Source of the DNA: Candidatus Hadarchaeales archaeon | GTDB lineage: Archaea; Hadarchaeota; Hadarchaeia; Hadarchaeales; WYZ-LMO6 | Direction of reading: 5' to 3' | Length of the DNA: 64,000 nt | NCBI GenBank assembly: GCA_038736355.1 | Contig: JAVYML010000003.1 | Span: 22,093 to 86,092 of the forward strand | Part shown: piece by piece, positions 1 through 64,000 of the stretch | Layout: each line of letters opens with the position of its first letter | How positions within the stretch are numbered: position 1 is the first letter of the stretch | Translations under genes and position numbers: made by a program | The notes under the pieces: generated by a model | The model's database searches: none | Told to the model about the DNA's origin: nothing | The model's input: the letters and a program-made list of their open reading frames with translations, nothing else

Positions 1-565
1 AGCCGGTGCTTTGGACGGCATTGCTGCCGCCATACCCCAAAGTTGAGGTAGCAAACCGCGGGGTCGATATGGACTCTCGCCCGCGACCACTCTGTTATCC
101 CCGGGGTACCTTTTCTGTCATCCGGAGCCCTCACCAAGAGGGACATCCGGGTTCGCTAGGCCCGGCTTTCGCCCCTGCGCGCCTTGGTAGTGAGCGCGCA
201 GTCAGGCCGGCTTTTGGCCTTGTCCTTGGCGGCGGAGTTCTGACCCGCCTAAGCCGACCTTTGGACCCCCTCGATATCTTTTCGAGGGGCTGCCGCCCCA
301 GCGAAACTGCCCACCTGCCGTTGTCCCCCTGACGGGGTTAGGGGCACGGTTAGGAGTGGGCGGTGTTACATCGGCGCCTCCGCCGGACCCGAAGATCCGG
401 CTTCCACGGCTCCCGCCTACCCTCTGCACCCGCAACCGCGTCCCAGCGACAGGCTGCAGTAAAGGTCCACGGGGTCTTCGTTTCCCTTCGGGGGACCCCG
501 GCATGTTCGCCGGCAAGCGGGTTCACCGGGTTGCAGGCCGGGACAGTGGGGGGCTCGTTGATTCC

Positions 566-597
<32 letters not shown>

Positions 598-602
598 TTA
601 CG

Positions 603-1304
603 CTACCTTAAGCTCCCTTCCTCACATGTCGGAAGGTGGACCATATCATCGCCCTCCTCGGGCGCCTGGCGTATGGTCTCTGAGGATCCCCCTTCAACGA
701 GCCTTTCCAGTTTTTCCCTCTTTTCGGGATGTCTGAATCCTATGGCATCCCTGAACTTTTTCACTCTCTCCAAGCCTTTTATGACCAGCGAGAACTGCGG
801 ATTTTTCCCCCATGCCCTCGGTTTTTTGACGGAAATCGCACTTTCAATCCCTGCTTCCAGAAGAATTCCATGTAGCTGTCCGATGAGAGGCCTGGCGATC
901 ATGTCGATCCCGACATATGGATAGCTGTAGGTTTTTCCCCCATGCTTTTGTTTGTCGACTCCACAGTAGCCTTCTGCATCGAAGAGCCCCCTTGCCACCT
1001 CCAGCCTTGAGACTTTGTCCTCCGTGAAAGTCTTCGGAATTCTGAGGGTGGTGAGTTTCCTTCCCTTCGGGTACCCGATTTTCACGAAGAACTTATGGAT
1101 ATCCTTGCGGTTGGTACTGACTATCCAACAGTTCGGCGAACCCCTGTTCACCCTCGGCTTGAAGTTGAAGATCCTTTCGACGGTCTTTGCGATGCTTTCC
1201 GCAAATTCCCTGTTCTTATCCCTGCAAAACACCGTGTACGAATTTCCATAGACACCTCCGTCACCGAGCATTACACCAACGAGGTAAGCTAGGGACTCTG
1301 TCAT
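603..1304 (-). CDS. LAGLIDADG homing endonuclease (intron-encoded). The ORF runs 9 nt into the downstream exon.
   Basis: Two LAGLIDADG-type motifs are present (LAYLVGVMLGDGGV and RGLFDAEGYCG). The start is chosen at the Met just before the first motif (MTESLAYLVG). The long ORF-track version (to 1523) extends into exon sequence and is not used. Confidence 0.7.
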   Translation of the reverse strand: MTESLAYLVGVMLGDGGVYGNSYTVFCRDKNREFAESIAKTVERIFNFKPRVNRGSPNCWIVSTNRKDIHKFFVKIGYPKGRKLTTLRIPKTFTEDKVSRLEVARGLFDAEGYCGVDKQKHGGKTYSYPYVGIDMIARPLIGQLHGILLEAGIESAISVKKPRAWGKNPQFSLVIKGLERVKKFRDAIGFRHPEKREKLERLVEGGSSETIRQAPEEGDDMVHLPTCEEGSLR

Positions 1305-1463
1305 CACTGTCGATTTAAGAGGGACTCTGTTATTTCGTTTCCGGCCCTCTGGGGTTTCCTGCGGGTCGACCTCATCGGAGATGGACTTTGTTACCCTTTT
1401 TCGGGTAGCCCATCTCCCCTCACGTCTTCCCCGCATACAGCCAGGTTTTACAACCCCCTTCTC
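612..1463 (-). mobile_element. rRNA intron (archaeal type) encoding a LAGLIDADG homing endonuclease, inserted near E. coli 23S position ~1925-1927
   Basis: Removing 612..1463 restores the conserved 23S sequence ...GGGGGTAACTATAACCCTC/TTAAGGTAGCGTAATACCTTGCCG. The intron interior carries the endonuclease ORF. Boundaries are good to within a few nt. Confidence 0.75.
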
Positions 1464-3599
1464 GAGGGTTATAGTTACCCCCGCCCATTGGCGGCGCTTC
1501 GGCCGGTTGTACCCGGCTTTCACGTACCGCCTGTAGGCAGAATTCAGCTCCCGTACTCACCCTTTCGGGCTAGCGGGAACCTACGTTTTTATTAAACAGT
1601 CGGCCCCCCCTGGTCACTGCGACCTGCCCTCCGCAGGGCAGGCACCCCTTCTCCCGAAGTTACGGGGCCAACTTGCCGAATTCCCTGGCCTGCTGTCTCC
1701 CGTCACACCTTAGGCTTCTCACCTAGGGGCACCTGTGTCGGATCTAGGTACGGTCACCCAGGATCCCATTTCCGGTCCCCCTTTTCACGGGCCCCGGAGA
1801 TGAACCGAACCCGCCTAACGGCAGGCCCATCCCGCCCTCATCCGGTTCTCTCCATTACGGAACTCCCCGGACTTCGACGGTTGGATGGGGCGACGGCCCC
1901 ACTCGGTCTGCCCCGAGGCGTCGGAGGACCGGCCTGCGTTGCCGCCGGTACCTGGGTGGTTCCGGAATATTAACCGGATTCCCTTTCGGCGGCCTCTGGT
2001 TGAGGGCCGCCTCAGGACCGACTAACCCTCGGCTGACGACCATTGCCGAGGAACCCGGGCCCCTTCGGCGGTGGGGATTCTCACCCCACTAGGCTGTTAC
2101 TACCACCAGGATCCTCGTTCCCACGCGGTCCACCCGACCTCACGGCCGGGCTTCTCCCCACGCGGGACGCCCCCCTACCGGATCAGGCTACTGAACTTCG
2201 CCTGCCCCGGGGTCTCGGCAGCTGGCTTAAGCCCCGTTCATCTTCGGTGCCCCCACCCTCGACGGGTCCGCTTTTACGCGTTGTTTAAAGGGTGGCTGCT
2301 TCTGAGCCTACCTCCCCGCTGTCTCAGGGTGGAGACGCCCTTTGGATTTCTGCACTTAGCCAGCATTTGGGGGCCTTAACCCCGGTCTGGGTTGTTCCCC
2401 TCTCGGAGCGGGAGCTTACCCCCCGCACCCCGTCTCCGGCGGTCTACGGCGCCGGTCGCTTCGGAGTTCGACAGCGAGGGCAAGGGTTTCCCCCTGTCAC
2501 CCCGCAATCGGTGCTCTACACGACCGGCTACCTCGCGCCGGGCCTGACTGCGGCCAGCTTCGGGGGGAACCAGCTGTCACCGGGCTTGATGGGTCTTTCG
2601 CCACTAGCCCAGGGTCATCCGACCGAATTGCACGTCAAGACCGGTTCGGCCCTCCACCCCATAGAGGGGCTTCAGCCTGCCCTGGACTAGATCGCCCGGT
2701 TTCGGGTCTCACCGCCGTGACTCCGGGCGCTGTTAACACCCCGTCCCTCGCCCTTTCGGGCTGCGGACCGTCGCTTTCGCTCCGGCTCCGGGGTTTCAAC
2801 CCCTTAACCTCGCCACGACGGTGAACTCCCTGGCCCGTGATTCAAGACGGACGGTACGACCCCGATCCCCCTCCCTCGTACCACCGCCTCACGGCGGCTT
2901 CCTTCGGGAGGGCTCACCTCTTTCGAGCCGTACCTTACTGTCGCCACCTGGTTTCAGGCTCTTTTCACCCCCCTTCCGGGGTACTTTTCAGCTTTCCCTC
3001 GCGGTACTGCGTTCGCTATCGGTCTCGAGACGTATTTAGGGTTGGGAGTTGGTGCCTCCCAGCTTCGGACGCCAATCCCAAGGCGCCCTACTCAGGATCC
3101 CTCCCCTCGTATCCTGCACAGTTACCCCTACGGGGCTTTCACCCTCTACGGCGCGCCATTCCAGGCGACTTCGGGTTCCCGTGCGAGGAATTGGGGGAGG
3201 TCCTACAACTCCACATCCCCGACGACTTTCGCCGCCGGGTTCGGTTTGCCCTGTGCCCTCTTCACTCGCCGTTACTGAGGGCATCGCTTTTGCTTTCTCT
3301 TCCTCCCGGTACTGAGATGTTTCACTTCCCGGGGTTCCCGTTCGCAGCTCCCAAAAGAGCCGCGAACGCAGGGGGTTAACCCCTGCAGGATTCCCATTCG
3401 GTGATCCCGGGTTCTACGGCTGCCTGCGCCTCGCCCGGGCTTTTCGCAGCTTGCCACGACCTTCTTCGGCGCTCGAGCCGAGCCATCCCCCAGGTGGCTT
3501 GGTTCCCCGCTCGACGGCTTCCGGACCTGTGCCTGGCCTCATCAGCTTTTAGCCTGAGCCCTTCGCGCGAGAAGCGCTCTCTCTTCCCGCGCTGCATGC

Positions 3600-3674
3600 T
3601 GGTGGACCCGCCGGGATTCGAACCCGGGGCCTTCGGCTTGCAAAGCCGACGCTCTACCACTGAGCTACGGGCCC
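3600..3674 (-). tRNA. tRNA-Ala (anticodon UGC), CCA encoded, in the 16S-23S spacer
   Basis: Reverse complement folds as GGGCCCG-TA-GCTCAGTGGTAGAGC-G-TCGGC-TTTGCAA-GCCGA-AGGCC-CCGGG-TTCGAAT-CCCGG-CGGGTCC-A-CCA. The G3:U70 alanine identity pair is present and the anticodon is TGC. Confidence 0.9.
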
Positions 3675-3706
3675 AAGAGAAGTCCGGGCCTCCGCCAGAT
3701 ATATAC

Positions 3707-5190
<1,484 letters not shown>

Positions 5191-5458
5191 GGTGGCCGCA
5201 AGACCTTTAGGCGGAGGCCTCGGACCTCTCTCGGACCCGAACTCTCCAGTGGCCTGGGTTTTTCGGGCCCACATACTGATTCCACACCCGGAATTCGACC
5301 CTTCATCGCTGGTTAAACACCCGGCTCCCGGCCGACGCCTTGAGGGTGTGGAGCCAATAGTATGTAAGGGAGAAGCCATACTTAAGGCTTGTCCTGAAAG
5401 GAATCCGCCGGGGGTTCTCTGGGACGGTTCTTTATCCTCTGGGGAAAAAAGAGGGGAA

Positions 5459-6133
5459 ATGGATCAGGAAATAGATGTTTCCGTGGTCGTCCCCACCTAC
5501 AACGAGGCTGGAAATCTCCCTCCCTTGATCAGGCGGTTGGCAAGGGCCTTGAGGGGCAGGAGGTGGGAAGTGGTGGTGGTGGATGATGGTTCCCCAGATG
5601 GTACGGGGAAGGTAGCGGAGATCTTGGCCAGGAAGTATCCTGTCAGGCTGGTTCAGCGTGGGAAGAGGGGTGGTCTCTCCTCTGCAGTGGTGGAAGGATG
5701 GCGGCATGCGGGAGGCAGGGTCCTGGTGGTGATGGATGCCGATCTCCAGCATCCACCCGAGCTGGTTCCAGAGCTGGTGATGAAAGTGGAGGAGGGGAAC
5801 GATTTGGTCCTGGCCTGCAGGACGCGATGGGTGGGATGGAGGGGGGCTGCCTCCAAGTTGATGGGCGAACTGGTGAGGACCCTTTTGCACCTTCCCGTGC
5901 GGGATCCCCATTCGGGCTTCTTCGCCCTACGCCGGGTGGTTGGGAGGATAAAACCGAGGGGGTACAAAATCCTCCTGGAATGTCTGGTGAGGGGGAGGTA
6001 CAGAAGGGTGGCTGAAGTTTTCTACTCCCAAGGGAAAAGGAAATGGGGGAGGAGCAAATGGGGGGTGAGGGAGGGGTGGGAGTACCTGCGGCAGCTTCTG
6101 GATCTCTTAGGGTATTCAAAGGGGGGAAGATGA
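5459..6133 (+). CDS. Family 2 glycosyltransferase (dolichyl-phosphate mannose/glucose synthase-like)
   Basis: VSVVVPTYNEAGNL...VVVVDDGSPDGT...VMDADLQHPPE are GT2 / Dpm1-type motifs. The ATG at 5459 is chosen because the longer ORF (from 5192) would overlap the 16S 5' end. Confidence 0.85.
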   Translation: MDQEIDVSVVVPTYNEAGNLPPLIRRLARALRGRRWEVVVVDDGSPDGTGKVAEILARKYPVRLVQRGKRGGLSSAVVEGWRHAGGRVLVVMDADLQHPPELVPELVMKVEEGNDLVLACRTRWVGWRGAASKLMGELVRTLLHLPVRDPHSGFFALRRVVGRIKPRGYKILLECLVRGRYRRVAEVFYSQGKRKWGRSKWGVREGWEYLRQLLDLLGYSKGGR

Positions 6134-6204
6134 ACCGGGTCCGGAGATAGTGGAGGATATGGACCCACTACCTCAGGTACAAACTGGCCTCTCCCCCCCT
6201 TTCT

Positions 6205-7150
6205 TTTGCCAACTATTTCATCACCGTGAGATGCAATTTGAAGTGTATTTACTGCCCAGTGAGAACGGATACAGGCTCCAAAATCTTTGATTACTGTTCC
6301 TCTTCCAGGCAAGAACTCAGCACGGAGGAGGCTAAGAGGGCAATGGAGGAACTGGGAAAGCTTGGCACCCTCTGGATTTCCTTCAGCGGAGGCGAGCCCC
6401 TCCTACGTCCAGATCTGGAAGAAATAGCCGATAAGGCTAGGAGGGAAGGGATGTTTACCATCTTGGACACCAATGCCACCCTCATAACCAAAAAGGAGGG
6501 CGAGAACCCTCTCCAGAGTTTTCGACAGTGCAGTGGTATCCCGTCAGGGGATGGAAAGGAAGAACGATGAGATGAGGGGGAAGGGCACCTGGGGGAGGAC
6601 AGAGGGGAATAGAGTTTCTGAAGGAGAGCGGGTGTGAGGTGGGGGTGAACTTCATCCTGACCAACCTCAACCTGGGGAAAATAGAGGAAGTAGTGAACTT
6701 TCTGAGGGAAAGGGTGGATCATCTCTTTTTCAACCCCGTTTGTGAGGCCAAGGGTTCATGCCCACCAGGGAACAGGTGAGGTGGTTGGAAGGCAAGCTTT
6801 TTTGAGCTGAAGAGGGAGCACGGGAGTTTCCTTTCCAATTCCCCAGAGCATTTGCGGGCCATCGTGAGGTACCTTCGGGGGGGAGGGTGGTGGAGTGCGA
6901 ACCCTTCACCCTGCATGTTTCCCTCATGCCCAACGGAGATCTCTGCGGATGCTTTTACCCTTTTCCGGTGGGGAAAGTGGGGGGGAAGATTTGGAGGAGG
7001 TCAGACTGAGGGGGAAGGAGAAAAGGGAGGAACTCTGGCGGGAATGCGGTGGATGTGCCAACTCCTCCTATTTCCACGTCACCAGGCTCTTCAGGGGATC
7101 TCCCTTTACCTGCTGGAAAGAAGATTTTCCCCCTAGGCAGAACCATTATG
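6205..7150 (+). pseudogene. Radical SAM/SPASM-domain gene disrupted by at least four frameshifts
   Basis: Frame 1 gives VRCNLKCIYC (CX3CX2C) then SFSGGEPLLRPDLEEI, and stops at 6570. Downstream fragments in other frames read GIEFLKESGCEVGVNFILTNLN..., EPFTLHVSLMPNGDLCGCFYPF, and ELWRECGGCANSSYFHVTRLF (SPASM-like Cys motifs). Homopolymer G/C runs sit at the frame breaks, so sequencing error cannot be excluded. Confidence 0.6.
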
Positions 7151-7329
7151 TTTTCCTAAGGTCAATATCCCACTTCCCCAAGCGGGGCCCCACATCGAGA
7201 CGGAACCTCATCCTATAAGCGGTCCACTGCGCGGAGCAGCATGGGTCATTAAAGATTGGCGACCTGCGATTTAAAAAGGAGGTGCCCTCAGTTTCCCTCA
7301 GTTTTCTTTATGGAAAAGAAGAACAGTGA

Positions 7330-8280
7330 ATGATGAGGTTCCTCCGCCTCAGGGCTTGGAGATTTCCCTTCTTCCACAGGATGATCTGGCTTCTTTCACC
7401 CCTCCTCTACTTCGTCTTCAGCAGGGACCTCTTTTCCTCCTTCCTTCCCACTTTTTTTCTCCTCCTCCCCTTTCTCTTTCTATACGGTGCCTTCTCGGTG
7501 CTGATCAACGACTATTTTGATTTCCCTTTCGATCTCGCGGCGGGCAAGGAGGTTGAACCCCTCTCGCGCACGGAGATCCTCCTCCTCTCCTCCCTTACCC
7601 TTTCGGCCTGCCTGGGGCTCTCCTTCCTATTATCCCCCAGTTTGTCCTTCCTCCCCCTGCTTGGCCTGATCCTGGCCTTCCTTTACTCGGTGAAGGGAAT
7701 AAGACTAAAGGAGAGGGGATGGATGGGAGTGGGAACGGACGTGGGTATAGAGTTCCTCCCCCTCCTCTTCTCCATCCTCCTCCTGCGCCTCCCCCGATGG
7801 GATCCCGATGTGTTTCTCTTCCTCCTTCTCTACATCTCCGTCCAGCTGACCTCCCAAGTGGAGCACCAGCTGAAGGACTTGGAGAGGGACAGGAGGGTGG
7901 GACTGAAAACGCTGGTTACCGAAAGGGGGGAGGAATTCGGCCTGAGGCTCCTTCGCTTCTTTTCTTCCCTCTCCTTCCTCCTCCTCTTTCCACTCCTATT
8001 CTGGTTTTCCTCTCTCCCCTGGTTCAGCCCGCTCTTTCTCTTCTTTCTCCTTTTCTCCCTCTTCCACCCCAAATGGAACCCTGAATTTCCCCAAGCCCAT
8101 AGGGTCTCCCCCCTCTTCGCCGATATCTTCTACCTCTTCCTCTTCCAAATTTTCCCCCTTTATCTCTCCCTTCTCATGGTATGGACCCATCCTTTCTTCC
8201 TTCCCCTCCTCCCCCCCATCCTCCTCCTCGATTGCAGGTTCCTGTTCATGTCCTGGAGGTGGATAAGGAGATGGGTTTGA
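7330..8280 (+). CDS. UbiA-family prenyltransferase-like polytopic membrane protein
   Basis: First Asp-rich motif NDYFDFPFD (NDxxDxxxD) and second motif DLERD (DxxxD), with ~8 hydrophobic helices. Confidence 0.75.
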   Translation: MMRFLRLRAWRFPFFHRMIWLLSPLLYFVFSRDLFSSFLPTFFLLLPFLFLYGAFSVLINDYFDFPFDLAAGKEVEPLSRTEILLLSSLTLSACLGLSFLLSPSLSFLPLLGLILAFLYSVKGIRLKERGWMGVGTDVGIEFLPLLFSILLLRLPRWDPDVFLFLLLYISVQLTSQVEHQLKDLERDRRVGLKTLVTERGEEFGLRLLRFFSSLSFLLLFPLLFWFSSLPWFSPLFLFFLLFSLFHPKWNPEFPQAHRVSPLFADIFYLFLFQIFPLYLSLLMVWTHPFFLPLLPPILLLDCRFLFMSWRWIRRWV

Positions 8281-9383
8281 AACTGGCGGTTTGCCACGAT
8301 CTCCTCAGCGTGAAGGGGGGTGCGGAAAGGGTAGTCCTTACGGTGGCGAGGGCCTTCAGGGCCGAGGTTTTCACTCTCCTCTACGATCCCTCCCAGGCCT
8401 TCGAGGAGGCCAGGGGGCTGAAGATCCACACCCTCGGCGACTGGAAGCTGCCCCAGGATCGGAGGTTCTATCCCTGGATTTATCCCTTCTTCCACGGCTG
8501 GGGAATCCTGAAGTTCCTCGGATTAGACCTGAGGGGATACGATGCCGTTTTCACCAGCGGGAAGCTCGGTATCTTCGCCAAGGGAGAGGTAACCCTCCAC
8601 TACTGCCATTCCCCTCCTCGTTTCCTCTACGACCTTCGCCCCATCGTTTCCCTCTATCTGGGAAGGAGGTACGGATCGCCGGTGAGGGCCCTCGCCGAAC
8701 TCTGGTGGAGGGGGTGGAGGAGGATGGACGAATGGGCGGCAAGGAGACCGAACCTAATTTTGGCCAACTCCTTGGAGGTAAAGAAAAGGATCTGGAGGTA
8801 CTACGGGAGGGAGGCGGAGGTCGTCTATCCTCCCGTAAAAGTGGAGAAGTTCAGGATGAAGGGGGGAGGGGAATACTTCTTGGCGGTCCAGAGGCCAAGC
8901 CCGGAGAAGAGGATAGAGCTCCTCCTCAGGATCTTCAAGAGGCTGCCGGGCGAGAGATTGGTGCTGGTGGGCAGCTACATAGATCCCGACTACACGGCAT
9001 GGCTTGAAGAAAAGATGAGGGGGATGGGGAACGTGAGCTGGCTGAAGGAGGTGAGCGAGAGAGAACTGGTGGAGCTGTATGCTGGATGCAAAGCCCTCGT
9101 GCACACAGCCAGGAGGGAGGATTTTGGCATGGCGCCCGTGGAGGCCATGGCCTCTGGCAAGCCCGTGATAGCCGTGAACGAAGGGGGGGTGAGGGAAACG
9201 GTGGTGCATGGGAAGACGGGCCTGCTGGTTGATCCCCCCTACCTGAAGAACTTCGTGAGGATCCTCAAGGGCTTCGATCCTTCCCTCTTCTCCCCCAGGG
9301 AATGCAGGAGGAGGGCGGAGGAGTTCTCTGAGGAGAGGTTCGTGAGGAGGATGAAAGAACTGCTGGGGAGGATGCTCGGATGA
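8271..9383 (+). CDS. Family 4 (GT-B) glycosyltransferase
   Basis: C-terminal EDFGMAPVEAMASGKPVIAVNEGGVRETV is the retaining GT4 signature (EX7E). The ATG at 8271 overlaps the end of the UbiA-like gene. Confidence 0.85.
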   Translation: MGLKLAVCHDLLSVKGGAERVVLTVARAFRAEVFTLLYDPSQAFEEARGLKIHTLGDWKLPQDRRFYPWIYPFFHGWGILKFLGLDLRGYDAVFTSGKLGIFAKGEVTLHYCHSPPRFLYDLRPIVSLYLGRRYGSPVRALAELWWRGWRRMDEWAARRPNLILANSLEVKKRIWRYYGREAEVVYPPVKVEKFRMKGGGEYFLAVQRPSPEKRIELLLRIFKRLPGERLVLVGSYIDPDYTAWLEEKMRGMGNVSWLKEVSERELVELYAGCKALVHTARREDFGMAPVEAMASGKPVIAVNEGGVRETVVHGKTGLLVDPPYLKNFVRILKGFDPSLFSPRECRRRAEEFSEERFVRRMKELLGRMLG

Positions 9384-10072
9384 GTTTTTCCATAAGAAGG
9401 GAGCTGAGGGAGAGCGTGGAGTTCCTGATCCGTCCTGGGAAGGTGATGGAGGGGATGGGGATGCTCCCCCTTTCCTTCTCCCTTCCCTTCCTCTTCATCC
9501 TGCGTTATTTCCACTTCTACCTCCATGGTCTGCTGGTCCATCTCCCCTTTTACCGCGCCGAGTATCCCAACCTCCTTTCCTTTTTCTGGCATGAGTTCGA
9601 TCTTTGGCAGGGTTTCCTCCTCCCCGCAGCCCTCTTCTCGCTCTCAGCCGTCCTCTGGTGGATCGGGAGAGTGATGGGGAGGGAGGTGGACTACAGGATG
9701 GCGGAGCACGGAGCTTTTCACGTGCTCGTGGCGGGAGTTCTCCTGGTTCCCTTCGACGCCATCCATCTCTGGTTGTCCCCCACCTATTTCTGGGGGCACT
9801 GCATGCACCTTTCCCTGCTCCTTCAGTTGCTTCTCCTCCCCTATTGGATGAGCGTGTGGGCGGAGAAGTCTCTTGGGGTGAAGAAGAGATACTCTTTCCT
9901 CCCTTCTCTCCTTTTTCCCCTCTCCATCAAGTACGCTGACTGGCTAGTCTTCTCCCCGCCCTTCTTCCTCCTGCTCGCCTACCTTGTTCTCACCCTTTTT
10001 TTCCTCACCGGGGAGAGAGAAAGGTTGGGGGTGGCACTTGGTCTTTCCCTCTGTCTCTGGCTGTTTGGCTGA
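9380..10072 (+). CDS. Polytopic integral membrane protein of unknown function
   Basis: ATG at 9380 overlaps the GT4 stop (ATGA). About 6 predicted TM helices and no motif I recognise. Sits between GT4 and the radical SAM gene. Confidence 0.55.
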   Translation: MSFSIRRELRESVEFLIRPGKVMEGMGMLPLSFSLPFLFILRYFHFYLHGLLVHLPFYRAEYPNLLSFFWHEFDLWQGFLLPAALFSLSAVLWWIGRVMGREVDYRMAEHGAFHVLVAGVLLVPFDAIHLWLSPTYFWGHCMHLSLLLQLLLLPYWMSVWAEKSLGVKKRYSFLPSLLFPLSIKYADWLVFSPPFFLLLAYLVLTLFFLTGERERLGVALGLSLCLWLFG

Positions 10073-10088
10073 GCTGCTGTATCGAGTG

Positions 10089-11000
10089 ATGAGCAGACCA
10101 CCCTTCTGCCATCTTTTCCGTCTCTGGTACCTGAAACGCCGGCTTCTCCCCCGTCCCCACTTCATCCTCTTTCCCACCTTCAGATGCAATTATTACGGGA
10201 GATGCCCTTACTGCCACCTCTTGGACATGGGTTTCCCCCGCCTCTACCCGGAGGACCTGTCCGTGGAGAAGGCCGTGGATTCCTTCCTCCGCTTTTCCGA
10301 TTCGGAGCTGGACGTGTCGGGAGGGGAGCCCTTCCTCTGGCGGGGAATCAGGGAATTCGTGGAAGAGGTGGGGAAGGAGAACAGGGTGGGTGTGACCACC
10401 AACCTCTCCTGGGAGGTGGAGAGGGAGAGGGAATGGCTATCCGGTTTCAGCTCCATAACGGCCAGCTATCATCCCGAGGCGGTTGGGTTGGAGGAGTTCT
10501 TGAAAAAAGTGGTGCTGCTCCGCTCCATCCATCCAAAGGTGAAGGTAAACGTGGTGGCCTATCCCCCTCTCCTCCATCGGGTGGGGGAGGCGGTGGAGAG
10601 GTTCAGGAGGGAGGGAATTTTCGTCCACGTGGATCCCTATCTCTCCCCCTACACCAAGGGAGAAAGGGAATGGGTGAGGCTTCTCTTGGTGAGCAAGAGG
10701 AAGGTGGAGTTCCCGCCGGCGGGCCTGAAGAAATGCGATGCGGGCAGAAGACATTTCGTGGTCCTGCCCGATGGGAGCGTCTACACCTGCTGGAACGGAT
10801 GCATGCTGGAACACCTCCTAGGCCCTTCCGTGCTGGGGCGTTCCTACCGGTTAGGGAATTTGCTGGAAGGTACTTTCTCTCCCTTGCGGGAGGAACTCGA
10901 ATGTTGGCTCCCCTGTTCTGCCGGCTGCGATTTGGACTATGTGAAGCAGCGAACCATCACAGAGGTTAAATCCATGGGGAAAGAGAGGATGGATTGGTGA
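10089..11000 (+). CDS. Radical SAM/SPASM-domain protein (putative peptide/protein maturase) with a non-canonical CX5CX2C cluster motif
   Basis: FRCNYYGRCPYC is followed by DVSGGEPFLW (SAM-binding GGE). C-terminal Cys-rich region CWNGC...CWLPCSAGCD is typical of SPASM/twitch auxiliary clusters. The stop TGA 10998-11000 overlaps the start of the next gene. Confidence 0.8.
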   Translation: MSRPPFCHLFRLWYLKRRLLPRPHFILFPTFRCNYYGRCPYCHLLDMGFPRLYPEDLSVEKAVDSFLRFSDSELDVSGGEPFLWRGIREFVEEVGKENRVGVTTNLSWEVEREREWLSGFSSITASYHPEAVGLEEFLKKVVLLRSIHPKVKVNVVAYPPLLHRVGEAVERFRREGIFVHVDPYLSPYTKGEREWVRLLLVSKRKVEFPPAGLKKCDAGRRHFVVLPDGSVYTCWNGCMLEHLLGPSVLGRSYRLGNLLEGTFSPLREELECWLPCSAGCDLDYVKQRTITEVKSMGKERMDW

Positions 11001-13933
11001 GGGCCTTTGCGGAGGTGGCGGCCGGGGCGGCGCTCCTTCTCTCCCTCCTTCTCCTTTCCCCGCTCAGTGCCCTCACTTTCACGGACACCATCAACGCCGA
11101 TTTCGCCCAGGGAATCCACGAGAACACGGAGAACGTGAACGACGACCTCAGGCTCAAGGTAGGCTACCTGCAGGGCAGGTTCACCTCAAGGGTCTTCGAC
11201 GCGGGGCAGTTACAAGTCTGGGATACCCTTTCCTGGAATGCCACCCTTCCCACCCTCATGGTGAGCGTGGAGAACGACAACGTGGGGGCGGAGCCCACCA
11301 CGCTGGTGGACGGGACCGTCAGGATGGGGAGGATTACGGGGGGCTCCCTCTTGGACACCCGTACGGCGAACGGGGTTTACGAAAATATAACGGAGGAGGC
11401 GGGAGCCCCCTACGGGGGGATGGTGAACCTCATTCTCTTCTGGGATGGAGCCTCCATCCCCTCCGGCTGGACCTGCATCTCCGATGATGCGGGGGAACCC
11501 TTTTACTACAGGTTTCCCATGGGGGGATCTACCTACGGGAGCACGGGAGGAACGGAGACCCACACCCACTCCAGCACCTCCTCCTGCGGGGGTCCCTCCG
11601 CCACCCTCCAGAGGAACTCGGGAAGTGCCGTGACCACCGCCACCAGTACCCACACCCACACTCCGACCGTCACCGTTGCCACCGAAAATCATCTCCCCCC
11701 CTACTACGACCTGAAGGTGATCAGGTACAACTCCGGGATTCCCTCCATCCTGCCGGCGGGCGTGATAGCCCTTTTCCCCTCCACCTCCCTCCCCCCGGGC
11801 TGGTCCCTCTACACGGCGGCGGATAACCGCTTCCTCAGGGGGGCCCCTTCGGCAGGGGGTATGGGGGGAAACCCCACCCACACCCATAGCGTGAGCGTGA
11901 GCACTGGGGGCCCCTCCTCTACGGTCGGGCTGGCCACGGACCCCTGTGATGACTCCACCGCTTATCCCACCAGCACCCACACCCACACCGGGTCGGGTAC
12001 CACCTCGTCCGCCACCAACCTTCCACCCTACATAACGGTGGTCCTGGGCAAGGCCGGCTCCGACACCCCTATACCCGGGGGGATGATAGGGATGTTCGAC
12101 GGCATTCCAAGCGGTAACTGGACGGTTCTCCCATCCTTCAACGGGAGGTTCCCGATGGAGAACCTCACCGCCGGATACGGGGTCACGGGAGGGAGCTCCA
12201 CCCACAACCATTCCGACCTGAGTATTACCACCGGGACGGGTGCCACCGCTTCGGCCAACCTGGATGCGGGAACCGCCGTCACCTTCGCCAGCGGTACCCA
12301 CACCCACACCGTCACGGTTTCCTTCACCGAGAGCTCCCACCTTCCCCCTTACGTCACGGTGATCTTCGCCCAGGCCACCTGCGGGCTCCGCTGGCAGCAG
12401 AACATAGAGAATGTTACGACGGGCTACTCCAACTACCAGCTGCAGGTGAAGGGTAAGACGAGCGGTGATTCCGAAAATGTGAGGGTATACGTGTGGAAGA
12501 GCGGCGAAAACTCCTGGGAGTACGTGGGGGACCTCACGGGAACTGAAACGACCCTCACTAAGAACATCCCAGCTTCGGAGCTTTCCTCCTACCTGAGCGG
12601 GACCAGCCTGCTGGTCAAGTACGAGTCGGCAGACAACACAGATCTCTCCCCCACCACCCTTCATGTGGACCTCTGCATACTGGTGGAGGGTGTGCTTTAC
12701 CAGAGCTACGTGAAGTTCAGGGTTAAGGTAAGTGCCGATGGCTCAACATGGAGTGAGGAGCTTGGTCCAGACGGCACCCCCAACACCTTCTTCACTTCCT
12801 CCCCCGCCAACCTGGATACCATTCCGGAAAACCGGTACATCCGCTACGTGGCGTACCTCTCCAGTGAGCATTCCCAGCTCACGGGTGCCAACGGTCCAAA
12901 GGTACACGATGTGACCATCACCTCCCTCACCGCCGGACAGGCCAACGTGTTCACCATGGAGGCCGAGAACGTGGGGTGGGAGAGTGCCACCCTCACCGCC
13001 AGGCTCCTCTACGTGGATCCAACTGCGGTGGTGAGGTTCCAGTACATGCCGGAGGGTGGCACTTGGGTGAGCACCCCCTGGAAAAGCTGGCAGGGAAGCT
13101 GGTACTGGTATCCACTCACGGGCCTGCAGGAGAACAAGAAGTACTACTTCCAGGCGCAGGTGAGATACGGCGGACAGGTCTATGGGGGTGGAATCAGAAC
13201 CTTCAAAACCCTCTCCAGCAAGCCCTATGCCATCACCCTGAAGGCCACGGAGGTGGACAACTCCTCCGCCGTGCTCAACGCCAGGATTTACTACGCCAAC
13301 TACGACAGCGTGAGCATAAGGTTCTGGTACCAGAAGGATGGGGTCTGGACGGCCACCCCTCTCGTTTCCGGCTACAGGGGCACCACCTACAGCTACAGGG
13401 TCACGGGCCTTACCGCGAACACGCTCTACTACTTCAAGGCCGAAATCACCTACGATTCCACGTCCGAGAACGCCAACGTGGAGACCTTCACCACCTTCTC
13501 CTCCAAGACCACCGGCATGGCCTACGATGGTGGTATGGGCTTTGGTTCCTACCCTTCGGGCTGGCATGGGGTAAGGATGACCCCGCCTTCCGGTACGACG
13601 GGTCTGAAACTGGAGCTCCTCACCTCTTCATCCTTCTCCGCCCATCACACCCTTCGGGTGGTGAGGGACAACGGGGAGCTGCTTTACGCGGGCCACGTCC
13701 TCTCCGACAACGGGAGGAGCAAGGTGGTGAGCGTGAGGTTCTGGAAGAGCACGGCTGGGGAGAGCGTGTACGTGGAGCTTTACGATCCCTACGGTTTCGC
13801 CTACAGGACCAAGGGCACCAAGGCCTCCCTAGGAGGGGCCACATACGCCTATTCCTATCTGGACCGTGCCGGAAAGAACCTGAAGTACTACGACAGGGCT
13901 TGCGGCGTGAACGTGCTAGAGATTTACACGTGA
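10994..13933 (+). CDS. Large secreted protein (979 aa) with signal peptide, three tandem phage tail-collar-like repeats carrying six HxH motifs, then FN3-like beta-sandwich domains
   Basis: N-terminus VRAFAEVAAGAALLLSLLLLSPLSALT is a signal peptide. Three ~100-aa repeats run from aa ~143 to ~456. Each has a PxGW core, a first HxH (THTHS / THNHS), a second THTHT about 40 residues later, and a closing (N/H)LPPY(Y/I/V)(D/T)(L/V)(K/V)(V/I)I. The C-terminal half has FN3-like endings (YYFQAQVRYGG...IRTFKT and YYFKAEITYD...VETFTT). The start is TTG/GTG at 10994/10997; no ATG is in frame. Confidence 0.8.
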   Translation: MVRAFAEVAAGAALLLSLLLLSPLSALTFTDTINADFAQGIHENTENVNDDLRLKVGYLQGRFTSRVFDAGQLQVWDTLSWNATLPTLMVSVENDNVGAEPTTLVDGTVRMGRITGGSLLDTRTANGVYENITEEAGAPYGGMVNLILFWDGASIPSGWTCISDDAGEPFYYRFPMGGSTYGSTGGTETHTHSSTSSCGGPSATLQRNSGSAVTTATSTHTHTPTVTVATENHLPPYYDLKVIRYNSGIPSILPAGVIALFPSTSLPPGWSLYTAADNRFLRGAPSAGGMGGNPTHTHSVSVSTGGPSSTVGLATDPCDDSTAYPTSTHTHTGSGTTSSATNLPPYITVVLGKAGSDTPIPGGMIGMFDGIPSGNWTVLPSFNGRFPMENLTAGYGVTGGSSTHNHSDLSITTGTGATASANLDAGTAVTFASGTHTHTVTVSFTESSHLPPYVTVIFAQATCGLRWQQNIENVTTGYSNYQLQVKGKTSGDSENVRVYVWKSGENSWEYVGDLTGTETTLTKNIPASELSSYLSGTSLLVKYESADNTDLSPTTLHVDLCILVEGVLYQSYVKFRVKVSADGSTWSEELGPDGTPNTFFTSSPANLDTIPENRYIRYVAYLSSEHSQLTGANGPKVHDVTITSLTAGQANVFTMEAENVGWESATLTARLLYVDPTAVVRFQYMPEGGTWVSTPWKSWQGSWYWYPLTGLQENKKYYFQAQVRYGGQVYGGGIRTFKTLSSKPYAITLKATEVDNSSAVLNARIYYANYDSVSIRFWYQKDGVWTATPLVSGYRGTTYSYRVTGLTANTLYYFKAEITYDSTSENANVETFTTFSSKTTGMAYDGGMGFGSYPSGWHGVRMTPPSGTTGLKLELLTSSSFSAHHTLRVVRDNGELLYAGHVLSDNGRSKVVSVRFWKSTAGESVYVELYDPYGFAYRTKGTKASLGGATYAYSYLDRAGKNLKYYDRACGVNVLEIYT

Positions 13934-14029
13934 TGGGGCCAGGGCCGGGAGCTCCGCCGGTCTTACCGGATTCGAACCCGGGTCACGGGATCCACAGTCC
14001 CGGATGCTGACCGCTACACCACCCTGGCC
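13934..14029 (-). tRNA. tRNA-His (anticodon GUG) with encoded G-1 and CCA, and a probable ~20-nt non-canonical intron in the T-arm
   Basis: Reverse complement is G-GCCAGGG-TG-GTGTAGCGGTCAGCAT-CGGGA-CTGTGGA-TCCCG-TGAC-CCGGG-TTCGAAT-CC[GGTAAGACCGGCGGAGCTCC]CGG-CCCTGGC-C-CCA. A canonical T-stem forms only if the bracketed ~20 nt are spliced out. Confidence 0.75.
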
Positions 14030-14090
14030 ATTTTTCTGGGAAAAGATGAGGTAAAAAAGGATGGGATTGACGCGGGTTCTAAAAGTGGTG

Positions 14091-16043
14091 TTACCCACTC
14101 CTCTTCCCTTCAACCAGTTTCCGCAGGGTCTCCACGGCTTCCGGATTGAGGAGGGTAGAAGTATCACCCACGGGAGCGTTAACGAGGAGGGCTTTTAAGA
14201 TCCTGCGCATGATCTTTCCGCTCCTTGTCCTTGGGAGGTCGGGAGCGAAGACGATCTCTTCGGGGGTGGCTATGGGCCCTATTTTCTCCCTCACTAGGGC
14301 CCTGAGTTCTTCCTCCAGCTCCTTCGAGGGAGCCCTACCTTCTTTCAAGACCACATAGGCTACGGGAACTTCACCCTTTAGGTCGTGTGGCTTGGGCACC
14401 ACCGCGCTCTCCACCACGAAGGGATGGGTATTGAGCACATCCTCCATCTCCGCGGTGGAGAGACGATGTCCTGCCACCTTCATCACATCGTCCACCCTGC
14501 CCGTCACCCTGATGCATCCGTAAAGGGTTCTGATGGCCCCGTCGGAAGGGAAGTAATAGCGATAGTTGTACTTCAGCCAGTAAGTTTCCCTATACTTTTC
14601 ATCCGCCTTATAAAGACCCCTGAGCATGGCTGGGGCCAGGGGAGGTACTTGCACCAGATATCCCGAGTCCGTCGGATTTCCTTCCTCGTCCACGATTTCC
14701 ATGTGTACGCCGGGGAAGGGTCTTCCCGCCACCGTGGGGATGAAGGGCCCTATTCCTGGGAGGGACATGATCAGGGTTCCACCGGTCTCCGTTTGCCACC
14801 AGGTGTCCGTGATGGGGCATCTCCCTCCCCCTATTTTGTAGAAGTACCAAAGCCAAGTCTCCCTATCTATGGGTTCTCCCACGGTTCCAAGCAACCTGAG
14901 GGAGCTGAGATCGTGCTTCTTCACCCACTCCTCCCCCCACCTAGCGAACATCCTGATGGCGGTGGGGGCGGTATAGAAGATGGTGACCTTGAATTTCTCT
15001 ATGATTTCCCAGAAGCGGTCGGGGGCTGGGTAATCGGGAGCCCCCTCGTAGATGAGAAGGGTGGCACCGTTCAGGAGGGGACCATAGCATGCGTAGGTAT
15101 GTCCCGTTACCCATCCTATGTCAGCAGTGCACCAGAAGAGATCGTCATCGTGGAGGTCGAATACCCACTTGGAGGTCCAGTAAGCTTGGGTGAGGTAACC
15201 ACCCGTGGTATGGATTACACCTTTCGGCCTTCCCGTGGTACCGCTGGTGTAGAGGAGGAAGAGCATGTCTTCGCTGTCCATGTGCTCTGGAGGACACCAG
15301 GGATCGGCTTCTTCCATCAGTTCGTGCCACCACAAGTCCCTCCCCTTTTCCATTTTCACTTCGTTCCCCGCCCTCCTCACCACCACCACCTTCTCCACAC
15401 TGGTTCCCTTGATGGCTTCGTCTGCATTGGCCTTGAGGTCCACCACTTTCCCCCTCCTGTAGTAGCCATCGCAGGTGATCAGTACTTTAGCTTCCGAATC
15501 TTCCAGTCTAACCCTCAGGGCCTCGGGGGCAAAGGCGGAGAAGACTACCGTGTGTGGAGCTCCTATCCTGGAGCAAGCAAGGATGGCCGGATAGAGTTCG
15601 GGAATCATCGGGAGATAGATTCCCACCCTGTCCCCCTTCTTCACCCCCAGACTCTTCAAAACGTTGGCAAACTTATTGACTTGGAGGAAAAGTTCGTTGT
15701 AGGTAAGTACCCTTGGTTTTTCATGGGGTGGCTCGGGAACCCACACCACCGCCCTTTTGTTTCCCTTTCCTGCCTTTACGTGCCTGTCCACCGCGTTGTA
15801 GCTGGCGTTGATCTTTCCTCCTATGAACCACTTCACGTAGGGAGGGTTCCACTCGTGGGCTTTCTCCCAGCGTTTAAACCATTCCAGTCCCTCGGCCGCC
15901 AGTTTTTCCCAGAAGGCTACCCTATCTTTGGCGGCCTCCTCGTAAATGTTGGGATCACTCACCCAGGCCTTCTTCTTCATCTCCTCGGAAGGCCACCAGA
16001 CGTTTTTCTCCTTCGGATCCTCTACTACCCATTGAGTCGGCAT
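14091..16043 (-). CDS. acs: Acetyl-CoA synthetase (AMP-forming)
   Basis: 650 aa with the ACS N-terminal domain (WWPSEEMKKKAWVSDPNIYEEAAKD...), AMP-binding motifs YTSGTTGRPKGV and TGD, and a C-terminal PDLPRTRSGKIMRR. Confidence 0.93.
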   Translation of the reverse strand: MPTQWVVEDPKEKNVWWPSEEMKKKAWVSDPNIYEEAAKDRVAFWEKLAAEGLEWFKRWEKAHEWNPPYVKWFIGGKINASYNAVDRHVKAGKGNKRAVVWVPEPPHEKPRVLTYNELFLQVNKFANVLKSLGVKKGDRVGIYLPMIPELYPAILACSRIGAPHTVVFSAFAPEALRVRLEDSEAKVLITCDGYYRRGKVVDLKANADEAIKGTSVEKVVVVRRAGNEVKMEKGRDLWWHELMEEADPWCPPEHMDSEDMLFLLYTSGTTGRPKGVIHTTGGYLTQAYWTSKWVFDLHDDDLFWCTADIGWVTGHTYACYGPLLNGATLLIYEGAPDYPAPDRFWEIIEKFKVTIFYTAPTAIRMFARWGEEWVKKHDLSSLRLLGTVGEPIDRETWLWYFYKIGGGRCPITDTWWQTETGGTLIMSLPGIGPFIPTVAGRPFPGVHMEIVDEEGNPTDSGYLVQVPPLAPAMLRGLYKADEKYRETYWLKYNYRYYFPSDGAIRTLYGCIRVTGRVDDVMKVAGHRLSTAEMEDVLNTHPFVVESAVVPKPHDLKGEVPVAYVVLKEGRAPSKELEEELRALVREKIGPIATPEEIVFAPDLPRTRSGKIMRRILKALLVNAPVGDTSTLLNPEAVETLRKLVEGKRSG

Positions 16044-16104
16044 TTTATCTTATTCCTCGAGTGAACTCCTTTAAAAGGATTGCTGAGTGCCCGGAGGGAT
16101 ATAT

Positions 16105-16435
16105 GTAAGATATATTACTGCGGGAAGAAAGAAGAATGGTGCCGGCGAGCTGGTGGGCAGCTGCCGGGCGGTAACGCCTGAGGAAATTCCACCCCTCAAG
16201 CGGGTACCGCGAGTCCGTGAGGACTGGGCCGAGAGGCCCGACCCTGGCACAGAAACGATACCCGCCGGCTTCTCGAGGAGGATGAGGCGGAAACGCTGAG
16301 AGGGGGTCGGGGGATGAAACGGCCATTCCGCGGGAGGCAAGGGCAAAAGACCGTCTATGAGCACCCGCTCGAGACGGGTGGTAGCCCGCTAAGCCCAATG
16401 CTGCCTAGAACAGAAGGTGGATTACGGCCAGGACG
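16105..16435 (+). ncRNA. rnpB: Candidate RNase P RNA (archaeal type A-like)
   Basis: A ~430-nt GC-rich gap between acs and rps26e has no credible ORF. It contains motifs resembling conserved RNase P RNA regions: GGGCGGTAACGCCTGAGG (P10/11-like GGUAACGCC), GGCACAGAAACGATACCCGCCGG (like ACAGAAAACAAACCGCCGG), GGCAAGGGCAAAAGACCG (like CAAGGCCAAAUAGGG), and GCCTAGAACAGAAGGTGGATTACGGCC (like CUAGAUAGAUGAUCGCC). A clean CR-I (GGAAAGUCCGGGCUCC) is not obvious and the ends are approximate. Confidence 0.5.
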
Positions 16436-16473
16436 CCGGCACTCCATCACCCTTTTATCCCGTAGACGGGAGG

Positions 16474-16704
16474 ATGAGATGTATGGGAAAGAAGTGGGGT
16501 CATTACGCCATCGGTGGAAGGAGCCAGCCGGTGCCCTGTGTTTACTGCGGGCGTCTAACTCCCAGAATAAAGGCTATCCCCGTGCAAAAGGGTTCTTGGT
16601 TGGATCCCAAAGCCATTCCAGGTCTGGATCGCAGAAAAGTCTTCATCCCCTCTAGAAAGGCTTATGCATGCATTTCCTGTGCCAAGCACAGGGGAATCCT
16701 GTGA
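16474..16704 (+). CDS. rps26e: Ribosomal protein S26e
   Basis: VPCVYCGRLTPRIKAIPV...AYACISCAKH matches the S26e zinc-ribbon pattern (C..C....PKDKAI...Y.CVSCAIH). The start is chosen at the ATG after GGAGG; the ATG at 16483 is an alternative. Confidence 0.75.
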   Translation: MRCMGKKWGHYAIGGRSQPVPCVYCGRLTPRIKAIPVQKGSWLDPKAIPGLDRRKVFIPSRKAYACISCAKHRGIL

Positions 16705-16851
16705 TCAGGCCCTCCTCTCCTTGGCCTTGGGCCTCAGTCCGGTGTAGCCACACTTCCTACACTTGGTAGCTCTCCAAGCATTGTGGGCATTGCATTTCAT
16801 GCAGATCTTCACGTTGAAGAGCCTCCTCTCGGCAACTTCGAACCTCGCCAT
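16705..16851 (-). CDS. rpl40e: Ribosomal protein L40e (48 aa; absent from the ORF track because it is under 60 aa)
   Basis: Reverse complement translates to [48 protein letters not shown], the archaeal L40e C4 zinc-ribbon protein. The start lies 1 nt after the upstream nnr stop. Confidence 0.88.
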
Positions 16852-16852
16852 C

Positions 16853-17725
16853 CTATCCCTCCTTCAGGGTCTTGAATACTAAGGGTAGCTTATCTATTAA
16901 ATCTGAGGCGGTGAAGCCGTAACCCTTTTCCCTAAGGCAGAGATCGCCCGCCGCCCCGTTCACGTAGGCCCCCGCCCAGGCCGCTTCAAAGGGGCTCAGC
17001 CCTTGGGCCATCAGCCCACCCACCACCCCAGAGAGGACATCCCCCGTCCCCCCCACCGTCATGCCAGGATTTCCCGTCCGGTTGAGGAAGACTTTCCCCT
17101 CTGGGGAAGAGATAAAGTCTATCCTTCCCTTGAGCAGGATCACGCAGCCCAGTCTTCTGGCTTCCTCCCCTACCGTCTTCGCTCTCCCTTCCAGATCTTT
17201 TGGTACTTCTCTTTCCGTGACCGCCTTGAACTCTCCAGCGTGGGGGGTGAGCACCACCTTCATTCCCCTCCACTCCTTTCCCCTCACGGCTTTGAGGGCG
17301 TCGGCATCCAAGAGAACGGGGAGATCGGGATGTTCTCTCCGTACCTCCTCCAAGAGGGAGAGGACGGCTTTCCTTGTTTCCTCCAACCCCCCCAATCCCG
17401 GCCCCAAGATGAGGGTATCGCACTTCTCCAGCTCCGGGAAGAGGTGGGGAAGGGCTTCTGGGGTCAAATCCTCGCAGGGGAGTTTCACGGTGATGAGATC
17501 GGGAGAGAAGGTGTTGATGAGTTTGGCCGTTTCCCTTGGAGAGGCCACGGTAGCCAAGTCCACCCCGGATCTGAGGGCGGAAAGGGCGGCTAGGGCCGGA
17601 GCACCCACGTACCTCGAGCTTCCCCCCACCACCAAAACCCTCCCGTTTTCCCCCTTGTGCGAATCGGGTCTTCTGTGGGGGAGTACCTTTCTGACCATGG
17701 CTTTGGTTACGTATTTCAAGACCAT
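16853..17725 (-). CDS. nnr: ADP-dependent NAD(P)H-hydrate dehydratase (YjeF C-terminal / Nnr family)
   Basis: [33 protein letters not shown]...VLTPHAGEF...GGTGDVLSG are carbohydrate-kinase-like Nnr motifs. Confidence 0.85.
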
Positions 17726-17820
17726 CCTTCCTTCTCTCCGTTGGACAGAATATAACTTCGTAAAGGATTAAATACCGCGGAAGGGAAGAAAAGGGGTAAA
17801 AAAGAAAAAGGAGGGATGGA

Positions 17821-19029
17821 ATGGATTTTGAACTGACCGAGGAACAGCGGATGTTCAAGGAAACCCTGAGGGAGTTCTTGAACAAGGAATTTCCTGAGTC
17901 CTATGTGAACAAGAGGGATGCCCAGGGACCGCTCACCAGGGAGGAAGCGATACAGATCATGAAGAAGTTCAAGAGCATAGGAATAGGTCTCGATCCGGAG
18001 AACATCAGAATGATGATGGATCCAATGATTTTCTGTATCTTCGCTGAGGAAGTGGGAAGGGTCTGGCCCAGCCTTCTACCCCTCTTTGGGATGGGGGCCA
18101 TTCCCGCCCTTTTCGCTCCCTTTGCCGATGAGGACGTGAAGGACAGGATCCTGAGGAGGATGGAGAGATGCGAGTTCATAGGATGCTTCGCCGAAACTGA
18201 GCCTGAAGCGGGTTGCGACACCTCCAACATAAAGACCACTGCTAAGCTGGAGGGCGATCATTACGTCATCAACGGAAGGAAGACTTGGATAAGCAATGCA
18301 CCCATCGCCGACACCGCCTGGGTGGGAGCCAAAGACCTGGAGACGGGGGCGGAGACTTTCTTCCTCGTGGAAAAAGAAATTTCGGGCTGGGAGACGAACG
18401 AACTCCACAAGATAGGGTGGAAGGCCTCCCCGACCGGGGAGATGTTCTTCGACAACTGCAAGGTGCCCAAGAACAACGAGATGATGGTGCTGGTGCAGAG
18501 GGCCTTCGAACAGGGAGGACTCCCCGTATCCGAGGGCTACATGAAGCTCTTGACCTCCGTTTCCCCCGTCACGGCCATGCTCACCATGCCCAGAGCGGGG
18601 ATGTGCCTGATGTCGGTGGGGATAGCGGAAGCCGCTTTCGAGAAGGCCGTGGAATATGCCAAGGTGCGTGTACAATTCGGGAAGCCCATCGGTAAGTTCC
18701 AACTGATTCAGGAGATGCTCTACAAGATGAACGTACTGATAGAGACGGCTAGGTTGCTGGGATACAGGGCAGTATACGCCATCACCAAGGGAGATCCGGA
18801 TGCCAGGAGGCTCTCCGCCATGGCGAAAGCATATGGTGGAGAGGCAGCGGTGAAGGTAACCTACATGGCCATGCAGATCTTCGGGGGACTGGGACTTTCT
18901 GAGGAGATGCCCTTGGAGAGGTACTTCCGTGATGCTAGGATGCAGACGGTCCCAGATGGAACCACCGAGATCATGAAGCTGATCACGGGATACTCCATCC
19001 TAGGAAAGGGCTTTTCTGCCTACGCCTGA
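17821..19029 (+). CDS. Acyl-CoA dehydrogenase
   Basis: N-terminal FELTEEQRMFKETLREFL, middle CFAETEPEAGCDTSNIKTTA, C-terminal QIFGGLGLSEEMPLERYFRDARM. Confidence 0.88.
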   Translation: MDFELTEEQRMFKETLREFLNKEFPESYVNKRDAQGPLTREEAIQIMKKFKSIGIGLDPENIRMMMDPMIFCIFAEEVGRVWPSLLPLFGMGAIPALFAPFADEDVKDRILRRMERCEFIGCFAETEPEAGCDTSNIKTTAKLEGDHYVINGRKTWISNAPIADTAWVGAKDLETGAETFFLVEKEISGWETNELHKIGWKASPTGEMFFDNCKVPKNNEMMVLVQRAFEQGGLPVSEGYMKLLTSVSPVTAMLTMPRAGMCLMSVGIAEAAFEKAVEYAKVRVQFGKPIGKFQLIQEMLYKMNVLIETARLLGYRAVYAITKGDPDARRLSAMAKAYGGEAAVKVTYMAMQIFGGLGLSEEMPLERYFRDARMQTVPDGTTEIMKLITGYSILGKGFSAYA

Positions 19030-19035
19030 AACATC

Positions 19036-19052
19036 TTATTTTTTTTCTTCCC
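19036..19052 (+). terminator. Oligo-T tract, candidate archaeal intrinsic terminator after the acyl-CoA dehydrogenase gene
   Basis: CTTATTTTTTTTCTTCCCC lies immediately downstream of the stop at 19029. Archaeal termination commonly occurs at T-runs. Confidence 0.3.
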
Positions 19053-19073
19053 CTGTTTTCCCCCCTCGAGGTA

Positions 19074-19119
19074 GCAAAAGTTAAATAAGCAAAGGGCGGT
19101 ATAAGTTGTAAATTTTTTG
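19074..19119 (+). promoter_or_regulatory. Putative BRE/TATA promoter elements upstream of the por operon
   Basis: AAAAGTTAAATAAGC (19076-19090) and GGTATAAGTTG (19099-19109) are A/T-rich TATA-like boxes 25-55 nt upstream of the porG GTG at 19133. The second would suit a leaderless transcript. Confidence 0.35.
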
Positions 19120-19132
19120 GCCTGGGGAAAAA

Positions 19133-19660
19133 GTGATCGAAATAAGGTTCCACGGGAGGGGTGGACAGGGGGCTGTTACGGCGGCCCGCATGTTAGCGGA
19201 AGCCGCCTTTTTAGAAGGTAAATATGCTCAGGCCTTTCCCTTCTTCGGGGCGGAGAGAAGGGGAGCACCCGTGGTTTCCTTCGCGAGGATCGATACCAAA
19301 CCCGTGAGGATAAGGAGTCAGATCTATGAGCCGGATCACGTGGTGGTGCTCGATAGCACCCTGCTCAAGACCGTCAACGTCACGGAGGGTCTAAAGCCAG
19401 GAGGTCTCTTGGTTGTGAACGCCAAGCAAAATCCGAAGCTGAGTGCTGGGAGGACGGTTTGGGTGGATGCCACCTCCATAGCAGTGGAGGAAATAGGGGC
19501 GCCCATTACCAACATGGCCATGCTGGGAGCCTATGTGAGGGCTTCGGGGGAAGTGAGCTTGGAGTCGGTTCTTACCGTGGTGGGAAGGTACTTCAAGGGA
19601 AAGCTGGGGGAGAGGAACCTGAGGGCCATAAGGAGGGCCTACGAGGAGGCGAGGGAATGA
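19133..19660 (+). CDS. porG: Pyruvate/2-oxoacid:ferredoxin oxidoreductase gamma subunit
   Basis: GTG start. [47 protein letters not shown] is the canonical POR gamma N-terminus. Confidence 0.88.
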
Positions 19661-20808
19661 AGCTACTGCCAGGAATAGTGATAGATAGACCCGGAAGCAG
19701 TGTGGAATATTTGACCTCCGGATGGAGGTACCTACGTCCGGTGAGGGAGAGGAAAACCGCTCCTTGTGTTTCCGCCTGTCCGATAGAAAACGACATCCCT
19801 AGGATCCTTTGGTTGGTTAAAAGGGGAAGACTGGAGGAAGCTTGGAAGACCCTCAAGTCGACCAACCCCTTTCCCTCGATATGCGGGAGGGTGTGTTATC
19901 GTTTTTGTGAAGGGGCTTGCAACAGGAAGGATTTCGATGAGGCCATAGCCGTGAGGAGCGTGGAGCGTTTCCTGGGAGATCTCGGAAGGGAAAAGGGCTG
20001 GAGGGTGGAGCCGGGAAGGGCCACTGGACATTCGGTGGCGATAGTCGGTGGTGGTCCTTCAGGTCTCTCCTGCGCCTACCATTTGAGACTCAGGGGGCAT
20101 GAGGTGAGGATCTTCGAAGCCAAGGAAAAGGAGGGTGGTTTGATGGCCTGGGGTATCTCGGAGGAACTCCTCCCCAGGGAGGTCCTGGAGGAAGAACTCT
20201 CCCTCCTAAGGGGGATGGGGGTGGAGGTGGAGAGGAGGGAGGTGAAGGGGAGGGGAGAGCTCAAGGGCTATGGGGCGTTGGTGTTGGCTACGGGGAGGAG
20301 CCCCCTTCCCGAAGGGTTGGCGGAAGGACTGAAAAGGAAGGGGGAAAAGGTGGAAGGGGACAAATGGGGGAGGACGGAGATAGGAGGACTTTTCGTTACG
20401 GGTGAGCTGGCGGCAGGGGTAAGGAGGGGGGTGGCCTGGGCCATAGGCTCTGGAAGGAGGACGGCCTTAGCAGTGGATGCTTTCCTCAAGGGTAGGGAGG
20501 TGGAGGAAGAAGGGGTGCCGCCCATCCTCGGTCTGGAGGAGATCAGACTGGACTACTTCAACTTTTCTCCTAGGGTGGGAGGGAGGGAAGGTCCCTCTTC
20601 GGAGGAAGAAGTGGAGGCGGAGGCTGGAAGGTGCTTCAGTTGTGGCATGTGCAACGGATGTGATAATTGCTGGATTTTCTGTCCGGAGGGATGTATCGTG
20701 AAGGAGGGGGAAACCGAATACAGGACGGATGAGAACTATTGTAAGGGATGCGGGATCTGTGCCCAAGAATGCCCTAGGGGCGTGATAAGGATGGAGGAGG
20801 AGGGATGA
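19657..20808 (+). CDS. Fusion protein: GltD-like Fe-S flavoprotein module (N-terminal ~290 aa) joined to a POR delta-subunit-like 2x[4Fe-4S] ferredoxin domain (C-terminal ~90 aa)
   Basis: N-terminal [13 protein letters not shown]...[16 protein letters not shown] matches the glutamate synthase small-subunit Fe-S region. [17 protein letters not shown] is an FAD Rossmann motif, and [12 protein letters not shown]...AIGSGRRTA is a GD-type motif. C-terminal [21 protein letters not shown]...[13 protein letters not shown] is PorD-like. The ATG at 19657 overlaps the porG stop (ATGA). Confidence 0.75.
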
Positions 20809-21980
20809 AGCTATTACTCAACGGAAACGAGGCCGCGGCCTTGGCGGCCAAGCTCGCTAGGGTTCAAGTGATTTCCGCCTATCCCATCACCCCCCAGACG
20901 GTGGTGGTGGAAACCCTAGCCAAGTACGTGGCCGATGGGGAGTTGGATGCCGAGTTCGTGAAGGTGGAATCGGAGCATAGTGCCTTGAGCGTTTGCTTGG
21001 GTGCCTCCGCCGCGGGTGCAAGGGCCTTCACCGCCACCTCCTCCCAGGGTCTCATGCTGATGAGTGAAATCCTGTACGTGGTCTCGGGCATGAGGCTTCC
21101 GGTGGTGATGGCCAATGCCAATCGTTCCCTCTCCGCCCCCCTGAGTATCTGGAACGATCAGCAGGATTCCCTCTCGGTCAGAGACAGTGGCTGGATCCAG
21201 CTCTACTGTGAGAACAACCAGGAGATCCTCGATCTCCTTCTCCAGGCCTTCCTCTTGGCGGAGCGCATTTCCCTGCCCGCGATGGTTTGCTACGATGGGT
21301 ACATCCTTTCCCACACGGCCGAGGCCGTGGAGGTACCAGAACAGGCTGAGGTGGATGCCTTCCTTCCCCCCTATTCTCCGGCTTTCAAGTTGGATCCTTC
21401 CCGCCCCCTCACGATGGGTCCCGTGGGAGTACCGGAGGTTTACATGGAGGCAAGGTATCTACAGCATCGTGACATGCGAAGGGCTAAAGAGGAATTCGTG
21501 AGGGTGACGGAAGAATTCCGGAGGAGGTTCGGGAGGAAATACGGAATTCTGGAGGAGTATAGGACGGAAGATGCTGAGCTCCTCCTCTTCACGATGGGAT
21601 CCTTGATGGGAACGGTCAGGGAGGCGGTGGACAGGTGCAGGGAAAAGGGGGAAAAGGTGGGGGCGGTGAAGCTCACCCTCTACCGCCCCTTCCCGGAACA
21701 GGAGGTCGTGAGGGCACTCTCTAGGGGTAAGGTGGTGGGGATACTCGAGAAAGATATCTCCACAGGATGGATGGGTGCCCTCTATACGGATACCGTGGCT
21801 GCCTTCGCGAACGAGTCCAAGAGACCCCTTTTCCAGAACTTCATCTTGGGTTTGGGGAGTAGGGATGTGAGGGTGGAAGATGTGGAAGGGATCGTGGCGA
21901 GGCTCAAGAAGGTGGTGGAGGAAGGAAGGGTGGAAGAAAACCCCTGTTGGATAGGGGTAAAGAAGGAGCTGGTGGAATGA
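20805..21980 (+). CDS. porA: Pyruvate:ferredoxin oxidoreductase alpha subunit
   Basis: [29 protein letters not shown]...[36 protein letters not shown] is the POR alpha signature. Confidence 0.9.
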
Positions 21981-22852
21981 TACCCGAAGAAGAGCTTCTG
22001 GCACCAGGACATCGTGCCTGTCCTGGATGTGGTGAGGTCATGGCCCTCAGGTGGATCCTGAAGGCCTTGGGGAGGGAGATAATCGTGGTGCAGGCCACCG
22101 GTTGTATGGAGGTCACCACCACTCCCTATCCCCAGACTTCTTGGAGGGTCCCCTGGATTCACGGGGCCTTCGAGAACGCGGCTGCCATCGCCTCGGGGGT
22201 GGAGGTGGCCCTCAAGAGGCTGGGGAGGAAGGGGGTGAAGGTGGTGGCCATAGCGGGGGACGGGGGGACGGCAGACATAGGGCTCCAGGCCCTTTCCGGA
22301 ATGATGGAGAGGGGACACAACGTGCTCTATGTGTGCACCGACAATGAGGCCTACATGAACACGGGCATACAGAGGAGCGGGACCACCCCCTTCGGTGCTT
22401 GGACCACCACCACCCCTGCGGGAAAACTCTGGAAGGGAGAGGATAGGCCCAAAAAGGATGTACCTTCCATAGCTTTGGCCCACCGCATTCCCTATGTGGC
22501 CACTGCCTCCGTGGGATATCCCAAGGATCTCTTCTGGAAGGTGAGGAAGGCGGCGAGCGTGGAGGGACCCTCCTATCTCCATGTCCACTGTCCTTGCCCC
22601 ACCGGTTGGAGACACGATTCCTCCCTTACGGTGAGGATAGCGAGGTTGGCCGTAGAGACGGGTTGTTGGATCCTCTGGGAGGCCGAGGGGGGGAGGATCA
22701 AGTTAACCTTCAGACCGAAGCGGAGGAAGCCCGTGAGGGAGTACCTCAGGCTCCAGGGGAGGTTCTCCCATCTGACGGAAGAGGAGGTGGAGAGGATTCA
22801 GAGGGAAGTGGATGAACGCTGCAGGGAGCTGAATTTGGGCTGGTATGGATAA
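21977..22852 (+). CDS. porB: Pyruvate:ferredoxin oxidoreductase beta subunit (TPP-binding)
   Basis: CPGCGE...VVQATGC...[45 protein letters not shown] is the TPP-binding POR beta. The ATG at 21977 overlaps the porA stop. Confidence 0.9.
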
Positions 22853-22853
22853 T

Positions 22854-24698
22854 CTATGAGCCCACGAAGATGGGACGGAGGGAAAGCCTCCTGGGGAGGG
22901 TTAGGGGACGGTGTGGGAAGCCTTCACACTTCTTCCTTATTTCCTCCGCCAGCTCCTCCACCCCATACTCCCTCACTTCCGAACCCCTCACCCTCACGGA
23001 AAGCTTCCCGCTCTCCATTTCCCTGTTCCCCACCACTGCTATGTAGGGAATCCACTCCCTCTCCGCCTCCCTGATCTTTCTCGCCACAGTCCAATCCCTA
23101 TCGTCTACGTCGGCCCTCACCCCTTTCCCTTCTAGGAATTCCGCATCCCCAAGGCAGCGCTCCAAGTGACGGTCCCCCACGGGAATCAGCCTGACCTGTG
23201 TGGGGGAGAGCCAGAGGGGAAGGGAGGGGGGTTTTCCCTCCCTCCTCATCCTCTCCGCGTTCTCGAGTAGGGCATAGATCCAGCGTTCTATGGATCCCAT
23301 GGAGGAATGGAGGATCACGCATCCCTTCTTCTTTCCCTGGTCGTCCGTGTAGAGGATCCCATACCTCTCGGAATCTTCCAGATCGAGCTGGACGGTGGAG
23401 AGCTGGGAGTTCCCTCCCTCCGGATCCAAGAACTGGAGCTCGTGCTTCATCACCCAGTAATGCTTCCTTCCAGGCAGGAGCTCCAAGAGCGCCGGTCTTC
23501 CCTCTTCCCTCACCAACTCCAGAATGAAGTTCCTGTGTTCTAGGTAGAATTCCTCCACCACCCTGAAGACCAACGCGTAGGGAAGACCCATCCTACGGAC
23601 GGGTTCCAAAAAGAGACGGAAGAGGAGCTTGTACTCCTCTAGGGCCTGGGGGAGATCGGAACAGAAGCAATGGAGGTCGGGCATGGTGAAGGAACGGAGG
23701 CGTTTGAGTCCCACGCATTCCCCGCTCTGCTCCAACCTGAAGGAGGGGGAGAGCTCGAAGACCCTGAGGGGAAGCTGTCGGTAGCTGAGCTGGGCTTCCT
23801 TCATCATCCTGAAGAGGCCGAAATCACCTGCAAACCTCAGCAGGAGGGTCTTACCGGGAAGCTTGATCCTGTAATCCTTAGCCAGGAACTTGGCCGCCTG
23901 CGCACCTATATCCTTCTCTTCCAGCCTGTAGAGGAGGGGTGTCTGGATGAAGAGGGCCCCCACGCTTCTAGCCAGTTGGGCGGCATAATCCTCGAGCAGG
24001 GATTTCAATAGTTCACCCTTTGGATAGAAGCGGAAATGCCCCACATCGCTTGCCGGTTCGTAATCCACCAGCTCCAACCTCCGCATGAGGTGCAGGTGAG
24101 CTGGTTCCTCCCCTCTTCCCCCCCTTTCCGCGAGCAGGTATTGTTTTAGGAAGGGATTTCCTTCCAGGAGCTTGCAGGCTTCGAGCCTTTCCGGATCCAC
24201 CCTCTCCTCCCTCCCGTCGGGGGAGAGAACCCTCAGCTCCCCCCCCTCCTCCCTCTCGCTGGAAAGGGGGGCGGGCTCGGGCGAGATGGTTCTCGAGAGT
24301 TCGCTCAAGGGATGTCCTTTACATCGGAGGGTGAAGGCCTTGTACCATCCGAAGGGGACATGGAGGACTTCGAGTCCCTTCTCGGTGAGTTTCTCCCTGA
24401 GTCCCTTCAGGATCCTCAGGGCAATGTCGGGGGAGGAAAGGGAGGGACTGAGGTGGGCATAGGGATAGACCGCCACCCTCCCCACCCCCAGTTTTTTGCA
24501 TAGGTCCAGGATTTCCTCCGAGGCCTTGGAGATAACCACCTCTGGATTCCTACCATCCTCCTCCTCCACCGCTGTGAAGGCCACCAGCACTTCTTCCACC
24601 CTTCCCTCCCCCTTTCCTTCCTCCACCTCCTCCGCCATCGGGGTGGGCTGGAGGGCCTTGAATTCCAGGAAATCGGCGTGGATGAGGAGCAGACGCAT
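22854..24698 (-). CDS. thrS: Threonyl-tRNA synthetase (archaeal type with N-terminal editing domain)
   Basis: 614 aa. Class II motifs are present, including HSSMGSIERWIYALLE, and the N-terminal domain is the archaeal ThrRS editing domain. Confidence 0.9.
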   Translation of the reverse strand: MRLLLIHADFLEFKALQPTPMAEEVEEGKGEGRVEEVLVAFTAVEEEDGRNPEVVISKASEEILDLCKKLGVGRVAVYPYAHLSPSLSSPDIALRILKGLREKLTEKGLEVLHVPFGWYKAFTLRCKGHPLSELSRTISPEPAPLSSEREEGGELRVLSPDGREERVDPERLEACKLLEGNPFLKQYLLAERGGRGEEPAHLHLMRRLELVDYEPASDVGHFRFYPKGELLKSLLEDYAAQLARSVGALFIQTPLLYRLEEKDIGAQAAKFLAKDYRIKLPGKTLLLRFAGDFGLFRMMKEAQLSYRQLPLRVFELSPSFRLEQSGECVGLKRLRSFTMPDLHCFCSDLPQALEEYKLLFRLFLEPVRRMGLPYALVFRVVEEFYLEHRNFILELVREEGRPALLELLPGRKHYWVMKHELQFLDPEGGNSQLSTVQLDLEDSERYGILYTDDQGKKKGCVILHSSMGSIERWIYALLENAERMRREGKPPSLPLWLSPTQVRLIPVGDRHLERCLGDAEFLEGKGVRADVDDRDWTVARKIREAEREWIPYIAVVGNREMESGKLSVRVRGSEVREYGVEELAEEIRKKCEGFPHRPLTLPRRLSLRPIFVGS

Positions 24699-24773
24699 CC
24701 GGCTGGAGTCTTCCGGGAGGGATATTTACTTATCGCTCCAAACCACGGAGGAGGTGGAAGGACGGAAAAAAGG

Positions 24774-25898
24774 GTGATAAGGGCGGAGTGCCTTTCCTGT
24801 GGCTACGAGGACTACCGGATGTCCTCCCTCGGTCTCGGAGAGCTGTTGAAGGACAGGTGTCCCAAATGCGGTGGAGACTTAGCCGTTACGGGGAAGGAAC
24901 TTCCCAGAGAGTGGGAGGAGGTACTCTCCGAGGTGGAGAAGGAGTTCTTGGTGGTGGATTTCGTGTTCGGTAAGGGGGAAGGGGAGCTCGAAGTGGAGGC
25001 TAGACCGAATTCCTCCTTCTCCAGACTCCTGCGTGCCCTGAGGCCCAAGAGGAAGATCTGTGCCCTCAGGAGAAGGGACGGGAGCCTTTACCTCAGGATC
25101 TTTACCCTCCCTCCTCCCAAGAGGGAAAAACCCTACCTCCCCTCCCTCCTCCTCGGGCTGACGCTCCTTTCGGTTTTCGGATCCAGCTACTTCTTTCTTT
25201 TCGGAGAAACGACGAAGGCCATGCTCTTCTCCATAAGTCTGATGGGAATCCTGGCTTCGCATGAACTCGGCCACGGGATCGCCGCTAGGAGAAACGGAGT
25301 GGAGGCTTCCCCCCCATACTTCATCCCAGCACCCACCTATCTGGGCACGTTGGGAGCGGTGGTGAGGGTGAGGAGCCCCATCCCTTCTAGGAATGCCCTG
25401 GTAGAGGTAGGGGCCTATGGGCCCTTGCTTGGTTTCCTGGCGGCCCTCTCCGTCAGTTTGCTGGGACTCCTCTGGGGAGGGAAGGGAGAAACGGGTTTCC
25501 TCACGACTCCGGTTCTCCTCTTCCTGAGGTCACTGGTCGGGAGGGGGTCCGACAATCCCCTCGTTCTCGCGGGTTCGGTAATGATGGTCATCACCTTCCT
25601 CAACCTCCTCCCTGCAGGGCAGCTGGATGGGGGACACGTGGCGAGGGGGCTCATGAATACTAGGAACCACCACACCCTCACGAAGATCGTGGGTCTGGGT
25701 CTTCTTTTCTCGGGCCTCCTTCTACCCTACTATCCCTTCTTTTGGGTCTGGGGCTTCCTCATCCTCCTCTTTTTCGGTCGTCCACATGCTGGGGTGCTGG
25801 ACGATCTTTCCCCCCTCTCCTCCTCCCACCGTTTTCTGGCCTTCGCGACCTTCCTCCTCCTTCCCCTCACCTTTCCCCTGCCCGAGGTATGGGTATGA
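24774..25898 (+). CDS. Site-2 protease family (M50) intramembrane metalloprotease with N-terminal zinc ribbon
   Basis: HELGHGIAARRNG (HExxH) and NLLPAGQLDGGH (LDG motif). N-terminal CLSCG...CPKCGG forms a ribbon. The start is uncertain: GTG at 24774 would keep the ribbon intact, whereas the first ATG at 24819 would split it. Confidence 0.7.
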   Translation: MIRAECLSCGYEDYRMSSLGLGELLKDRCPKCGGDLAVTGKELPREWEEVLSEVEKEFLVVDFVFGKGEGELEVEARPNSSFSRLLRALRPKRKICALRRRDGSLYLRIFTLPPPKREKPYLPSLLLGLTLLSVFGSSYFFLFGETTKAMLFSISLMGILASHELGHGIAARRNGVEASPPYFIPAPTYLGTLGAVVRVRSPIPSRNALVEVGAYGPLLGFLAALSVSLLGLLWGGKGETGFLTTPVLLFLRSLVGRGSDNPLVLAGSVMMVITFLNLLPAGQLDGGHVARGLMNTRNHHTLTKIVGLGLLFSGLLLPYYPFFWVWGFLILLFFGRPHAGVLDDLSPLSSSHRFLAFATFLLLPLTFPLPEVWV

Positions 25899-26485
25899 AG
25901 GGAAAGCTGCTCTGCGTGGAGGGATTGGATGGATGCGGCAAGAGCACGCAGGTGGACCTCTTGGCGAAGTGGTTGCGTTCTTTGGGCTATCCTGTTTTGC
26001 GTACGGCGGAACCGACCAAGGGATCCATAGGAAGACTCATAAGGAAGGGGCTGAGGGAAGGGGGCCTGACCGCCGAGGTGGAGGCCCTCCTCTTCGCCGC
26101 CGATAGGATGGACCATGCCTCCCGTCTGCTTTTCCCCGCCCTGAGGGAGGGAAAGATGGTGGTGAGTGAAAGGGGCCTTTACTCTTCCATAGCCTACCAG
26201 TGCGCAAGGGGTTTGAAGGAGGAATGGATAAGGGAGCTCAACAGGTTTTCCCCCCTTCCAGACCTCACCCTTTTCTTGGACCTCCCCCCAGAGGAATGTT
26301 TGAAGAGGATGGAGGGGAAGAAACTGGATCTCTTTGAGAGGGATTTGGAGTTCCAGAGGAAGGTCAGGGAGAAATACTTGGAGTTGGTCGGGAGGGGGGA
26401 GATGGAGAGGATAGAGGGGAGGGGATCGGTGGGGGAGGTACATGAAAGGATGAAGGAAGCGGTGTTGCGGTGGTTAGGGAGGTGA
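25889..26485 (+). CDS. tmk: Thymidylate kinase
   Basis: CVEGLDGCGKSTQ P-loop and a DRM/DH region (AADRMDHASRL). Confidence 0.85.
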   Translation: MGMKGKLLCVEGLDGCGKSTQVDLLAKWLRSLGYPVLRTAEPTKGSIGRLIRKGLREGGLTAEVEALLFAADRMDHASRLLFPALREGKMVVSERGLYSSIAYQCARGLKEEWIRELNRFSPLPDLTLFLDLPPEECLKRMEGKKLDLFERDLEFQRKVREKYLELVGRGEMERIEGRGSVGEVHERMKEAVLRWLGR

Positions 26486-26489
26486 AGGA

Positions 26490-27839
26490 ATGGTTCTAGA
26501 AAGATTGGGAAAGGCCCTGCATGGAGCCCTTCAAAAGCTCGCCAGGGCCCCGCATTTGGATGAGGAAACGGTGAAGGAGCTCGTGAGGGATCTCCAGAGG
26601 GCCCTTCTACAGGCGGATGTGAACGTTCAGCTGGTCCTCGACCTCACGAAGAGGTTGGAGGAACGCCTCAGGAAGGAGGTCCCCCCGCCGGGGATGAGCA
26701 GAAGGGAACATGCGGTGAAGATAGTTTACGAGGAACTCTCCAGTCTATTGGGGAAACCCTCTTCCTTTGAGCTGAAGAGGGGAGGACCTACCGTGGTCCT
26801 CATGGTGGGTCTTCAGGGGAGCGGTAAAACCACTTCCGTGGCCAAGCTAGCCTACCACTTCAAGAAAAAGGGCTTTAGGGTGGGAATCGTATGTGCCGAT
26901 ACCTTCAGGGCTGGAGCCTATGAGCAACTTTTCCAGCTCGGTCAGAAGGCTGGAGTGGAAGTTTGGGGGGACCCCACGGCAAAGGATTCGGTTGAGCTCG
27001 CCAGGAGGGGGGTGGAGGAACTTAGGAAGAAATGCGACCTGATCCTCGTGGATTCGGCGGGGAGACACAAGGAGGAGAGGGGACTGATGGAGGAGATGAA
27101 GAAGATGGTGGAAGAACTGCAGCCGGATGAGGTGATGCTGGTGGTGGATGGCACCCTGGGACAGCAGGCTAGGGATCAGGCGGAGGCCTTCAGGAAGGTG
27201 GCACCCTTGGGCTCCATCCTCGTGACCAAGCTCGATGGGACGGCGAAGGGTGGAGGAGCCCTTTCGGCCGTGGCGGCCACGGGTGCACCCATCAAGTTCA
27301 TAGGGACGGGGGAACACCTGGAGGACCTAGAACCCTTTTCTCCCCCGAAGTTCATGGCGAGGCTTTTGGGAATGGGGGACTTGGAGACTTTCTTCAGGAG
27401 GATGGAGGAGACGATGGGGGAAAAGGCCGGGGAGGAGATGAAGGAAGCCCTCAGGGGAAAGCTCACCCTCAAAATGGTTTACGAGCAGTTGGAGGCCATG
27501 AGCAAGATGGGTCCCCTGAAAAAGATAGCCAACCTCCTTCCCGGGGTGGGGGTCTCCCTTTCGGAAGAGCAGTTGAGGGTGGGGGAGGAAAAACTGAAAC
27601 GTTTCAAGGTGATCATGCAATCGATGACACCCCAGGAACTGGAAAACCCCGAGATCCTCAACGCTTCCAGGATAAGGAGGATAGCCAAGGGATCTGGTAC
27701 GAGCGAGGCGGAAGTGAGGGAACTTTTGAAGCAATATGAGCTCATGAAGAAGATGCTGAAAATGCTTGGGAAGGGGAGACTGCCCAGGGTGGGGCCTCTG
27801 GGAAAGCTGGTGAAAGAACTGGAAAAGAGGGGGAGATAG
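26490..27839 (+). CDS. srp54: Signal recognition particle protein SRP54
   Basis: N domain, G domain (GLQGSGKTTSVAKLA, DTFRAGA, LVDSAGRH, TKLDG) and an M domain with a Met-rich C-terminus. Confidence 0.93.
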   Translation: MVLERLGKALHGALQKLARAPHLDEETVKELVRDLQRALLQADVNVQLVLDLTKRLEERLRKEVPPPGMSRREHAVKIVYEELSSLLGKPSSFELKRGGPTVVLMVGLQGSGKTTSVAKLAYHFKKKGFRVGIVCADTFRAGAYEQLFQLGQKAGVEVWGDPTAKDSVELARRGVEELRKKCDLILVDSAGRHKEERGLMEEMKKMVEELQPDEVMLVVDGTLGQQARDQAEAFRKVAPLGSILVTKLDGTAKGGGALSAVAATGAPIKFIGTGEHLEDLEPFSPPKFMARLLGMGDLETFFRRMEETMGEKAGEEMKEALRGKLTLKMVYEQLEAMSKMGPLKKIANLLPGVGVSLSEEQLRVGEEKLKRFKVIMQSMTPQELENPEILNASRIRRIAKGSGTSEAEVRELLKQYELMKKMLKMLGKGRLPRVGPLGKLVKELEKRGR

Positions 27840-27873
27840 GTTTTTGAGGCATCCAGTTCCACTTTTTTGCGAT

Positions 27874-28140
27874 ATGACCAAGGCTAGGAAGAAGCTCACC
27901 AAGAAGAGGGGAGAGGCCCTCACGGCTGGGAGGATCATGGGAGGTTTTGAGATGGGGGAAAGGGTGGTGTTGAAGATAGAGCCCAGCGTGCAGAAGGGGA
28001 GGCCCCATCCGAGGTACCAGGGAAGGGTGGGAGTGGTGGTGGGTAGGAGGGGAAGGGCCTACGAGGTGGAGATTACCGATGGAGGGAAAAGGAAAAGGAT
28101 TATTATTTTGCCTGAGCACCTGCAAAGGGTGGGTGAGTGA
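27874..28140 (+). CDS. rpl21e: Ribosomal protein L21e
   Basis: EPSVQKGRPHPRYQGRVGVVVGRRGRAYEVEITDGGKRKRIIILPEHLQRV is the L21e signature. The ATG at 27844 is an alternative start. Confidence 0.8.
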   Translation: MTKARKKLTKKRGEALTAGRIMGGFEMGERVVLKIEPSVQKGRPHPRYQGRVGVVVGRRGRAYEVEITDGGKRKRIIILPEHLQRVGE

Positions 28141-28475
28141 TAGGTTCTGGGATAGTTTCGGAAAGACCGGTTACGCTGGCTGAGGTCCTGCAGCTCCTCG
28201 AGGAGATAAAGAAGGAAAGGGAGCTCAGGTACGAACAGCGCTTGGATTACGATTATGCCCAGAAGTTCGTGAGGGTGAAGCCGGATGGGGCCGCCAAACT
28301 GGTGGAGGAATTGATGAAGAACTTCGAGCTCAGGGAGACGGTGGCGGTCCAGCTGGTGGATCTGATGCCCGAGACCCCTGAGGAAGTGGAAATGCTTCTC
28401 TCGAAGGAGAGGAAAAGACTGAGTCCAGAGGAGACCAAGAAGTTGTTGGAGCTCCTCGACCAATATAGGAAGTGA
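28137..28475 (+). CDS. rpoF: DNA-directed RNA polymerase subunit F (Rpo4, Rpb4-like)
   Basis: GTG start overlapping the L21e stop. It sits in the conserved archaeal L21e-RpoF-DUF655 neighbourhood. Small acidic/helical protein (LAEVLQLLEEIKKE...). Confidence 0.7.
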   Translation: MIGSGIVSERPVTLAEVLQLLEEIKKERELRYEQRLDYDYAQKFVRVKPDGAAKLVEELMKNFELRETVAVQLVDLMPETPEEVEMLLSKERKRLSPEETKKLLELLDQYRK

Positions 28476-28491
28476 AGAAGGGGAGGAGACT

Positions 28492-29082
28492 TTGGCTCAG
28501 AAGAAGTTTGAGGATTACGGGATAGTGTTGGACTTCCTCCCACAGGGCCATCCGAACGATCCCAGACCCATCCATCTCAGGGAGCCTGTGGTCCAGCTTT
28601 TGGGCGAAGACTTCTTCACCCTCTTGGAAGTGGTGCCCAAGAAGGGGATGAAGTTCGAGGTGCAGGAAAGGGTGTTCATAGGTAAGGGGGAGAGGGAAAA
28701 GGTGGAGAGGATCAGGAGGAGAATAGGTTACGAGGATTTGACGGCGGCGGCCAAGGCGGTGCTCCCGGAAGCGGTGAGGAAGCTCGTGGAAAGCCATCCC
28801 GAGAGGTTCTTGGATTTTTTCAACAAGGCAGGTCCTGTGACCACGAGGTTCCACCAGTTAGAGCTCATTCCTGGAATAGGAAAGAAACTCATGTGGAGTA
28901 TCTTGGAGGAGAGGGAGAAGGCCCCCTTTTCCAGCTTGGAGGATCTCAAGAACAGGGTGAAAGGCCTGGGGGACCTGAAGGAGATGGTGGCCAACAGGAT
29001 CCTGAAAGAACTGAAGGGTGAGGACAGGTACAGGATTTTCGTTAGGCCACCCTCGAAGAAGGCTGAGGAAGAGGAGGTCTAG
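28492..29082 (+). CDS. DUF655-family protein (predicted nucleic-acid-binding protein with HhH), conserved partner of rpl21e/rpoF
   Basis: YGIVLDFLPQGHPNDPRP...FFTLLEVVPK...HQLELIPGIGKKLMWSILEERE matches DUF655. TTG start after GGGGAGGAG. Confidence 0.7.
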   Translation: MAQKKFEDYGIVLDFLPQGHPNDPRPIHLREPVVQLLGEDFFTLLEVVPKKGMKFEVQERVFIGKGEREKVERIRRRIGYEDLTAAAKAVLPEAVRKLVESHPERFLDFFNKAGPVTTRFHQLELIPGIGKKLMWSILEEREKAPFSSLEDLKNRVKGLGDLKEMVANRILKELKGEDRYRIFVRPPSKKAEEEEV

Positions 29083-29132
29083 GGGGCCTTAGGGCTCTCC
29101 GGACATGCCTTTCGGCCGGGAAAGGGGGAAGG

Positions 29133-29402
29133 TTACTCACGGATGGTCTCCAGCAGGCTTAGGAGGTTCCAGATGGAGGTCCTAGCGTGCATGGGAATGT
29201 TGGGGTCGTTGCTGGCTTCCTCGAGCATGCTGGCGGCGAAGGCAGCCCTCACGGAAGGTTCTTCACCCTTTTTCAACAGGGTCTCCCTAGCTTGGCTGGC
29301 AAGCCTTCTGATGTTTCTGGGGACCGAGGGATCCCCGGCCAAGTTCAAGAGCAGTTCGCTGGCTTTTTTGAGCTTCGCCTCCGTCTCGGAGGACAAGGAC
29401 AT
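29133..29402 (-). CDS. UPF0147-family small protein
   Basis: MSLSSETEAKLKKASELLLNLAGDPSVPRNIRRLASQARETLLKKGEEPSVRAAFAASMLEEASNDPNIPMHARTSIWNLLSLLETI matches the conserved archaeal UPF0147 pattern (SVPRNIRR...NDPNMP.HTRT.IW). The ORF-track version (164 aa) is over-extended at its N-terminus. Confidence 0.8.
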   Translation of the reverse strand: MSLSSETEAKLKKASELLLNLAGDPSVPRNIRRLASQARETLLKKGEEPSVRAAFAASMLEEASNDPNIPMHARTSIWNLLSLLETIRE

Positions 29403-29448
29403 CACCAGAATAATAAAGGTGGGAGGGTTAAAAGGGAGAGGGGATGAA

Positions 29449-29748
29449 GTGTCGGAGAAGGAACTGAGCAAGGCAGTGGAGGCCCTCTTCTCCGGGGCGA
29501 GGATGCTTTCCATCCATTGTGGGGAATGTAGAGGTCCCCTCTTCGAAAAGGATGGAAAGGTTTTCTGTCCTTCATGTGGGGAGAAAGAAAAAAAGAAGCC
29601 GGAGAGTGATTTGAAGGAGACCCTCAAGAAAAAGCTGGAGGAGCTGAAGAGCAGGCTGGAGACCGAAAAGGATCACGATCAGATGATGAAGATCCTCAAG
29701 GAAATCGAAGCGCTGGTAGAGGTGCTCAAAAAACTTGAGGGTTCATGA
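29449..29748 (+). CDS. UPF0148-family zinc-ribbon protein (Sjogren/scleroderma autoantigen-1-like)
   Basis: MLSIHCGECRGPLFEKDGKVFCPSCG followed by a coiled-coil tail. The long ORF-track version (from 29143) would overlap UPF0147 on the opposite strand, so it is trimmed to the GTG at 29449; the ATG at 29503 is an alternative. Confidence 0.6.
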   Translation: MSEKELSKAVEALFSGARMLSIHCGECRGPLFEKDGKVFCPSCGEKEKKKPESDLKETLKKKLEELKSRLETEKDHDQMMKILKEIEALVEVLKKLEGS

Positions 29749-29750
29749 GG

Positions 29751-30365
29751 TTATTTCTTGAGGAGGGCATCCACCTCCTCGTCCGTGAGTTCCCTGTATC
29801 CCTTCCCATCCACCACGGACACCACCACTTTGTCTCCCGTGGCCGCATCCCTTTCTATGGCCGTTTGGATGGCCTCCACCGCCAGTTTTTCCCCTTCTAG
29901 GAGGCTCAGGCCCTTTCTGTAGTTCCTCTCGAGCACTCCGTAGGCCACTTGGGCCCCCGTTCCCCCGCTGGCGAAATCCTCCTCCTCCACCCTCCCCCCA
30001 GCCGGATCGAGGGTGAGGAGGACACATCCCTCCTCTTCGAAACCACACAGGATACCCTCCAGGAGATAGGGATACCACCTCCTGCTCTGGAGAACATTGG
30101 AGGCGATCTGCGCCAGACCCCTCGTGGAAATGGATCTCCCGTGTTCTATCCTGTAGAGGTTGGCCTCGGCTTGGAGGATGCTCACTAGACTCTGGATGTC
30201 CCCCGGGGCTCCTGAGAAGGCAGCCCCCAATTTCTCCTCCAGCTTGAAGATCTTCCTAGCCCTTTTGCTCAGGACCAGATAATATCCCACTGCCCTGGTA
30301 TCGGAGGCGAGCACTGCCCCCTCCTTGGTCTTCAGCCCCACGATCGTTCCTGCGAAGTATTCCAT
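29751..30365 (-). CDS. psmB: Proteasome beta subunit
   Basis: MEYFAG|TIVGLKTKEGAVLASDTRA has the propeptide followed by the catalytic Thr. The start is set at MEYFAGT; the 242-aa ORF-track version is over-extended. Confidence 0.88.
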   Translation of the reverse strand: MEYFAGTIVGLKTKEGAVLASDTRAVGYYLVLSKRARKIFKLEEKLGAAFSGAPGDIQSLVSILQAEANLYRIEHGRSISTRGLAQIASNVLQSRRWYPYLLEGILCGFEEEGCVLLTLDPAGGRVEEEDFASGGTGAQVAYGVLERNYRKGLSLLEGEKLAVEAIQTAIERDAATGDKVVVSVVDGKGYRELTDEEVDALLKK

Positions 30366-30445
30366 CCCTCTTCCTTTGCACCCCCGCCTTTTAATCCCTA
30401 CAGTGGGCAAAAGAATCAAATCGCCACTTTCCCAGAGAGGGGGGA

Positions 30446-30898
30446 ATGAGGATATATTTGGTCCAGCATGCCGAGGCAAAACCCGAGGAGGAAGATCCTG
30501 CTAGGCCCCTTTCGAAGAAGGGGGAGGAAGAGGCAGTTAAGGTGGCCAAGTTCTTGGCGAAGTTCGTCAGGGTCTCCAAAATCCTTCACAGCGGTAAGTT
30601 GAGGGCCCTCCAAACGGCCAAAATCCTGGCGGAGGAGCTCCTCCCCACGGAGATGCGGGAGGCACTAGGCCTGACCCCCTTGGATGATCCCCTTCCTTGG
30701 GTGGAGGAATTGAAGAGAACGGAAGAGGATCTCATGCTCGTGGGACATATGCCCCATCTGGGTAAGCTGGCCTCCCTCCTCCTTTCGGGGGAAGAGGGAA
30801 GGGTGAAGCTGGGTTTCAAACCTGGAACGGTGGTTTGCCTGGAGAAAGAAGGGGAAAAGTGGGTGCTGAAATGGATGCTCTCTCCAGAAATCCTCTAA
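30446..30898 (+). CDS. sixA: Phosphohistidine phosphatase SixA-like (histidine phosphatase superfamily)
   Basis: MRIYLVQHAEA (RHG-type motif) ... LMLVGHMPHLG. Confidence 0.65.
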   Translation: MRIYLVQHAEAKPEEEDPARPLSKKGEEEAVKVAKFLAKFVRVSKILHSGKLRALQTAKILAEELLPTEMREALGLTPLDDPLPWVEELKRTEEDLMLVGHMPHLGKLASLLLSGEEGRVKLGFKPGTVVCLEKEGEKWVLKWMLSPEIL

Positions 30899-30917
30899 CT
30901 CCAAGGGGGCAGGGAGG

Positions 30918-31859
30918 TTGAGGAAGCTTTTGGCAGGAGTGGACTTGGGTGCCACCAACCTTAGGGTGGCCCTTTCGGACGGGAAAAAACTGCTCGTGGA
31001 GAGGAAGGAGAAAACCCTCCTCGTGGATCCCTTCTCCCCTTCCCGCCAGATCCTCTCCCTCCTTCGTTCGATGCTTTTCAAAGGGGGGAGTTTGGAGGGG
31101 GTGGGTTTGGCATCCGTGGGACCCTTGGACCTCAAGAGGGGAGAAGTGAGGAACTCACCCAACCTTCCCTTCAAGCGGGTCCCCCTCGTCAAACCCTTGG
31201 AGGAGGAGTTGGAGGTTCCCGTGATCCTGCTGAACGACTGTTCGGCCGCTGTCGTGGGGGAAAGGGAATTCGGCGCGGGCAGGGGTGTGGATGATCTCGT
31301 TTATGTGGGGATAGGGACGGGAATAGGGGGTGGGGCTTATGTGGATGGACACCTCCTCTGGGGAAAGGAGGGAAATGCGGTGGAGATAGGTCATCTCGTC
31401 GTGGATTCTTCCGGAAGACTGGAATGCGGATGTGGGAGGAGGGGACATTGGGAGGCTTATTGTTCGGGAACGGGCCTTCCAAAGCTAGTGGATTGGAGAC
31501 TAAAAAGGGGGGAGGGGAAGGGAAGCATGCTAAGGAAACGATGGAAAGATGGTTTGAAGGCTGAGGACTTTTTCGAAGCGGTGAGGGCAGGTGATTCCTT
31601 TGCCCTCAAGGTGCTAGAAGAAGTGGGGAGGTTGAACGGAATAGGTTTCACCTCCTTGGTGGAGGCCTACGATCCTTCCCTCATCACCGTGGGAGGAACC
31701 GTGGCCTTGAAGAATGCGAAATGGCTTCTTCCCCCCGTGAGGAGGTGGATGAGGAGGGAGGCCTACAACCGTCCTCCAACCGTGAGACTCACCCCCCTCG
31801 GTGAAAGGGCTGGTTTATACGGGGCAGTGGGAATCATCCGGCAGGAAGTGAGGAAATGA
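30918..31859 (+). CDS. ROK-family sugar kinase (glucokinase-like)
   Basis: LAGVDLGATNLRVAL...GIGTGIGGG...GHLVVDSSGRLECGCGRRGHWEAYCSG is the ROK Zn motif. Start is TTG at 30918. Confidence 0.8.
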   Translation: MRKLLAGVDLGATNLRVALSDGKKLLVERKEKTLLVDPFSPSRQILSLLRSMLFKGGSLEGVGLASVGPLDLKRGEVRNSPNLPFKRVPLVKPLEEELEVPVILLNDCSAAVVGEREFGAGRGVDDLVYVGIGTGIGGGAYVDGHLLWGKEGNAVEIGHLVVDSSGRLECGCGRRGHWEAYCSGTGLPKLVDWRLKRGEGKGSMLRKRWKDGLKAEDFFEAVRAGDSFALKVLEEVGRLNGIGFTSLVEAYDPSLITVGGTVALKNAKWLLPPVRRWMRREAYNRPPTVRLTPLGERAGLYGAVGIIRQEVRK

Positions 31860-32863
31860 TGGAAGAAATAGGAAAGGTGGATAAGGGGGGGATGCTGGCC
31901 GAGCTCCTGCGCTTCCCGGAGAGGTGCGGGGAGGCCCTTTCGCTGGAAGTGAGGACGGGGAAAAGGAGGGTGGGAAAGGTGGTGCTCGCGGGTATGGGGG
32001 GTTCGGCCATCGCGGGGGATCTCCTGAGGGATTGGTTGGTTCCTCCCTTTCCCTTCGAGGTCTGTAGGGACTACCATCTCCCACGATGGGTGGGGAGGGA
32101 TACCCTCGTCCTGGCCGTGAGCTATTCCGGTAACACGGAGGAGACCCTAAGTTGTCTTTCCGAAGCTCTCGAGAGGGGGGCGGAGGTGGTGGGGATTTCC
32201 TCTGGGGGAAGGTTGGAGGAGAAGTGTTTGGAGGAGGGAATCCCCCATGTGAAGGTACCGGGGGGAATGATGCCCAGGGTGGCCCTCCCCTTCCTCCTCT
32301 TCCCTTCCTTCAGCGTGTTGAGGAAAAAGGGTCTGGTGGAGGTGGGGAGGGAGGAACTGGAGGAGGCCTGGGAAAGGTTGGGAAGGCTGAGGAGGAGGTT
32401 GGCACCGGGGGTGAAGGGAAATCCGGCGGAGGAGGCTGCGGAAAGGCTCAAGGGAACCCTTCCCTTCATTTATGCCCCAGGCGGGATAGCCGGAGTGGCC
32501 CTCAGGCTGAAGACCCAGCTGAACGAGAACAGCAAAGTACCTGCAAAGGTGGAGCTCCTTCCCGAGCTCTGCCACAACGAGATCGTGGGGCTACGTTCTT
32601 CCCCCCCTTTTGTGTCCTTCATCCTCCTGAGGAGCGGGGAGGAGAACCGGAGGATGGAGGTGAGGATGGAGTTCCTCAAGGAGCTCCTGAGGGGAAGGAA
32701 GGTGGTGGAGTTCAGGGGGGAAGGGAGGGGGAGGCTGGCACGCCTCCTCACCCTGGTCTACTTCGGCGACTTCCTTTCCTTCTACCTCGCGGTGAAGAGG
32801 GGGGTGGATCCCACACCCGTCCCGGAAATAGAGGAGCTCAAGAAAAGGCTCTCCTCCCTTTAG
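31856..32863 (+). CDS. pgi: Bifunctional phosphoglucose/phosphomannose isomerase (crenarchaeal-type PGI/PMI, SIS domain)
   Basis: GKVVLAGMGGSAIAGDLL...LAVSYSGNTEETL. Size ~330 aa. The ATG overlaps the ROK kinase stop. Confidence 0.8.
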   Translation: MMEEIGKVDKGGMLAELLRFPERCGEALSLEVRTGKRRVGKVVLAGMGGSAIAGDLLRDWLVPPFPFEVCRDYHLPRWVGRDTLVLAVSYSGNTEETLSCLSEALERGAEVVGISSGGRLEEKCLEEGIPHVKVPGGMMPRVALPFLLFPSFSVLRKKGLVEVGREELEEAWERLGRLRRRLAPGVKGNPAEEAAERLKGTLPFIYAPGGIAGVALRLKTQLNENSKVPAKVELLPELCHNEIVGLRSSPPFVSFILLRSGEENRRMEVRMEFLKELLRGRKVVEFRGEGRGRLARLLTLVYFGDFLSFYLAVKRGVDPTPVPEIEELKKRLSSL

Positions 32864-33381
32864 AGGAGTTCCACCCTTTTCCCCCTCTCGCTCGGTACGA
32901 TCCTCCTCCTTCCCCCCGGGAAGTCCCTCTTGAGTTCCTCCCCATCGAAGAGTCTGTCCAGGAAGACGGCTAGGGCTGCCACTTCCGAGTGGGGCTGGTT
33001 GCCCACCGCCACGTTGTAGTCCGCCAGCTCGAACATCTCCCCCGGAACCTTCTCCGCCCCCACGACCACCAGCAGGTCCCTTCCCTTCACGAGTGGAAGG
33101 ATTTCTTCCAAGGGCCTGCCGTACATCGTCAGGTGTACCACCTTTCCCCCCTCCTTCTTCCACTCTTCCACCGCTTCCTTCCACGGCTTTCCCCCCTTCA
33201 CCCAGAAACTCCCTCCCCATTCCCTCCCCAACTCCTCCATCCTCCTCTCCAGCTCCGGATCCCTCCAGTCGGCGAGGATCATTCCGTCAGCCCCGAAGGC
33301 CCTAGCGGTCAAGGCCACGTGCGTGGTGAGCCTCTGATCCCTGAAGGGGCGATGGCCCATCCTCAGCACCACAACCCTCAT
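32860..33381 (-). CDS. trm56: tRNA (cytidine56-2'-O)-methyltransferase aTrm56 (SPOUT)
   Basis: MRVVVLRMGHRPFRDQRLTTHVALTARAFGADGMILA is the canonical aTrm56 N-terminus. Confidence 0.85.
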   Translation of the reverse strand: MRVVVLRMGHRPFRDQRLTTHVALTARAFGADGMILADWRDPELERRMEELGREWGGSFWVKGGKPWKEAVEEWKKEGGKVVHLTMYGRPLEEILPLVKGRDLLVVVGAEKVPGEMFELADYNVAVGNQPHSEVAALAVFLDRLFDGEELKRDFPGGRRRIVPSERGKRVELL

Positions 33382-33420
33382 CTTCCCAACACTTTTTTTC
33401 CCATTCTTCCGTTAAGGTTG

Positions 33421-34146
33421 ATGCATCCCCTCTCCCGGTATCTCAGGGCCCTCTCCGAGCTTTCCCGCCTCCGTAGGGAGGGGGGGAGGTTGCGCTTCGG
33501 CCTTTCCTCCGTGAGTGCCTCGGATATAGCGGCCCAGTTCTACTGCGAGCGTAAGGTGGAATTCAGGTACACGGTGGGGAGGATCCGGACGCAGGAAATG
33601 ATGGAGGGGGAAAACAGACATGCCAAGCTGGTGGAAAAGGCGGTACGGAAGACACCCGAGGAAATCCTGCGTTCCGCCCTCGAGGGAAAACCCGTTTGGG
33701 CCACGGAACTCTTCTTGGCTTCCAGCTTTGGAGGCGTGTTCGTGACGGGGAAACCCGATGCCCTCGTCTTCGAGGGGGGGAGACCCATCAGGGTGGTGGA
33801 GTACAAGTTCACGGAGGCTAGGACTCCAGCCCATTACCATCATGTCCAGGCAAGGGTTTACTGTCTCCTCCTCCGTTCGTTGGGAATGGACACTTCCCAT
33901 CTGAAGTATGTCATTTTCCTCCTCCCTCCCTCCTCTTCCCCACCCTTCGACAGGATTTCCAAGCTCGTGCTCGAAGGAGGGGGGGAGGAGGGAGTCTTCC
34001 TCTTCGAACCGGATTGGGAAAGGGGGAGGAGAGAACTGATATGGGCCTTACAGTATTGGAAGGGGAGGAGGGAGGCCCAGCCCACCGCCACCAAGATCAG
34101 GTGTGAATCCTGTGAGTACAGGGAAAGGTGTCTTCCGGTGGGGTAA
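33421..34146 (+). CDS. Cas4-like PD-(D/E)XK nuclease (DUF83), stand-alone
   Basis: The N-terminus has a Cys in the FYCERK motif. The C-terminus has CESCEYRERC, i.e. 1+3 Cys as in Cas4 Fe-S nucleases. No cas genes or CRISPR array are nearby. Confidence 0.6.
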   Translation: MHPLSRYLRALSELSRLRREGGRLRFGLSSVSASDIAAQFYCERKVEFRYTVGRIRTQEMMEGENRHAKLVEKAVRKTPEEILRSALEGKPVWATELFLASSFGGVFVTGKPDALVFEGGRPIRVVEYKFTEARTPAHYHHVQARVYCLLLRSLGMDTSHLKYVIFLLPPSSSPPFDRISKLVLEGGGEEGVFLFEPDWERGRRELIWALQYWKGRREAQPTATKIRCESCEYRERCLPVG

Positions 34147-34779
34147 ATGTATGCCCTTCTCCAGCTCCCCATAGGTTTCTTCGTGGGTCTTTCAGGTTCC
34201 CTCCTTCCAGGCCCCATGCTCGTCTACGTGGTGGCCAAGTCTTCCGTGGAGGGAGCGGGGGTGGGACCGAGGGTAGTGGTTGGACATCTCCTCACCGAGG
34301 CCCTCTTCCTCTCGCTCTTCCTGGCAGGCCTGAGGGTCTTCCTGAAGCCCCCCGTTCACACCTCTCTCGGTCTTCTCGGAGGGAGCCTCCTCCTTTTGTT
34401 GGGAGGGATGAGCGCCAAAAGGGCGGCGGGAAAGCTGGGTGCTGAGGGGGTTCCCCTGGTCTCCCTCCCACCCCTCCCCGGAGGGGTACTCTTCAGTAGC
34501 CTCCTGAACCCAAGTGTTCCCCTCTGGTGGGTGACGGTGGGCTTTTCCACCCTCCTCGAGGCCTTTTCCCTCTCCTCCTATCCAGGTGTGGTCCTCTGGC
34601 TGGTGGGTCACGGTCTCTCCGACCTCAGCTGGTTTTCCCTGGTTTCCCGCCTGGCCTCCAGGGGAAGGAGGATCGTGGGGACAAGGGCCCACAGGATCCT
34701 TCTAGCCTCCTGCGGGGCCTTCCTCCTCCTCTTCGGTTCCTTCCTCCTCCTGAAGTACCTACCAGAGCTGATATACTGA
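34147..34779 (+). CDS. LysE/RhtB-family amino-acid exporter
   Basis: About 6 TM helices with a LysE-type N-terminus (LPIGFFVGLSGSLLPGPMLVYVV). Confidence 0.65.
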   Translation: MYALLQLPIGFFVGLSGSLLPGPMLVYVVAKSSVEGAGVGPRVVVGHLLTEALFLSLFLAGLRVFLKPPVHTSLGLLGGSLLLLLGGMSAKRAAGKLGAEGVPLVSLPPLPGGVLFSSLLNPSVPLWWVTVGFSTLLEAFSLSSYPGVVLWLVGHGLSDLSWFSLVSRLASRGRRIVGTRAHRILLASCGAFLLLFGSFLLLKYLPELIY

Positions 34780-34854
34780 AAAAAACCCTGAAAGGGTGTT
34801 CTATTCGGCTACGAACGATAGCGGTTAAGAGGAGGTAGGGAGAAAGGAAAAAGG

Positions 34855-34942
34855 GCGGGGGTGGCCGAGCCAGGTCAAAGGCGCCAGACTCAAGATCTGG
34901 TCCCTTAGGGGTTCGGGGGTTCAAATCCCCTCCCCCGCACCA
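34855..34942 (+). tRNA. tRNA-Leu (anticodon CAA), long variable arm, CCA encoded
   Basis: GCGGGGG-TG-GCCGAGCCAGGTCAAAGGC-G-CCAGA-CTCAAGA-TCTGG-TCCCTTAGGGGTTC-GGGGG-TTCAAAT-CCCCT-CCCCCGC-A-CCA. Confidence 0.9.
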
Positions 34943-35051
34943 AGCCGGTGTGGTCCGATTTCATCTTTTCCAGACTTTGGGACCAGTACTCTGGAGGAAA
35001 CCAGAGGGAAAGAGAAATCGGAGCCGGTGCATTACTGATGCTTTAGAAGAC

Positions 35052-36938
35052 TCATTCCTCCTCCAATTTCCTCGGAGATACTGGGTCCCCAAATCTCTTC
35101 TTGAGCTCCTCCAGCCCCTCACGCGTCTCCTCAAGCACCTCGAAGACTTCCTTGGGCGTGCCTTCTTCCTTCCTCCAGAACTCCTCTACCCTTCCAACCT
35201 TCTTCAGGAGCCACTTCACCCTGATGGAGAACTGCTGTTCGTATTCCTCCCATGTATATTCCTTCCCCCTGATCTCCCTGAAAAGCTCCACGAGGTCCTC
35301 ATGCTTAGGGATGAGACCCGTGGGGGAAACCAACGCACCCATCTCTCCGTGGATCCTCCTCTCCATCCACTTCACCCACACGTGCTTGTCCAGCCTGTGG
35401 TTCAGGTACTCTCCCGTTTTGGGATGGCGCAGGAAGTAGTTCACCCCGAAGACCAAAGGAACCTTTTTCAGCTTCCTTCCGAACTCCAGATAGTTTCGGA
35501 TGTAGTCTCCCAGGGGAATGGAGAGGAAATCCTGTATGCTCATCACGTTGATCTCGAACTTGGGTTCCTCCACGATGGCGAAGGTGGTTTCCGTCTCCAG
35601 TCCTGCCCCGTACAGGATGATGCCGTGTTCCCAGTTGAAACCCTGTTGTACCGGGACGAAAGCCCTGTAGTCCCTTCCCCCGAACATGATTCCTCCCAAC
35701 TCCACCCCCAAAGGATTCTCCAGCTCGGGATCGCAGTTGGGGAGGGAAGTCAGGCTCACGGTATATCTGGCATTGGGATGGGCAGGGGGAACGGGTTTCC
35801 CATCGGGTCCCACCACCCCCTCCCTCCATTCTCCGTAGAAGTTGATCCCCTCCTTGGGAAGTTCACACCCCATTCCCAGCCAGTAGGGCTTCCCGTCCTT
35901 CACCAACACGTTGGAGAAGATGATTTCCCCAGGACTGGTGAGGACTTGATAGATGAGGGGATCGTCCCGGGGGTTGACGTCCTGCAAGATTCCTAGGATT
36001 CCCGCTTCAATGTTTACGGCCCTGCAACTTCCATTCAAGTTCCTGACATAGGCTATATCGTCGGCGAGAATGGTTTCGTCGGGGAGCATGGCGGTGGAAG
36101 TCTTCCCGCAGGCACTGGGGAAGGCTCCGGCCAAATAGGTCTTTCTTCCTCCAGGTCCCTTAACCCCTATGATCATGAAATGTTCCGCCAACCAGCCCTC
36201 CCTGTGGGCCTTCCTTATGGCTAGCCTGAGGGCGAGCTTCTTGAACCCCACCGAGTTCCCCGCGTACTGCGTGTTCACGCTGTAAACGGTGTTGGTGACG
36301 TAGTCGATGTAAATCCTCTTCTTCTCGTGTTCCACGCTTATCATCCGCTCATCCACTTTTCCGGAGGAGTGTAGGGTCTTGAAGAGCTCGGCACTGGGAC
36401 CGAGCTTCAGGAAGGTATCATAGCCCCTGCGGTAGAGGAGGCTGACGGAATGGGCCACGTACCATGAATCCGTGCACTCCATACAGGGAATGGTGAAGGG
36501 GGAGTCCTTTGGTCCCAAGGTGAGAAAGCGCACGATCATGGTCCTTCCCCTCATGGAATTCCTCAGCAGTCCTAGGATCTCGGAGAGGCCCTCTTCCCTC
36601 TCCACCTGATTCAGGCGTGGACTGAGATAATCTCCTTTGGGAACTAGGAATTTCGTAACCTGCCTATCCCTTCCCTGATCGAAGTAGCCGTCGAAGTGGT
36701 AGGTGTGACCAGGAGTGGAAAGGGGCCTCTCCTCCCCGCTCTCTAGGGCCATGCGCCTGATATAGGCAAGATCCTCAGGGGAATCGTCGCAGATGAAAAT
36801 CCTTTCTGGGTCGCAGAGCTCCACCGCCTTAGCGATGAACTCATGTACTTCAGGATGGGGAATGGCTTCGAGCTTTTCCACTCCCCTTTCTCCTGCCCTT
36901 TCTCTCACCTTTACGAGCAGTCTTTCCTTTTTTGACAT
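35052..36938 (-). CDS. pckG: Phosphoenolpyruvate carboxykinase (GTP)
   Basis: 628 aa GTP-type PEPCK (…FPSACGKTS… kinase-1a, ...YHFDGYF...). Confidence 0.9.
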   Translation of the reverse strand: MSKKERLLVKVRERAGERGVEKLEAIPHPEVHEFIAKAVELCDPERIFICDDSPEDLAYIRRMALESGEERPLSTPGHTYHFDGYFDQGRDRQVTKFLVPKGDYLSPRLNQVEREEGLSEILGLLRNSMRGRTMIVRFLTLGPKDSPFTIPCMECTDSWYVAHSVSLLYRRGYDTFLKLGPSAELFKTLHSSGKVDERMISVEHEKKRIYIDYVTNTVYSVNTQYAGNSVGFKKLALRLAIRKAHREGWLAEHFMIIGVKGPGGRKTYLAGAFPSACGKTSTAMLPDETILADDIAYVRNLNGSCRAVNIEAGILGILQDVNPRDDPLIYQVLTSPGEIIFSNVLVKDGKPYWLGMGCELPKEGINFYGEWREGVVGPDGKPVPPAHPNARYTVSLTSLPNCDPELENPLGVELGGIMFGGRDYRAFVPVQQGFNWEHGIILYGAGLETETTFAIVEEPKFEINVMSIQDFLSIPLGDYIRNYLEFGRKLKKVPLVFGVNYFLRHPKTGEYLNHRLDKHVWVKWMERRIHGEMGALVSPTGLIPKHEDLVELFREIRGKEYTWEEYEQQFSIRVKWLLKKVGRVEEFWRKEEGTPKEVFEVLEETREGLEELKKRFGDPVSPRKLEEE

Positions 36939-36982
36939 TTTGTTAATTTTTTGGCTTTTTTCGAGACATTTATTCCATTACT

Positions 36983-38014
36983 TTAAAAACTTTGTCCTCC
37001 GTCTGTAAAGGTCCATTCCTTCGCGTATTCCCCCAATTCCTTCAGCCTTCTCTCCTTCTCCCTCCTTTCCAGGAAGGAGGCCTCGAAGGAGTTCCGGGCG
37101 AGCCCAACGAGTTCCTTCCTCCCCAATCCTAGCGCTTCCTGTACGGCTAGGTAGTTTTCGTTCACGTATCCTCCGAAGTAAGCTGGATCGTCGGAGTTCA
37201 ACGTTACCTTCAGCCCCTTTTCCATCATCTCCTTGAGGGGATACTCCCTCAAGTCCTTCACCACCCCCAGCCTGAGGTTGGAGAGGGGACAGAGGGTGAG
37301 GGGGATCCCTTTCTTGGCCAGTTCCCTCACCAATTCCGGATCCTCCATCGCCCTGTTTCCGTGGTCGATTCTGGCCACACCGAGTTCGAGGGCTTCCCAT
37401 ACGTATTCGGGGGGCCCCTCCTCCCCCGCATGGGCCACGAGCAGGAATCCCTCTTCCCTGGCCCTTTCAAAAACCCTCTTGAATTTGGAGGGTGGATGAC
37501 CCACTTCGGCCGAATCCAGCCCCACTCCTATGATCCACTCCTTGTAAGGAAGGGCCTCCTCCAACGTCTTGACCGCCTCCTCTTCGGGTAAGTCCCTCAA
37601 GAAGCACATGATGAGTCTGGTTGTCATTCCCATTTTCTCCGCCTCCCTCAGGGCCGAATGGATTCCTTCCACCACCTTCTCGAACCTTATCCCCCTACGT
37701 GTGTGGGCCTGGGGATCGAAGAAGACTTCGGCATGCAGGACGGTCTGGGAGCGCGCCTTCTTGAGGTAGGAAAGCGTGAGTTCCCGAAAATCTTCCTCCT
37801 CCCTCAGCACCTCCACCCCCTTGTAGTAAAGGTTGAGGAAATCCTGGAGGTTCCTGAATCTGTAGGCCCTCCTCACCTCTTCCACCGAGCGATATCCCAG
37901 TTCCACCCTTCTCTTCCCTGCCAGTTCGAACATGAGCTCCGGTTCCAGCGTACCCTCGAGGTGCAGGTGGAGCTCCGCTTTGGGTAAACCTTCCACGAAG
38001 GCCCTCTCGGACAT
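36983..38014 (-). CDS. add: Adenosine/adenine deaminase family protein
   Basis: LPKAELHLHLEGTL metal-binding motif, with SDDP-type and HAGE (VAHAGEEG) motifs. Confidence 0.85.
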   Translation of the reverse strand: MSERAFVEGLPKAELHLHLEGTLEPELMFELAGKRRVELGYRSVEEVRRAYRFRNLQDFLNLYYKGVEVLREEEDFRELTLSYLKKARSQTVLHAEVFFDPQAHTRRGIRFEKVVEGIHSALREAEKMGMTTRLIMCFLRDLPEEEAVKTLEEALPYKEWIIGVGLDSAEVGHPPSKFKRVFERAREEGFLLVAHAGEEGPPEYVWEALELGVARIDHGNRAMEDPELVRELAKKGIPLTLCPLSNLRLGVVKDLREYPLKEMMEKGLKVTLNSDDPAYFGGYVNENYLAVQEALGLGRKELVGLARNSFEASFLERREKERRLKELGEYAKEWTFTDGGQSF

Positions 38015-39391
38015 CTACCTATACCACGGAAGGCATTTGGTCAGGTATTCGGAGAGGAAGGAAAGGAAGTCTTCCCCAAGTCCCAAGGTCTCCCTTCCGC
38101 GGTAGATCCTGAAACTCTTAGAAAGGGCTTCCCCCACATGTTTTCCCAACCCTTCACCCCTTTTCACGGTTTCTTCCAGCACCTTTTTTGCTTCCCTCTT
38201 TTTCCTCTCTACCTCGAACACCAGTCTCCCTTCCATGTCCACGTAGGGACCGGCCCAGGTCCCCTTCCTCCCCAAATACTTCCTTAGGAAGTCCTCTTCC
38301 GGGGCAGAGGGGGGAGGTCCCCTCCTCACTTCCAGCGCGGGGAGGGAAGGAGGAAAGACCTCGAGGAGGATGGCGGAAAAGCGCTTCCCCGACCATACTT
38401 CGCTGCCCAGCACTTGGAAGCCCCTTTCACCCAACGTGAAGGTCAGGGCCCTTTCCGCTTTCCTGAGCTGGGGGAAGAGCACATCCTCCACCACGCGGGG
38501 GGTCCTGAAGGTCACGCAGAAAATCTCCGTTCCCCTCCTCTCCATGAGCTTCCGGAGCTCACCCTTACCGAGCACTCTCGGAGGTCTGGGGAAGAAGAAG
38601 CGTTCGGAAGGTTTCCTCAGGAAGTCACGGCAAGCCAGAACGAAGGTGGAGAACTTCTGAAAGGAAACGGCAGCCGCCACGTTCCTGCTCTTGTCCACCG
38701 GGTCCACCACTATCAGAGGCTGTTCGGGAAAGAACAGCCTGAGTTTCGAGGGATCCGGATAGAAACCCTCCAGATCCACCACTTGTCCAGGTTTCCACCC
38801 CCTGGCTTCCCTTATCAGTCCCTCGAAGGACTGGGCATGGAGGATCAGAAGTTCGCACAGGTAACCGGAGAAACCCCCAACCCTCAACTCTGCTCCATAG
38901 CATCCTATCCCCATCATGAACCTCTTGAGGAGCCTGATTTCCCTCTTGAGATCCTCGCTCAGCCTCCTCTTTACATATTCCGTATGGAAGGGTGTTCGAT
39001 CCACCGAAGAGCGTAGCTGGGAGGGATCCTCTACCTTGAAACAGGGCACCACTTCAACCCTGTATCCCTTCATCTGGATTTCCAAGTAGGGATGCTCGGC
39101 ATATCTCTCCCTTTTCTTTCCCTTCAGCGTTTTGGCCACTTCCACCACTTCCCTCAACTTCTCGTCGGGGAAAGAGGGTGGAAGAAGGACAAAAAGGTCC
39201 AAATCGTTCTCCCCTCTAAGCCAAGTATCCTTGGCAAAGGATCCTTCTACCCTCACTTCGGCTTCTATCCCCCTCCGGAGGAGTTCCTCGGAGAGGGAGG
39301 AGAGGAGGCTATTGGAGAGGTTCATCGCTTTCTTCCTCTCCTCCTGCGTGGGTTCGATCTTCTCCAGAATCTTTTTGTAAAGTTCCATCAT
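38015..39391 (-). CDS. cca: CCA-adding tRNA nucleotidyltransferase (archaeal class I)
   Basis: VEGSFAKDTWLRGENDLDLFVLL is the class I polymerase-beta-like catalytic motif. ~458 aa. Confidence 0.88.
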   Translation of the reverse strand: MMELYKKILEKIEPTQEERKKAMNLSNSLLSSLSEELLRRGIEAEVRVEGSFAKDTWLRGENDLDLFVLLPPSFPDEKLREVVEVAKTLKGKKRERYAEHPYLEIQMKGYRVEVVPCFKVEDPSQLRSSVDRTPFHTEYVKRRLSEDLKREIRLLKRFMMGIGCYGAELRVGGFSGYLCELLILHAQSFEGLIREARGWKPGQVVDLEGFYPDPSKLRLFFPEQPLIVVDPVDKSRNVAAAVSFQKFSTFVLACRDFLRKPSERFFFPRPPRVLGKGELRKLMERRGTEIFCVTFRTPRVVEDVLFPQLRKAERALTFTLGERGFQVLGSEVWSGKRFSAILLEVFPPSLPALEVRRGPPPSAPEEDFLRKYLGRKGTWAGPYVDMEGRLVFEVERKKREAKKVLEETVKRGEGLGKHVGEALSKSFRIYRGRETLGLGEDFLSFLSEYLTKCLPWYR

Positions 39392-39441
39392 CCTGCTGGG
39401 AAGAGGGGGGTAAAAGGTTATTATGGGGGGTTCAGAGGAAA

Positions 39442-39843
39442 ATGATGTTCAAGCGTCTCCTCCTTTGTTTGACCGAGGCTACCCCCAAGGAAGTGGTAGA
39501 GGTAGCCCTGAAACTCAGTTCCCCGGATACGGAAGTCCACCTCCTCCATGTGGTACGTCTCCTCACCGAGTTGGGAAAGAAGCAGGCGGAAGAGGGCTTC
39601 GCATGGGTAAAGGAGCTCTTCGAGAAAGAAGGGAAGAAGACCGAATTCCATGTGGTGGAGGCCACGGAGGTGGGAAAGGCCATCATCTCCTTTGCTAAAG
39701 AGAAAAATTGTGACGTGATCGTGCTAGGGACCATTCCGAGAAAGGGAGTGTTGGGCTACTTCACGGAGAGTGTTTCCGATTACGTGGTCAAAAATTCACC
39801 CTGTGTAGCCGTGCTCGTCAGGAAGCCCGGTCAACCCGTGTAG
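39442..39843 (+). CDS. Universal stress protein (UspA family)
   Basis: MFKRLLLCLTEA...CDVIVLGTIPRKGVLGYFTESVSDYVVKNSPCVAVLVRKP. Confidence 0.85.
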   Translation: MMFKRLLLCLTEATPKEVVEVALKLSSPDTEVHLLHVVRLLTELGKKQAEEGFAWVKELFEKEGKKTEFHVVEATEVGKAIISFAKEKNCDVIVLGTIPRKGVLGYFTESVSDYVVKNSPCVAVLVRKPGQPV

Positions 39844-39847
39844 TTGG

Positions 39848-41185
39848 GTGGTAGGGCTGAGCGTTCCTTCCCCCGTTCCCCTGTTCATCTTTGTTTTCAC
39901 CGTTTTCCTCATCTTTAGGCATCCCCTCTTCAGGATTCCCTTCACCTCGAAGTACTTTCACATAGACTACGGATGGGCGCCCCTTCTAGGAGTTCTCTTT
40001 CTCCTTTTCACTGGGTATGCGGATGTGGATACGATCGTGGGAGGAGTCGTGGGAAGGAATGGTTTTCATCCCTATTCCATCCTCCTCTTGATCCTTTCCC
40101 TCTCCTATCTCTGCGTTTCCCTGGACTATCGTGGATTTTTCGAGTATCTCTCCCTCCACATCACCCGCTTCTCGAAGGGATCCGGTAGGAGACTTTTTTT
40201 TCTCTTCTTTCTCCTCACTTCCTTCCTCACCCTTTTTACGGACAACGATATCGTGATCCTCACCATGACCCTCATCATTTTTTACATGACGAAAAAGAGT
40301 GGAGCGGATCCCCTTCCCTTCCTCTTCTGTCAGTTCTTCACCGTGAACACGCTTGGAATGGCCCTCTACATAGGCAATCCCACCAACATCATCGCCGCCG
40401 ATTCCATGGGACTTTCTTTTTTGGAATTCGCTAAGTGGATGTTTCTTCCCTCCTTGGTGGGAGCCTTCGTCGGGTTTGGATTCCTCTACGTCCTTTTCCG
40501 CCGCAGGATACCGGAGAAAGTGGAACTCCTCGATATAGAACCGAGTTCGGTGTTGAGGAAGGGAAAGGGTGTTTGGGTGGGGGTGGCAGGCTTGGCGGGT
40601 GCCATCCTTTTCATGTCCCTTCCTGCAGACCTCAGGAAGGTTCCCATGTGGGTGGGTGTGGCCTCGATGGCCCTCCTCCTCCTGATCTTCGATTTCTTTA
40701 CCTACGGAAAAAAAGTCCCACCCCTCCTTAGGCTCCCTTGGAAACTGGTCCCCTTCTTGGTGGGCCTTTTCATCCAGATGGAAGCCCTTTCCGCCTGTGG
40801 TTGGACGGATCTCCTGGCACCAGTCTTTTCTTCGTTGGGCGGTCTCCTTCCCACCCTCTTCCTCCTCACTCTCTTTTCCTCGCTATTGGCAGGAGTGATG
40901 AACAATCATCCCATGACCCTTTTCATCGTTAGAACCTTTCAAAGCCCAGAATTTTCCCCGCAGGGTGATCTCAAGCTGGCATCCACGCTCGGACTGATTG
41001 CCGGGAGCAACTTGGGAGCTAACCTCTTCCTCACAGGGGCCTTGGCGGGACTCATGTGGGCCAAGCTCCTTTCCGACAAGGGCTATTCCGTGACCTTCTC
41101 CCAGTTCAGCAAGTATGGGTTTGCCCTGACCCTTCCCGTGATGGGTGTGATTTCCCTACTGCTCTGGATAGAACTCCTCTTGTGA
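39848..41185 (+). CDS. ArsB/NhaD-superfamily permease (arsenite/anion transporter-like)
   Basis: GNPTNIIAADSMGLSFLEF core motif with ~11 TM helices. GTG start. Confidence 0.7.
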   Translation: MVGLSVPSPVPLFIFVFTVFLIFRHPLFRIPFTSKYFHIDYGWAPLLGVLFLLFTGYADVDTIVGGVVGRNGFHPYSILLLILSLSYLCVSLDYRGFFEYLSLHITRFSKGSGRRLFFLFFLLTSFLTLFTDNDIVILTMTLIIFYMTKKSGADPLPFLFCQFFTVNTLGMALYIGNPTNIIAADSMGLSFLEFAKWMFLPSLVGAFVGFGFLYVLFRRRIPEKVELLDIEPSSVLRKGKGVWVGVAGLAGAILFMSLPADLRKVPMWVGVASMALLLLIFDFFTYGKKVPPLLRLPWKLVPFLVGLFIQMEALSACGWTDLLAPVFSSLGGLLPTLFLLTLFSSLLAGVMNNHPMTLFIVRTFQSPEFSPQGDLKLASTLGLIAGSNLGANLFLTGALAGLMWAKLLSDKGYSVTFSQFSKYGFALTLPVMGVISLLLWIELLL

Positions 41186-41186
41186 T

Positions 41187-42209
41187 TCAGAGCTTCCAAT
41201 AGTTGCGCAGTAAACTCTTGAGCTCCTCCACAGCCTTTACTTCCTTGGGTGGAGGGGGAGGAGGACCCCTTTCCTCCAGCAGGACCTTCACCACTTCCAC
41301 CACGGCCTTCCCCATGCTCGAGGGGGCATAGCCACCTTCCAGCACCATCACCACCTTCGCCCCACACCTCTTTGCACCTTCCACGATCATCCCCGTCAGC
41401 CAAGCATAGGAGGAGGGGAGAAGCTCCAGTTGGGTGAGGGGATCCTCTTTCAAGGGATCCAACCCAAGGGAAACCGCTACCATTTCTGGTTTGAATTCTT
41501 CCAATAGCGGGAGGAAAATTCCCTCCATCGCGTAGGCATATTCCCCTTCTCCACTTCCAGGAGGGAGAGGGACGTTTACATTGAATCCCTCTCCTTCACC
41601 TTCTCCCAGTTCGTCTACGAAACCACACCAGGGATAGAGGGTACGGGGATCCTGGTGTAGGGAAAGGAAGAGGACTTCAGGATCGCTGTAGAAAATTTCC
41701 TGAGTCCCGTTTCCATGGTGGGCATCCAAATCTAAGATGAGGGTTTTCCTCAACCCCAAATCTTCCCTCATCCTTTCCACCATTATGGCGATGTTGTTGA
41801 AATAGCAGAAACCTCCTCCAGTACCCCTACCCGCGTGATGTCCTGGAGGTCTCAGAAGGGCAAAGGCATTCTTCCACTTACCAGACTTCACACCCTTTCC
41901 TGCCTCAAGAGCTGCCCCTACCGCTAACTTGGCAATTTCCAGTGTCCCCTTCTTCAGGGGGGTGTCCGAATCCAGTTCCATTTCCCTTTCCTCCATCCTC
42001 TCGAGGAGCTGTAGGTAGGAAGGTTCGTGGACCAGCAGTAAGTCCTCCTCCGTGCAGGGGGAGGGATGGATTACCTTTATTTTGGATGAATACCACCATC
42101 CCTCCTTTTTCAGCGTATCCACGATGGCCCTAAGCCTGCGCGGGGATTCGGGATGGTTTCTGCCAGGATGATGTTTCAGGAATTCCTGCGAGTAAAGGAG
42201 GGTGGTCAA
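41187..42209 (-). CDS. Histone deacetylase-family protein (acetoin utilisation / acetylpolyamine amidohydrolase-like)
   Basis: RPPGHHAGRGTGGGFCYFNNIA...ILDLDAHHGNGTQEIF is the HDAC signature. Confidence 0.88.
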   Translation of the reverse strand: MTTLLYSQEFLKHHPGRNHPESPRRLRAIVDTLKKEGWWYSSKIKVIHPSPCTEEDLLLVHEPSYLQLLERMEEREMELDSDTPLKKGTLEIAKLAVGAALEAGKGVKSGKWKNAFALLRPPGHHAGRGTGGGFCYFNNIAIMVERMREDLGLRKTLILDLDAHHGNGTQEIFYSDPEVLFLSLHQDPRTLYPWCGFVDELGEGEGEGFNVNVPLPPGSGEGEYAYAMEGIFLPLLEEFKPEMVAVSLGLDPLKEDPLTQLELLPSSYAWLTGMIVEGAKRCGAKVVMVLEGGYAPSSMGKAVVEVVKVLLEERGPPPPPPKEVKAVEELKSLLRNYWKL

Positions 42210-42874
42210 ATTATCCTAGCCTCCTCTATGAGGAGATAGCCACTGCTCCCCTTCCATATCTTCCTGGCCCTAACGATTTCGATCCTGCGTTTGGAAAAAG
42301 GGGAGGAAAGAACGAAGGTTTCGTATTCTCCCCCCTCCCCCACAGGATCAAAACCGTATCTCGAGCTCTTCTCCAGCAGCTCCTCCACACTCCTTTCATC
42401 CAACTTCCTCCCAAGCCACTCCTCCCCCAATCCCTCGGCCGAAACGGAGGTTATCATCACCTCGAAACCCTCTTCGAGGAGTTCTCTCAGGAGGGAAGGG
42501 CGACTCTCCCCCCAAAGGGGATGGAGGGCCTTGATTCCCAGTCTCCTACAGATTTCGTCCACCCTCTTGCGCTGGTAGTTGGAGGCCACCGCCCCACTCA
42601 CTATTCCCTCCACTTCGAGACCCCTTAATACCTCTTCCAGTTCCTCCATCTCCTTTTCCTTTTCCCCGGAGCTTTCCACCCCTAGGAAGGGAAAACCGGC
42701 ACATTCGGCGAAGAGTCCGGCCAACCTAGCGTTGGGATAGTGGAAGAGCCAAGAATCCTCCCTGCGGGGAAAGAGGGTGACCACCTTCTCTATCCTGTGA
42801 CCTTCCTTTACCACCCTCCACATCGCAAGGGCCGAATCCTTTCCTCCGGAGCAGAGGGCAGCAAGCCTCATCAT
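42206..42874 (-). CDS. dph6: Diphthine--ammonia ligase (Dph6; PP-loop ATPase MJ0570 family)
   Basis: AALCSGGKDSALAM is a PP-loop SGGKDS motif. ~220 aa. Confidence 0.8.
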   Translation of the reverse strand: MMRLAALCSGGKDSALAMWRVVKEGHRIEKVVTLFPRREDSWLFHYPNARLAGLFAECAGFPFLGVESSGEKEKEMEELEEVLRGLEVEGIVSGAVASNYQRKRVDEICRRLGIKALHPLWGESRPSLLRELLEEGFEVMITSVSAEGLGEEWLGRKLDERSVEELLEKSSRYGFDPVGEGGEYETFVLSSPFSKRRIEIVRARKIWKGSSGYLLIEEARII

Positions 42875-42904
42875 TCCTTTTTTATCGGATGGAGTAAATT
42901 CTCT

Positions 42905-43228
42905 GTGTCCCTCAGGCTCCCTCTAGCCCTTTGTCTGGTCTTCGTGGGTTCCTTCCTACTCTTGGAAGCCTCCACCCCCCTTCCCTCCTCCTTTTTGGAT
43001 TTCTCCCTTCTTTGCCTGGCCCTGGCTTCCATCCTCTCAGGCTTTCTCCTGGTGGAGCCTTCCTCTCAACTTTTTCCCTGCCTCCTAGTAGGTTTGGGAT
43101 TTTCCCTCCTCCTCCAAAGGGAAAAGGAAAACTTTTCGGAGGCAAACGAATGGATCTTTTTGATCCTCTCCTTTCTCCTCTTTTTCTTGGCTATCTTCTC
43201 TTACAAACTCCTAAGGCCGAGGAAATAG
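42905..43228 (+). CDS. Small hypothetical membrane protein (3 TM)
   Basis: GTG start. Hydrophobic ORF convergently overlapping the end of tctA. Weak call. Confidence 0.3.
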   Translation: MSLRLPLALCLVFVGSFLLLEASTPLPSSFLDFSLLCLALASILSGFLLVEPSSQLFPCLLVGLGFSLLLQREKENFSEANEWIFLILSFLLFFLAIFSYKLLRPRK

Positions 43229-44391
43229 AGCGTACAGGGAAGGAGGATTACCCCCATTCCGTGGGATCTCCTTACTCCCACCCTTCCAGGGAGAAGGCCT
43301 ATGGCAGTGGCCGTGAAGAGGAGGGGTAAACCGATTGGACCACAGAGGAAAAGGGTGAGGAAAAGGATGAAGAAGAAAATGGAAAGGCAGAGGATCCTGT
43401 AGGGAACTTTTGAGATTTTGGAGAAAACCAGCCTTCCCAGGGGAAGGACCAAGAGGGTGGAGAGAGCACCAGCCAGCAATGCCACGCCTAGAAGGGAGAG
43501 GAGTTCTCCCCTTCCCATCTCTAGGAGCTCCCCCACTGCTATCGCTGCTCCACTCCTAGGTTTGCCTATGGCGTAGAGGGCCACGAAGGAAAAGAGTACC
43601 TTCACCATGTTGACCACGCTCACCGAGAAGAGGAAGTCCTCCACCCTCTTCGAGCGGGTGAGTAGCTGGGAGAGCACCGTTCCCTCGGCGGGCCCTATTC
43701 CTGGAAGGAAGCCCGTGAAGATTCCGGCCCCCACTCCCGAGAGGAGGGGTGGAAGGGAAGGTCTGAATTCCCCTTCTACTTTCTGTTCTGGTAGCTTCTT
43801 TCTCGAGGCAAGACTCTCCAGCATCACGCTAGTTCCGAAGAGTCCGGTTAGGAGGGGCATGAGTACCTTGCCACCCAGGTCGAGCGTGAGCAAACCGAGG
43901 GCTCCGGAGAGAAGAAAAATGAGGAGGGACCAGAGCATGCGGTATAGGCTCCCTTCCGAGAGGATCATCAGGAGGATCACGGCAAGCAAGATCCATCCAA
44001 TGAGCGGATTCAAGAGCGCATAGATTCTTCCAAAGATTTCCGCTAGGAGCAGGGCGAAGAGCACGCCCATGAAGAGACCCCAGAGACAACCGGTAGTTGT
44101 GATTTTCAGGGAGAGATAACCCTTTCCTTCCAGCACCATTCTGTGGGAGGGGAGCACGGAAAGGGCAGTACCCTCTTCAGGAACTCCAAGGAAGGTTGAG
44201 GGAAGGTAACTGATGAAGGTTTGTACTACCGCCATGGTAACGACAACCATGGCCCCAGCGAGGGGTGGAAAGTGAAGGGAAAGGATAAGGAGGGGTATTA
44301 AGGGGGTAAGGTTGTTCACGTGTATACCCGGAAGGAGCCCGGCGAAAATCCCGAGCCCCATCCCCAGCAAGAAGCACAAAAGAAATTCCAT
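43201..44391 (-). CDS. TctA-family (DUF112) tripartite tricarboxylate transporter-like membrane protein
   Basis: Repeated GxxxGxLPGIxxxxG motifs (LGIFAGLLPGIHVNN; GIFTGFLPGIGPAEG). Confidence 0.75.
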   Translation of the reverse strand: MEFLLCFLLGMGLGIFAGLLPGIHVNNLTPLIPLLILSLHFPPLAGAMVVVTMAVVQTFISYLPSTFLGVPEEGTALSVLPSHRMVLEGKGYLSLKITTTGCLWGLFMGVLFALLLAEIFGRIYALLNPLIGWILLAVILLMILSEGSLYRMLWSLLIFLLSGALGLLTLDLGGKVLMPLLTGLFGTSVMLESLASRKKLPEQKVEGEFRPSLPPLLSGVGAGIFTGFLPGIGPAEGTVLSQLLTRSKRVEDFLFSVSVVNMVKVLFSFVALYAIGKPRSGAAIAVGELLEMGRGELLSLLGVALLAGALSTLLVLPLGRLVFSKISKVPYRILCLSIFFFILFLTLFLCGPIGLPLLFTATAIGLLPGRVGVRRSHGMGVILLPCTLYFLGLRSL

Positions 44392-44393
44392 TG

Positions 44394-45023
44394 TTAGTAG
44401 AAGTACAGATGGGTGTTCCTTTTCACCACTACTTCCAGTTTTCCTCGGTAAAGCTGTACCCTTCCAGCCGCCACGATCCTCTCTCCCACCTTCACCCCGA
44501 TGCTGAAGGGAAGGAAGATACTGAGTTCTTCCCCATCCTCTTCTAGGGTTAGGAGGAGGAAGTTCTCTCCCACCTTCGTTACTTCCTTCACCCTACCCTC
44601 TACCTTTACTAGCTTCCCCACTTCTTCCTTCCCTATTTCACCAACCCTGCGTGGAGCTTCCCTTTTGATCCTGATATCTCCAGGCTTGCTTGGGACCACT
44701 TCGAGCTCCCCCTTCCATTCCTTAACCTTTCCCCTCACTTCCACCCAATCCAGCAACTCTATTCTCTTCTCCATTCCTTTCCTCACCCCTGCGAAAAGGG
44801 GAACGGAAACGGTAAGGTTCTCCTCCCCCACTTTCAGGAAGAGATGTCCATCGGGATGCTCACTCAAGTCCATCACCCTTCCGGAGAGGAGGACCGTACT
44901 CCCCAACCTTTCCTTGGTGAGGGAGGAAACCTCAAGCCTTTCCGGTTCGGAGAGCCTGAACCCCAGGTAAATCAGGAGAAGTCCCATGACCGCACAGATC
45001 AAGATCAACTTTTCCGTTTTCAT
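44394..45023 (-). CDS. Membrane-anchored protein with two OB-fold (tRNA-anticodon-like) domains
   Basis: N-terminal TM helix, then two repeats of a ...VLLSGRV.. / ..VKVEGRVKEV.. pattern typical of OB-fold nucleic-acid/ligand-binding domains. Immediately upstream of tctA. Confidence 0.5.
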   Translation of the reverse strand: MKTEKLILICAVMGLLLIYLGFRLSEPERLEVSSLTKERLGSTVLLSGRVMDLSEHPDGHLFLKVGEENLTVSVPLFAGVRKGMEKRIELLDWVEVRGKVKEWKGELEVVPSKPGDIRIKREAPRRVGEIGKEEVGKLVKVEGRVKEVTKVGENFLLLTLEEDGEELSIFLPFSIGVKVGERIVAAGRVQLYRGKLEVVVKRNTHLYFY

Positions 45024-45075
45024 CGGTCGGGATGGGGAGTAAGTTTTTTATAAGGAGAAAAAACGAACGGAAACT

Positions 45076-46395
45076 ATGAACAGGTGGATTTGTCCCCTTC
45101 TCTCCTCCCTCCTTCTTCTTTTCCTCCTTCCTCCCTCCTTCGCCGGTTCTTCTGTCTATTCCTTCCAAGCCACCTACAGGCTCACCAACACCAGTTCCTC
45201 CGAAGTAGAGGGTTGGCTAGAGGTCTTTGCCTTTGACAACGAGAACTTCGGGTGGGATTTCCAAGTGGTACTGGAAGAGAACTTCTCTCCCATGCCGCAA
45301 GAGTTTCGCGGGGAGGATAATAGGATCTTGAAGTTCCTTTTGGGAAAGCTTCCTCCAGGAAGTTGGAAGGAGGTCCGCCTAATCCAGCTCCTGAGGGTGA
45401 AAGGAAGGAAGTGGGAAAGGCTGGAGGGGGAGGGGGAAATCCCACAAGAGCTCCTGAAGTTCACGGTCCCCGTCCCGAACCTCTGGGAGGATGCTCCGGA
45501 GTTGAAGGAGAAGGCGGAGGAGTTGAGGGGGGAAACCCCCTATTTGACCGCCAAGAACCTCTTCGAGTTCGTGAAAAACCATCTGAGTTATGTCAAATGG
45601 GCTCAGGATCAGAGTGCCCTTCAGGCCTATCGAAGCCGTGTGGGAAAGTGTACGGAGTTCACCAACCTCTTCATTGCGCTGGCTAGGCTCTCCGGTCTTC
45701 CCGCCAAGTTCCTAGCTGGATATGGCTACAACTCCAAGCTGGGTGAAAACGCCGAGGAAATGGGGCATGCCTTTGCAATCCTGTACCTCCCGGGTGTGGG
45801 ATGGGTGCCGGTGGACGAGACTTGGATGGGAGGACAGTTTGGGGAACTGGGGGAGGATCATCTCATCCTCTTCTCCAGCGATGGTTCCAATTTGGTAAAG
45901 AACGGAAGGGTGAGCATTCCGGGTGAGAAATGGAGTGGGGGAACGAAGCTGGAAAAATTCCTCTACCTTTACAGGGAGGCAGCGGTGGAAGCGGACCTGA
46001 AGAGAGGGGGACTGGAGAATGGAAAAATAGCAGTGATGGTAACTCTGAGAAATACTGGCAGGAGCATTCTCGAAGATCTAACCGTGCGCTTGGAAGTGGA
46101 GGAGGACTCTTTCCGTCCCGTGGCCCCACAGATGGTGAAGAGGCTGTCTCCCAGGGAGGAGGTGGAGGTGGATTTCTACTTGGAGCCCTTGAGGGGAGCG
46201 GAGAATTCTCCCTTGAGGGCAGAGGTATGGGCCCGCAGCCCCTATGGGGAGGTTTCCTCGGAGAGCACCATGTTCCTTACGGTGGTTATCGAACCCGCAC
46301 CTTCCCCACTCCCTCTGCCCTCCGAGCTCCTTCTATCCGCGGTAGCAGGGTTAGTGGTGGTAGTAGTCCTGATCCTTCTCCTCAAACGCCGCTGA
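45076..46395 (+). CDS. Secreted transglutaminase-like cysteine protease-fold protein with C-terminal TM anchor
   Basis: Signal peptide (LLSSLLLLFLLPPSFAGSS). Cys-His-Asp triad GKCTEFTNLF...GHAFAILYLPGVGWVPVD. C-terminal hydrophobic anchor followed by KRR. Confidence 0.75.
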   Translation: MNRWICPLLSSLLLLFLLPPSFAGSSVYSFQATYRLTNTSSSEVEGWLEVFAFDNENFGWDFQVVLEENFSPMPQEFRGEDNRILKFLLGKLPPGSWKEVRLIQLLRVKGRKWERLEGEGEIPQELLKFTVPVPNLWEDAPELKEKAEELRGETPYLTAKNLFEFVKNHLSYVKWAQDQSALQAYRSRVGKCTEFTNLFIALARLSGLPAKFLAGYGYNSKLGENAEEMGHAFAILYLPGVGWVPVDETWMGGQFGELGEDHLILFSSDGSNLVKNGRVSIPGEKWSGGTKLEKFLYLYREAAVEADLKRGGLENGKIAVMVTLRNTGRSILEDLTVRLEVEEDSFRPVAPQMVKRLSPREEVEVDFYLEPLRGAENSPLRAEVWARSPYGEVSSESTMFLTVVIEPAPSPLPLPSELLLSAVAGLVVVVVLILLLKRR

Positions 46396-46434
46396 TTTCT
46401 CCGTTTTAAAATTCCTCCATCTCAAACAACTCCG

Positions 46435-46590
46435 ATGGGTTCGCTCCCCTTTCTTCTCCTCCTAGCGGTCCTTTGGTATCTTTTCGTCTGGCAGAAGGGA
46501 AAGCTGGTAGAAAGAAGGAACGACCTCTTACAGGCCCTACGAAGGGTGGAGGAGGATCTGCGCAGGGCCTTGGAGGGAGAGCATGCATGA
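46435..46590 (+). CDS. Small (51 aa) membrane-anchored hypothetical protein
   Basis: MGSLPFLLLLAVLWYLFVWQKGK... is an N-terminal TM helix followed by a charged helical tail. Not a class III (pilin) signal. Confidence 0.35.
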   Translation: MGSLPFLLLLAVLWYLFVWQKGKLVERRNDLLQALRRVEEDLRRALEGEHA

Positions 46591-47125
46591 GGAACTTTTG
46601 AGAAGGGTGGAAAAGTTGGCGGGGGAGGAAAGGCTTTCTCCATCTTTCTTTGATGGGATTCTGGAACTGCTTTTGGAAATAAGGTCCAGACCTTCCCTTA
46701 GCTCCGATCCGGAGATAGCATCGGTTCTCCAGTGGATGGAGGAACTGAGCTTCAGGCTGAAGGATTCCGATAGGGGTTGCAGGTCTGGCTTTCTCAGGGA
46801 GGAGTGGAGGAGGATTAGGATTTACGAGTTCAGGAGGTTGAAGGAGGGTCTCTCAGTGTTGGAAAAAAGGTTGAGGGAACGTCTACGAGGAGACCCTCCC
46901 TTGGAGCTGAGAAGGTTGGTGGAAGAAATGAGGGAGGAGGGCGCGATAAGGGAAACCACTTGGGCCCTCCTGCTTTCCTCCCCTTGGGGTAAGAGGGAAA
47001 TGGAAAGGAGGGAAGTGAAGGAAGCCCTCCTCAGGGTCCTGCGCCTCTTCTCGGAGTTTAGGGAGTTGAGGAGGGAAAACCGTGGGATGGAGAAAAAAGA
47101 CTTCGGTGCTGGTGGAGCACGGTAG
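46583..47125 (+). CDS. Hypothetical coiled-coil protein (180 aa, Arg/Glu-rich)
   Basis: ORF with a periodic charged helix pattern. The ATG overlaps the stop of the previous small ORF. Confidence 0.4.
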   Translation: MHEELLRRVEKLAGEERLSPSFFDGILELLLEIRSRPSLSSDPEIASVLQWMEELSFRLKDSDRGCRSGFLREEWRRIRIYEFRRLKEGLSVLEKRLRERLRGDPPLELRRLVEEMREEGAIRETTWALLLSSPWGKREMERREVKEALLRVLRLFSEFRELRRENRGMEKKDFGAGGAR

Positions 47126-47240
47126 ATGGATTTCTCAACTCCTCAACGACTTCAGGGTGTTGGAGCAGCGCTTGGAGCACTTGGAAAAAAGGGTTGGAAT
47201 GCTGGAGGAGTGTCTCCGCCGTCTTTTGGAGGGAAAATGA

Positions 47241-49373
47241 TTGGTTTGTGGTTTCAGGATCCTGAGATTTGGCAGGAAGAGGGTTCTGCGCTTCGAATGC
47301 GAAACCTGTGGGGAGAGTGCAGATCCGGGGCTCTCCAGCAAGTGCATGGAGGGCTTGCTTCGGGGACTGGCTGATTGCCCCGAGGTAGAAGAGGTACAGT
47401 TTCCCGGAGCCTACGAGAAGGAATATGCGGGGGAAGAACTGAAGGGTCTGAAAAAGCTAGCTTTTCTCCTTTTCGACTGGGAACTCAGAGCAATGATGAA
47501 AACTTGTGTGGGATGTGGAAGATGCGAGGGGGAGAGGAAGAACCTCCTCTCTTCTCTTTCCTCCCGTCTTTCCCTTTCTCCCCTTCAGGCCAAGGAGAAA
47601 TTGAGGGGTTTTCTCGGGGAGATGGAGGCCCTATCCAAAGGGGGAAGTGGGAAATGCAGGGAATGCCGTTCCTTCTTCCTAAAGGAGTTCTTGCGCCCCA
47701 TGTGGGAAGAACTGAGAAAAACTTGTGAGGAGGTCTTCAGGGAGGGAAGGCTTGCCGGGCCCAAACTCCGCCCTTCTTTCATGTTCTCCAAGCTGAGGAT
47801 GGATCCTCCACTTGGCTCGGAGCCTGTAGAGGAATACAGCTTGCCAGGAGGAAAGGTGAAAATTTACAGATATCCTCCCACTTCTCAGTTCCTCTACTTC
47901 CTCTTTCCCAACGAGTGTTTTCTTCCTCCGGACTTCGTGAGGCTTCTCCACGAGCTCAGGGAAAACCTCTTCCGGGATCCTCCTTCTTTAGAGGGTGACA
48001 GGGAAGTTCTGGAGGAAAAGATCAGGAGACTGTCGGCGAAGAGGATAGCGGAGGAGATGGGGAGGAGGGGTTGGAGGACTGGAAAGGAAGAGATATACCG
48101 TCTTTCGGAGTCCCTGACCAGGTTTACCGTGGGTTTTGGAGTGCTGGAACTCCTTTTCTCGGACGAGAAGGTCCAAGATATCTATCTGGATGCCCCACCC
48201 GGAGAGACCCCCATTCACCTTTACCATCAGGATTTCGAGGAGTGTCTCACGAACGTTTATCCTTCGGAGGAGGAAGCGGAGCTTTTGGTTTCAAGGTTGA
48301 GGGCCCTAAGCGGCAGACCCTTTTCCGAGGCTGATCCCGTACTGGAGGCAGAGCTTGGGGAAGTGAGGATTACGGCTATAGGACCTCCCCTCAGCCCGGA
48401 AGGAAAGGCCTTTTCCTTCAGGAAACACCGCTCCTCTCCCTGGACCCTCCCCCAGTTTGTGAAAATGGGTTTTCTCGATTCTTCCACGGCTTCTCTCCTT
48501 AGCCTCTTAGTGGATGCACAGGCTTCCCTTCTCCTGACGGGTACGAGGGGCTCGGGCAAGACTTCCCTCCTCACGAGTCTCCTCTTCGAACTTCCTCCCA
48601 AGTTGAGGATTCTCCTGCTCGAGGACACGGCCGAGCTTCCCTCTGCCTTTCTTCGCGCGTTGGGATTCAAGGTACAGACTCTTCGCATACGTTCACCGAT
48701 AGGTAGAACAGAAGTTGAACCCTCTGCGGAGGAGGCCCTGCGGACCGCCCTTAGGCTCGGAGAATCCGTGTTGGTGGTGGGAGAAGTAAGGGGCCCCGAG
48801 GCCAGAACCCTCTTCGAAGCGATGAGGGTGGGGGCGGCGGGGAACTGCGTGATGGGAACCATCCACGGGGCCAATGCGCGGGAAGTCTTCGAGAGGGTGG
48901 TTCATGACTTGGGAGTGCAGCCCTCTTCTTTCATGGCCGTGGATGCCGTGGTGTCAACTGCTCCCATCAGGCCCCTCGGAGGGATGAAGAAGAGGAGGAA
49001 GGTAGTGCAGGTGGCGGAGGTGGTGAAGGGGAAGGAGGGAGAGTTCAGGGAACTGGTGAGGTATGAGGTGGGGAGGGATAGATTCGTAATGAAGGGATGG
49101 AAGGCCTCAGAGCTCCTTCGTTCCGTGGCGAGGAAGTGGGGAATGGATCTCCGTACTCTCCTGTCCTATTGGAGGTTGAAGGAGAAGCTTCTCAGAACGC
49201 TCGTGGAGGCGAGTTCGAGGAAGGGGAGACCGGAGCTTCTGGAGGCTAGGTTCCTCTTCCGCTCCAATCAGAGGTTTAGGCTGCTTTGGGAGGAAGAAGT
49301 GGAGGGGGGAAGGCCCCTTCCCGAGAGAGTGGAAAAGAGGTGGAAGGAATGGTTGAGAAAAGCAGTCGAGTGA
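47241..49373 (+). CDS. Type IV pilus / archaellum-type secretion ATPase (FlaI/ArlI/TadA/VirB11 family) with a Cys-rich N-terminal extension of ~160 aa
   Basis: Walker A LLLTGTRGSGKTSLLTSLL, Walker B / Asp box ILLLEDTAEL, His box VVGEVRGPEARTLFEAMRVGAAGNCVMGTIHGANA. The N-terminal 160 aa carries four Cys pairs (FECETCGE, CMEG...ADCPE, KTCVGCGRCEGE, GKCRECRSF). Start is TTG at 47241. Confidence 0.8.
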   Translation: MVCGFRILRFGRKRVLRFECETCGESADPGLSSKCMEGLLRGLADCPEVEEVQFPGAYEKEYAGEELKGLKKLAFLLFDWELRAMMKTCVGCGRCEGERKNLLSSLSSRLSLSPLQAKEKLRGFLGEMEALSKGGSGKCRECRSFFLKEFLRPMWEELRKTCEEVFREGRLAGPKLRPSFMFSKLRMDPPLGSEPVEEYSLPGGKVKIYRYPPTSQFLYFLFPNECFLPPDFVRLLHELRENLFRDPPSLEGDREVLEEKIRRLSAKRIAEEMGRRGWRTGKEEIYRLSESLTRFTVGFGVLELLFSDEKVQDIYLDAPPGETPIHLYHQDFEECLTNVYPSEEEAELLVSRLRALSGRPFSEADPVLEAELGEVRITAIGPPLSPEGKAFSFRKHRSSPWTLPQFVKMGFLDSSTASLLSLLVDAQASLLLTGTRGSGKTSLLTSLLFELPPKLRILLLEDTAELPSAFLRALGFKVQTLRIRSPIGRTEVEPSAEEALRTALRLGESVLVVGEVRGPEARTLFEAMRVGAAGNCVMGTIHGANAREVFERVVHDLGVQPSSFMAVDAVVSTAPIRPLGGMKKRRKVVQVAEVVKGKEGEFRELVRYEVGRDRFVMKGWKASELLRSVARKWGMDLRTLLSYWRLKEKLLRTLVEASSRKGRPELLEARFLFRSNQRFRLLWEEEVEGGRPLPERVEKRWKEWLRKAVE

Positions 49374-50968
49374 ATTTTTTCATCCGCTCTTGCAGATGGG
49401 CAGGCAAGTGGTTGGGTAAGCGGTGGAAGGAAGATACTGAATTGGAAGAGAGTTTGAGGTTCCTAAGGTGGGAAATAGGGATGGGGGAAGTGAAGGCTTT
49501 TGCCCTCCTTTCCTCCCTCCTTTCCCTGCTTCCCCTTTTCCTTCTCTTACTCCTTTCCCCGAAGTTCCTCCCCCTCCTCCTTCTTCCTCCCTTGGTTTAT
49601 TGGTGGGTTAGGACCCACCCCATTAGGCAGATGGAGAAGGAAAGGGAGAGGGGAAGGGGGGAAGTACCCAGGCTCCTGTGTGCCCTTTCTTCTTCCCTCC
49701 TCTTGAATCCCAACTTGGAAGTAGCCGTGTCCTTTGCAGCGGAAAATGCGGAGGGGAAGATGGGACCAGAACTGAAGAGGGAACTCTCCAATTTTTTTCT
49801 GGGGATTCATAAGGGGGCGGAGGAAGTCCTTAGAAGGTTCTCGGAGAGGTGGGGAAATCCCCCAGAGCTCTCCAAGCCTCTTCCCCTCCTCCTAGCTTCG
49901 GTGAAGATGGGGGAGGAAGACAGGAGAAAGGCCTTGGAGCAGGCGCTGGAAACTTCTCTCGAAGAAGTGAGGGAGAGGTTGAGGAGTTTTCTGGGGTGGG
50001 TGAAGCTTCCCCTTTTCCTCCTCTATTCCTTCGGGGTAGTGCTCCCCCTTTGTCTCCTCACCTTGGTTCCGGTTTTGGGTTCCACGGGTCTCCTTTCCAG
50101 TCCCCTCCCTCTAGTCATGCTCTACGGCTTTCTTCTTCCTTCAACACTCTATCTCCTGAGCTCTTGGATTCTTTCCAAGCGTCCCCTCTTCTCATCTCCA
50201 CACGATTCGCCGTCGGCTGGAATATTCTTCTTCCTTTTACCCCTCCCCCTTCTCTTTCCCCTCTTCCGTTCGCTTCCCCCCTCCGAGCCAGGGGTGTTGG
50301 GTTTTCTTTGGTTGGTAGTCCTCCTCCTTTCCCTCTACTTCCTCTCCAAGCGGGATGGGGGAGAACACCTCCGCTCGCTGGAAATGGAGGAGGATTTTCC
50401 AGGATTCCTACAAGAGCTGGGAAGTAGGTTGAGGGAAGGCAGACCGATGGAGGAAGCATTGAGAAGGGCAAGCGAGAACAGGGGGAAGCTTTGGGAGAGA
50501 TGGGAGGATTCACCTTCTAGGCTAGTAAAGGGTACTCTTTTCCTCCTTCTCGGGTTGGCAGAACGCAGCGAGAGGGCGACTGGAGAGGCAGCCCTGCAGC
50601 TTTCTTCCCATTTGAGAAAGTTGAGGGAGGTAGAGCGTTGGGGGAGGCAGGAACTGGCGGAGATTTCTTCTTCCATGCGTTCTATGGCCCTCTTCTTTTC
50701 ACCCCTGATCATCTCCTTGACCTGTCAGATGTACTCCGTTCTCTGGAAGAGGGGAATGGGTTTCTTACCCAGCTTCCTTCCCCCTCCCCTTCTCCTCTTC
50801 TTACTTGGTAGCTACCAGCTGATCCTTACCCTTTTCCTCCTCCACCTCCTTTCAGAAATGGAAGGAACGGAAAGGGGAACCCTTTTCGCTTCCGGTCTTC
50901 CCCTCTCCCTTTCGATGTTTACCCTGGGTACAATAGGTGGTGGGGCCTTCTTGAGTTTTCTCACCTAA
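49370..50968 (+). CDS. FlaJ/TadC/GspF-like polytopic membrane platform protein (two T2SS-F-like repeats)
   Basis: Two cytoplasmic helical-bundle segments (…ELKRELSNFFLGIHKGAEEVLRRFSERWG… and …FLQELGSRLREGRPMEEALRRASE…), each followed by TM helices. GTG start overlaps the ATPase stop (GTGA). Confidence 0.7.
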   Translation: MNFFIRSCRWAGKWLGKRWKEDTELEESLRFLRWEIGMGEVKAFALLSSLLSLLPLFLLLLLSPKFLPLLLLPPLVYWWVRTHPIRQMEKERERGRGEVPRLLCALSSSLLLNPNLEVAVSFAAENAEGKMGPELKRELSNFFLGIHKGAEEVLRRFSERWGNPPELSKPLPLLLASVKMGEEDRRKALEQALETSLEEVRERLRSFLGWVKLPLFLLYSFGVVLPLCLLTLVPVLGSTGLLSSPLPLVMLYGFLLPSTLYLLSSWILSKRPLFSSPHDSPSAGIFFFLLPLPLLFPLFRSLPPSEPGVLGFLWLVVLLLSLYFLSKRDGGEHLRSLEMEEDFPGFLQELGSRLREGRPMEEALRRASENRGKLWERWEDSPSRLVKGTLFLLLGLAERSERATGEAALQLSSHLRKLREVERWGRQELAEISSSMRSMALFFSPLIISLTCQMYSVLWKRGMGFLPSFLPPPLLLFLLGSYQLILTLFLLHLLSEMEGTERGTLFASGLPLSLSMFTLGTIGGGAFLSFLT

Positions 50969-51674
50969 CTGCCAGAAAGGTATCAAGTCCGCTCTTCCGT
51001 GGGAGATCCGTCACGTAAATTTCTTTCCTAGCGGGAAGGGAAACGTTGACCACAAGCGTCCTGCCCAAAGAAACTTCTAGCACCGAGGACTTGTGTGCAT
51101 GTGCATGGATCCAGAGGTCGGGCTGTCTTTTCTCTATTACCTCCTCCAGTTTTTTGTTCCCCATCTCAGGCCAGGAGTCTTGGTTCTCTCCTTTCAGAGT
51201 GACAAAAGTGGGGGCATAGTGGGTGAGGACCACCTTGATGTCCGTATCGAGCTCCCCCAACAACCTGTCGAGCAACTTCACTCTCTCGGCGTAAATCTTG
51301 GAGATTCCGGAAAGATGAGTGCGTTGCCAGTAAGTGGGACGGGAGAGGGATCCCTGCGAGCCTACTACACCTATTCTGGTCCCCCCCATTTCCAGCACCA
51401 CGGCTTCACTCTCTATCCAGCGAAGATCCAGCGCCAAGTATTTTTGTCTGTCTTGAAGGTATTCCTCGTTCCCAAAACAGGCCAAGACTTCCCCCCGATG
51501 GAACTTCCTTAGGATTTCTAAGAGGGGAGGGAGCTGAGTGTGGTCGTTTTTGTATACGAGGTCTCCTGCCAGCAAAAAGAGATCTACCTTTCCCATCCTC
51601 TTTAGAGCCTCACTGAAGAGGTCGAGGTATTTGGGGGAATGAATGTCTCCGGCAGCAGCAATTCTAATCCCCAA
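50961..51674 (-). CDS. Metallophosphoesterase (calcineurin-like)
   Basis: IAAAGDIHSP...LLAGDLV...GNEE...HAHAH phosphoesterase motifs. Confidence 0.8.
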   Translation of the reverse strand: MGIRIAAAGDIHSPKYLDLFSEALKRMGKVDLFLLAGDLVYKNDHTQLPPLLEILRKFHRGEVLACFGNEEYLQDRQKYLALDLRWIESEAVVLEMGGTRIGVVGSQGSLSRPTYWQRTHLSGISKIYAERVKLLDRLLGELDTDIKVVLTHYAPTFVTLKGENQDSWPEMGNKKLEEVIEKRQPDLWIHAHAHKSSVLEVSLGRTLVVNVSLPARKEIYVTDLPRKSGLDTFLAVR

Positions 51675-51710
51675 GCTCTCCCACCCTTGCTCTCGCGCTT
51701 TTTGATCGAC

Positions 51711-51968
51711 TCACTTTAGCCTGGCTCTAAAAGCCGTGAGGGTCACGGTCCTACGAATATAGGGAATCCTTCTTATTTCGATGACGGTTCTGTCCACATC
51801 CCTCACGGGACCCTCCAGCACGCAGACCACATCGTAATCACCATGTACGAAGTCCACCATGGTTACGTTGGGCATTTTGCGTAGTTGCGGTATCACATAT
51901 TCCTCCTTTCCGGGTTCCACTTCCACCAGCACGTAGGATCTTCCTGCTGGAGAGGAATCGGCGCTCAT
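51711..51968 (-). CDS. Stand-alone Lrp/AsnC C-terminal (RAM) domain protein
   Basis: YVLVEVEPGKEEYVIPQLRKMPNVTMVDFVHGDYDVVCVLEGP matches the AsnC ligand-binding domain fold pattern. No HTH. Confidence 0.65.
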   Translation of the reverse strand: MSADSSPAGRSYVLVEVEPGKEEYVIPQLRKMPNVTMVDFVHGDYDVVCVLEGPVRDVDRTVIEIRRIPYIRRTVTLTAFRARLK

Positions 51969-51994
51969 CTACCTTTCTTTTTTGTAATTTGAGG

Positions 51995-52034
51995 CTTTTA
52001 TAGGGACTCCCTTTCCCAACCTTTTTTTATTTCG
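51995..52034 (+). promoter_or_regulatory. Putative TATA/BRE promoter region upstream of valS
   Basis: GAGGCTTTTATAGGGA (TTTTATAG) and a TTTTTTTATTTCG A/T-rich box 20-55 nt upstream of the ValRS start. Confidence 0.3.
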
Positions 52035-52052
52035 ATGTTTATGCAGGTAAAG

Positions 52053-54710
52053 ATGCAGCAATCAAAAGAGTACGATCCTAGAAGGGTGGAGGAAAAGTGG
52101 CAGAAATGGTGGGAGGAGAAGGGGATCTACAGGTTCGATCCCCAGAGCAAAGCACCCACCTACGTGATAGATACCCCTCCCCCCTATCCAAGTGGAGAAT
52201 TCCATTTGGGTACGGCTTTAAACTGGACCTACATGGATATCGTGGCCAGGTACAAACGCATGAGGGGCTTCAACGTGCTCTTTCCCCAAGGCTGGGATTG
52301 CCATGGTCTTCCCACGGAAGTTCAGGTGGAAAAGAAATATGGGATAAGAAAGGGTGATCTTCCACCAGAGAAGTTCAGGGAACTCTGTGTGAAGCTCACC
52401 GAGGAAAACATAGAGAAGATGAGAAAGGAGATGCGTTCTTTGGGCTTTTCCATAGACTGGACGAGGGAGTACAGGACGATGGATCCCTCCTATTTTTGGA
52501 GGACTCAGCTCTCCTTCGTGAAACTCTACAAACAGGGGAGGATCTATCGGGGTGAACATCCCGTCAACTGGTGCCCTAGATGCGAGACAGCCATAGCCGA
52601 TGCAGAGGTGGAATATGAGGAAAAGGAGGGGAAGTTGAATTACCTGAAGTTTTCGCTGGAGGAGGGTGGAGAGCTGATCATAGCCACCACCCGCCCAGAA
52701 TACTTGCCCGCTTGTGTGGCCGTTGCAGTCCATCCGGATGATGGGAGGTATAGACAATACGTGGGGAAGAGGGTGGAAGTTCCTGCTTGTGGGAGGAAGG
52801 TGGAGGTTATTCAGGACCCAGAGGTGGATCCAAACTTCGGTACCGGTATTGTGATGATCTGTACCTATGGGGATAAGACCGACGTGAAATGGGTGGCAAG
52901 ACACGGCCTTCCAGTGATAAGGTTGTTGGATGAGAGGGGAAGGATGACGGAGGAGGCGGGAAAATATGCAGGGTTGAGCGTGGAGGAGGCGAGGAAGGCC
53001 ATCTTGGAGGACCTCAGGAAGGAGGGAAAGCTGCTCAGGGAGGAAAACCTCCGGCAGAGCGTAGGGGTTTGTTGGAGGTGTAAGACACCCGTGGAGATCC
53101 TGACGAAAAGACAGTGGTTCATGAGGGTTCTGGATTTGAAGGAGAAGGTAGTGGAGGAGGCGAAGAAGGTTAGGTGGGTACCAGAGTACATGGGACAGCG
53201 TTTGGTGGATTGGGCCAATTCGATGGATTGGGATTGGGTGATTTCTAGGCAGAGGATCTTCGCCACCCCCATCCCCGTCTGGTACTGCAAGGGATGTGGT
53301 GAACCCTTGGTGGCGGAGGAGGATCAATTACCCGTGAACCCGCTCAAGGACAAACCTAGGGGGAGATGTCCGAAGTGTGGAGGTGAGGAATTCGAAGGGG
53401 AAAGGGATGTCTTGGATACTTGGATGGACAGCTCCATCACCATCGCCGTTCATGCGGGATGGCCAGAACTCGACCGCAGGCTCTTTCCCGCGGATCTTCA
53501 ACCGAACGGAACGGACATCATAAGGACTTGGGATTATTACCTTTTGGTCAGACATCTCGCTCTACTCGGTGAAACCCCTTACCGAACGGTTCTCATCAAC
53601 GGGATGGTCTTTGGGGAGGATGGCAGAAAGATGTCCAAGTCTTTGGGCAATTTCATCGAGACCTCCTCAGTCTACGGAAAATACGGAGCCGATGCCCTCA
53701 GACAGTGGAGCGTGCTGGCGGCCTCCACCGGGTCCGATGTTCCCTTTTCTTGGAAGGAAGTGATACACGGTTACAGGTTCTTACAAAAGCTTTGGAACGC
53801 CGTCAGGTTTGCGGGTCCTCACCTAAGGGATGTCAGGGGGCCGGAGGGGCTCAACCTGAGGACGGTGGACAGGTGGATCCTGAGTAGGCTTCAGAAACTG
53901 GTGGAGAGGGTTACCTCCTTGCTGGAGGACTTCCAGTTCAATCAGGCCCTCATCTCCCTCCAGTCCTTCGTCTGGCACGAATTCTGCGATCTCTACATAG
54001 AGGAAATCAAGCACCGACTTTACAGCGATCGTTCCGAAGAGGTGAGATATGTGTTGAGAGAAGTGATCTCCAAAGTATGCAGACTCCTCGCCCCCTTCAT
54101 TCCCCATCTCACGGAAGAAATCTACCAGACCTACCTGAGGGACGAGGGTTACGAAAGCGTCCATCTCGCCCCATGGCCTTCCCCAGAAAAGGAGAGGGTG
54201 GACGAGGAGGCGGAGAAGACGGCAGAGCTCCTTCATTCCGTGCTGGGCCTTCTACGCCGGTTCAAATCCTCCCGCGGTATCCCCCTCAACAGGGAACTGG
54301 AAGAGGTGAGGATTTACGCCTCTCCCCCGGTGCTCGAGAGGCTCAAGGAGGTGGAAGAGGATTTGGTGGCCACGGCCCACTTGAAGAGACTCTACCTCTC
54401 CTCCGAGAAACCAGAGCTGGAGGAAAGAGTGGTGTCCGTGGAACCGGACCCCTCTAGGCTGGGACCCAAGCTCCGCTCCAAGATAGGAAGGCTCGTGGAA
54501 TACCTCAGGGAACATGGTAGGGAGGTGGCTAAAAGGCTGGAAAGTGGCCCAGTCACGGTGGAACTCGATGGGGAAAGGATAGAACTCGGTCCCGGGGATG
54601 TGAGGATCAGGAAAGAGGTTTTTTACCGTGGAGAAGGTGTGGAGGTAATCGGGTTACAGGAGCCTGAGCTGTTGATGGTCATCAAGGGCAGGCGTGATTC
54701 GTCCCCCTAG
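52053..54710 (+). CDS. valS: Valyl-tRNA synthetase
   Basis: PYPSGEFHLGTA (HIGH-type), KMSKSLGN, editing domain, WCPRCETAIADAEVEY. Size ~886 aa matches archaeal ValRS. The start is chosen at MQQSKEYDP (the N-terminus of known ValRS begins ~YDP..E.KW). Confidence 0.85.
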   Translation: MQQSKEYDPRRVEEKWQKWWEEKGIYRFDPQSKAPTYVIDTPPPYPSGEFHLGTALNWTYMDIVARYKRMRGFNVLFPQGWDCHGLPTEVQVEKKYGIRKGDLPPEKFRELCVKLTEENIEKMRKEMRSLGFSIDWTREYRTMDPSYFWRTQLSFVKLYKQGRIYRGEHPVNWCPRCETAIADAEVEYEEKEGKLNYLKFSLEEGGELIIATTRPEYLPACVAVAVHPDDGRYRQYVGKRVEVPACGRKVEVIQDPEVDPNFGTGIVMICTYGDKTDVKWVARHGLPVIRLLDERGRMTEEAGKYAGLSVEEARKAILEDLRKEGKLLREENLRQSVGVCWRCKTPVEILTKRQWFMRVLDLKEKVVEEAKKVRWVPEYMGQRLVDWANSMDWDWVISRQRIFATPIPVWYCKGCGEPLVAEEDQLPVNPLKDKPRGRCPKCGGEEFEGERDVLDTWMDSSITIAVHAGWPELDRRLFPADLQPNGTDIIRTWDYYLLVRHLALLGETPYRTVLINGMVFGEDGRKMSKSLGNFIETSSVYGKYGADALRQWSVLAASTGSDVPFSWKEVIHGYRFLQKLWNAVRFAGPHLRDVRGPEGLNLRTVDRWILSRLQKLVERVTSLLEDFQFNQALISLQSFVWHEFCDLYIEEIKHRLYSDRSEEVRYVLREVISKVCRLLAPFIPHLTEEIYQTYLRDEGYESVHLAPWPSPEKERVDEEAEKTAELLHSVLGLLRRFKSSRGIPLNRELEEVRIYASPPVLERLKEVEEDLVATAHLKRLYLSSEKPELEERVVSVEPDPSRLGPKLRSKIGRLVEYLREHGREVAKRLESGPVTVELDGERIELGPGDVRIRKEVFYRGEGVEVIGLQEPELLMVIKGRRDSSP

Positions 54711-54721
54711 TCCCTTTTAAG

Positions 54722-54913
54722 TCATCCGGGGAGGAGGGAAAGAGCCACAAGGAGGAAGAGGAGGAGGAAGAGTAGCAAGAGGGAGAAAGTTCTAGCCTTC
54801 CTCATTCTCTCCTGCTGTTTCTTGAAGAGCTCTTCACAGGAAGATGAACAGAAAAGTTTATCCCTTTCCACCGCCTTTCCACAGGAAAGGCAGTGTCTGT
54901 GGTCTTCCACCAT
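54722..54913 (-). CDS. Small zinc-ribbon protein with C-terminal TM helix (DUF2116-like)
   Basis: HRHCLSCGKAVERDKLFCSSSCEELF is a C4 ribbon, followed by a LLLLFLLLFLLVALSLL TM helix. Confidence 0.55.
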   Translation of the reverse strand: MVEDHRHCLSCGKAVERDKLFCSSSCEELFKKQQERMRKARTFSLLLLFLLLFLLVALSLLPG

Positions 54914-54917
54914 CTTT

Positions 54918-55616
54918 TCACCCCGTTAAGATTTCCGTTCCAGAGTGTTCTCCTCCCTCCACTATGAGGGGTATCCTAGGGATTTCTTTCTTTCCTATTA
55001 CCAAAGTCCTTATCCTTAGCTGCTGGAGGAGCTTCACGGCCACGGGATCCAAAATAGTTCTCATGCCAGGTGATACTTTTGTCCCCACCAGTTCGAGGAG
55101 TTCTTTTGTACCAATCCTATCGAGCTTTTTGGCAGTGGGGTCCAGCTTGGGATCGGAGGTATAAACTCCATCCACATCCGTCACGAAGAGGAGCAAGGAA
55201 GAATTGGTGGCTTTCGCGGCCATGGCGGCAACGGCATCGGTGGTATGTCCTGGTACTGTCCCCCCCATTACGGGAACCTTTCCCCTCAGCATCAGTTGGG
55301 AGGCTTCCCTGAAGGTGGTGGGAGGAGAAGGTTCGGAGAGGTCCCCCAGGGCCATGGCAAGCAGGCGTGCATTGAGGCGCGTGATTTCTATTCCGAGTTC
55401 ATGGAGGAGCACTTCCGTTCCACCCAGTTCCTTCCCAGCCTGTATGTATTTTCTGGCGGGTTCCCCTCCTCCAACCACCACCAGTACTTCATGTTTTCTT
55501 TCCACCAGTTCCCTCACCACCTTCGCTGCAAGCTTCAAATTCTCCACATCTGGCCAGTGGGGAGAGAGCACGGAACCGCCGAAGTTCAGGGTGATTCTCA
55601 CATGCCTTTGCAGCAT
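54918..55616 (-). CDS. pyrH: UMP kinase (archaeal)
   Basis: ITLNFGGSVLSP...VVVGGGEPAR...VMGGTVPGHTTDAVAAMAA amino-acid-kinase-family motifs. The start is set at MLQRHVRIT; the ORF-track version is over-extended. Confidence 0.85.
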   Translation of the reverse strand: MLQRHVRITLNFGGSVLSPHWPDVENLKLAAKVVRELVERKHEVLVVVGGGEPARKYIQAGKELGGTEVLLHELGIEITRLNARLLAMALGDLSEPSPPTTFREASQLMLRGKVPVMGGTVPGHTTDAVAAMAAKATNSSLLLFVTDVDGVYTSDPKLDPTAKKLDRIGTKELLELVGTKVSPGMRTILDPVAVKLLQQLRIRTLVIGKKEIPRIPLIVEGGEHSGTEILTG

Positions 55617-55667
55617 TTTTAAAATAAATAGACATAAGCTGCAACATCTCTGATAGAGATAGTTGAA

Positions 55668-56182
55668 GTGCCAAACAGCCCATATCGGGTTACGTATAAC
55701 ATCGAGCATGGCTACAGAGTTTTAGAGTTTCTGGAAGCGTATGGGCTGATGCTCCGGAGGGCGATAGACGAGATATGGGATAGGATTGGGTGGGTTGAGA
55801 AATTCGGTGGATCTGGGGAACGCAGATCCTTCCGATCATACCCAAAGATGGAGCGTTCAAGAACCATTATCTGAGGGATCCGTTGATGAAGGATTGGACC
55901 TACCCAAAGCACTACGTCGACTCGGCTATTAAGCAGGCATACAGGGCAGAGACTTCATCCATAAGCCAACGACTTTTCTCTCCGGGGAATACGAGCAGAA
56001 GGTGCTCCAGATGTGGGATGATCAATGCTCCGAAGGGAGCGAAATACGAATGCAGGGGATGCGGGTTAAGGATCGATAGGCAGCTCAACGCTGCCATAAA
56101 CCTGTACCTTCAGATGGAGGGAGCTTTCTCCGGGCAGGAAGCTCTTCAACGGGCTGATGAAGGCCTGGAGCGTTCACCCTGA
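55668..56182 (+). pseudogene. tnpB: Remnant of an IS200/IS605-family TnpB (OrfB) gene, C-terminal RuvC-III / zinc-finger part only, split across two frames
   Basis: 55883..56182 translates to ...TYPKHYVDSAIKQAYRA...RRCSRCGMINAPKGAKYECRGCGLRIDRQLNAAINL, the TnpB C-terminal Zn finger plus the final RuvC motif. An upstream 68-aa piece lies in another frame. The N-terminal ~250 aa (RuvC-I/II) are missing. Local GC is lower. Confidence 0.65.
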
Positions 56183-56313
56183 GGGGAGGCCGATGAGGGT
56201 TCCTATGAACTCGTGAGGGGTCCCAGGCTGGTGAACCCCAAGAGCTGCGCAAGTCTATCCAGGACTACGTAGCTCAGAACCCTTCTTAAGCGTGCAAAAA
56301 AGAGTTAAGGGAG

Positions 56314-57564
56314 ATGTCCGAGAAATCCCTCTACCAGTTCAAGCGTTTGCTGGAGGAGTTGGAGGGGAAGTCCGGGAGAGGGACGGAACTCATTTCCGTT
56401 TACATCCCTCCGGGCTATGACTTGAGCAAGGTAATGGCCCAGCTGAGGGAGGAACAGGGAACGGCAGAGAACATCAAGTCCAAAACCACGAGAAAAAACG
56501 TGCTCGGGGCATTGGAAAGGGTAATACAGTTTCTCCGCACCTACATGGAAACCAACAGGGCTACCCCACCGAACGGTATGGTGATTTTCGCCGGAAACGT
56601 GGCGGGAAGGGAGGACAATCCCGACATCCAGCTCTACTGGATAGAGCCTCCGGAACCCGTCCCGATCCGCCTTTACCGCTGTGATCAGCGTTTTGTGCTC
56701 GAGCCCCTCAAACAGATGCTGGAGCCGAAGGAGCTGGTGGGACTCATCACGCTTGACGGAAAAGAGGCTACCATAGCCCTGCTCAAGGGAAAACATTTGG
56801 AAGTGTTGGACCACCTCTACTCTGGGGTTTGGGGGAAGCACTCGAGGGGTGGACAGTCGGCTAGGAGGTTTGAAAGGATAAGGGAGTATGCCATGCACGA
56901 GTACATGAAAAGGGTGGCCGAAGCTGCCACTCAGGCCTTTGGGAAATTCCCTGAGTTAAAGTGCATCATCATAGGGGGACCTGGACCCACCAAGGAAGAA
57001 TTCCTGAAGGCCGAGCTTCTTCCCCCGGATTTGGCCAAAAAGGTGGTGGCTGTTTTGGACACCGGTTACACGGATGAATATGGTGCGAAGGAGCTGTTGG
57101 ATAGGGCGGAGGAGGTGCTGAAGGAGCTTGAGATCGCTAAAGAAAAATCCTTGATGAAGAAGTTCATGATGGGATTGGTCTCTCCAGATGTGCCCATCAC
57201 TTATGGGGAGGAAGAGGTGAGGAAGCAGCTGGAAGCGGGAGCGGTGGAGGTCCTGCTCCTCTCGGAGAAACTCAGGAAGGTGAGGGTTAAAGTGAGATGT
57301 GGGGCCTGCGGAAAAACTTTTCAAGAAACCACGAACAATCTGGATTTCTATCAGAAGCAGCTGCAGGGAAGGAACTGTCCTTTCTGTGGGGAGCTCAGGC
57401 TTTCCGTTCAAGAAGCCCAAGACGTGGTGCGGGAACTCATGGAAATCGCGGAGAAATTCGGTTCGCGGGTGGAGTTCATCTCCACCGAAACGGATGAGGG
57501 AAAGCAGCTCCACGAGAGCTTCGGTGGGATAGGAGCCCTCCTGAGATTCAGAGTACAGGGTTAG
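56314..57564 (+). CDS. prf1: Peptide chain release factor aRF1
   Basis: NIKS motif (TAENIKSKTTR) and GGQ motif (HSRGGQSARRFERIRE). 416 aa. Confidence 0.92.
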   Translation: MSEKSLYQFKRLLEELEGKSGRGTELISVYIPPGYDLSKVMAQLREEQGTAENIKSKTTRKNVLGALERVIQFLRTYMETNRATPPNGMVIFAGNVAGREDNPDIQLYWIEPPEPVPIRLYRCDQRFVLEPLKQMLEPKELVGLITLDGKEATIALLKGKHLEVLDHLYSGVWGKHSRGGQSARRFERIREYAMHEYMKRVAEAATQAFGKFPELKCIIIGGPGPTKEEFLKAELLPPDLAKKVVAVLDTGYTDEYGAKELLDRAEEVLKELEIAKEKSLMKKFMMGLVSPDVPITYGEEEVRKQLEAGAVEVLLLSEKLRKVRVKVRCGACGKTFQETTNNLDFYQKQLQGRNCPFCGELRLSVQEAQDVVRELMEIAEKFGSRVEFISTETDEGKQLHESFGGIGALLRFRVQG

Positions 57565-58000
57565 GAGTCTCTTTGAAGCTTTCGATGGCTACCAAGGTCT
57601 CCATTTCCTTCACCATTTCCGAAGAATTCATTAGATTTTCCAAGAATTTGTTCAGGGAAGGAATGTCCTTGGCCCTTATCTTCACCAAGAGGTTGTGGTT
57701 TCCAGTGATCCTGTGTACCTCACACACTTCCTTGTAATGGGAAAGACGCTGGGTGAGGCTCCTCAGGTCCTTGGGATTCACCTCCAATCTCAGAAAGGCG
57801 GTCAGGCCGAGACCCAGTTTCTTACAATCCACCAACACGGTGTATTTCTTTATCACCTGCAACCTCTCGAGTTTTTCCAGTCTCTTCTTCACGGCAGAAA
57901 TGCTCAGGCCCATCTCTCTGCTCAATTCTTTCAGGGTCTTTTTCGCGTTCTCGTTGAGGAGTTTGATGAGCTTGAGGTCCGTGGCATCTATTCTGTTCAT
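57548..58000 (-). CDS. lrp: Lrp/AsnC-family transcriptional regulator
   Basis: N-terminal HTH (DLKLIKLLNENAKKTLKELSREMGLSISAVKKRLEKLE) plus a C-terminal RAM domain. Confidence 0.85.
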   Translation of the reverse strand: MNRIDATDLKLIKLLNENAKKTLKELSREMGLSISAVKKRLEKLERLQVIKKYTVLVDCKKLGLGLTAFLRLEVNPKDLRSLTQRLSHYKEVCEVHRITGNHNLLVKIRAKDIPSLNKFLENLMNSSEMVKEMETLVAIESFKETPNPVL

Positions 58001-58086
58001 GCGAATTTTCTTTTCTGGAGATTTTATTTATCCGTTGTTTTTCTCTCCACGTTTATCCCAAACCATGGAATATTTCAAAAGATGGA

Positions 58087-59580
58087 TTAGGTCTCCACTA
58101 TTTCCACTTTCAGTCCGGAGTTGAGACATATTTCCTTCAAGCGATCCCCCCACCTTTTCCTGTCGTTGAGGAGGACGATCCTCCGATATTTTCTCCCGTG
58201 TTTTTCGAGATAGCGCGAGAGGGAAAGACACATCCTTTCTATCTCTTCTTTTTCCAGTTTCCTCGGTGCCACCACCTGTCCCAGCGGATAGAGTTCTTCC
58301 AGTTCCTCGGGTACCACTCCGAAGGGTGGAAGGATCCTCACCAGGTGCACTCCTTCCCCCCTCTTCACTTCCTTCCTCTCGAAGCAAGGAAGAAGGAGGA
58401 GTTCTGGGAGGGAAGGCGGCTCGTATTCTTCCATCCTTCTTTCATGCCTTAGAACCTCCGGTCTTTTGAAGCTCTCCATACCCAAATAGAAAAAGGCGGA
58501 GGGTTTGGTGAGGGGATCGAATCTTTCCACAAATTCCACGTAGTCGAGGAATCTCCTGAATCCCTCGAGCAGTCTTGGATGCGACCTGCACCTGAGCTCC
58601 GTGTATTCCCACAACCTTCCATCGACCAGGGCTTGCCTGATCCTTCGAACTTCCCCAAAGAGGACGTAGAGGTTGTGTCTTGCCAGTTCTTTCACCCTTT
58701 CTTCTTCAGGTTTTTCCCTGAGATCTTCCGGGGTTTGGGAAGAACAGATAGGACACTCGCAGGGCAAAAAGGAGAGTTCCTCCAAGTTGAGGGTCCTTTC
58801 CCTCGTCAGGTATCTTCCATCCTTGGCATAGAGAATATAGGAGGCGGAATCAAAGGTATCGCACCCCATGAGAACCAGTAAGGGGAGTACGGAGGGATGC
58901 CCAGCCCCGAAAAGGTGCAAGGGCCTGTCGAGGGGAAGGTTCTGTTTTGCGGTCATTACCAGATCCACTAACTCCGCGTATTCGTAGCCTTCCAAGAATT
59001 CCACGGGGCTCCCCACGGCGTGCATTTGGTAGTCCAAGGAACCCACTGCTTTGGCACACTCCGCCACGAGTTCTAGGTGTTTCCCCCCTTGTACGGGAGC
59101 GCACCAGAGGATCTCAGGATCCGATCTCATCTTTAGGGTCCTCCTGGCTCTTTCCACCGTTATCTTCACGGTTTCCCTCGCCTGTTCCTTGGAAGCCCTG
59201 GCACCGGTGGGAACATCTAAGATGACGGCTATGTCCGAGCCTATCTCCTCCTGATATTTCACGATTTCGTCCGGATCGGCATCTATCTCCCCATACCTCA
59301 GGATTTGGTAGCCCCCCGAATCCGTGGCTATGGGTCCCTCATATCCCAGCATCTCTTGGATCTTTTTACCCCTCCCAAACTTCTTCTTGAGGAAGTAGGC
59401 ATTGGTCATCATCAGGGGTTCCCCGAATTCCTTCCTTATCTCGTTGGGTGTGAGTACCAAGTCGAAGGGATCCAGCACGGGAAGGAGGGTAGGGGTTAAA
59501 ACCGTCCCGTGTCTCGTCCAGAGCCTACCCAGTCTTCCGAGTCCCTCCTTGTGGATGATGGAGAAGGTTTCTTCGGGCAT
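58087..59580 (-). CDS. tgtA: Archaeosine tRNA-guanine transglycosylase (ArcTGT)
   Basis: TIM-barrel TGT catalytic region (…TDSGGYQI…) and Zn site CECPICS. 497 aa. Confidence 0.85.
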   Translation of the reverse strand: MPEETFSIIHKEGLGRLGRLWTRHGTVLTPTLLPVLDPFDLVLTPNEIRKEFGEPLMMTNAYFLKKKFGRGKKIQEMLGYEGPIATDSGGYQILRYGEIDADPDEIVKYQEEIGSDIAVILDVPTGARASKEQARETVKITVERARRTLKMRSDPEILWCAPVQGGKHLELVAECAKAVGSLDYQMHAVGSPVEFLEGYEYAELVDLVMTAKQNLPLDRPLHLFGAGHPSVLPLLVLMGCDTFDSASYILYAKDGRYLTRERTLNLEELSFLPCECPICSSQTPEDLREKPEEERVKELARHNLYVLFGEVRRIRQALVDGRLWEYTELRCRSHPRLLEGFRRFLDYVEFVERFDPLTKPSAFFYLGMESFKRPEVLRHERRMEEYEPPSLPELLLLPCFERKEVKRGEGVHLVRILPPFGVVPEELEELYPLGQVVAPRKLEKEEIERMCLSLSRYLEKHGRKYRRIVLLNDRKRWGDRLKEICLNSGLKVEIVET

Positions 59581-59586
59581 CGGGGA

Positions 59587-60804
59587 TTAGCAGATCCCCA
59601 TTTTACCTTCGGCCAGGGTTTGGCAGAAATCGGAGATATGGTCCAGTGCCCATTCCATTCTCTCCAGAACTTCCTTCCTCACCTCTTCCATCTTCGTCCC
59701 TTTTTCCAAGAGTACCCTGGCCAGCGCTACCGAGGGTTGGTCTATGGGTCTCCCTATTTGACTCACCAACCAAACGTATACTTCGGCTATTCCAGGCACC
59801 TCTTCATGGATTTTTTTGGCTATGACGTGGGTGAGCAGGTTGTAAATCTTTCCCACGTGACTGACCGGATTTTTCCCGGCAGCGGCCTCGGAACCCATCG
59901 GTCTGGTGAGGGGTATTACCCCATTGGACCTGTTTCCCCTACCCACCTGTCCCGAGTCCGCTCCATCCGCGCTAGTTCCCAAAACCGTGAGGTAGACTCC
60001 ACTCTCCCCTCTTCCCCTGACATCGAGGGTGTTTAGATCGACCTTCACCCCCTTGAAGTCAAACCTCTCCTTAACGAAGCGTTCTAGTTCTTCCAGGATT
60101 TCGGCCTTTTTCCTGAAGTAGTCTTCTTCGTCCCTTACGAACCTGTCTACGAAGGCCATTCCTATCGTGAGATGAACATCTTCCCCCCTCCTCACCCCCA
60201 TCACCTTTATGTCCTCTCCGGATTCGGGATAAGTTTTCTTGAAGGAAGGGGAATTTGCGTATTTCTCCAGTTCCAGCACCAACCTTTCGAGCCTAGAGAG
60301 GGGAGCATACCCTACAGCCGCAGAGGTATCGTTGGCGCCCATCACTTTCGTCTTTCTCTTGAAAAGATCCGTGAGGGAAGCGGAACCTGACCTGATCTCT
60401 ACCTGGTATTTTACATGCCTTTCCGGAGAAACGAAGCGGAGGTTTTGGGAGAACCATTCTTTGGCCGTTCTTACCGCTATTTCGGCGACTGGGATCTCCA
60501 CCTCGTCCACCTTGGAGGTGGCCCTGTCCCCGAAGACCAACAGCATGGGCTTTTTGATCTCCCCCCCTCCAAACCTCGTCTGAACTTCTCCTGCTACTAA
60601 GAGGGATTTGTCCACATTGAAGTGTAGGGTTTCCCCTACCCTTTTCCTATACTCCCTGTCCAGCTCTACCGCTACCCTATCGAAGATGAGGTCGCAAATG
60701 GTGTCGGGATGCCCCAAGCCCTTCCTCTCAACGATTTCCAGCCCCTGTTTCTCCACGGGAGTTTGGTTGAGTTCCTCCACGATGAGTTCCCGCGCCAAGT
60801 ACAC
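59587..60804 (-). CDS. mat: S-adenosylmethionine synthetase, archaeal type (MAT)
   Basis: [13 protein letters not shown] is the signature of archaeal MAT. The ORF-track start (TTG at 60924) gives 445 aa. An internal GTG at 60804 gives ~405 aa, matching known archaeal MAT length, so that is chosen; the start remains uncertain. Confidence 0.75.
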
Positions 60805-60885
60805 CGCTGAAGAGGTATCTTTTACATCCTTAAAGCTTTCCCTTCCCCCGATTAGAATTAATTTTAAGCTTACCTTGATGTTAAG

Positions 60886-61614
60886 ATGATAGCGGATCAG
60901 GAAAGGGAAAGAATAGCCAAACAAATAGCGGGGGACATCACCCTTTCGGATAGGCCAGACGAGGCCCTTAAGAGATGGAGGGAGGTTTTTAACCTTAGCC
61001 AGAAGGCATTGGCGGAGGCATTGGGGGTTTCTTCCTCTCAGATAAGTGATTACGAGAGCGGTAGAAGGAAATCTCCAGGGATTTCAACGGTTAAAAAGAT
61101 CGTGGAGGCCCTTTTGAGGTTGGATGAGGAAAGGGGAGGGAAGACGCTTTCAGCCCTGCGCAGGGTCCTCAGCGTCCATTTCCCCTCGGACGTCATCCTT
61201 GGCCTTAAGGAATTCAGGAAACCCGTTGATGGAAGGACCCTGAGCAGAACGGTGAGGGGAAGGACGGTGGCAAATCCGCAACTCCTCTCCAGAAGTCTTT
61301 TCGGCTTCACTGTTATCGATAGCTACAAAGCAGCCCTGAAGCTCTCGGCAGAAGAGTTCAAACAACTGTATGGGCTGACTTCGGAAAGAGCTCTGATCTT
61401 CACGGGTGTGACGACGGGCAGGACTCCCATGGTGGCCATAAAGGTGATAGGCATCACGCCTGGCATGGTGGTCCTGCATGGAAGCCTAAGGAGAGTGGAT
61501 CCTCTAGGGGTGAAGCTCGCGCAGGAGCTGAGGGTTCCCCTCGTTCTCTCCGGACTCCCTTCGGTGGAGGAACTCCTCCTCAGGTTGAACAAGTTGGGGG
61601 AAGACCTCAGATAA
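60886..61614 (+). CDS. XRE-family HTH transcriptional regulator with a C-terminal conserved archaeal domain (COG1395-like)
   Basis: N-terminal [29 protein letters not shown], with a ~170-aa C-terminal domain. Confidence 0.65.
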
Positions 61615-61651
61615 GTTTAATTGGAAACAAGGATTGGGGGAGTTGAGGTCG

Positions 61652-62698
61652 ATGGGAGTAGGGATAGTGGGATACGGGGTCTACATTCCGAGGTATAGGA
61701 TCAAAGTAGAGGAGATAGCCAGGATGTGGGGAGCAGACCCCAAGCAAATGAAGAGGGGTTTGGGAGTGGAGGAGAAGGCGGTGGCTGGACCGGATGAGGA
61801 TACGGTGACCATTTCCGTGGAGGCGGCTAAGAACGCCCTGAAGAGGGGAGGGATAAGTCCTTCCTCCGTGGGGGCAATCTATGTGGGTTCGGAGTCCCAC
61901 CCATATGCCGTGAAACCTACGGCCACCATCGTCGCCGAGGCGATAGGTGCCACTCCGGAAATGACGGCCGCAGACTTCGAGTTTGCTTGCAAGGCCGGAA
62001 CGGCAGGAATACAGACCTGCATGGGCATGGTGGAGGCCGGGATGATAAAATATGGGATGGCCATAGGGGCCGACACCGCCCAGAGCAGCCCAGGTGACCC
62101 ATTGGAATATGCAGCCGCAGCCGGAGGGGCGGCCTTCCTCGTGGGAAAGCTAGATGGGGAGGCTATAGCATCCATCGAGGCCACCTATTCCTATACCACG
62201 GATACCCCCGACTTCTGGAGGAGGGAGATGAGACCTTATCCCAAGCATGGGGGGAGATTCACTGGAAGACCGGGCTATTTCAAGCATACCCTCTCTGCCG
62301 CCCAAGGTTTGCTGAGAAAGCTTGGTCTTACTCCTAGGGATTTCGATCACGCAGTTTTCCATCAGCCCAATGGTAGGTTCCCGGTAGAGGTGGCAAGGGA
62401 GCTTGGGTTTTCCATGAACCAGATAAAAACGGGTCTTCTCTCCCCCAAAATAGGAAACACCTACTCTGGATCCACCATGCTGGGACTGGCGGCCATCTTG
62501 GATGAAGCGAAGGAGGGTGAGAGAATCCTTGCGGTTTCCTATGGTTCGGGGGCGGGTAGCGATGCCTTCAGCCTAATAGTGGAGGAGGGAATAGAGGAGA
62601 AGAGGAACCTGGCCCCTAAGGTCTCAGATTATCTCCAGGAGAAAGTCTACATAGACTATGCCACTTACTGCAAGTTCACGAGGAAATTGGTGAGATGA
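61652..62698 (+). CDS. Hydroxymethylglutaryl-CoA synthase (archaeal, thiolase-fold)
   Basis: [27 protein letters not shown]...CKAGTAGIQ active-site Cys region. Adjacent to a thiolase and a DUF35 protein. Confidence 0.88.
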
Positions 62699-63859
62699 AT
62701 GAGAAGGGTTGCCATTGTGGGTGTGGGGCAAACGAGATTCGGAGAGCTATGGGATACTTCCTTCAGACAGATGATCATAGAGGCAGGTACCAGGGCACTG
62801 GAGGATGCGGGAATCTCAGGTGAGGAGATCGATGCCATATATGTGGGGAACATGTCGGCTGGACAGTTCATACAGCAGGAACATATCGCTTCCCTAATAG
62901 CAGATTATTCCGGATTGGCACCCGTTCCATGTACGAGGGTGGAAGCGGCTTGCGCTTCGGGGGGCTTGGCTCTCAGGGAGGCCATGATAGCGGTGGCCTC
63001 GGGAATCCACGATGTAGTGGTAGCCGCCGGAATAGAGAAGATGACGGATGTGATAACGGAAGCAGGACAGGAGGCCCTGGCGACGGTTTCCGATCAGGAG
63101 TGGGAAGCCTTCATGGGTGCCACTTTTCCCTCCCTTTTTGCCCTGATGGCGAGAAGACACATGTACGAATTCGGGACCACGGAAGAGCAGATGGCCTTGG
63201 TTGCGGTCAAGAACCATCACAACGCCTGTCTCAATGCCTATGCCCAACATCACGTAGAGCTTACGGTTGAAAGGGTTTTACAATCCCCCGTCGTCTCCTC
63301 TCCCCTCAAAATGTTGGAGTGTGCTTCCATTACCGACGGGGCCGCCTGCTTGGTACTCGTTCCCCTGGAAGAAGCCAGGAAATACACGGATACCCCCGTG
63401 GAGATAGCGGGAAGTGGACAGGCAAGTGATACCATTGCCTTGGCAGACAGGGAATCCCTCGTGAGCCTGAAGGCGACTAGGGAAGCTGCCAAGAGAGCTT
63501 ACAGGATGGCGAGGATTGAACCCAAACAGGTGGATTTGGCCGAAGTCCATGACAGCACCACCATCTCCGAAATCATTGCGGTGGAGGATTTGGGCTTCTG
63601 TGAGAAGGGTGAGGGTGGAAAGATCACCGAGGAGGGAATAACGGCCATAGATGGTTCCTTGCCCATTAATCCCGGAGGTGGTTTGGAAGGAAGGGGTCAT
63701 CCAATAGGGGCCACGGGAATTGCCCAGGCGGTGGAGATAGTCCTCCAGCTGAGGGGCGAGGCAGGAAAGAGACAAGTCAAAAAGGCAGAGGTAGGTTTAA
63801 CGCATAACGTGGGTGGGAGCGGGGGAACAGCGGTGGTACATATCTTCAGGAGGAGATGA
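62699..63859 (+). CDS. Acetyl-CoA C-acetyltransferase (archaeal thiolase, SCP-x-like)
   Basis: [16 protein letters not shown]...[11 protein letters not shown] (active-site Cys) ...[17 protein letters not shown]. Confidence 0.88.
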
Positions 63860-63860
63860 G

Positions 63861-64000
63861 ATGCACGTTCCAAGATTCTGGAGGGAGATACCCAACAGGT
63901 ACACGTTGATAGGGACCAAGTGCGGCCATTGTGAAAAGATCTTCTTCCCACCTAGGGCCATCTGTCCGAACTGTAGGAGGGTGGGACATCTGGAGCCTTT
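63861..64000 (+). CDS. DUF35 OB-fold/zinc-ribbon protein (thiolase/HMGCS scaffold partner), truncated at the window end
   Basis: MHVPRFWREIPNRYTLIGTKCGHCEKIFFPPRAICPNCRR is an N-terminal rubredoxin-like zinc ribbon typical of DUF35. The ATG is 2 nt after the thiolase stop. Confidence 0.7.
   Translation, partial: MHVPRFWREIPNRYTLIGTKCGHCEKIFFPPRAICPNCRRVGHLEP

Follow-up and report, generated by a model that had tools for sequence, protein, structure and literature searches.

A strain-variable surface-protein island with glycosylation-type and radical SAM genes, flanked by the rRNA operon and tRNA-His in a Hadarchaeales archaeon

Directly beside the 16S rRNA gene (3709-5188, minus strand) of a Candidatus Hadarchaeales archaeon (contig JAVYML010000003.1), enzymes of a glycosylation type and radical SAM (rSAM) genes are packed against the gene of a giant secreted protein, which raises the question of whether the intact rSAM enzyme matures this protein or acts in a glycan pathway. 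The analysis covers 64 000 nucleotides of the contig (hereinafter the window), to which all coordinates refer; related loci are denoted by L numbers. The first-pass annotation of the region suggested a maturase translationally coupled with its substrate; its observations are confirmed in part, including the positions of seven co-oriented genes, all on the plus strand, and its interpretation is partly supported.

The segment from 5392 to 13933, which extends from the upstream region of the 16S gene to the 3' end of the tRNA-His gene, is a strain-variable, swappable cell-surface island, bordered by the rRNA operon on one side and by the tRNA gene on the other. In L004, the left flank is 99.8% identical to positions 1-5391 of the window and the right flank is 98-100% identical from about 13865, whereas the island between them measures 2.4 kb versus 8.5 kb in the window and consists solely of a divergent allele of the giant gene (55-78% DNA identity to the window allele), with both the enzyme cluster and the module of His-x-His (HxH) repeats of the giant protein being absent. 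This is the replacement between near-identical flanks by which flexible genomic islands are recognized. The homology of L003, L002 and L016 to the window likewise ends at 5390/5391, and in L016, a module-less giant allele directly adjoins the 16S upstream region.

The presence of a glycosylation-type cluster next to the large secreted protein is borne out by the domain matches of its enzymes. The first gene (5459-6133) encodes an ArnC/DPM1-like GT2 enzyme, a glycosyltransferase of the type that synthesizes polyprenyl-phosphate sugars (PF00535, E 1e-31), with ArnC as the top NCBIfam match (E 4.5e-23, under the cut-off of that family); in the sister strain (L012), this gene is frameshifted. The GT4 glycosyltransferase (8271-9383; PF00534, E 5e-29, and also PF13439) has lipid/inositol GlcNAc transferases as the top NCBIfam matches, every one of them under the cut-off. 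Thus, the island contains the combination that characterizes archaeal N-glycosylation (agl) clusters, namely, a polyprenyl-phosphate-dependent GT2, in this case ArnC/PgfS/AglJ-like, and a further glycosyltransferase. The UbiA-superfamily prenyltransferase (7330-8280) possesses both hallmarks of the superfamily, a PF01040 score over the threshold (58.6 bits, with the cut-off at 34.2) and two Asp-rich motifs in the translation, NDxxDxxxD (NDYFDFPFD) and DxxxD (DLERD); among solved sequences, chlorophyll synthase is the nearest (E 2.5e-7). The gene between GT2 and UbiA, rSAM1 (about 6150-7140), is, as originally surmised, a decayed gene of an rSAM/SPASM-type enzyme: the remnant at 6226-6570 matches PF04055 (E 8e-15), the tblastn alignments with the intact L003 and L001 homologues cover the whole gene but switch frames on the way (1, 2, 1), and compared with rSAM1 of the sister strain L012, which is intact and 358 aa long, there are at least seven frame-breaking indels of 1-2 nt. 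The pathway therefore appears to be partly decayed in this strain. Upstream of the second rSAM gene, and adjoining it in every locus, is the gene for a 230-aa polytopic membrane protein (9380-10072) with about 5-6 hydrophobic segments, which has no match in Pfam or NCBIfam and matches just two clusters among 5.8 billion proteins, and so is apparently an orphan limited to Hadarchaeota. The dN/dS values of the intact cluster genes (UbiA, GT4, the membrane protein and rSAM2) range from 0.11 to 0.27, which indicates that these genes evolve under purifying selection.

The giant gene (10994-13933) encodes a 979-aa secreted multidomain surface protein with a signal-peptide-like N-terminus and only six Cys residues; homologues from Hadarchaeales are 60-100% identical, and the domains were mapped by blastp. 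The central feature is the module of three ∼105-aa HxH repeats (11417-12379; R1 11417-11743, R2 11744-12067, R3 12068-12379), in which a W, a GG, two HxH motifs and a P are near-invariant, and a hidden Markov model of the repeat detects three or six copies in most of the 61 giant homologues. Of the initial description of these segments as tail-collar repeats, the three repeats are real but the family label is not supported: PF07484 does not match the whole giant protein at E≤10 and matches one of 60 single repeats at E 2.6, nor is any Pfam family significant in the repeat region. In the AF2 model (pLDDT 81.7, pTM 0.78), the predicted fold of the module is a single compact domain, which has no match in the PDB; the resemblance to the tail fibre of phage Pa223 (9nxk) is weak and below significance. 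The module is found in many proteins of Patescibacteria and Chloroflexota, and also in archaea, and at the two such loci inspected (L006 and L007), there is no rSAM neighbour. The beta-rich C-terminal region (12380-13930), with FN3-like repeats and an AF_1625_C-type end, for which PF27237 is a precomputed assignment in the homologues, is shared by the window allele and the module-less alleles (P0012-P0016).

The second rSAM gene, rSAM2 (10089-11000, with an alternative start near 10038), encodes a 303-aa twitch/SPASM-like enzyme without an extra N-terminal recognition domain. The characterization of this gene as an intact rSAM/SPASM gene is upheld by the predicted fold but qualified by the domain scores, which are under the Pfam thresholds for both Radical_SAM (PF04055, 26.5 versus 29.5 bits) and SPASM (PF13186, 19.5 versus 21.5 bits), and by the spacing of the three invariant cluster-binding Cys, which is Cx5Cx2C in the Hadarchaeota clade rather than CxxxCxxC. 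Relatives at 27-35% identity have Cx3Cx2C, some pass the PF04055 threshold (for example, an L021 ORF at 46.1 bits), and the GGE SAM-binding motif is invariant. The AF2 model (pLDDT 92.5), with a single N-terminal helix before the barrel, retrieves rSAM enzymes in Foldseek at E 5e-9 to 1e-4, with CteB and anSME on top, followed by AbmM and SpeY (E 5e-9 to 1e-6 for the four), and by this predicted partial TIM-barrel fold, rSAM2 belongs among the SPASM/twitch rSAM enzymes. The protein falls short of a full SPASM domain, with seven to eight Cys and two auxiliary clusters, given that the C-terminal invariant Cys number only four (C216, C234, C272 and C276) and that the score is under the threshold; the start of the SPASM motif (CX12GX4C) is present, but CX2CX5CX3C is not. 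The C-terminal domain is twitch-like, the four Cys being consistent with one auxiliary cluster. Among named families, NF038073 (STM4011 family radical SAM protein) matches rSAM2 and its relatives best (E 1e-10 to 3e-16); RiPP-type peptide-maturase families match weakly (E>1e-5), and TIGR03942 (anSME) is not among the NCBIfam matches. A housekeeping affiliation, which would have spoken against a dedicated system, was not found, and the rSAM2 clade is uncharacterized.

The overlap of rSAM2 with the giant gene, which prompted the idea of coupled translation, is real: the TGA stop (10998-11000) overlaps the possible giant starts, TTG at 10994 and GTG at 10997-10999. However, the overlap is peculiar to this strain, and the coupling is not conserved. 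In the sister strain (94-96% identical), rSAM2 stops at a TAA that leaves about 25 nt to the giant gene; the alignment with L011 reveals a 2-nt insertion in the window (10961-10962) that puts this stop (10967-10969) out of frame and adds a 12-codon tail that runs into the giant gene, past the last conserved Cys of rSAM2. The overlap thus appears to be an accident of this insertion. In L001, a 20-nt spacer separates the two genes, and in L003, L002, L009, L019 and L020, rSAM2 is inverted, on the strand opposite the giant gene, so that co-transcription, the loss of which had been named beforehand as refuting the pairing, is excluded in these lineages.

The conservation of the rSAM/giant neighbourhood, in contrast, stands: in all loci with close rSAM2 relatives, all from Hadarchaeota, rSAM2 and the giant gene are neighbours (window/L008, the sister loci L011-L015 and L018, L001/L010, L003, L002, L009, L019 and L020). 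Moreover, rSAM2 and the membrane protein gene flank the giant gene at its 5' end in all lineages recovered, despite the rearrangement of the remaining cluster, and at this locus, all HxH-bearing alleles are accompanied by both genes, and both module-less alleles (L004 and L016) by neither. The more distant family members are found in glycosylation or multi-rSAM contexts, without a large secreted neighbour. In L021, a co-directional run of ORFs encodes an STT3 oligosaccharyltransferase, a GT2, an HpnJ-like B12-rSAM enzyme, a second GT2, the rSAM2 relative and a methyltransferase, an apparent operon that points to sugar tailoring; another relative (P0006) belongs to an array that comprises over 15 rSAM genes along with GT2 genes, and some members are fused to B12-rSAM and SPASM rSAM domains. 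The L001 version of the cluster itself additionally includes a B12-rSAM gene and a geranylgeranyl-reductase-family gene. The B12-rSAM proteins match HpnJ with E 8e-42 (L001) and E 5e-110 (L021), both under the HpnJ cut-off.

The explanation that we favour, with moderate confidence, is that the island combines a surface protein with a glycan or glycolipid pathway in which rSAM2 acts on a small molecule rather than maturing a polypeptide. Under this scenario, the giant would be a Sec-exported, adhesin-like protein, the three HxH repeats of which would fold into one pseudo-threefold domain, a one-chain counterpart of the HxH tips with which trimeric phage fibres bind metal. Assembly of a sugar on an isoprenoid carrier would fall to GT4 and to GT2, which resembles ArnC/DPM1, an isoprenoid would be supplied or attached by UbiA, and the two rSAM enzymes would tailor the (lipid-linked) sugar by oxidation, epimerization, ring contraction or similar chemistry; the twitch-like character of rSAM2, together with this proposed role, would imply a small-molecule substrate. 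The product would most likely decorate the cell surface, plausibly including the neighbouring giant protein. This explanation accords with the lack of conserved coupling, with the genomic contexts of the rSAM2 family, with the HxH modules that have no rSAM neighbour, with the purifying selection on the intact cluster genes, with the sugar-acting twitch enzymes AbmM and SpeY among the structural neighbours of rSAM2 and with the occurrence of the HxH copies in threes in a module that is modelled with a pTM of 0.78. It has to be reconciled with the constancy of rSAM2 and the membrane protein gene beside the HxH-bearing giant, which fits a specific link to the protein, with the top fold matches being protein- or peptide-modifying SPASM enzymes, and with UbiA not being a usual member of N-glycosylation clusters. 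In addition, no oligosaccharyltransferase (AglB/STT3) is present in the island, and of the window outside it, the eight large ORFs that were scanned gave no STT3 match; AglB is often encoded away from glycosylation clusters.

Alternatively, and with a lower but still appreciable probability, the product of the cluster is an isoprenoid glycolipid or a cyclitol lipid of the membrane, similar in kind to the calditol and hopanoid cyclitol-ether head groups; the cluster would then have no specific relation to the giant, with which it would simply share a recombination hot spot for surface genes. This is suggested by the combination of UbiA with the geranylgeranyl-reductase-family gene in L001, the HpnJ-like genes in L001 and L021, the lipid- and inositol-directed best matches of GT4, and the giant alleles that do without the cluster in L004 and L016. 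Yet, in the recovered loci, the cluster never occurs away from an HxH-bearing giant allele, the proximity of STT3 to the rSAM2 relative in L021 implies protein glycosylation, and all the family matches are far under the curated cut-offs, so that membership in a lipid pathway is not established. Direct maturation of the giant is unlikely. In this case rSAM2, perhaps with the membrane protein, would install a modification in the HxH module either ahead of export or in the course of it, by analogy with the action of anSME on sulfatases. The persistent adjacency through rearrangement and inversion, the joint presence or absence of the cluster and the HxH-bearing allele between near-identical strains, the fold matches to CteB and anSME, and the purifying selection on rSAM2 (dN/dS 0.20) all fit a maturase, but the adjacency carries little weight because it comes wholly from one narrow clade in which the entire island is syntenic. 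Against a maturase are also the strain-specific overlap and the opposite orientation in five loci, the HxH modules without rSAM neighbours elsewhere, the contexts of the distant relatives, the paucity of Cys and the absence of the anSME target motif (C/S-x-P/A-x-R) in the giant, the apparent lack of a peptide-recognition domain in rSAM2, and its having only four auxiliary Cys; altogether, the originally proposed maturase-substrate reading is weak. Similarly improbable is a narrower variant, in which rSAM2 and the membrane protein constitute a dedicated pair directed at the HxH module, perhaps introducing a cross-link or an isoprenoid-sugar anchor, and are inherited with the module as a swappable cassette; if true, archaea would provide the first case of a phage-fibre-like cellular adhesin matured by an rSAM-dependent system. 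Finally, the cluster could be a dying remnant that is functionless at present in this strain, given the frameshifts in rSAM1, in the sister-strain GT2 and in the C-terminal tail of rSAM2, and the complete absence of the cluster in a conspecific strain. This is highly improbable, however, considering that UbiA, GT4, the membrane protein gene and rSAM2 are intact and constrained and that the rSAM2 frameshift spares all conserved Cys and adds just 12 residues.

Among the closest known systems, the agl clusters and the hypervariable surface glycosylation islands share with the window the GT2 and GT4 genes and sugar-tailoring enzymes beside a surface-protein gene, the swapping of the whole segment between strains with near-identical flanks, and, in the case of the L021 relative, an operon with an oligosaccharyltransferase. 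Unlike agl clusters, the island in the window has no such transferase and contains UbiA, two rSAM enzymes and the orphan membrane protein; a full-text literature search combining radical SAM, AglB, N-glycosylation and archaea yielded no paper. The twitch-domain rSAM enzymes BtrN, SpeY and AbmM, which act on sugars or cyclitols, resemble rSAM2 in size, in the single auxiliary-cluster Cys set, in the company of glycosyltransferase genes and, for SpeY and AbmM, in the predicted fold (7wzv, 8wm2; E about 1e-6), but the TM-scores are only 0.36-0.44 and rSAM2 falls outside their sequence families. With anSME, rSAM2 has in common the fold (4k38, E 2e-7, TM about 0.52) and the arrangement of a cytoplasmic rSAM enzyme beside the gene for an exported protein, but rSAM2 is shorter (303 versus about 370 aa), with four auxiliary Cys in place of seven or eight and with the Cx5Cx2C motif; with the target motif absent from the giant and TIGR03942 unmatched, an anSME-type system is not supported. 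In the synthesis of the hopanoid cyclitol ether (HpnI/HpnJ/HpnK) and of calditol, a glycosyltransferase and an rSAM enzyme remodel a lipid-bound sugar, a logic echoed by the B12-rSAM genes of L001 and L021 that match HpnJ and adjoin GT2 genes and isoprenoid enzymes; the window, in contrast, has no B12-rSAM gene, the HpnJ scores of the relatives are under the cut-off and hopanoids are not expected in archaea. Membership in NF038073 is not reached either (41-60 bits for rSAM2 and relatives versus the cut-off of 200), and that family itself has no known function; in the literature searched for STM4011, a single paper mentions the locus tag, in passing. Trimeric phage fibres bind metal with their HxH tips (T4 gp12/gp37/gp10, the P2 gpV apex and Pseudomonas phage Pa223), and the HxH module may do the same, but the giant has its three repeats within a single polypeptide rather than in three chains, all matches to the fibres are below significance with PF07484 (Collar) unmatched, and the HxH proteins are cellular, encoded in archaea, Patescibacteria and Chloroflexota.

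Two minor features lie at the ends of the giant gene. A TTAAAT hexamer (10966-10971), located 26-31 nt upstream of the GTG start, was spotted by eye and could be an archaeal TATA box of this gene; in L003, L017, L019, L020, L016 and L005, comparable A/T hexamers precede the giant start by 26-33 nt. The right border of the island is a tRNA-His(GUG) gene (13934-14029, minus strand) with a ∼20-nt intron in the T-arm, which scores 29.8 bits against Rfam with a broken acceptor stem; removal of about 20 nt restores, as read by eye, an 8-bp acceptor stem that includes G-1:C73, plus CCA, and the spliced versions are called tRNA-His by ARAGORN, in a permissive test.

The segment at 5392-13933, between the upstream region of the 16S rRNA gene and the tRNA-His gene, is a strain-variable archaeal surface island that carries an uncharacterised clade of radical SAM (rSAM) proteins and a repeat module outside Pfam. 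Within the reach of the libraries and searches, no description came to light of the island itself as a recombination hot spot framed by rRNA and tRNA genes, of the rSAM clade or of the repeat module; none of the three overturns current ideas, and in this uncultured archaeal lineage they are concrete starting points for glycoproteomics and enzymology. The source names of the nearest protein matches place the window in a Hadarchaeales-type archaeon. The rRNA operon on the minus strand comprises the 23S gene (1-3514), a tRNA-Ala gene listed between 23S and 16S, and the 16S gene (3709-5188). The gene series, on the plus strand, begins ∼270 nt past the 5' end of the 16S gene and, in agreement with the first-pass annotation, the ORF list and family scans yield a GT2 glycosyltransferase (5459-6133), a broken rSAM gene (rSAM1, about 6150-7140), a UbiA-family protein (7330-8280), a GT4 glycosyltransferase (8271-9383), a 230-aa polytopic membrane protein without a family match (9380-10072), an rSAM-like gene (rSAM2, 10089-11000) and a 979-aa ORF with a signal-peptide-like N-terminus (10994-13933), here called the giant.

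The left-side homology of all lineages ends at 5390/5391, and on the right, the island is bounded by the 3' end of the minus-strand tRNA-His gene, which abuts the stop codon of the giant. In one related genome (locus L004, GCA_038862525.1), the flanks are nearly identical to those of the window (99.8% for 1-5391 and 98-100% from about 13865 onward), and only a divergent, 1130-aa allele of the giant lies between them, without the module of His-x-His (HxH) repeats and without the cluster. Given these shared borders and this replacement, the coordinates of the gene series are those of a replaceable cassette between two very conserved RNA genes, in which surface-protein alleles swap together with accessory genes. 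In another locus (L016), a module-less giant allele sits directly beside the 16S upstream region. At this site, all HxH-bearing alleles are accompanied by the cluster and both module-less alleles lack it; because the cluster and the HxH allele are physically linked in one cassette, this co-occurrence does no more than suggest that they are linked in function.

The neighbourhood of rSAM2 and the giant gene is conserved among the related loci, but the same-strand coupling of the two genes, from which a maturase translated together with its substrate had been proposed, is not. The overlap is present, with the TGA of rSAM2 (10998-11000) lying over the candidate starts of the giant gene (TTG at 10994 and GTG at 10997), but it is strain-specific. 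In the sister strain (94-96% DNA identity), rSAM2 stops at a TAA that precedes the start of the giant by about 25 nt; two extra bases in the window, near 10961-10962, put this TAA out of frame and lengthen rSAM2 by 12 codons, into the start of the giant, so that the overlap is a recent accident. The syntenic locus L001/L010 has the order GT2, GT4, UbiA, B12-binding rSAM, rSAM, geranylgeranyl-reductase family protein, membrane protein, rSAM2, a 20-nt spacer and the giant. In five loci (L002, L003, L009, L019 and L020), rSAM2 is on the opposite strand, divergent from the giant, which makes co-transcription impossible there. Locus L017 extends just 138 nt upstream of the giant, too short to show a neighbour; in L019, where the giant has match statistics identical to those in L017, rSAM2 is divergent. 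In most lineages, the start of the giant is preceded, at a distance of 26-33 nt, by an A/T hexamer read by eye (in the window, TTAAAT), which is a candidate promoter element and would fit a giant gene with its own archaeal promoter.

The label of an intact rSAM/SPASM enzyme, which rSAM2 has been given, calls for correction. The AF2 model of the protein is confident (pLDDT 92.5). The scores for both the Radical_SAM and SPASM families are under the Pfam thresholds, the cluster-binding motif is Cx5Cx2C, and in an alignment of 50 sequences, the invariant positions are the three cluster cysteines, a GGE motif and four C-terminal cysteines (C216, C234, C272 and C276), a pattern that fits a single auxiliary cluster in a twitch-like arrangement rather than a full SPASM domain. 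The closest solved folds (CteB, anSME, AbmM, SpeY, TigE, SuiB and PqqE; TM about 0.4-0.5) include both peptide- and sugar-acting enzymes, and hence leave the substrate undecided. Among named families, the uncharacterised STM4011 family matches best, with a score far under the cut-off; the likeness to the rSAM of the His-Xaa-Ser system (E = 0.008), also far under the cut-off, was dismissed as generic to the superfamily. A word-indexed search of 5.8 billion proteins returned six relatives of rSAM2, and a full profile search returned 11,914 at E ≤ 0.001 (cluster representatives) and 305 at E ≤ 1e-30, many members of the family carrying fused rSAM, B12-binding rSAM, SPASM or TPR domains. In the searches made, the close relatives come from Hadarchaeota only. 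A search for related loci with four rSAM sequences gave two in genomes, one of them already known, and four in metagenomes.

The company of these relatives points to glycans. On a 1.87-Mb metagenome contig (locus L021), a relative 29% identical to rSAM2 belongs to a run of co-directional ORFs at locus positions 2013-11013 that encode an STT3 oligosaccharyltransferase, GT2, an HpnJ-like B12-binding rSAM protein (full length, E = 5e-110, 368 bits), a second GT2, a 389-aa ORF, the rSAM2 relative and a SAM methyltransferase, which suggests radical chemistry within a protein-glycosylation operon. Another relative (P0006, on a 68.9-kb contig of ERZ1426855) belongs to an uninterrupted row of over 15 radical SAM genes, two of them B12-binding and several SPASM-type, together with GT2 genes. 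This twitch-like clade accompanies glycosyltransferases and, once, an STT3 oligosaccharyltransferase, a hint that prokaryotes may use radical chemistry to tailor glycans. Our literature searches found nothing relevant on radical SAM proteins in Hadarchaeota or on STM4011, and no paper linking radical SAM enzymes to AglB and N-glycosylation in archaea.

The giant divides into three regions in blastp comparisons with the collected homologues: residues 1-140 are an N-terminal domain, 142-462 a central module and 446-979 a beta-rich C-terminal part, which has FN3-like repeats and an end of the AF_1625_C type. It had been described as a tail-collar repeat protein, a label that finds no backing in Pfam, where neither the tail-collar family nor any other gives a significant match. 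The central module consists of three repeats of ∼105 aa, each with a near-invariant Trp, GG, two HxH motifs and (L/I)PP(Y/F). Among 61 homologues searched with a repeat HMM, 46 have three copies and nine have six, the remaining six having 1, 2, 7 or 8; the three-repeat segment is predicted as a single compact body (pLDDT 81.7, pTM 0.78). From these copy numbers and the predicted model, we argue that the three repeats together would form one pseudo-threefold domain, in which, by analogy with the known tips of phage fibres, the twelve conserved histidines may hold metal ions. Single repeats weakly touch the Phage_fiber, Gp10_C and GpV Apex families, and the module resembles a phage fibre tip built from a single chain. 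No significant structural neighbour of the module was found in the PDB, where a sequence search with the whole giant returned only noise. The module recurs in large surface proteins from other archaea and from Patescibacteria and Chloroflexota, often combined with DUF2341, FN3 or Ig domains; for DUF2341 proteins, a role as pilus-tip adhesins has been proposed (PMC4858521). In locus L005 (4594-13749), a module-less giant homologue (P0016) has as neighbours a DUF2341 protein of 571 aa, a UbiA protein of 285 aa, a DUF7289 protein and several small ORFs, company that hints at a link between the giant family and pilus-like surface structures. The giant contains six cysteines and seven N-x-S/T sequons, and its N-terminus, judged by eye, departs from the usual pattern of a class III (prepilin) signal peptide. 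Elsewhere in the window, a possible archaeal type IV pilus-like locus (45076-50968) encodes a transglutaminase-like protein (45076-46395), a T2SSE-type secretion/pilus ATPase of 710 aa (47241-49373) and an ORF of 560 aa without a family match.

The glycosylation reading of the cluster is reasonable. GT2 is likest to polyprenyl-phosphate sugar synthases (ArnC, PgfS, AglJ) and GT4 to lipid or inositol GlcNAc transferases, all under the cut-offs. UbiA, in which both Asp-rich motifs are present, comes nearest to chlorophyll synthase and to enzymes of the DGGGP-synthase type; the L001 version of the cluster adds an HpnJ/BchE-like B12-binding rSAM protein and the geranylgeranyl-reductase family protein. 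Matches to arsenosugar or mycofactocin glycosyltransferases were dropped as generic superfamily likeness far under the cut-offs, and a DPPR-synthase-type role of UbiA, in a lipid-linked pentose donor pathway, was set aside because no such family was among the matches. The theme shared by the cluster and the relatives is that of a sugar tailored while on an isoprenoid carrier, and, on account of this theme, we take rSAM2 to be a predicted glycan- or glycolipid-tailoring enzyme, with the giant as a plausible recipient of the product of the cluster rather than the substrate of rSAM2.

That rSAM2 instead modifies the giant directly appears improbable, even though rSAM2 and the orphan membrane protein always adjoin the 5' end of the giant gene and the fold matches include CteB and anSME: the overlap is accidental, the giant lacks the anSME-type motif for which it was searched, and the module occurs elsewhere without rSAM, two module-bearing proteins whose loci were inspected having neither rSAM nor glycosyltransferase neighbours. 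A glycolipid pathway unrelated to the giant has a somewhat better, if still minor, chance of being correct. The homologues of the membrane protein supply no independent genomic context, as only two clusters matched, both from Hadarchaeota.

It is very unlikely that the cluster is a non-functional remnant, a reading on which both its decay and its constraint bear. The homology of rSAM1 to the intact 333-358-aa genes of related loci is full length but runs across frames 1, 2 and 1, and comparison with the sister-strain copy reveals at least seven frame-breaking indels of 1-2 nt; a further copy (L008) is 100% identical to the window and, therefore, gives no independent confirmation of the frameshifts. 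In the sister strain (L012, about 190-870), the situation is the reverse, with GT2 frameshifted and rSAM1 intact (358 aa), so that the decay is reciprocal. Relative to the sister strain, dN/dS is 0.11-0.27 for the intact cluster genes and 0.056 for the neighbouring acetyl-CoA synthetase gene, just past which lies an archaeal RNase P RNA gene (16145-16436; 202.8 bits). The dS values are 0.05-0.09 across 7330-11000 (UbiA, GT4, the membrane protein, rSAM2) compared with 0.21 for the giant and acetyl-CoA synthetase genes (10994-16043), which suggests different histories of the cluster and its surroundings, that is, a mosaic.

The RNA genes that frame the island have peculiarities of their own. The tRNA-His(GUG) gene (13934-14029, minus strand) scores 29.8 bits in Rfam with a broken acceptor stem and was missed by ARAGORN. 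With ∼20 nt removed behind TTCGAAT, the gene regains its T-stem, its CCA and an acceptor stem of 8 bp that includes G-1:C73, and is accordingly predicted to carry a non-canonical T-arm intron of ∼20 nt; after in silico splicing, ARAGORN reported a tRNA with almost all of the deletions and, consequently, does not fix the intron borders. The span of the 23S rRNA gene is ∼870 nt longer than the matched model positions and includes an ORF (603-1523; 306 aa) with a LAGLIDADG_3 domain (E = 3e-14), so that the insert is probably a homing-endonuclease intron. The rRNA region of L001 has a LAGLIDADG_2 ORF. In L016 (12999-13800), an intein with Intein_splicing and LAGLIDADG_3 matches interrupts the TPP-binding subunit of a 2-oxoacid:ferredoxin oxidoreductase, and the 291-aa versions of this subunit in the window and L004 are intein-free.

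What the first reader, a model, noticed from the sequence alone, without database searches (positions are those of the whole stretch)
11420..12362. Three tandem ~100-aa phage tail-collar-like repeats with six HxH motifs in an archaeal secreted protein
Each repeat reads roughly PxGW...F.RG.P...GG..TH(T/N)HS...(~40 aa)...THTHT...(N/H)LPPY(Y/I/V)(D/T)(L/V)(K/V)(V/I)I. This mirrors the bacteriophage tail-fibre collar domain consensus (..GW..cdG...LPDLRGRF..GG..H.H..NMPPYL.LNYII). HxH motifs in phage fibres (T4 gp12/gp37) bind metal ions along a trimer axis. Triplication inside one polypeptide, followed by FN3-like domains, suggests a pseudo-trimeric metal-binding adhesin or fibre module. That architecture would be unusual for an archaeal surface protein and may have been acquired from a virus.
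Basis: partly seen in the sequence, partly recalled or inferred. Interest (0 to 1): 0.65.

Follow-up and report, generated by a model that had tools for sequence, protein, structure and literature searches.

The report
Single-chain triple phage-fibre-tip module
A secreted protein of a Hadarchaeal archaeon carries three tandem copies of a domain otherwise found once at the tip of phage tail fibres, so one chain probably mimics a fibre trimer; the same unannotated module occurs in thousands of surface proteins of uncultured bacteria and archaea.

Summary
Gene 10994-13933 (+) encodes a 979-aa protein with a signal-like N-terminus. It holds three ~107-aa repeats (aa 140-466) and six HxH motifs.

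No Pfam, NCBIfam or PDB sequence hit reaches significance. Profile-profile comparison nevertheless links the repeat to three things:
- single-copy C-terminal domains of phage tail fibres (99.8%, E 1e-29);
- triple repeats in tail proteins Pas28 and Pas29 of Actinoplanes phage phiAsp2 (99.3%);
- more weakly, the canonical tail-collar family PF07484/PF21939 (74%, P 3e-5), from which it differs by loss of the ~30-aa helix segment.

Every complete homologue examined has repeats in sets of three. Each repeat position is orthologous across phyla. AlphaFold2 folds the module as one confident all-beta body (pLDDT 92.8, pTM 0.85). The 12 histidines are 88-99% conserved, and the segment between the two HxH motifs is the variable part.

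Best reading: an intramolecular pseudo-trimer of a fibre-tip domain, probably stapled by two axial metal ions, acting as a ligand-binding head. Metal binding and His geometry were not testable here.

The gene is chromosomal and syntenic, so recent viral acquisition is not supported. The module family is large (3,675 representative clusters) and undescribed in the sources I could search. I rate it a new variant of a known kind.

The parts
10994..13933 (+). Gene for the 979-aa secreted protein (TTG start, TGA stop)
   Evidence: ORF list. A 100%-identical protein and 60-82% full-length orthologs exist. Cluster mates are named Hadesarchaea/Hadarchaeales hypothetical protein.
10994..11074 (+). N-terminal hydrophobic signal-like segment (aa 1-27)
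   Evidence: It is the only Kyte-Doolittle hydrophobic stretch in the protein. Orthologs converge on the mature start ..TFTDT. That it is cleaved is inferred.
11075..11395 (+). N-terminal domain (aa 28-134) that pairs with the post-module domain in paralogs
   Evidence: phmmer shows this region together with aa 455-645 flanking different inserts in P0006-10, P0021, P0022 and P0030. AF2 confidence here is low.
11411..11743 (+). Repeat 1 of the collar-like fibre-tip module (aa 140-250)
   Evidence: hhalign to phage fibre tips gives 99.8%.
11744..12064 (+). Repeat 2 (aa 251-357)
12065..12391 (+). Repeat 3 (aa 358-466)
11561..11569 (+). HxH #1 of repeat 1 (H190-T-H192)
   Evidence: His is 88% conserved over 216 modules.
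11651..11659 (+). HxH #2 of repeat 1 (H220-T-H222)
   Evidence: His is 97-99% conserved.
11879..11887 (+). HxH #1 of repeat 2 (H296-T-H298)
   Evidence: His is 93-94% conserved.
11978..11986 (+). HxH #2 of repeat 2 (H329-T-H331)
   Evidence: His is 98% conserved.
12203..12211 (+). HxH #1 of repeat 3 (H404-N-H406)
   Evidence: His is 88-93% conserved.
12299..12307 (+). HxH #2 of repeat 3 (H436-T-H438)
   Evidence: His is 99% conserved.
12392..12928 (+). Post-module beta domain(s) (aa 467-645), shared with paralogs that lack the module
   Evidence: AF2 pLDDT is 55-83 and the region is mostly beta.
12941..13498 (+). Two FN3-like domains (aa 650-835)
   Evidence: AF2 pLDDT is 75-95. Foldseek against the PDB hits FN3 tandems at E 2e-9 to 1e-7. 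There is a weak Pfam Pur_ac_phosph_N hit.
13511..13930 (+). C-terminal domain (aa 840-979), unassigned
   Evidence: It is conserved in P0002-P0010. The AF2 model is low-confidence and there is no family hit.

Best explanation
Residues 140-466 form one rigid all-beta module built from three diverged tandem copies of a phage tail-fibre tip domain. This domain is a helix-less variant of the tail-collar family.

In phage fibres the domain occurs once per chain, at the very C-terminus, and three chains assemble around a threefold axis. Here the three copies are in one polypeptide and pack as an intramolecular pseudo-trimer (inferred).

Each copy contributes two HxH motifs. By analogy with T4 gp12 and gp37, the three 'first' HxH and the three 'second' HxH would each form a six-histidine octahedral site on the pseudo-threefold axis. 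That gives two buried metal ions (Fe/Zn) stapling the module (inferred, not shown).

The ~27-residue segment between the two HxH motifs is the variable part of each copy, and in relatives it accepts whole inserted domains. It corresponds to the place where T4 gp12 carries its receptor-binding insertion. These three loops or hairpins are therefore the likely ligand-binding surface (inferred).

The module is a swappable cassette. It sits between an N-terminal domain and a beta/FN3 stalk of a Sec-exported protein, so the whole protein most likely works as a cell-surface or secreted adhesin / glycan- or cell-recognition protein of the Hadarchaeon.
For: Repeats and motifs are real.

Homology:
- A profile of 120 repeats against single-copy C-terminal domains of IMG/VR tail-fibre proteins gives hhalign 99.8%, E 1.4e-29, full length. 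One such contig carries a tape-measure gene, an integrase and PHROG tail-fibre hits.
- Against the phiAsp2 Pas28/29 repeats: 99.3%, E 4.8e-20.
- Pas repeats against a profile of 120 PF07484+PF21939 proteins: 96.2%, E 2.6e-9. The archaeal-type repeats directly: 74.3%, P 2.7e-5.
- The closing strand aligns LPPY..V to NLQPYIVLNYI at P 1e-3.
- Reversed and column-shuffled controls score 5-18, against 29-59 for the collar and Pas-versus-collar matches (110-163 for the matches to Pas repeats and fibre tips).
- Foldseek of the AF2 model against BFVD finds Pas28/29 at E 3e-15 to 6e-15 with TMq 0.60-0.63. Pas29 is annotated in GenBank as a possible receptor-recognising protein with HxH motifs.

Pseudo-trimer:
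- 46 homologues have exactly 3 contiguous repeats and 9 have 2x3. The apparent exceptions are truncated, or have a domain inserted inside repeat 2.
- Nearly all of the best 150 of 3,675 representative hits match the whole triple module in register.
- Same-position repeats are 36-39% identical across proteins, against 29-31% between positions. 116 of 120 nearest neighbours are at the same position.
- The AF2 module has pLDDT 92.8 and pTM 0.85, with the same strand pattern in each repeat. It is again above 90 in the full-length model.

Metal:
- The 12 His are 88-99% conserved over 216 modules, and the HxH#2 set 97-99%.
- In T4 gp12, Zn lies on the threefold axis, bound by His445/His447 of three chains (PMC3004832). 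In gp37, HxH motifs bind seven Fe (PMC11705849).

Variable loops: the inter-HxH segments carry 1.2 bits, against 2.3-2.5 bits in the frame.

Surface protein: signal-like N-terminus and FN3 tandem.
Against: - No Pfam, NCBIfam or PHROG hit to collar or fibre families for this protein. Among 40 members the best Collar E-value is 0.61, and Gp10_C reaches 1.3e-4 in only 2.
- HMMER profiles find no solved structure.
- Foldseek against the PDB finds nothing for the module.
- The direct hhalign link to the canonical collar is only 44-74% and covers about 49 columns.
- Coordinates of the AF2 model could not be read, so neither the pseudo-threefold packing nor the clustering of histidines was verified.
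- Loss of HxH#1 motifs is not correlated between repeats: the observed distribution roughly equals the expectation under independence. That test therefore gives no positive support for a shared site.
- No ligand, metal or localisation data exist.
- The protein has no recognisable cell-wall or membrane anchor.
Confidence: 0.6

Rival explanations
1. Beads on a string. The three repeats are independent, separately folding domains, as FN3 or Ig repeats are, and serve only as a spacer or stalk. The HxH motifs would be local features with no shared site.
For: Tandem repeats in surface proteins usually behave this way. The protein also carries FN3 repeats. There is no correlated loss of HxH between repeats. 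The packing could not be inspected.
Against: - The copy number is always 3 or 6, never 1, 2, 4 or 5, in complete proteins.
- Each position is an ortholog class.
- Single-copy relatives sit at the C-terminus of phage fibre proteins. Such proteins are trimeric by established knowledge.
- pTM of 0.85 for a 334-aa three-repeat unit is not what flexible beads give. The full-length protein, by contrast, has pTM 0.42.
Confidence: 0.12
2. Provirus or virus-derived fibre gene. The ORF would be the receptor-binding protein of an integrated or recently captured archaeal virus, not a cellular surface protein.
For: The domain family is rooted in phage tail fibres.
Against: - The neighbours are an rRNA operon, glycosyltransferases, UbiA, acetyl-CoA synthetase, RNase P RNA, ThrRS and SRP54. 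No capsid, terminase or integrase gene was seen among the neighbours scanned.
- The same gene order is kept around an 82%-identical ortholog.
- The protein has a signal peptide and an FN3 stalk, like cellular relatives in many phyla.
- tblastn of the module against 50,697 phage genomes finds nothing, and only phiAsp2 has the Pas-type triple module.
Confidence: 0.05
3. The histidines serve chemistry rather than structure. The HxH pairs would form a catalytic or redox metal centre, for example a copper or nickel site acting on a substrate or scavenging metal. The module would then be an enzyme or metallophore-like binder rather than an adhesin.
For: There are twelve highly conserved His. A radical SAM/SPASM-like gene overlaps the start of the gene. 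Phage HxH fibres have been proposed as iron ligands in the ocean (PMC11705849).
Against: - In the solved relatives the HxH metals are buried and structural (PMC3004832).
- No other catalytic-type residues are conserved: the invariant set is G, P, W, H, Y.
- The variable part lies between the HxH motifs, as in receptor-binding tips.
- The radical SAM neighbour is conserved only in the Hadarchaeal locus.
Confidence: 0.08

Closest known systems
Phage tail collar domain / MdpB-like proteins (Pfam PF07484 Collar + PF21939 Gp10_C), e.g. T4 gp12 short tail fibre (PDB 1OCY) and Anabaena phage A-1(L) long tail fibre (PDB 8KEC)
   Same: The order of elements is the same: a first strand (G.I..F.G), the P.GW motif, then RG(R)F..G, then G.tGG..H, then HxH, a variable insert, and a closing strand (PY..l..I) that ends the domain. 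hhalign gives 74% (P 2.7e-5) directly and 96% through the Pas repeats. HxH motifs bind an axial metal in gp12.
   Different: About 30 residues of the collar are deleted: the helix plus 'GDGsTTFnlPD'. No Pfam hit reaches threshold. The canonical proteins carry one copy per chain and form homotrimers. Here three diverged copies lie in one chain, in a cellular secreted protein.
Unnamed helix-less fibre-tip domain at the C-terminus of uncultured phage tail fibres (IMG/VR contigs L009-L016; PHROG 8469 / 5795 'tail fiber / tail protein')
   Same: It is the same domain over its full length, with the same motifs (IPSGlIamFd..CPaGWTR..lDnrFP.G...GG..tH.H ... HtH ... PPY..VvFC.K). hhalign gives 99.8%, E 1.4e-29.
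   Different: It occurs as a single copy per chain and ends the protein. It sits in phage tail modules next to tape-measure genes. Contig L009 has three tandem genes with one copy each, a possible heterotrimer stage.
Pas28 and Pas29 of Actinoplanes phage phiAsp2 (AY576796)
   Same: Both carry three tandem copies in one chain. Foldseek gives E 3e-15 to 6e-15 and TMq 0.60-0.63 to the AF2 module. hhalign gives 99.3%. Pas29 is annotated as a possible receptor-recognising protein with HxH motifs.
   Different: They are phage tail proteins. They have four HxH per repeat (three in heptad spacing) instead of two. Some of their repeats keep the collar-like 'CDG..PDM' motif. Their repeats do not fall into the position classes of the cellular modules, so the triplication may be independent (weak evidence).

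Membership tests
Pfam PF07484 (Phage tail collar domain) | Match to the family HMM above the gathering threshold | tested here: not met
   There is no Collar hit for the 979-aa protein even at E<=10. Among 40 module sequences, one hits at E 0.61.
Pfam PF07484 (Phage tail collar domain) | N-terminal strand plus the P.GW motif, followed by RGRf..G and G..GG..H, in that order | tested here: met
   hhalign of the repeat profile against 120 PF07484+PF21939 proteins gives prob 74.3%, P 2.7e-5, over 49 columns in this register. Shuffled controls score 18 or less, against 33.6 observed.
Pfam PF07484 (Phage tail collar domain) | Alpha-helix and 'yGgdGsttF.lPDL' loop between the GW motif and RGR | tested here: not met
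   The hhalign alignment places a gap of about 30 columns here. The AF2 model has no helix in any repeat apart from one 3-residue turn.
Pfam PF07484 / PF21939 (collar + Gp10_C) | Closing C-terminal strand (N.QPY..LNYII) separated from the rest by a variable insert | tested here: inconclusive
   'snLPpY..vi' aligns to 'HNNLQPYIVLNYI' at P 1e-3 with score 16.7, against shuffles of 14 or less. Gp10_C hits 2 of 40 members at best E 1.3e-4.
Pfam PF07484 / T4 gp12-like fibres | Three copies of the domain assembled around a threefold axis | not testable with these tools
T4 gp12 / gp37-type HxH metal sites | HxH from each of three chains coordinating one axial Fe/Zn ion octahedrally | not testable with these tools
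   The motifs are present and 88-99% conserved. Geometry and metal content were not examined. The test for correlated loss was uninformative.
Helix-less phage fibre-tip domain (unnamed; IMG/VR fibres, PHROG 8469-like) | Full-length profile-profile match from the first strand to the closing strand | tested here: met
   hhalign gives 99.8%, E 1.4e-29, over 101 aligned columns.
Helix-less phage fibre-tip domain (unnamed; IMG/VR fibres, PHROG 8469-like) | Single copy ending the polypeptide of a phage tail-fibre protein | tested here: not met
   Here there are three internal copies in a chromosomal, signal-peptide-bearing protein. The PHROG scan of the protein gives no tail-fibre family.
Fibronectin type III (downstream domains) | FN3 beta-sandwich fold | tested here: met
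   Foldseek of the full-length model finds FN3 tandems at E 2e-9 to 1e-7 with about 200 aligned columns. At sequence level there is only a weak Pur_ac_phosph_N hit.

The most novel reading that the evidence does not exclude
The triple module is an undescribed, widespread receptor-binding head. It would be a phage fibre tip that was fused into a single chain once, long ago. Fusion freed the three binding loops to diverge independently while two axial metal ions kept the frame rigid. Uncultured prokaryotes then deployed it on their own surfaces, especially episymbiotic Patescibacteria and DPANN, but also Chloroflexota, methanogen relatives and Hadarchaeota. There it would recognise partner cells or polymers in the way that phages recognise hosts.
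Probability: 0.3. Interest if true: 0.75.

Novelty: new variant of a known kind. Interest (0 to 1): 0.6.

Why it matters
If the reading is right, three things follow.
- It gives a concrete, testable example of a homotrimeric viral receptor-binding domain converted into a single-chain pseudo-trimer. The series of stages is visible in sequence data: a single copy at phage fibre tips, three tandem one-copy genes in one phage contig, and fused triple copies in phage phiAsp2 and in thousands of cellular proteins.
- It names and delimits a large domain family that current Pfam, NCBIfam and PHROG models leave blank. The family has 3,675 clusters at 50% identity and often sits in giant surface proteins.
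- It points to candidate host- or substrate-recognition heads in CPR and DPANN episymbionts and in deep-subsurface archaea, where attachment mechanisms are largely unknown.

It is also a compact, probably very stable, metal-stapled scaffold with three independently variable loops.

Tried and rejected
- Pfam, PHROGs and NCBIfam scans of the protein gave no relevant hit.
- phmmer and profile searches of PDB sequences with the protein, the module alignment and the viral+Pas alignment gave nothing, or a spurious uL3 hit.
- Foldseek of the module against the PDB had no hit with E<=1e-3. This is expected, because single chains of intertwined trimers cannot match a fused pseudo-trimer.
- tblastn of the module against 50,697 phage genomes found no match. 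The Pas29 module found only phiAsp2 itself.
- A test for correlated loss of HxH#1 across the three repeats, which a shared metal site might predict, gave an observed distribution roughly equal to the independence expectation. It is uninformative.
- The search for related loci with the 40-sequence alignment failed for lack of a conserved stretch. It worked with a 6-sequence alignment.
- A word-indexed search with a viral single-copy domain found only one relative.
- Literature searches for phiAsp2/Pas29, for pseudo-trimeric or single-polypeptide fibres, and for tail-fibre-like CPR surface proteins found no description of this module.
- Linkage to the upstream radical SAM/SPASM-like gene is kept only in the Hadarchaeal ortholog locus, so it is not part of the module's general system.
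- No second copy or paralog lies in the window.
- Model coordinates are not exposed to scripts, so His-His distances could not be measured.
Full report
**1. The observation**

The finding lies inside one long ORF, window 10994-13933 on the + strand. It encodes 979 aa with a TTG start. Translation shows six HxH motifs at aa 190, 220, 296, 329, 404 and 436. It also shows three LPPY motifs at aa 234, 343 and 450.

Aligning the three segments gives 24 invariant columns. Pairwise BLASTP between the repeats gives E 4e-9 to 3e-19, at 36-63 bits. Shuffled sequences reach 19.6 bits at most.

A repeat HMM places the units at aa 142-248, 251-357 and 358-464. All nucleotide coordinates in the parts list were re-translated and checked.

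**2. Organism and neighbourhood**

The window carries archaeal 23S and 16S rRNA and archaeal RNase P RNA. Proteins in the same 90% cluster are named Hadesarchaea / Candidatus Hadarchaeales 'hypothetical protein'.

The neighbours are ordinary chromosomal genes:
- Upstream: GT2, UbiA, GT4, a membrane protein and a radical SAM/SPASM-like protein.
- Downstream: acetyl-CoA synthetase, NAD(P)HX dehydratase, acyl-CoA dehydrogenase, a 2-oxoacid:ferredoxin oxidoreductase, ThrRS and SRP54.

The same order surrounds an 82%-identical ortholog on another contig. Nothing among the neighbours scanned looks viral.

The protein has one hydrophobic segment, at aa 1-31, and no other. Orthologs converge on a mature N-terminus ..TFTDT. 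It is therefore very probably Sec-exported. No anchor was recognised.

**3. No database family covers the repeats**

Pfam, PHROGs and NCBIfam give nothing relevant for the protein. HMMER against all PDB sequences gives nothing either, whether the query is the protein, a 40-sequence module profile, or a viral/phage profile.

Scanning 40 module sequences individually against Pfam gives only marginal hits. Gp10_C (PF21939) appears in two members, with best E 1.3e-4. Collar (PF07484) appears in one, at E 0.61.

**4. Homologues show that the unit is a set of three**

The first homology search found 70 proteins.
- Full-length orthologs share 60-82% identity.
- A group of Hadarchaeal paralogs (P0006-P0010, P0021, P0022, P0030) shares the N-terminal domain (aa ~18-140) and the region after the repeats (aa ~455-645 or to the end). 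They carry a different insert in place of the repeats. The module is thus a swappable cassette.
- Many proteins from Chloroflexota/Dehalococcoidales, Patescibacteria and Methanobacteriota share only the repeat region.

With a single-repeat HMM, 46 proteins have exactly three contiguous repeats and 9 have two sets of three. The apparent exceptions fall into two groups. Some are truncated at a contig end. Others (P0034, P0048, P0058) have a whole glycine-rich domain inserted between the first and second HxH of repeat 2, which splits that repeat. No complete protein has 1, 2, 4 or 5 copies.

An exhaustive HMMER search of 1.84 billion representatives with the module profile finds 3,675 clusters at E<=1e-3 and 580 at E<=1e-30. 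Nearly all of the best 150 match the whole triple module in register. Many of these are giant proteins, up to 7,246 aa. Ten of them have no Pfam domain on the module.

A scan of GTDB species genomes finds the full module in a range of lineages, all MAGs:
- Chloroflexota;
- Saccharibacteria, Paceibacterota, Lloydbacteria and Parcubacteria;
- an Actinobacteria MAG;
- Methanocellales, Methanobacteriota and Woesearchaeota.

Repeats at the same position in different proteins are 36-39% identical. Different positions within one protein are 29-31% identical. For 116 of 120 repeats the nearest neighbour in another protein is at the same position. The triplication is therefore old and the three positions have become non-equivalent. 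A fixed pseudo-trimer would show this pattern, and a freely expanding repeat array would not.

**5. Structure prediction**

AlphaFold2 on the 40-sequence module alignment gives mean pLDDT 92.8 and pTM 0.85. All five models score at least 82.9. The prediction is all-beta, with the same succession of strands in each repeat. In the full-length model the module is again above 90, while the protein as a whole has pTM 0.42. The three repeats are thus predicted as one rigid body within a flexible multi-domain protein.

I could not verify the pseudo-threefold axis or the positions of the histidines, and this is the main gap in the analysis.

Foldseek against the PDB finds nothing for the module. That is expected, because a fused pseudo-trimer cannot match a single chain of an intertwined trimer.

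Foldseek against predicted viral structures does find strong matches:
- Pas28 of Actinoplanes phage phiAsp2: E 3e-15, TMq 0.60.
- Pas29 of the same phage: E 6e-15, TMq 0.63.
- Much weaker hits to an Aeromonas phage tail fibre and to a 'phage tail collar domain containing protein'.

For the rest of the protein, Foldseek on the full-length model confirms two FN3 domains at aa ~650-835, with E 2e-9 to 1e-7. The N-terminal domain and the last 140 residues are modelled poorly.

**6. Links to phage fibres**

*(a) phiAsp2.* Genes pas28 and pas29 follow pas27, which is annotated as the putative major tail protein. Pas29 is annotated 'possible receptor recognizing protein; contains HXHY motifs; similar to phage TuIa tail fiber'. 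Both proteins hold three tandem repeats with four HxH each. Some repeats keep 'W.LCDG..G.PDM..F.R', a shortened form of the collar 'GW..CDG...LPDLRGRF'. hhalign of the 120-repeat profile against the six Pas repeats gives 99.3%, E 4.8e-20, full length.

*(b) Canonical collar.* I collected real collar proteins in two ways. Six came from phage genomes. A further 120 proteins carry PF07484+PF21939.

| Query profile | Against the rich collar profile | Source |
|---|---|---|
| Pas repeats | 96.2%, E 2.6e-9 | |
| Archaeal-type repeats | 74.3%, P 2.7e-5 | |
| The two combined | 85.6% | |

The closing strand aligns separately, 'snLPpY..vi' to 'HNNLQPYIVLNYI', at P 1e-3 with score 16.7. Reversed and column-shuffled profiles score 5-18. 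The observed scores are 29-59 for the collar and Pas-versus-collar matches, and 110-163 for the matches to Pas repeats and fibre tips. The T/S/G/H-rich composition therefore does not explain the matches.

Solved relatives of the canonical family include T4 gp12 (1OCY) and the A-1(L) long tail fibre (8KEC).

*(c) Single-copy fibre tips.* A scan of IMG/VR found eight viral contigs. In seven of them a ~430-660-aa fibre-like protein ends with exactly one copy of the same helix-less domain..IPSGLIAMFD..CPAGWTR..LDNRFP.G...GG..TH.H ... HTH ... PPY..VVFC.K*. hhalign of the repeat profile against these tips gives 99.8%, E 1.4e-29, over 101 columns.

The eighth contig, L009, has three consecutive ~215-aa genes with one copy each. 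They lie after a tape-measure gene and before an integrase, and they hit PHROG tail and tail-fibre families. This looks like a heterotrimer stage between homotrimer and fusion.

Among 50,697 isolated phage genomes, tblastn of the module finds nothing. Only phiAsp2 shows the Pas-type triple form.

**7. Histidines and variable parts**

Conservation over 216 in-register modules:

| Residue set | Conservation |
|---|---|
| Six His of the second HxH set | 97-99% |
| Six His of the first HxH set | 88-94% |
| The three Trp | 95-100% |
| First Pro of LPPY | 98-100% |

The ~27-residue segment between the two HxH motifs is the least conserved part of every repeat, at 1.2 bits against 2.3-2.5 bits. It is also where relatives accept inserted domains. 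In the collar family the corresponding region is the variable insert between the N-terminal part and the closing strand, visible as the variable block in my collar alignment. From my own knowledge of the Pfam PF07484 description and the gp12 structure papers, which I did not read here, that insert forms the receptor-binding head in gp12.

In T4 gp12 a Zn ion sits on the threefold axis, bound by His445 and His447 of all three chains (PMC3004832). In gp37, HxH motifs bind seven iron ions (PMC11705849). Three repeats with two HxH each would give two such six-His sites. This is an inference.

A test for correlated loss of the first HxH among repeats showed no excess over independence. It neither supports nor refutes a shared site.

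**8. Mechanism proposed**

Shown here:
- three tandem diverged copies of a phage fibre-tip domain;
- copy number fixed at three, with position-specific orthology;
- a confident single-body prediction;
- very high His conservation;
- variable inter-HxH segments;
- a signal-like N-terminus and an FN3 stalk;
- a chromosomal, syntenic gene.

Inferred:
- The three copies pack around a pseudo-threefold axis, as three chains do in fibres.
- Two axial metal ions staple them.
- The three variable hairpins form an asymmetric ligand-binding face.
- The protein is an adhesin or recognition protein on or near the cell surface.

Three rival readings are listed with their evidence: independent beads, a proviral fibre, and catalytic metal sites. 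I consider each of them much less likely.

**9. Comparison, novelty and verdict**

The module works like a phage receptor-binding tip. It does not qualify as a PF07484 member by the family's own HMM and it lacks the helix segment, so I do not file it there. It belongs with an unnamed helix-less tip domain of uncultured phage fibres, and differs from that domain by being triplicated in one chain of a cellular protein.

I found no description of this arrangement in Pfam, NCBIfam, PHROGs or the searchable literature. I rate it a new variant of a known kind.

Nor is the architecture special to archaea: the family is large and mostly bacterial (CPR) or DPANN.

Interest is 0.6. The homology and the sets-of-three rule are solid and the family is large and unannotated, but the pseudo-trimer geometry, the metal binding and the function remain untested.

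Noticed in passing
window 603-1523 (-), within the 23S rRNA gene (window 1-3514, -): A 306-aa ORF with LAGLIDADG-type motifs (LVGVMLGDGG, GLFDAEGY) lies inside the LSU rRNA gene. The Rfam LSU match spans 3,514 nt for only 2,647 model positions. This suggests an rRNA intron encoding a homing endonuclease.
   Followed up: partly
window 13958-14023 (-): An Rfam tRNA match sits just at threshold (29.8 bits against 29), 25 nt after the stop codon of the gene. ARAGORN does not report it. It could be a degenerate or intron-containing tRNA, or a chance hit.
   Followed up: no
L009 7694-8338, 8370-9023, 9059-9727 (IMGVR_UViG_3300035659_000059): Three consecutive ~215-aa phage genes each carry one copy of the repeat. 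They lie between a tape-measure gene (3062-5701) and an integrase (12908-14071). This may be a heterotrimeric intermediate between homotrimeric fibre tips and the fused triple module.
   Followed up: partly
P0048 aa 244-560 and 1003-1323; P0058; P0034 aa 787-1332: In some Patescibacteria proteins a whole glycine-rich domain of ~190-420 aa is inserted between the first and second HxH of repeat 2. The triple frame tolerates large insertions at the variable site.
   Followed up: partly
window 9984-11000 (+) and L008 6998-7978: A radical SAM/SPASM-like ORF overlaps the start of the surface-protein gene by 7 nt (weak Pfam hits, E 8e-6 and 1e-3). It is conserved upstream of the Hadarchaeal ortholog but not next to modules in other phyla. 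Whether it modifies the protein is unknown.
   Followed up: partly
P0006-P0010, P0021, P0022, P0030 versus window protein aa 18-140 and 455-645: Hadarchaeal paralogs keep the N-terminal domain and the post-module domain but carry unrelated inserts of 320-600 aa in place of the triple module. The two flanking regions may form a host scaffold for exchangeable heads. Some of these proteins carry a precomputed PF27237 hit. That family is absent from the local Pfam copy, and I could not identify it.
   Followed up: partly
P0011-P0019 (e.g. P0013 aa 45-367 and 549-869): A group of ~1,265-aa proteins carries two complete triple modules per chain, separated by ~180 aa.
   Followed up: no

Follow-up and report, generated by a model that had tools for sequence, protein, structure and literature searches.

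A predicted pyruvate oxidoreductase delta subunit in Hadarchaeales with an inserted Fe-S flavin module that has lost its NAD(P)H domain

Results

A predicted pyruvate oxidoreductase operon with an enlarged delta gene

In the 64-kb stretch of Hadarchaeales DNA analysed here (the window), four plus-strand genes form a predicted pyruvate oxidoreductase operon in the order porC-delta-porA-porB, and a check of the sequence revealed ATGA start/stop overlaps at all three junctions, which strongly indicate translational coupling at each of them. In this way the porC stop overlaps the delta start, and the likely ATG of porB, at 21977, overlaps the porA stop; the NF008819 match begins at residue 11 of a longer porB ORF with a TTG start. 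The operon and a nearby acetyl-CoA synthetase gene, which neighbours the POR genes in Hadarchaeales loci with either the short form of the delta protein (as here) or a long form that keeps an NAD(P)H domain, are as follows:

14091..16043, minus strand, AMP-forming acetyl-CoA synthetase
19133..19660, plus strand, porC, gamma subunit, 175 aa, GTG start (Pfam POR 150 bits; NCBIfam NF006321 247.7 bits, cutoff 225)
19657..20808, plus strand, delta gene, 383 aa, predicted PorD with an inserted permuted NfnL/GltD-type Fe-S flavin module and without the NAD(P)H domain
20805..21980, plus strand, porA, alpha subunit, 391 aa (POR_N and PFOR_II; PorA_Arch 533.7 bits, slightly below the cutoff of 550)
21977..22852, plus strand, porB, beta subunit, TPP and [4Fe-4S] (TPP_enzyme_C; NF008819 PorB 464 bits, cutoff 405)

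Among models that distinguish pyruvate-specific enzymes from VOR, KOR and IOR, those for PorB and PorC (NF006321 being the gamma model of pyruvate ferredoxin oxidoreductase) pass their cutoffs and that for PorA falls just under. The gamma, delta, alpha and beta proteins also match the models of the PadEFGHI subunits PadE, PadF, PadG and PadI, all with scores far below cutoff (172/300, 37/150, 342/700 and 278/700, respectively). As the first-pass annotation had proposed, the delta position of this gamma-delta-alpha-beta operon holds a 383-aa protein, encoded by an intact ORF flanked by porC, porA and porB.

The delta protein resembles a PorD with an inserted and circularly permuted module

The delta ORF (19657-20808, plus strand) gives a stop-free translation in which Pfam profiles identified Fer4_20 (residues 33-114), a partial Pyr_redox_2 (121-255) and a 4Fe-4S dicluster domain (331-379), and in which the NCBIfam model PorD_Arch matches residues 331-382. 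The protein can be divided as follows:

19657..19755, plus strand, PorD N-terminal arm, residues 1-33 (PorD_Arch profile match)
19756..20010, plus strand, Fer4_20 core, residues 34-118, with C37/C41/C76/C80/C84/C88 (Pfam Fer4_20 71.6 bits, profile positions 28-112 only)
20011..20511, plus strand, FAD-binding domain remnant, residues 119-285 (alignments and kept motifs)
20512..20571, plus strand, linker with a conserved (L)DYF motif, residues 286-305, leading from the FAD domain back to the cluster domain (Y300 invariant, F301 nearly so)
20572..20646, plus strand, displaced N-terminal piece of Fer4_20, residues 306-330, with C326 and C329 (permutation test)
20647..20805, plus strand, PorD 2x[4Fe-4S] ferredoxin core, residues 331-383 (PorD_Arch, TIGR02179; positions 32-80 of 9bt4_G)

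The PorD arm motif PG..TG.WR..RP is present upstream of the cluster motifs, and residues 1-36 alone match PorD_Arch positions 5-31 (E = 6.9e-5). When residues 1-33 were spliced to residues 331-383, PorD_Arch gave 99.6 bits, up from 62, with a match that spans positions 5-84 of 85, and TIGR02179 gave 90.8 bits (cutoff 60.05); the unspliced protein scored 69.8 bits with PorD_Arch (cutoff 120) and a borderline 60.6 bits with TIGR02179. Because residues 1-33 represent PorD's own N-terminal arm, the GltD-like part is an insertion rather than an N-terminal fusion, and the delta protein is best read as a PorD with an insert of ~297 aa between its arm and its 2x[4Fe-4S] core, which accounts for its length of 383 aa as compared with about 80-105 aa for canonical PorD.

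All eight Cys predicted to ligate the Fer4_20 clusters are present, with C326 and C329 placed after the FAD domain. With residues 306-330 moved in front of residues 34-118, Fer4_20 scores 99.5 rather than 75.9 bits and is matched over profile positions 12-112 rather than 30-112, and in the identical test a long form (P0011) went from 76.4 to 106.1 bits with coverage of 1-110. Since the GltD-type cluster domain thus has its first CxxC behind the FAD domain, the module is circularly permuted, and in all probability the insert is an NfnL/GltD-type module in this permuted form. Both the splice test and the permuted Fer4_20 lead us to reject a simple N-terminal fusion; the first-pass annotation was right that a GltD-like module is fused to PorD, and its placement of that module at the N-terminus has to be given up.

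Across an alignment of 108 sequences, the two CxxCxxCxxxCP motifs of the PorD core (C332/335/338/342-P343 and C362/365/368/372-P373) are invariant, as are C37, C41, C80, C84 and C88 and, within the displaced piece, R325, C326, F327, C329 and G330. C76 is conserved in most sequences (<90% in the 108-sequence alignment, >=90% in an alignment of 10 sequences). The 16 conserved Cys of the module and the PorD core would be enough for four [4Fe-4S] clusters, and by these predicted ligands the last one of the module (C329) lies three residues before the first one of PorD (C332). The FAD motifs comprise GGGPSG (131-136), FE (153-154), GG (160-161), ATG (211-213), GE (249-250) and AIGSGRR (262-268); GGGPSG corresponds to the GxGxxG of the FAD-binding Rossmann fold, E154 to its acidic residue after beta-2 and G249-E250 to its C-terminal GD motif. 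Judged from these motifs the delta protein may bind FAD.

An AF2 model of the delta protein is of high confidence (pLDDT 93.2, pTM 0.89). Its best Foldseek matches are 9bov_A, 8oh5_C and 9n5v_A (TMq 0.65-0.71), with GltD, NfnL and DPD ranking lower, and the top PDB matches by sequence are NfnA (9n5u, E = 5.9e-41) and 9bov; in the sequence search, HdrA chains match the C-terminal ferredoxin part.

The NAD(P)H-binding domain is missing from the short form

In an alignment with long homologues, ~150 columns are absent from the delta protein between 'LATGR' (residue 214) and 'SPLPEGL', a segment that includes the second GxGxxA/G motif. The deletion junction lies near residues 213-216 (nt ~20293-20304), and pLDDT exceeds 90 over it. 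Pyr_redox_2 scores 42 bits in the delta protein as compared with 138 bits over the full-length profile in P0011, and Pyr_redox (PF00070), which is significant in long forms, reaches 19.4 bits (cutoff 22) and does so on the FAD GxGxxG. The composition proposed in the first-pass annotation, i.e. GltD-like Fe-S and FAD parts with a C-terminal PorD ferredoxin but without an NAD(P)H Rossmann domain, is therefore borne out by Pfam, NCBIfam and the alignment. We conclude that the Rossmann domain was most probably removed by a single clean in-frame deletion in the ancestor of the Hadarchaeales short-form clade. A tblastn search with the deleted domain found neither a copy in trans nor NfnSL within the 64-kb window; the rest of the genome could encode a partner protein or another, canonical porD.

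Short forms probably arose within a widespread family of long forms

The full-length PorD/NfnL-like form, of about 520-600 aa, occurs in at least 541 GTDB species, a count from a genome scan in which the matches listed are bacterial long forms. Long-form loci almost always adjoin porA/B/C (79 of the 80 examined), and the fusion family extends over many bacterial phyla, Hadarchaeales and Woesearchaeota and includes aerobes such as Streptomyces and Azospirillum. Delta subunits with an NfnL/GltD-type Fe-S flavin module are thus common. The corresponding model (NF009410 / PRK12771, 566 positions) matches the window protein with 308.3 bits (cutoff 516) in two stretches, its central part being unmatched. 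The first-pass annotation knew of no characterised POR with this architecture; the architecture proves to be widespread and already annotated (PRK12771, JGI), and in the full-text literature searched we found no paper on the biochemical characterisation of either form.

Orthologous fusions in related genomes, which the first-pass annotation had left to be checked, do occur. Co-linear proteins of 376-390 aa with 55-96% identity fall into 10 clusters (assigned to taxa by the names of their members) and come from numerous independent Hadarchaeales contigs, the longest of 366 kb. Long-form orthologues from Hadarchaeales, for which GCA_038866625.1 has one such operon, are 48-50% identical to the window protein. 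In a BLOSUM62 neighbour-joining tree, which carries no support values and is provisional as to monophyly and independence, the Hadarchaeales short forms make up a single clade, and the long forms from Hadarchaeales are its sister group. Both lineages have the acetyl-CoA synthetase gene and the porC-delta-porA-porB order in common, and a PorB intein is found in both (L001, short form; L090, long form). Provisionally, these relationships suggest that the short form is derived and had a single origin within Hadarchaeales.

The short form is not exclusive to this clade: ~12 of the best 150 representatives at 50% identity are shorter than 445 aa and are scattered among long forms in the same tree, suggesting, again provisionally, that other lineages lost the NAD(P)H domain in a similar way and independently. 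Three of these independent short forms, P0206 ('GSNIAG'), P0254 and P0261, have degenerate GxGxxG or GG motifs and keep all 16 Cys, which suggests that a protein without the Rossmann domain may be able to do without the flavin. In the Hadarchaeales short forms, the GxGPxG, FE, GG, ATG, G(D/E) and AIGSGR motifs are kept in 11 of 11, the usual GD being GE in most, and FAD-domain identity divided by Fe-S-domain identity gives 0.86-0.97 as compared with 0.92-1.00 in long forms. Overall dN/dS was 0.12; in the FAD remnant, the fastest-evolving folded part in the window clade, it was 0.19 (against P0005), versus 0.03-0.13 in the Fe-S parts. These values point clearly to purifying selection on the short form of the window clade, FAD remnant included.

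The acyl-CoA dehydrogenase gene upstream was considered as a dedicated partner and rejected, as it is absent from one short-form lineage (P0010) and from the long-form lineage. No conserved partner gene of the short-form POR was found at the Hadarchaeales loci compared.

Discussion

2-oxoacid:ferredoxin oxidoreductases (OFORs) act where anaerobic and autotrophic metabolism interconverts pyruvate and acetyl-CoA, and their choice of electron carrier decides the cellular balance of low-potential electrons. With moderate confidence, we propose as a joint explanation of the data that the operon encodes a four-subunit pyruvate:acceptor oxidoreductase (POR), that the 383-aa protein is its delta subunit, and that this subunit keeps an Fe-S/FAD stub which would be redox-active but blind to NAD(P)H and would expose its flavin at the former Rossmann site. 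Electrons would follow the route common to all PFORs, from TPP-bound pyruvate to the PorB cluster and then the two PorD clusters, and would go from there either to free ferredoxin or into a side branch formed by the two clusters of the module and the FAD. In the long-form relatives the most likely end of the side branch is an exchange of hydride with NAD(P)(H), an ancestral role suggested by domain homology, which would be impossible in the short form. Our best guess is that the short-form enzyme works with ferredoxin, as a POR or a pyruvate synthase, and has an Fe-S/FAD side branch; its operon is associated in the genome with the acetyl-CoA synthetase gene, and the stub would serve some partner protein or act as a one-/two-electron buffer.

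An unlikely but arguable alternative is that the module is vestigial. In that case the protein would have ceased to bind or employ a flavin, the insert would survive as a structural element or for its two additional [4Fe-4S] clusters, which would make the wire longer or alter the site where ferredoxin docks, and the enzyme would be an ordinary ferredoxin-dependent POR. The recurrent loss of the NAD(P)H domain, scattered over the family tree, speaks for this alternative, as do the degenerate flavin motifs next to intact Cys in P0206, P0254 and P0261 and, in the window clade, the fast evolution of the FAD remnant with its change of GD to GE. However, every FAD motif is intact in Hadarchaeales short forms over the whole range of 55-96% identity, the relative conservation of the FAD remnant is near the long-form level, its dN/dS still indicates clear purifying selection, and the AF2 model is confident throughout it.

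We give little credence to a function of the flavin as in HdrA, in which an FAD fed only by Fe-S clusters would be a bifurcating or confurcating site or a one-/two-electron gate, linking POR to F420, to a disulfide or polysulfide, to a quinone-like carrier, or to another Fe-S protein that docks at the former Rossmann site. Precedents exist: the parent NfnL-type flavin is the bifurcating site in NfnSL (PMC12018979), HdrA has a TrxR-fold FAD without a nucleotide site and bifurcates between Fe-S branches, and in ANME-1 NfnB-like modules are inserted in the ferredoxin domains of HdrA and FrhB paralogues cluster with POR (PMC9012536); the conserved flavin motifs are also compatible with such a role. 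Against this speculative scheme, no conserved partner gene was found at the loci compared, the upstream acyl-CoA dehydrogenase being absent from the P0010 lineage, and no second Fe-S branch from the flavin is evident in the sequence. Its wider form is a comparable long shot, namely that the short-form flavin is no relic, that the POR is a new kind of enzyme coupling the interconversion of pyruvate and acetyl-CoA to a partner that is neither a pyridine nucleotide nor ferredoxin, and that the whole PorD/NfnL-like family, with its hundreds of species, represents unrecognised prokaryotic 2-oxoacid:NAD(P)+ oxidoreductases or flavin-based bifurcating OFORs.

Ranked lower still is direct transfer of electrons between POR and NAD(P)(H) without free ferredoxin, with the nucleotide bound at the exposed flavin or by a Rossmann domain acting in trans. 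It draws on long-form orthologues with an intact Rossmann domain in the same operon position, both in the sister Hadarchaeales lineage and in hundreds of bacteria, and on the existence of NAD+-reducing OFORs with a GltD-like flavoprotein subunit (PadEFGHI; Hirsch et al. 1998, as cited in PMC5109826). Because the NAD(P)H Rossmann domain is lost, however, in its entirety (~150 aa, with PF00070 not significant and the deleted domain without a tblastn match in the window), direct coupling to NAD(P)+ is unlikely for the short form and so for the window protein; the pyridine-nucleotide coupling suggested in the first-pass annotation is plausible for the long-form relatives. Finally, an artefact by frameshift, mis-assembly or the reading of two genes as one is rejected with near certainty given the uninterrupted ORF, the occurrence of co-linear 376-390-aa proteins with this deletion in numerous independent contigs and MAGs, and the purifying selection.

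If the long form is a 2-oxoacid:NAD(P)+ oxidoreductase or a bifurcating POR, then the label 'ferredoxin-dependent POR' in metabolic reconstructions names the wrong carrier. Together with the independent losses, the Hadarchaeales short form constitutes a natural deletion series in which the Rossmann domain is dispensable and the clusters, and here also the flavin motifs, are kept, so that the role of the module is directly testable. Hadarchaeota are uncultured, and the short form affects how their pyruvate/acetate node is modelled.

Comparison with known systems

Canonical PorD (TIGR02179; delta chain of PFOR, 9bt4_G, 85 aa) has the arm, the two CxxCxxCxxxCP motifs and the delta position in common with the window protein. 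Other OFORs have acquired flavoproteins in different ways. KorABC of A. evansii is a 2-oxoglutarate:NADP+ oxidoreductase with its NADP+ link provided by an added, separate FAD flavoprotein component. In the eukaryotic pyruvate:NADP+ oxidoreductase (PNO) of Euglena and Cryptosporidium, PFOR carries a covalently attached flavoprotein module by which electrons are led away from ferredoxin; this module is a CPR-type FMN/FAD/NADPH reductase at the C-terminus of a single-chain PFOR and is unrelated to the NfnL/GltD fold. PadEFGHI, the phenylglyoxylate:NAD+ oxidoreductase of Azoarcus/Aromatoleum, is likewise linked to pyridine nucleotide by an added FAD flavoprotein, which is a separate subunit (PadH), whereas the flavin module of the window protein is inserted in delta. 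PadEFGHI, like KorABC, reduces NAD(P)+, which the window protein very probably cannot do.

TTHA0370 of T. thermophilus (2cvj, 180 aa), a TrxR-fold FAD domain without an NADPH domain, aligns end-to-end with window residues 127-281, if weakly (E = 3.9e-4), and shows that a truncated FAD-only fold can exist as a stable unit; unlike the window protein, it has neither Fe-S clusters nor an OFOR context. An association in the genome is found in Propionibacterium, where an NfnB-like gene flanks PFOR (PMC7650540). The best match to the window module in both sequence and fold is the NfnL-like domain of NfnA/StnC from Bfu-type NfnABC (9n5u/9n5v, 9bov, 8oh5; PMC12018979), which has the same circularly permuted topology, with two [4Fe-4S] clusters and FAD inside a larger Fe-S protein and 'EAxRCxxCG' after the FAD domain. 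The host protein of NfnA, however, is NuoG/Fdh-like rather than PorD, and NfnA keeps the NADPH domain, oxidises NADPH and, unlike the PorD-hosted module of the window, is part of a bifurcating complex with NfnB and NfnC.

The closest relatives are the long forms, known as 'NAD(P)-binding protein' (NF009410 / PRK12771) or '2-oxoacid:acceptor oxidoreductase delta subunit' (JGI), which have the PorD arm, the permuted Fer4_20, the FAD domain, 'EAxRCFSCG', the PorD core, the operon position and the 16 conserved Cys in common with the window protein, but have two parts that the window protein lacks, the NAD(P)H Rossmann domain of ~150 aa and a stretch of ~14 aa before EAxRC. What is new here is thus a variant, without the NAD(P)H domain, of a PorD/NfnL-like fusion that is known yet biochemically uncharacterised in the literature searched.

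Organization of the POR operon

The four genes of the POR operon occupy positions 19133-22852 (+) of the window:

19133-19660, +, porC, gamma subunit, GTG start
19657-20808, +, delta gene, 383 amino acids, open reading frame without interruption
20805-21980, +, porA, alpha subunit
21977-22852 (most likely), +, porB, beta subunit

Because stop and start codons overlap as ATGA at every junction, porC, delta, porA, and porB are almost certainly translated as a single unit. A TATA-like A/T-rich stretch (19100-19119) lies just 5' of the porC GTG. NCBIfam assigns PorB (464 bits, cutoff 405) and PorC (247.7 bits, cutoff 225) to pyruvate-type models, and the pyruvate-type match of PorA (533.7 bits) is just under its cutoff of 550. 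The archaeal rRNA operon and RNase P RNA identify the window as archaeal, and the closest homologues of the 383-aa protein carry the labels Candidatus Hadarchaeales or Hadesarchaea. Other features of the window are:

1-3514, -, archaeal LSU rRNA match, 3514 nt long, covering model positions 1-2647 only
603-1523, -, 306-aa open reading frame within the LSU rRNA match, LAGLIDADG_3 (53.7 bits)
3603-3674, -, tRNA match
13958-14023, -, tRNA match
16145-16436, +, archaeal RNase P RNA (202.8 bits)
34855-34939, +, tRNA match

One of the three tRNA matches is borderline at 29.8 bits. The 306-aa frame most likely encodes a homing endonuclease in a 23S rRNA intron.

A permuted flavoprotein module is inserted into PorD

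In the 383-aa protein, Pfam places Fer4_20 at residues 33-114, a partial Pyr_redox_2 at 121-255, and a 4Fe-4S dicluster at 331-379, while NCBIfam places PorD_Arch at 331-382. The top NCBIfam match, in two pieces (308 bits, cutoff 516), is NF009410/PRK12771, a 566-position family named 'NAD(P)-binding protein'. The top PDB sequence matches are to the NfnL-like part of NfnA (9n5u, 9bov), followed by GltD, NfnL/NfnB, and DPD, and the C-terminus matches the PFOR delta chain 9bt4_G. These matches bear out the domain content proposed in the first-pass annotation, and with it the absence of an NAD(P)H Rossmann domain; the topology that it gave, an N-terminal fusion, is replaced by an insertion into PorD. 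Specifically, residues 1-36 by themselves match PorD_Arch positions 5-31, and a spliced construct of residues 1-33 and 331-383 scores 99.6 bits over positions 5-84 of 85 (C-terminal part alone, 62 bits) and 90.8 bits against TIGR02179 (cutoff 60). Because this splice matches PorD end to end, PorD's own N-terminal arm stands before the insert.

In the native protein, the Fer4_20 match leaves out the first ~28 positions of the profile, where the first CxxC sits. Moving residues 305-330 (ending in EAGRCFSCG) before residues 34-118 raised this match from 75.9 to 99.5 bits and its coverage to positions 12-112, and the same rearrangement of P0011, a longer Hadarchaeales homologue, raised it from 76.4 to 106.1 bits (positions 1-110). 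The improvement argues that the GltD-type module is circularly permuted, and its predicted order is third cluster ligand (C37) first and first two ligands (C326, C329) last. C326/C329 stand three residues ahead of the first PorD ligand, C332. Among 108 aligned homologues, 15 of 16 cysteines are invariant and C76 is kept in most; those of the module (C37, 41, 76, 80, 84, 88, 326, and 329) and of PorD (C332, 335, 338, 342, 362, 365, 368, and 372) would be enough for four [4Fe-4S] clusters. The AlphaFold2 model calculated from this alignment is confident (pLDDT 93.2, pTM 0.89). Among PDB structures, the folds closest to it are those of NfnA/StnC, Bfu-type NfnABC (9bov_A, 8oh5_C, 9n5v_A; TMq 0.65-0.71), with GltD, NfnL, and DPD ranking lower.

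Short forms have probably lost the NAD(P)H domain

By length, the homologues in the databases form two classes, long forms of ~520-600 aa and short forms of 376-390 aa. Long forms share the arm, clusters, and PorD core of the window protein, and in addition their Pyr_redox_2 and PF00070 Rossmann domain is complete (Pyr_redox_2 in P0011, 138 bits over the full profile). In the short forms (10 clusters, 55-96% identity to the window protein), the stretch between 'LATGR' and 'SPLPEGL' (~150 alignment columns) is missing, as are ~14 residues before EAxRC. The closest long forms, P0011 and P0134 (48-50% identity), are also from Candidatus Hadarchaeales, and their operon is orthologous (porC-delta-porA-porB, then AMP-forming acetyl-CoA synthetase). 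A neighbour-joining tree of shared columns, which carries no support values, groups the Hadarchaeales short forms in a single clade, with the Hadarchaeales long forms as its sister. The simplest reading of the sequences would be one in-frame deletion in the ancestor of the Hadarchaeales short-form clade. Neither the deleted domain nor an NfnSL gene was found in the 64-kb window. An intein-bearing PorB (Intein_splicing and LAGLIDADG_3, 651-654 aa) is common to Hadarchaeales long forms and one short-form lineage:

8300-10255 of L001, a Hadarchaeales short-form locus
12755-14719 of L090, a Hadarchaeales long-form locus

No intein was found in PorB of the window (21977-22852) or of the lineage of P0010, another short form. 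Just 5' of the L090 POR operon lie an NfnS-like gene (5977-6825; FAD_binding_6/NAD_binding_1/DHODB_Fe-S_bind) and a canonical 462-aa NfnL/GltD-like gene (7527-8915), and the window has no counterpart of these.

The linkage of AMP-forming acetyl-CoA synthetase to POR is conserved in Hadarchaeales loci and fits the acetate/acetyl-CoA/pyruvate node, leaving the direction unfixed. The acyl-CoA dehydrogenase directly 5' of porC (17821-19029, +) shares 94% identity with its L001 counterpart, an unusually high conservation compared with 70-83% for the POR subunits; it is missing from P0010 and long-form loci and was rejected as a conserved POR partner.

Orthologous fusions, a matter raised in the first-pass annotation, are present in Hadarchaeales, and scanning the GTDB species representatives by pattern gave at least 541 confirmed relatives. 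The best 80 of these all come from bacteria and are of the long form (Proteobacteria, Actinomycetota, Desulfobacterota, Bacillota, Acidobacteriota, and others; cultured genera Streptomyces, Gleimia, Varibaculum, and Azospirillum), and 79 of the 80 loci have the gene beside porA/B/C homologues, ordered gamma-alpha-beta-delta or gamma-delta-alpha-beta. When 1.84 billion representatives were searched exhaustively with phmmer, 1176 matched at E ≤ 1e-30; among the best 150, about 12 are shorter than 445 aa and count as short forms. Hosts of short forms outside Hadarchaeales include Hydrothermae, Acidobacteriota, Cellulomonas citrea, and Woesearchaeota, the last with the gene in a gamma-delta-alpha-beta operon. 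These scattered short forms differ in junction and remnant length, and because each pairs with a different long form (neighbour-joining tree, no support values), the Rossmann domain was probably lost repeatedly across the family. The Hadarchaeales short form is a derived variant that is not unique to its lineage. In the cultured actinobacterium C. citrea, the short form (L093 5001-6161, WP_159808332.1) is an orphan gene with no adjoining por genes; two MFS transporter genes precede it, and TetR, acyl-CoA dehydrogenase, CoA-transferase, and ETF-QO-like genes are near.

Annotation resources already list the fusion family, but no biochemical characterisation of a PorD/NfnL-like fusion was found in open-access full text; the long-form family, taken as a whole, would be the greater prize. 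Some relatives reach 712-778 aa (P0155, P0172, P0182, P0194, P0210, P0217, P0224, P0241, P0259, P0270, P0290) or 1131-1189 aa (P0231, P0278). Their delta-fusion match begins at residue ~185-240 or ~580, which suggests further fusions, e.g. gamma plus long delta, or bigger multi-domain proteins.

The FAD remnant looks maintained

In NfnL, an arginine is reported to hydrogen-bond flavin N5 (R187 in Pfu, R201 in Tma; PMC12018979). This position aligns with Ala164 in the window protein (residues 164-165, nt ~20146-20151), followed by Trp in most short forms ('LMAWG'), and Hadarchaeales long forms likewise lack the arginine ('GGMLAVG').

Between the window protein and the short form P0005, dN/dS is 0.12 overall, 0.03-0.04 in PorD, 0.13 in the Fe-S core, and 0.19 in the FAD remnant, values that are rough because dS is near saturation. 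The identity ratio of FAD remnant to Fe-S core is 0.86-0.97 for short-short pairs and 0.92-1.00 for long-long pairs. The motifs GxGPxG, FE, GG, ATG, G-D/E, and AIGSGR are all present in 11/11 short forms, GE replacing the flavin GD motif in most. Because dN/dS is low, conservation is close to that of long forms, and the motifs are kept, the remnant looks maintained and able to bind FAD. A vestigial, flavin-free module, as might be read from those scattered short forms in which flavin motifs are degenerate with all Cys kept, is accordingly unlikely in the window protein.

Electron flow and comparison with known systems

In PFOR, electrons pass from TPP via the beta cluster and two delta clusters to ferredoxin. 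The insert would add FAD and two clusters, adjoining the first PorD cluster in sequence. In long forms, NAD(P)(H) would be the obvious candidate for the end point of this side branch, and the enzyme may be a pyruvate (2-oxoacid):NAD(P)+ oxidoreductase or engage in some Nfn-like coupling. In the window protein this end point would be gone, which argues for a ferredoxin-linked POR; we lean slightly towards this reading, with the delta protein keeping an NAD(P)H-blind Fe-S/FAD branch for some partner or as an electron buffer. The kept flavin motifs would also serve an HdrA-like coupling flavin fed by Fe-S, which we consider quite improbable. Residual NAD(P) coupling, as originally proposed, would draw on the same FAD in a protein whose NAD(P)H domain is gone, and is very unlikely. 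That this uninterrupted, conserved gene is an artefact has next to no probability.

For the long form, there are precedents in concept for pyridine-nucleotide coupling in eukaryotic PNO, reportedly in KorABC of A. evansii, and in PadEFGHI, named in NCBIfam models and reportedly described by Hirsch in 1998, which we take to be an NAD+-linked OFOR with a flavoprotein. In Propionibacterium, an NfnB-like gene flanks PFOR, and a complex is only hypothesised (PMC7650540). In NfnA, the NfnL-like domain gives two clusters (A6, A7) and the NADPH-oxidising FAD (PMC12018979), and is followed by an EAxRCxxCG motif as in the window delta protein; in ANME-1 HdrA, an NfnB-like domain is inserted into a ferredoxin domain (PMC9012536). 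Its occurrence in NfnA, HdrA, and the PorD of the window suggests that the NfnL-type module acts as an insertable cassette.
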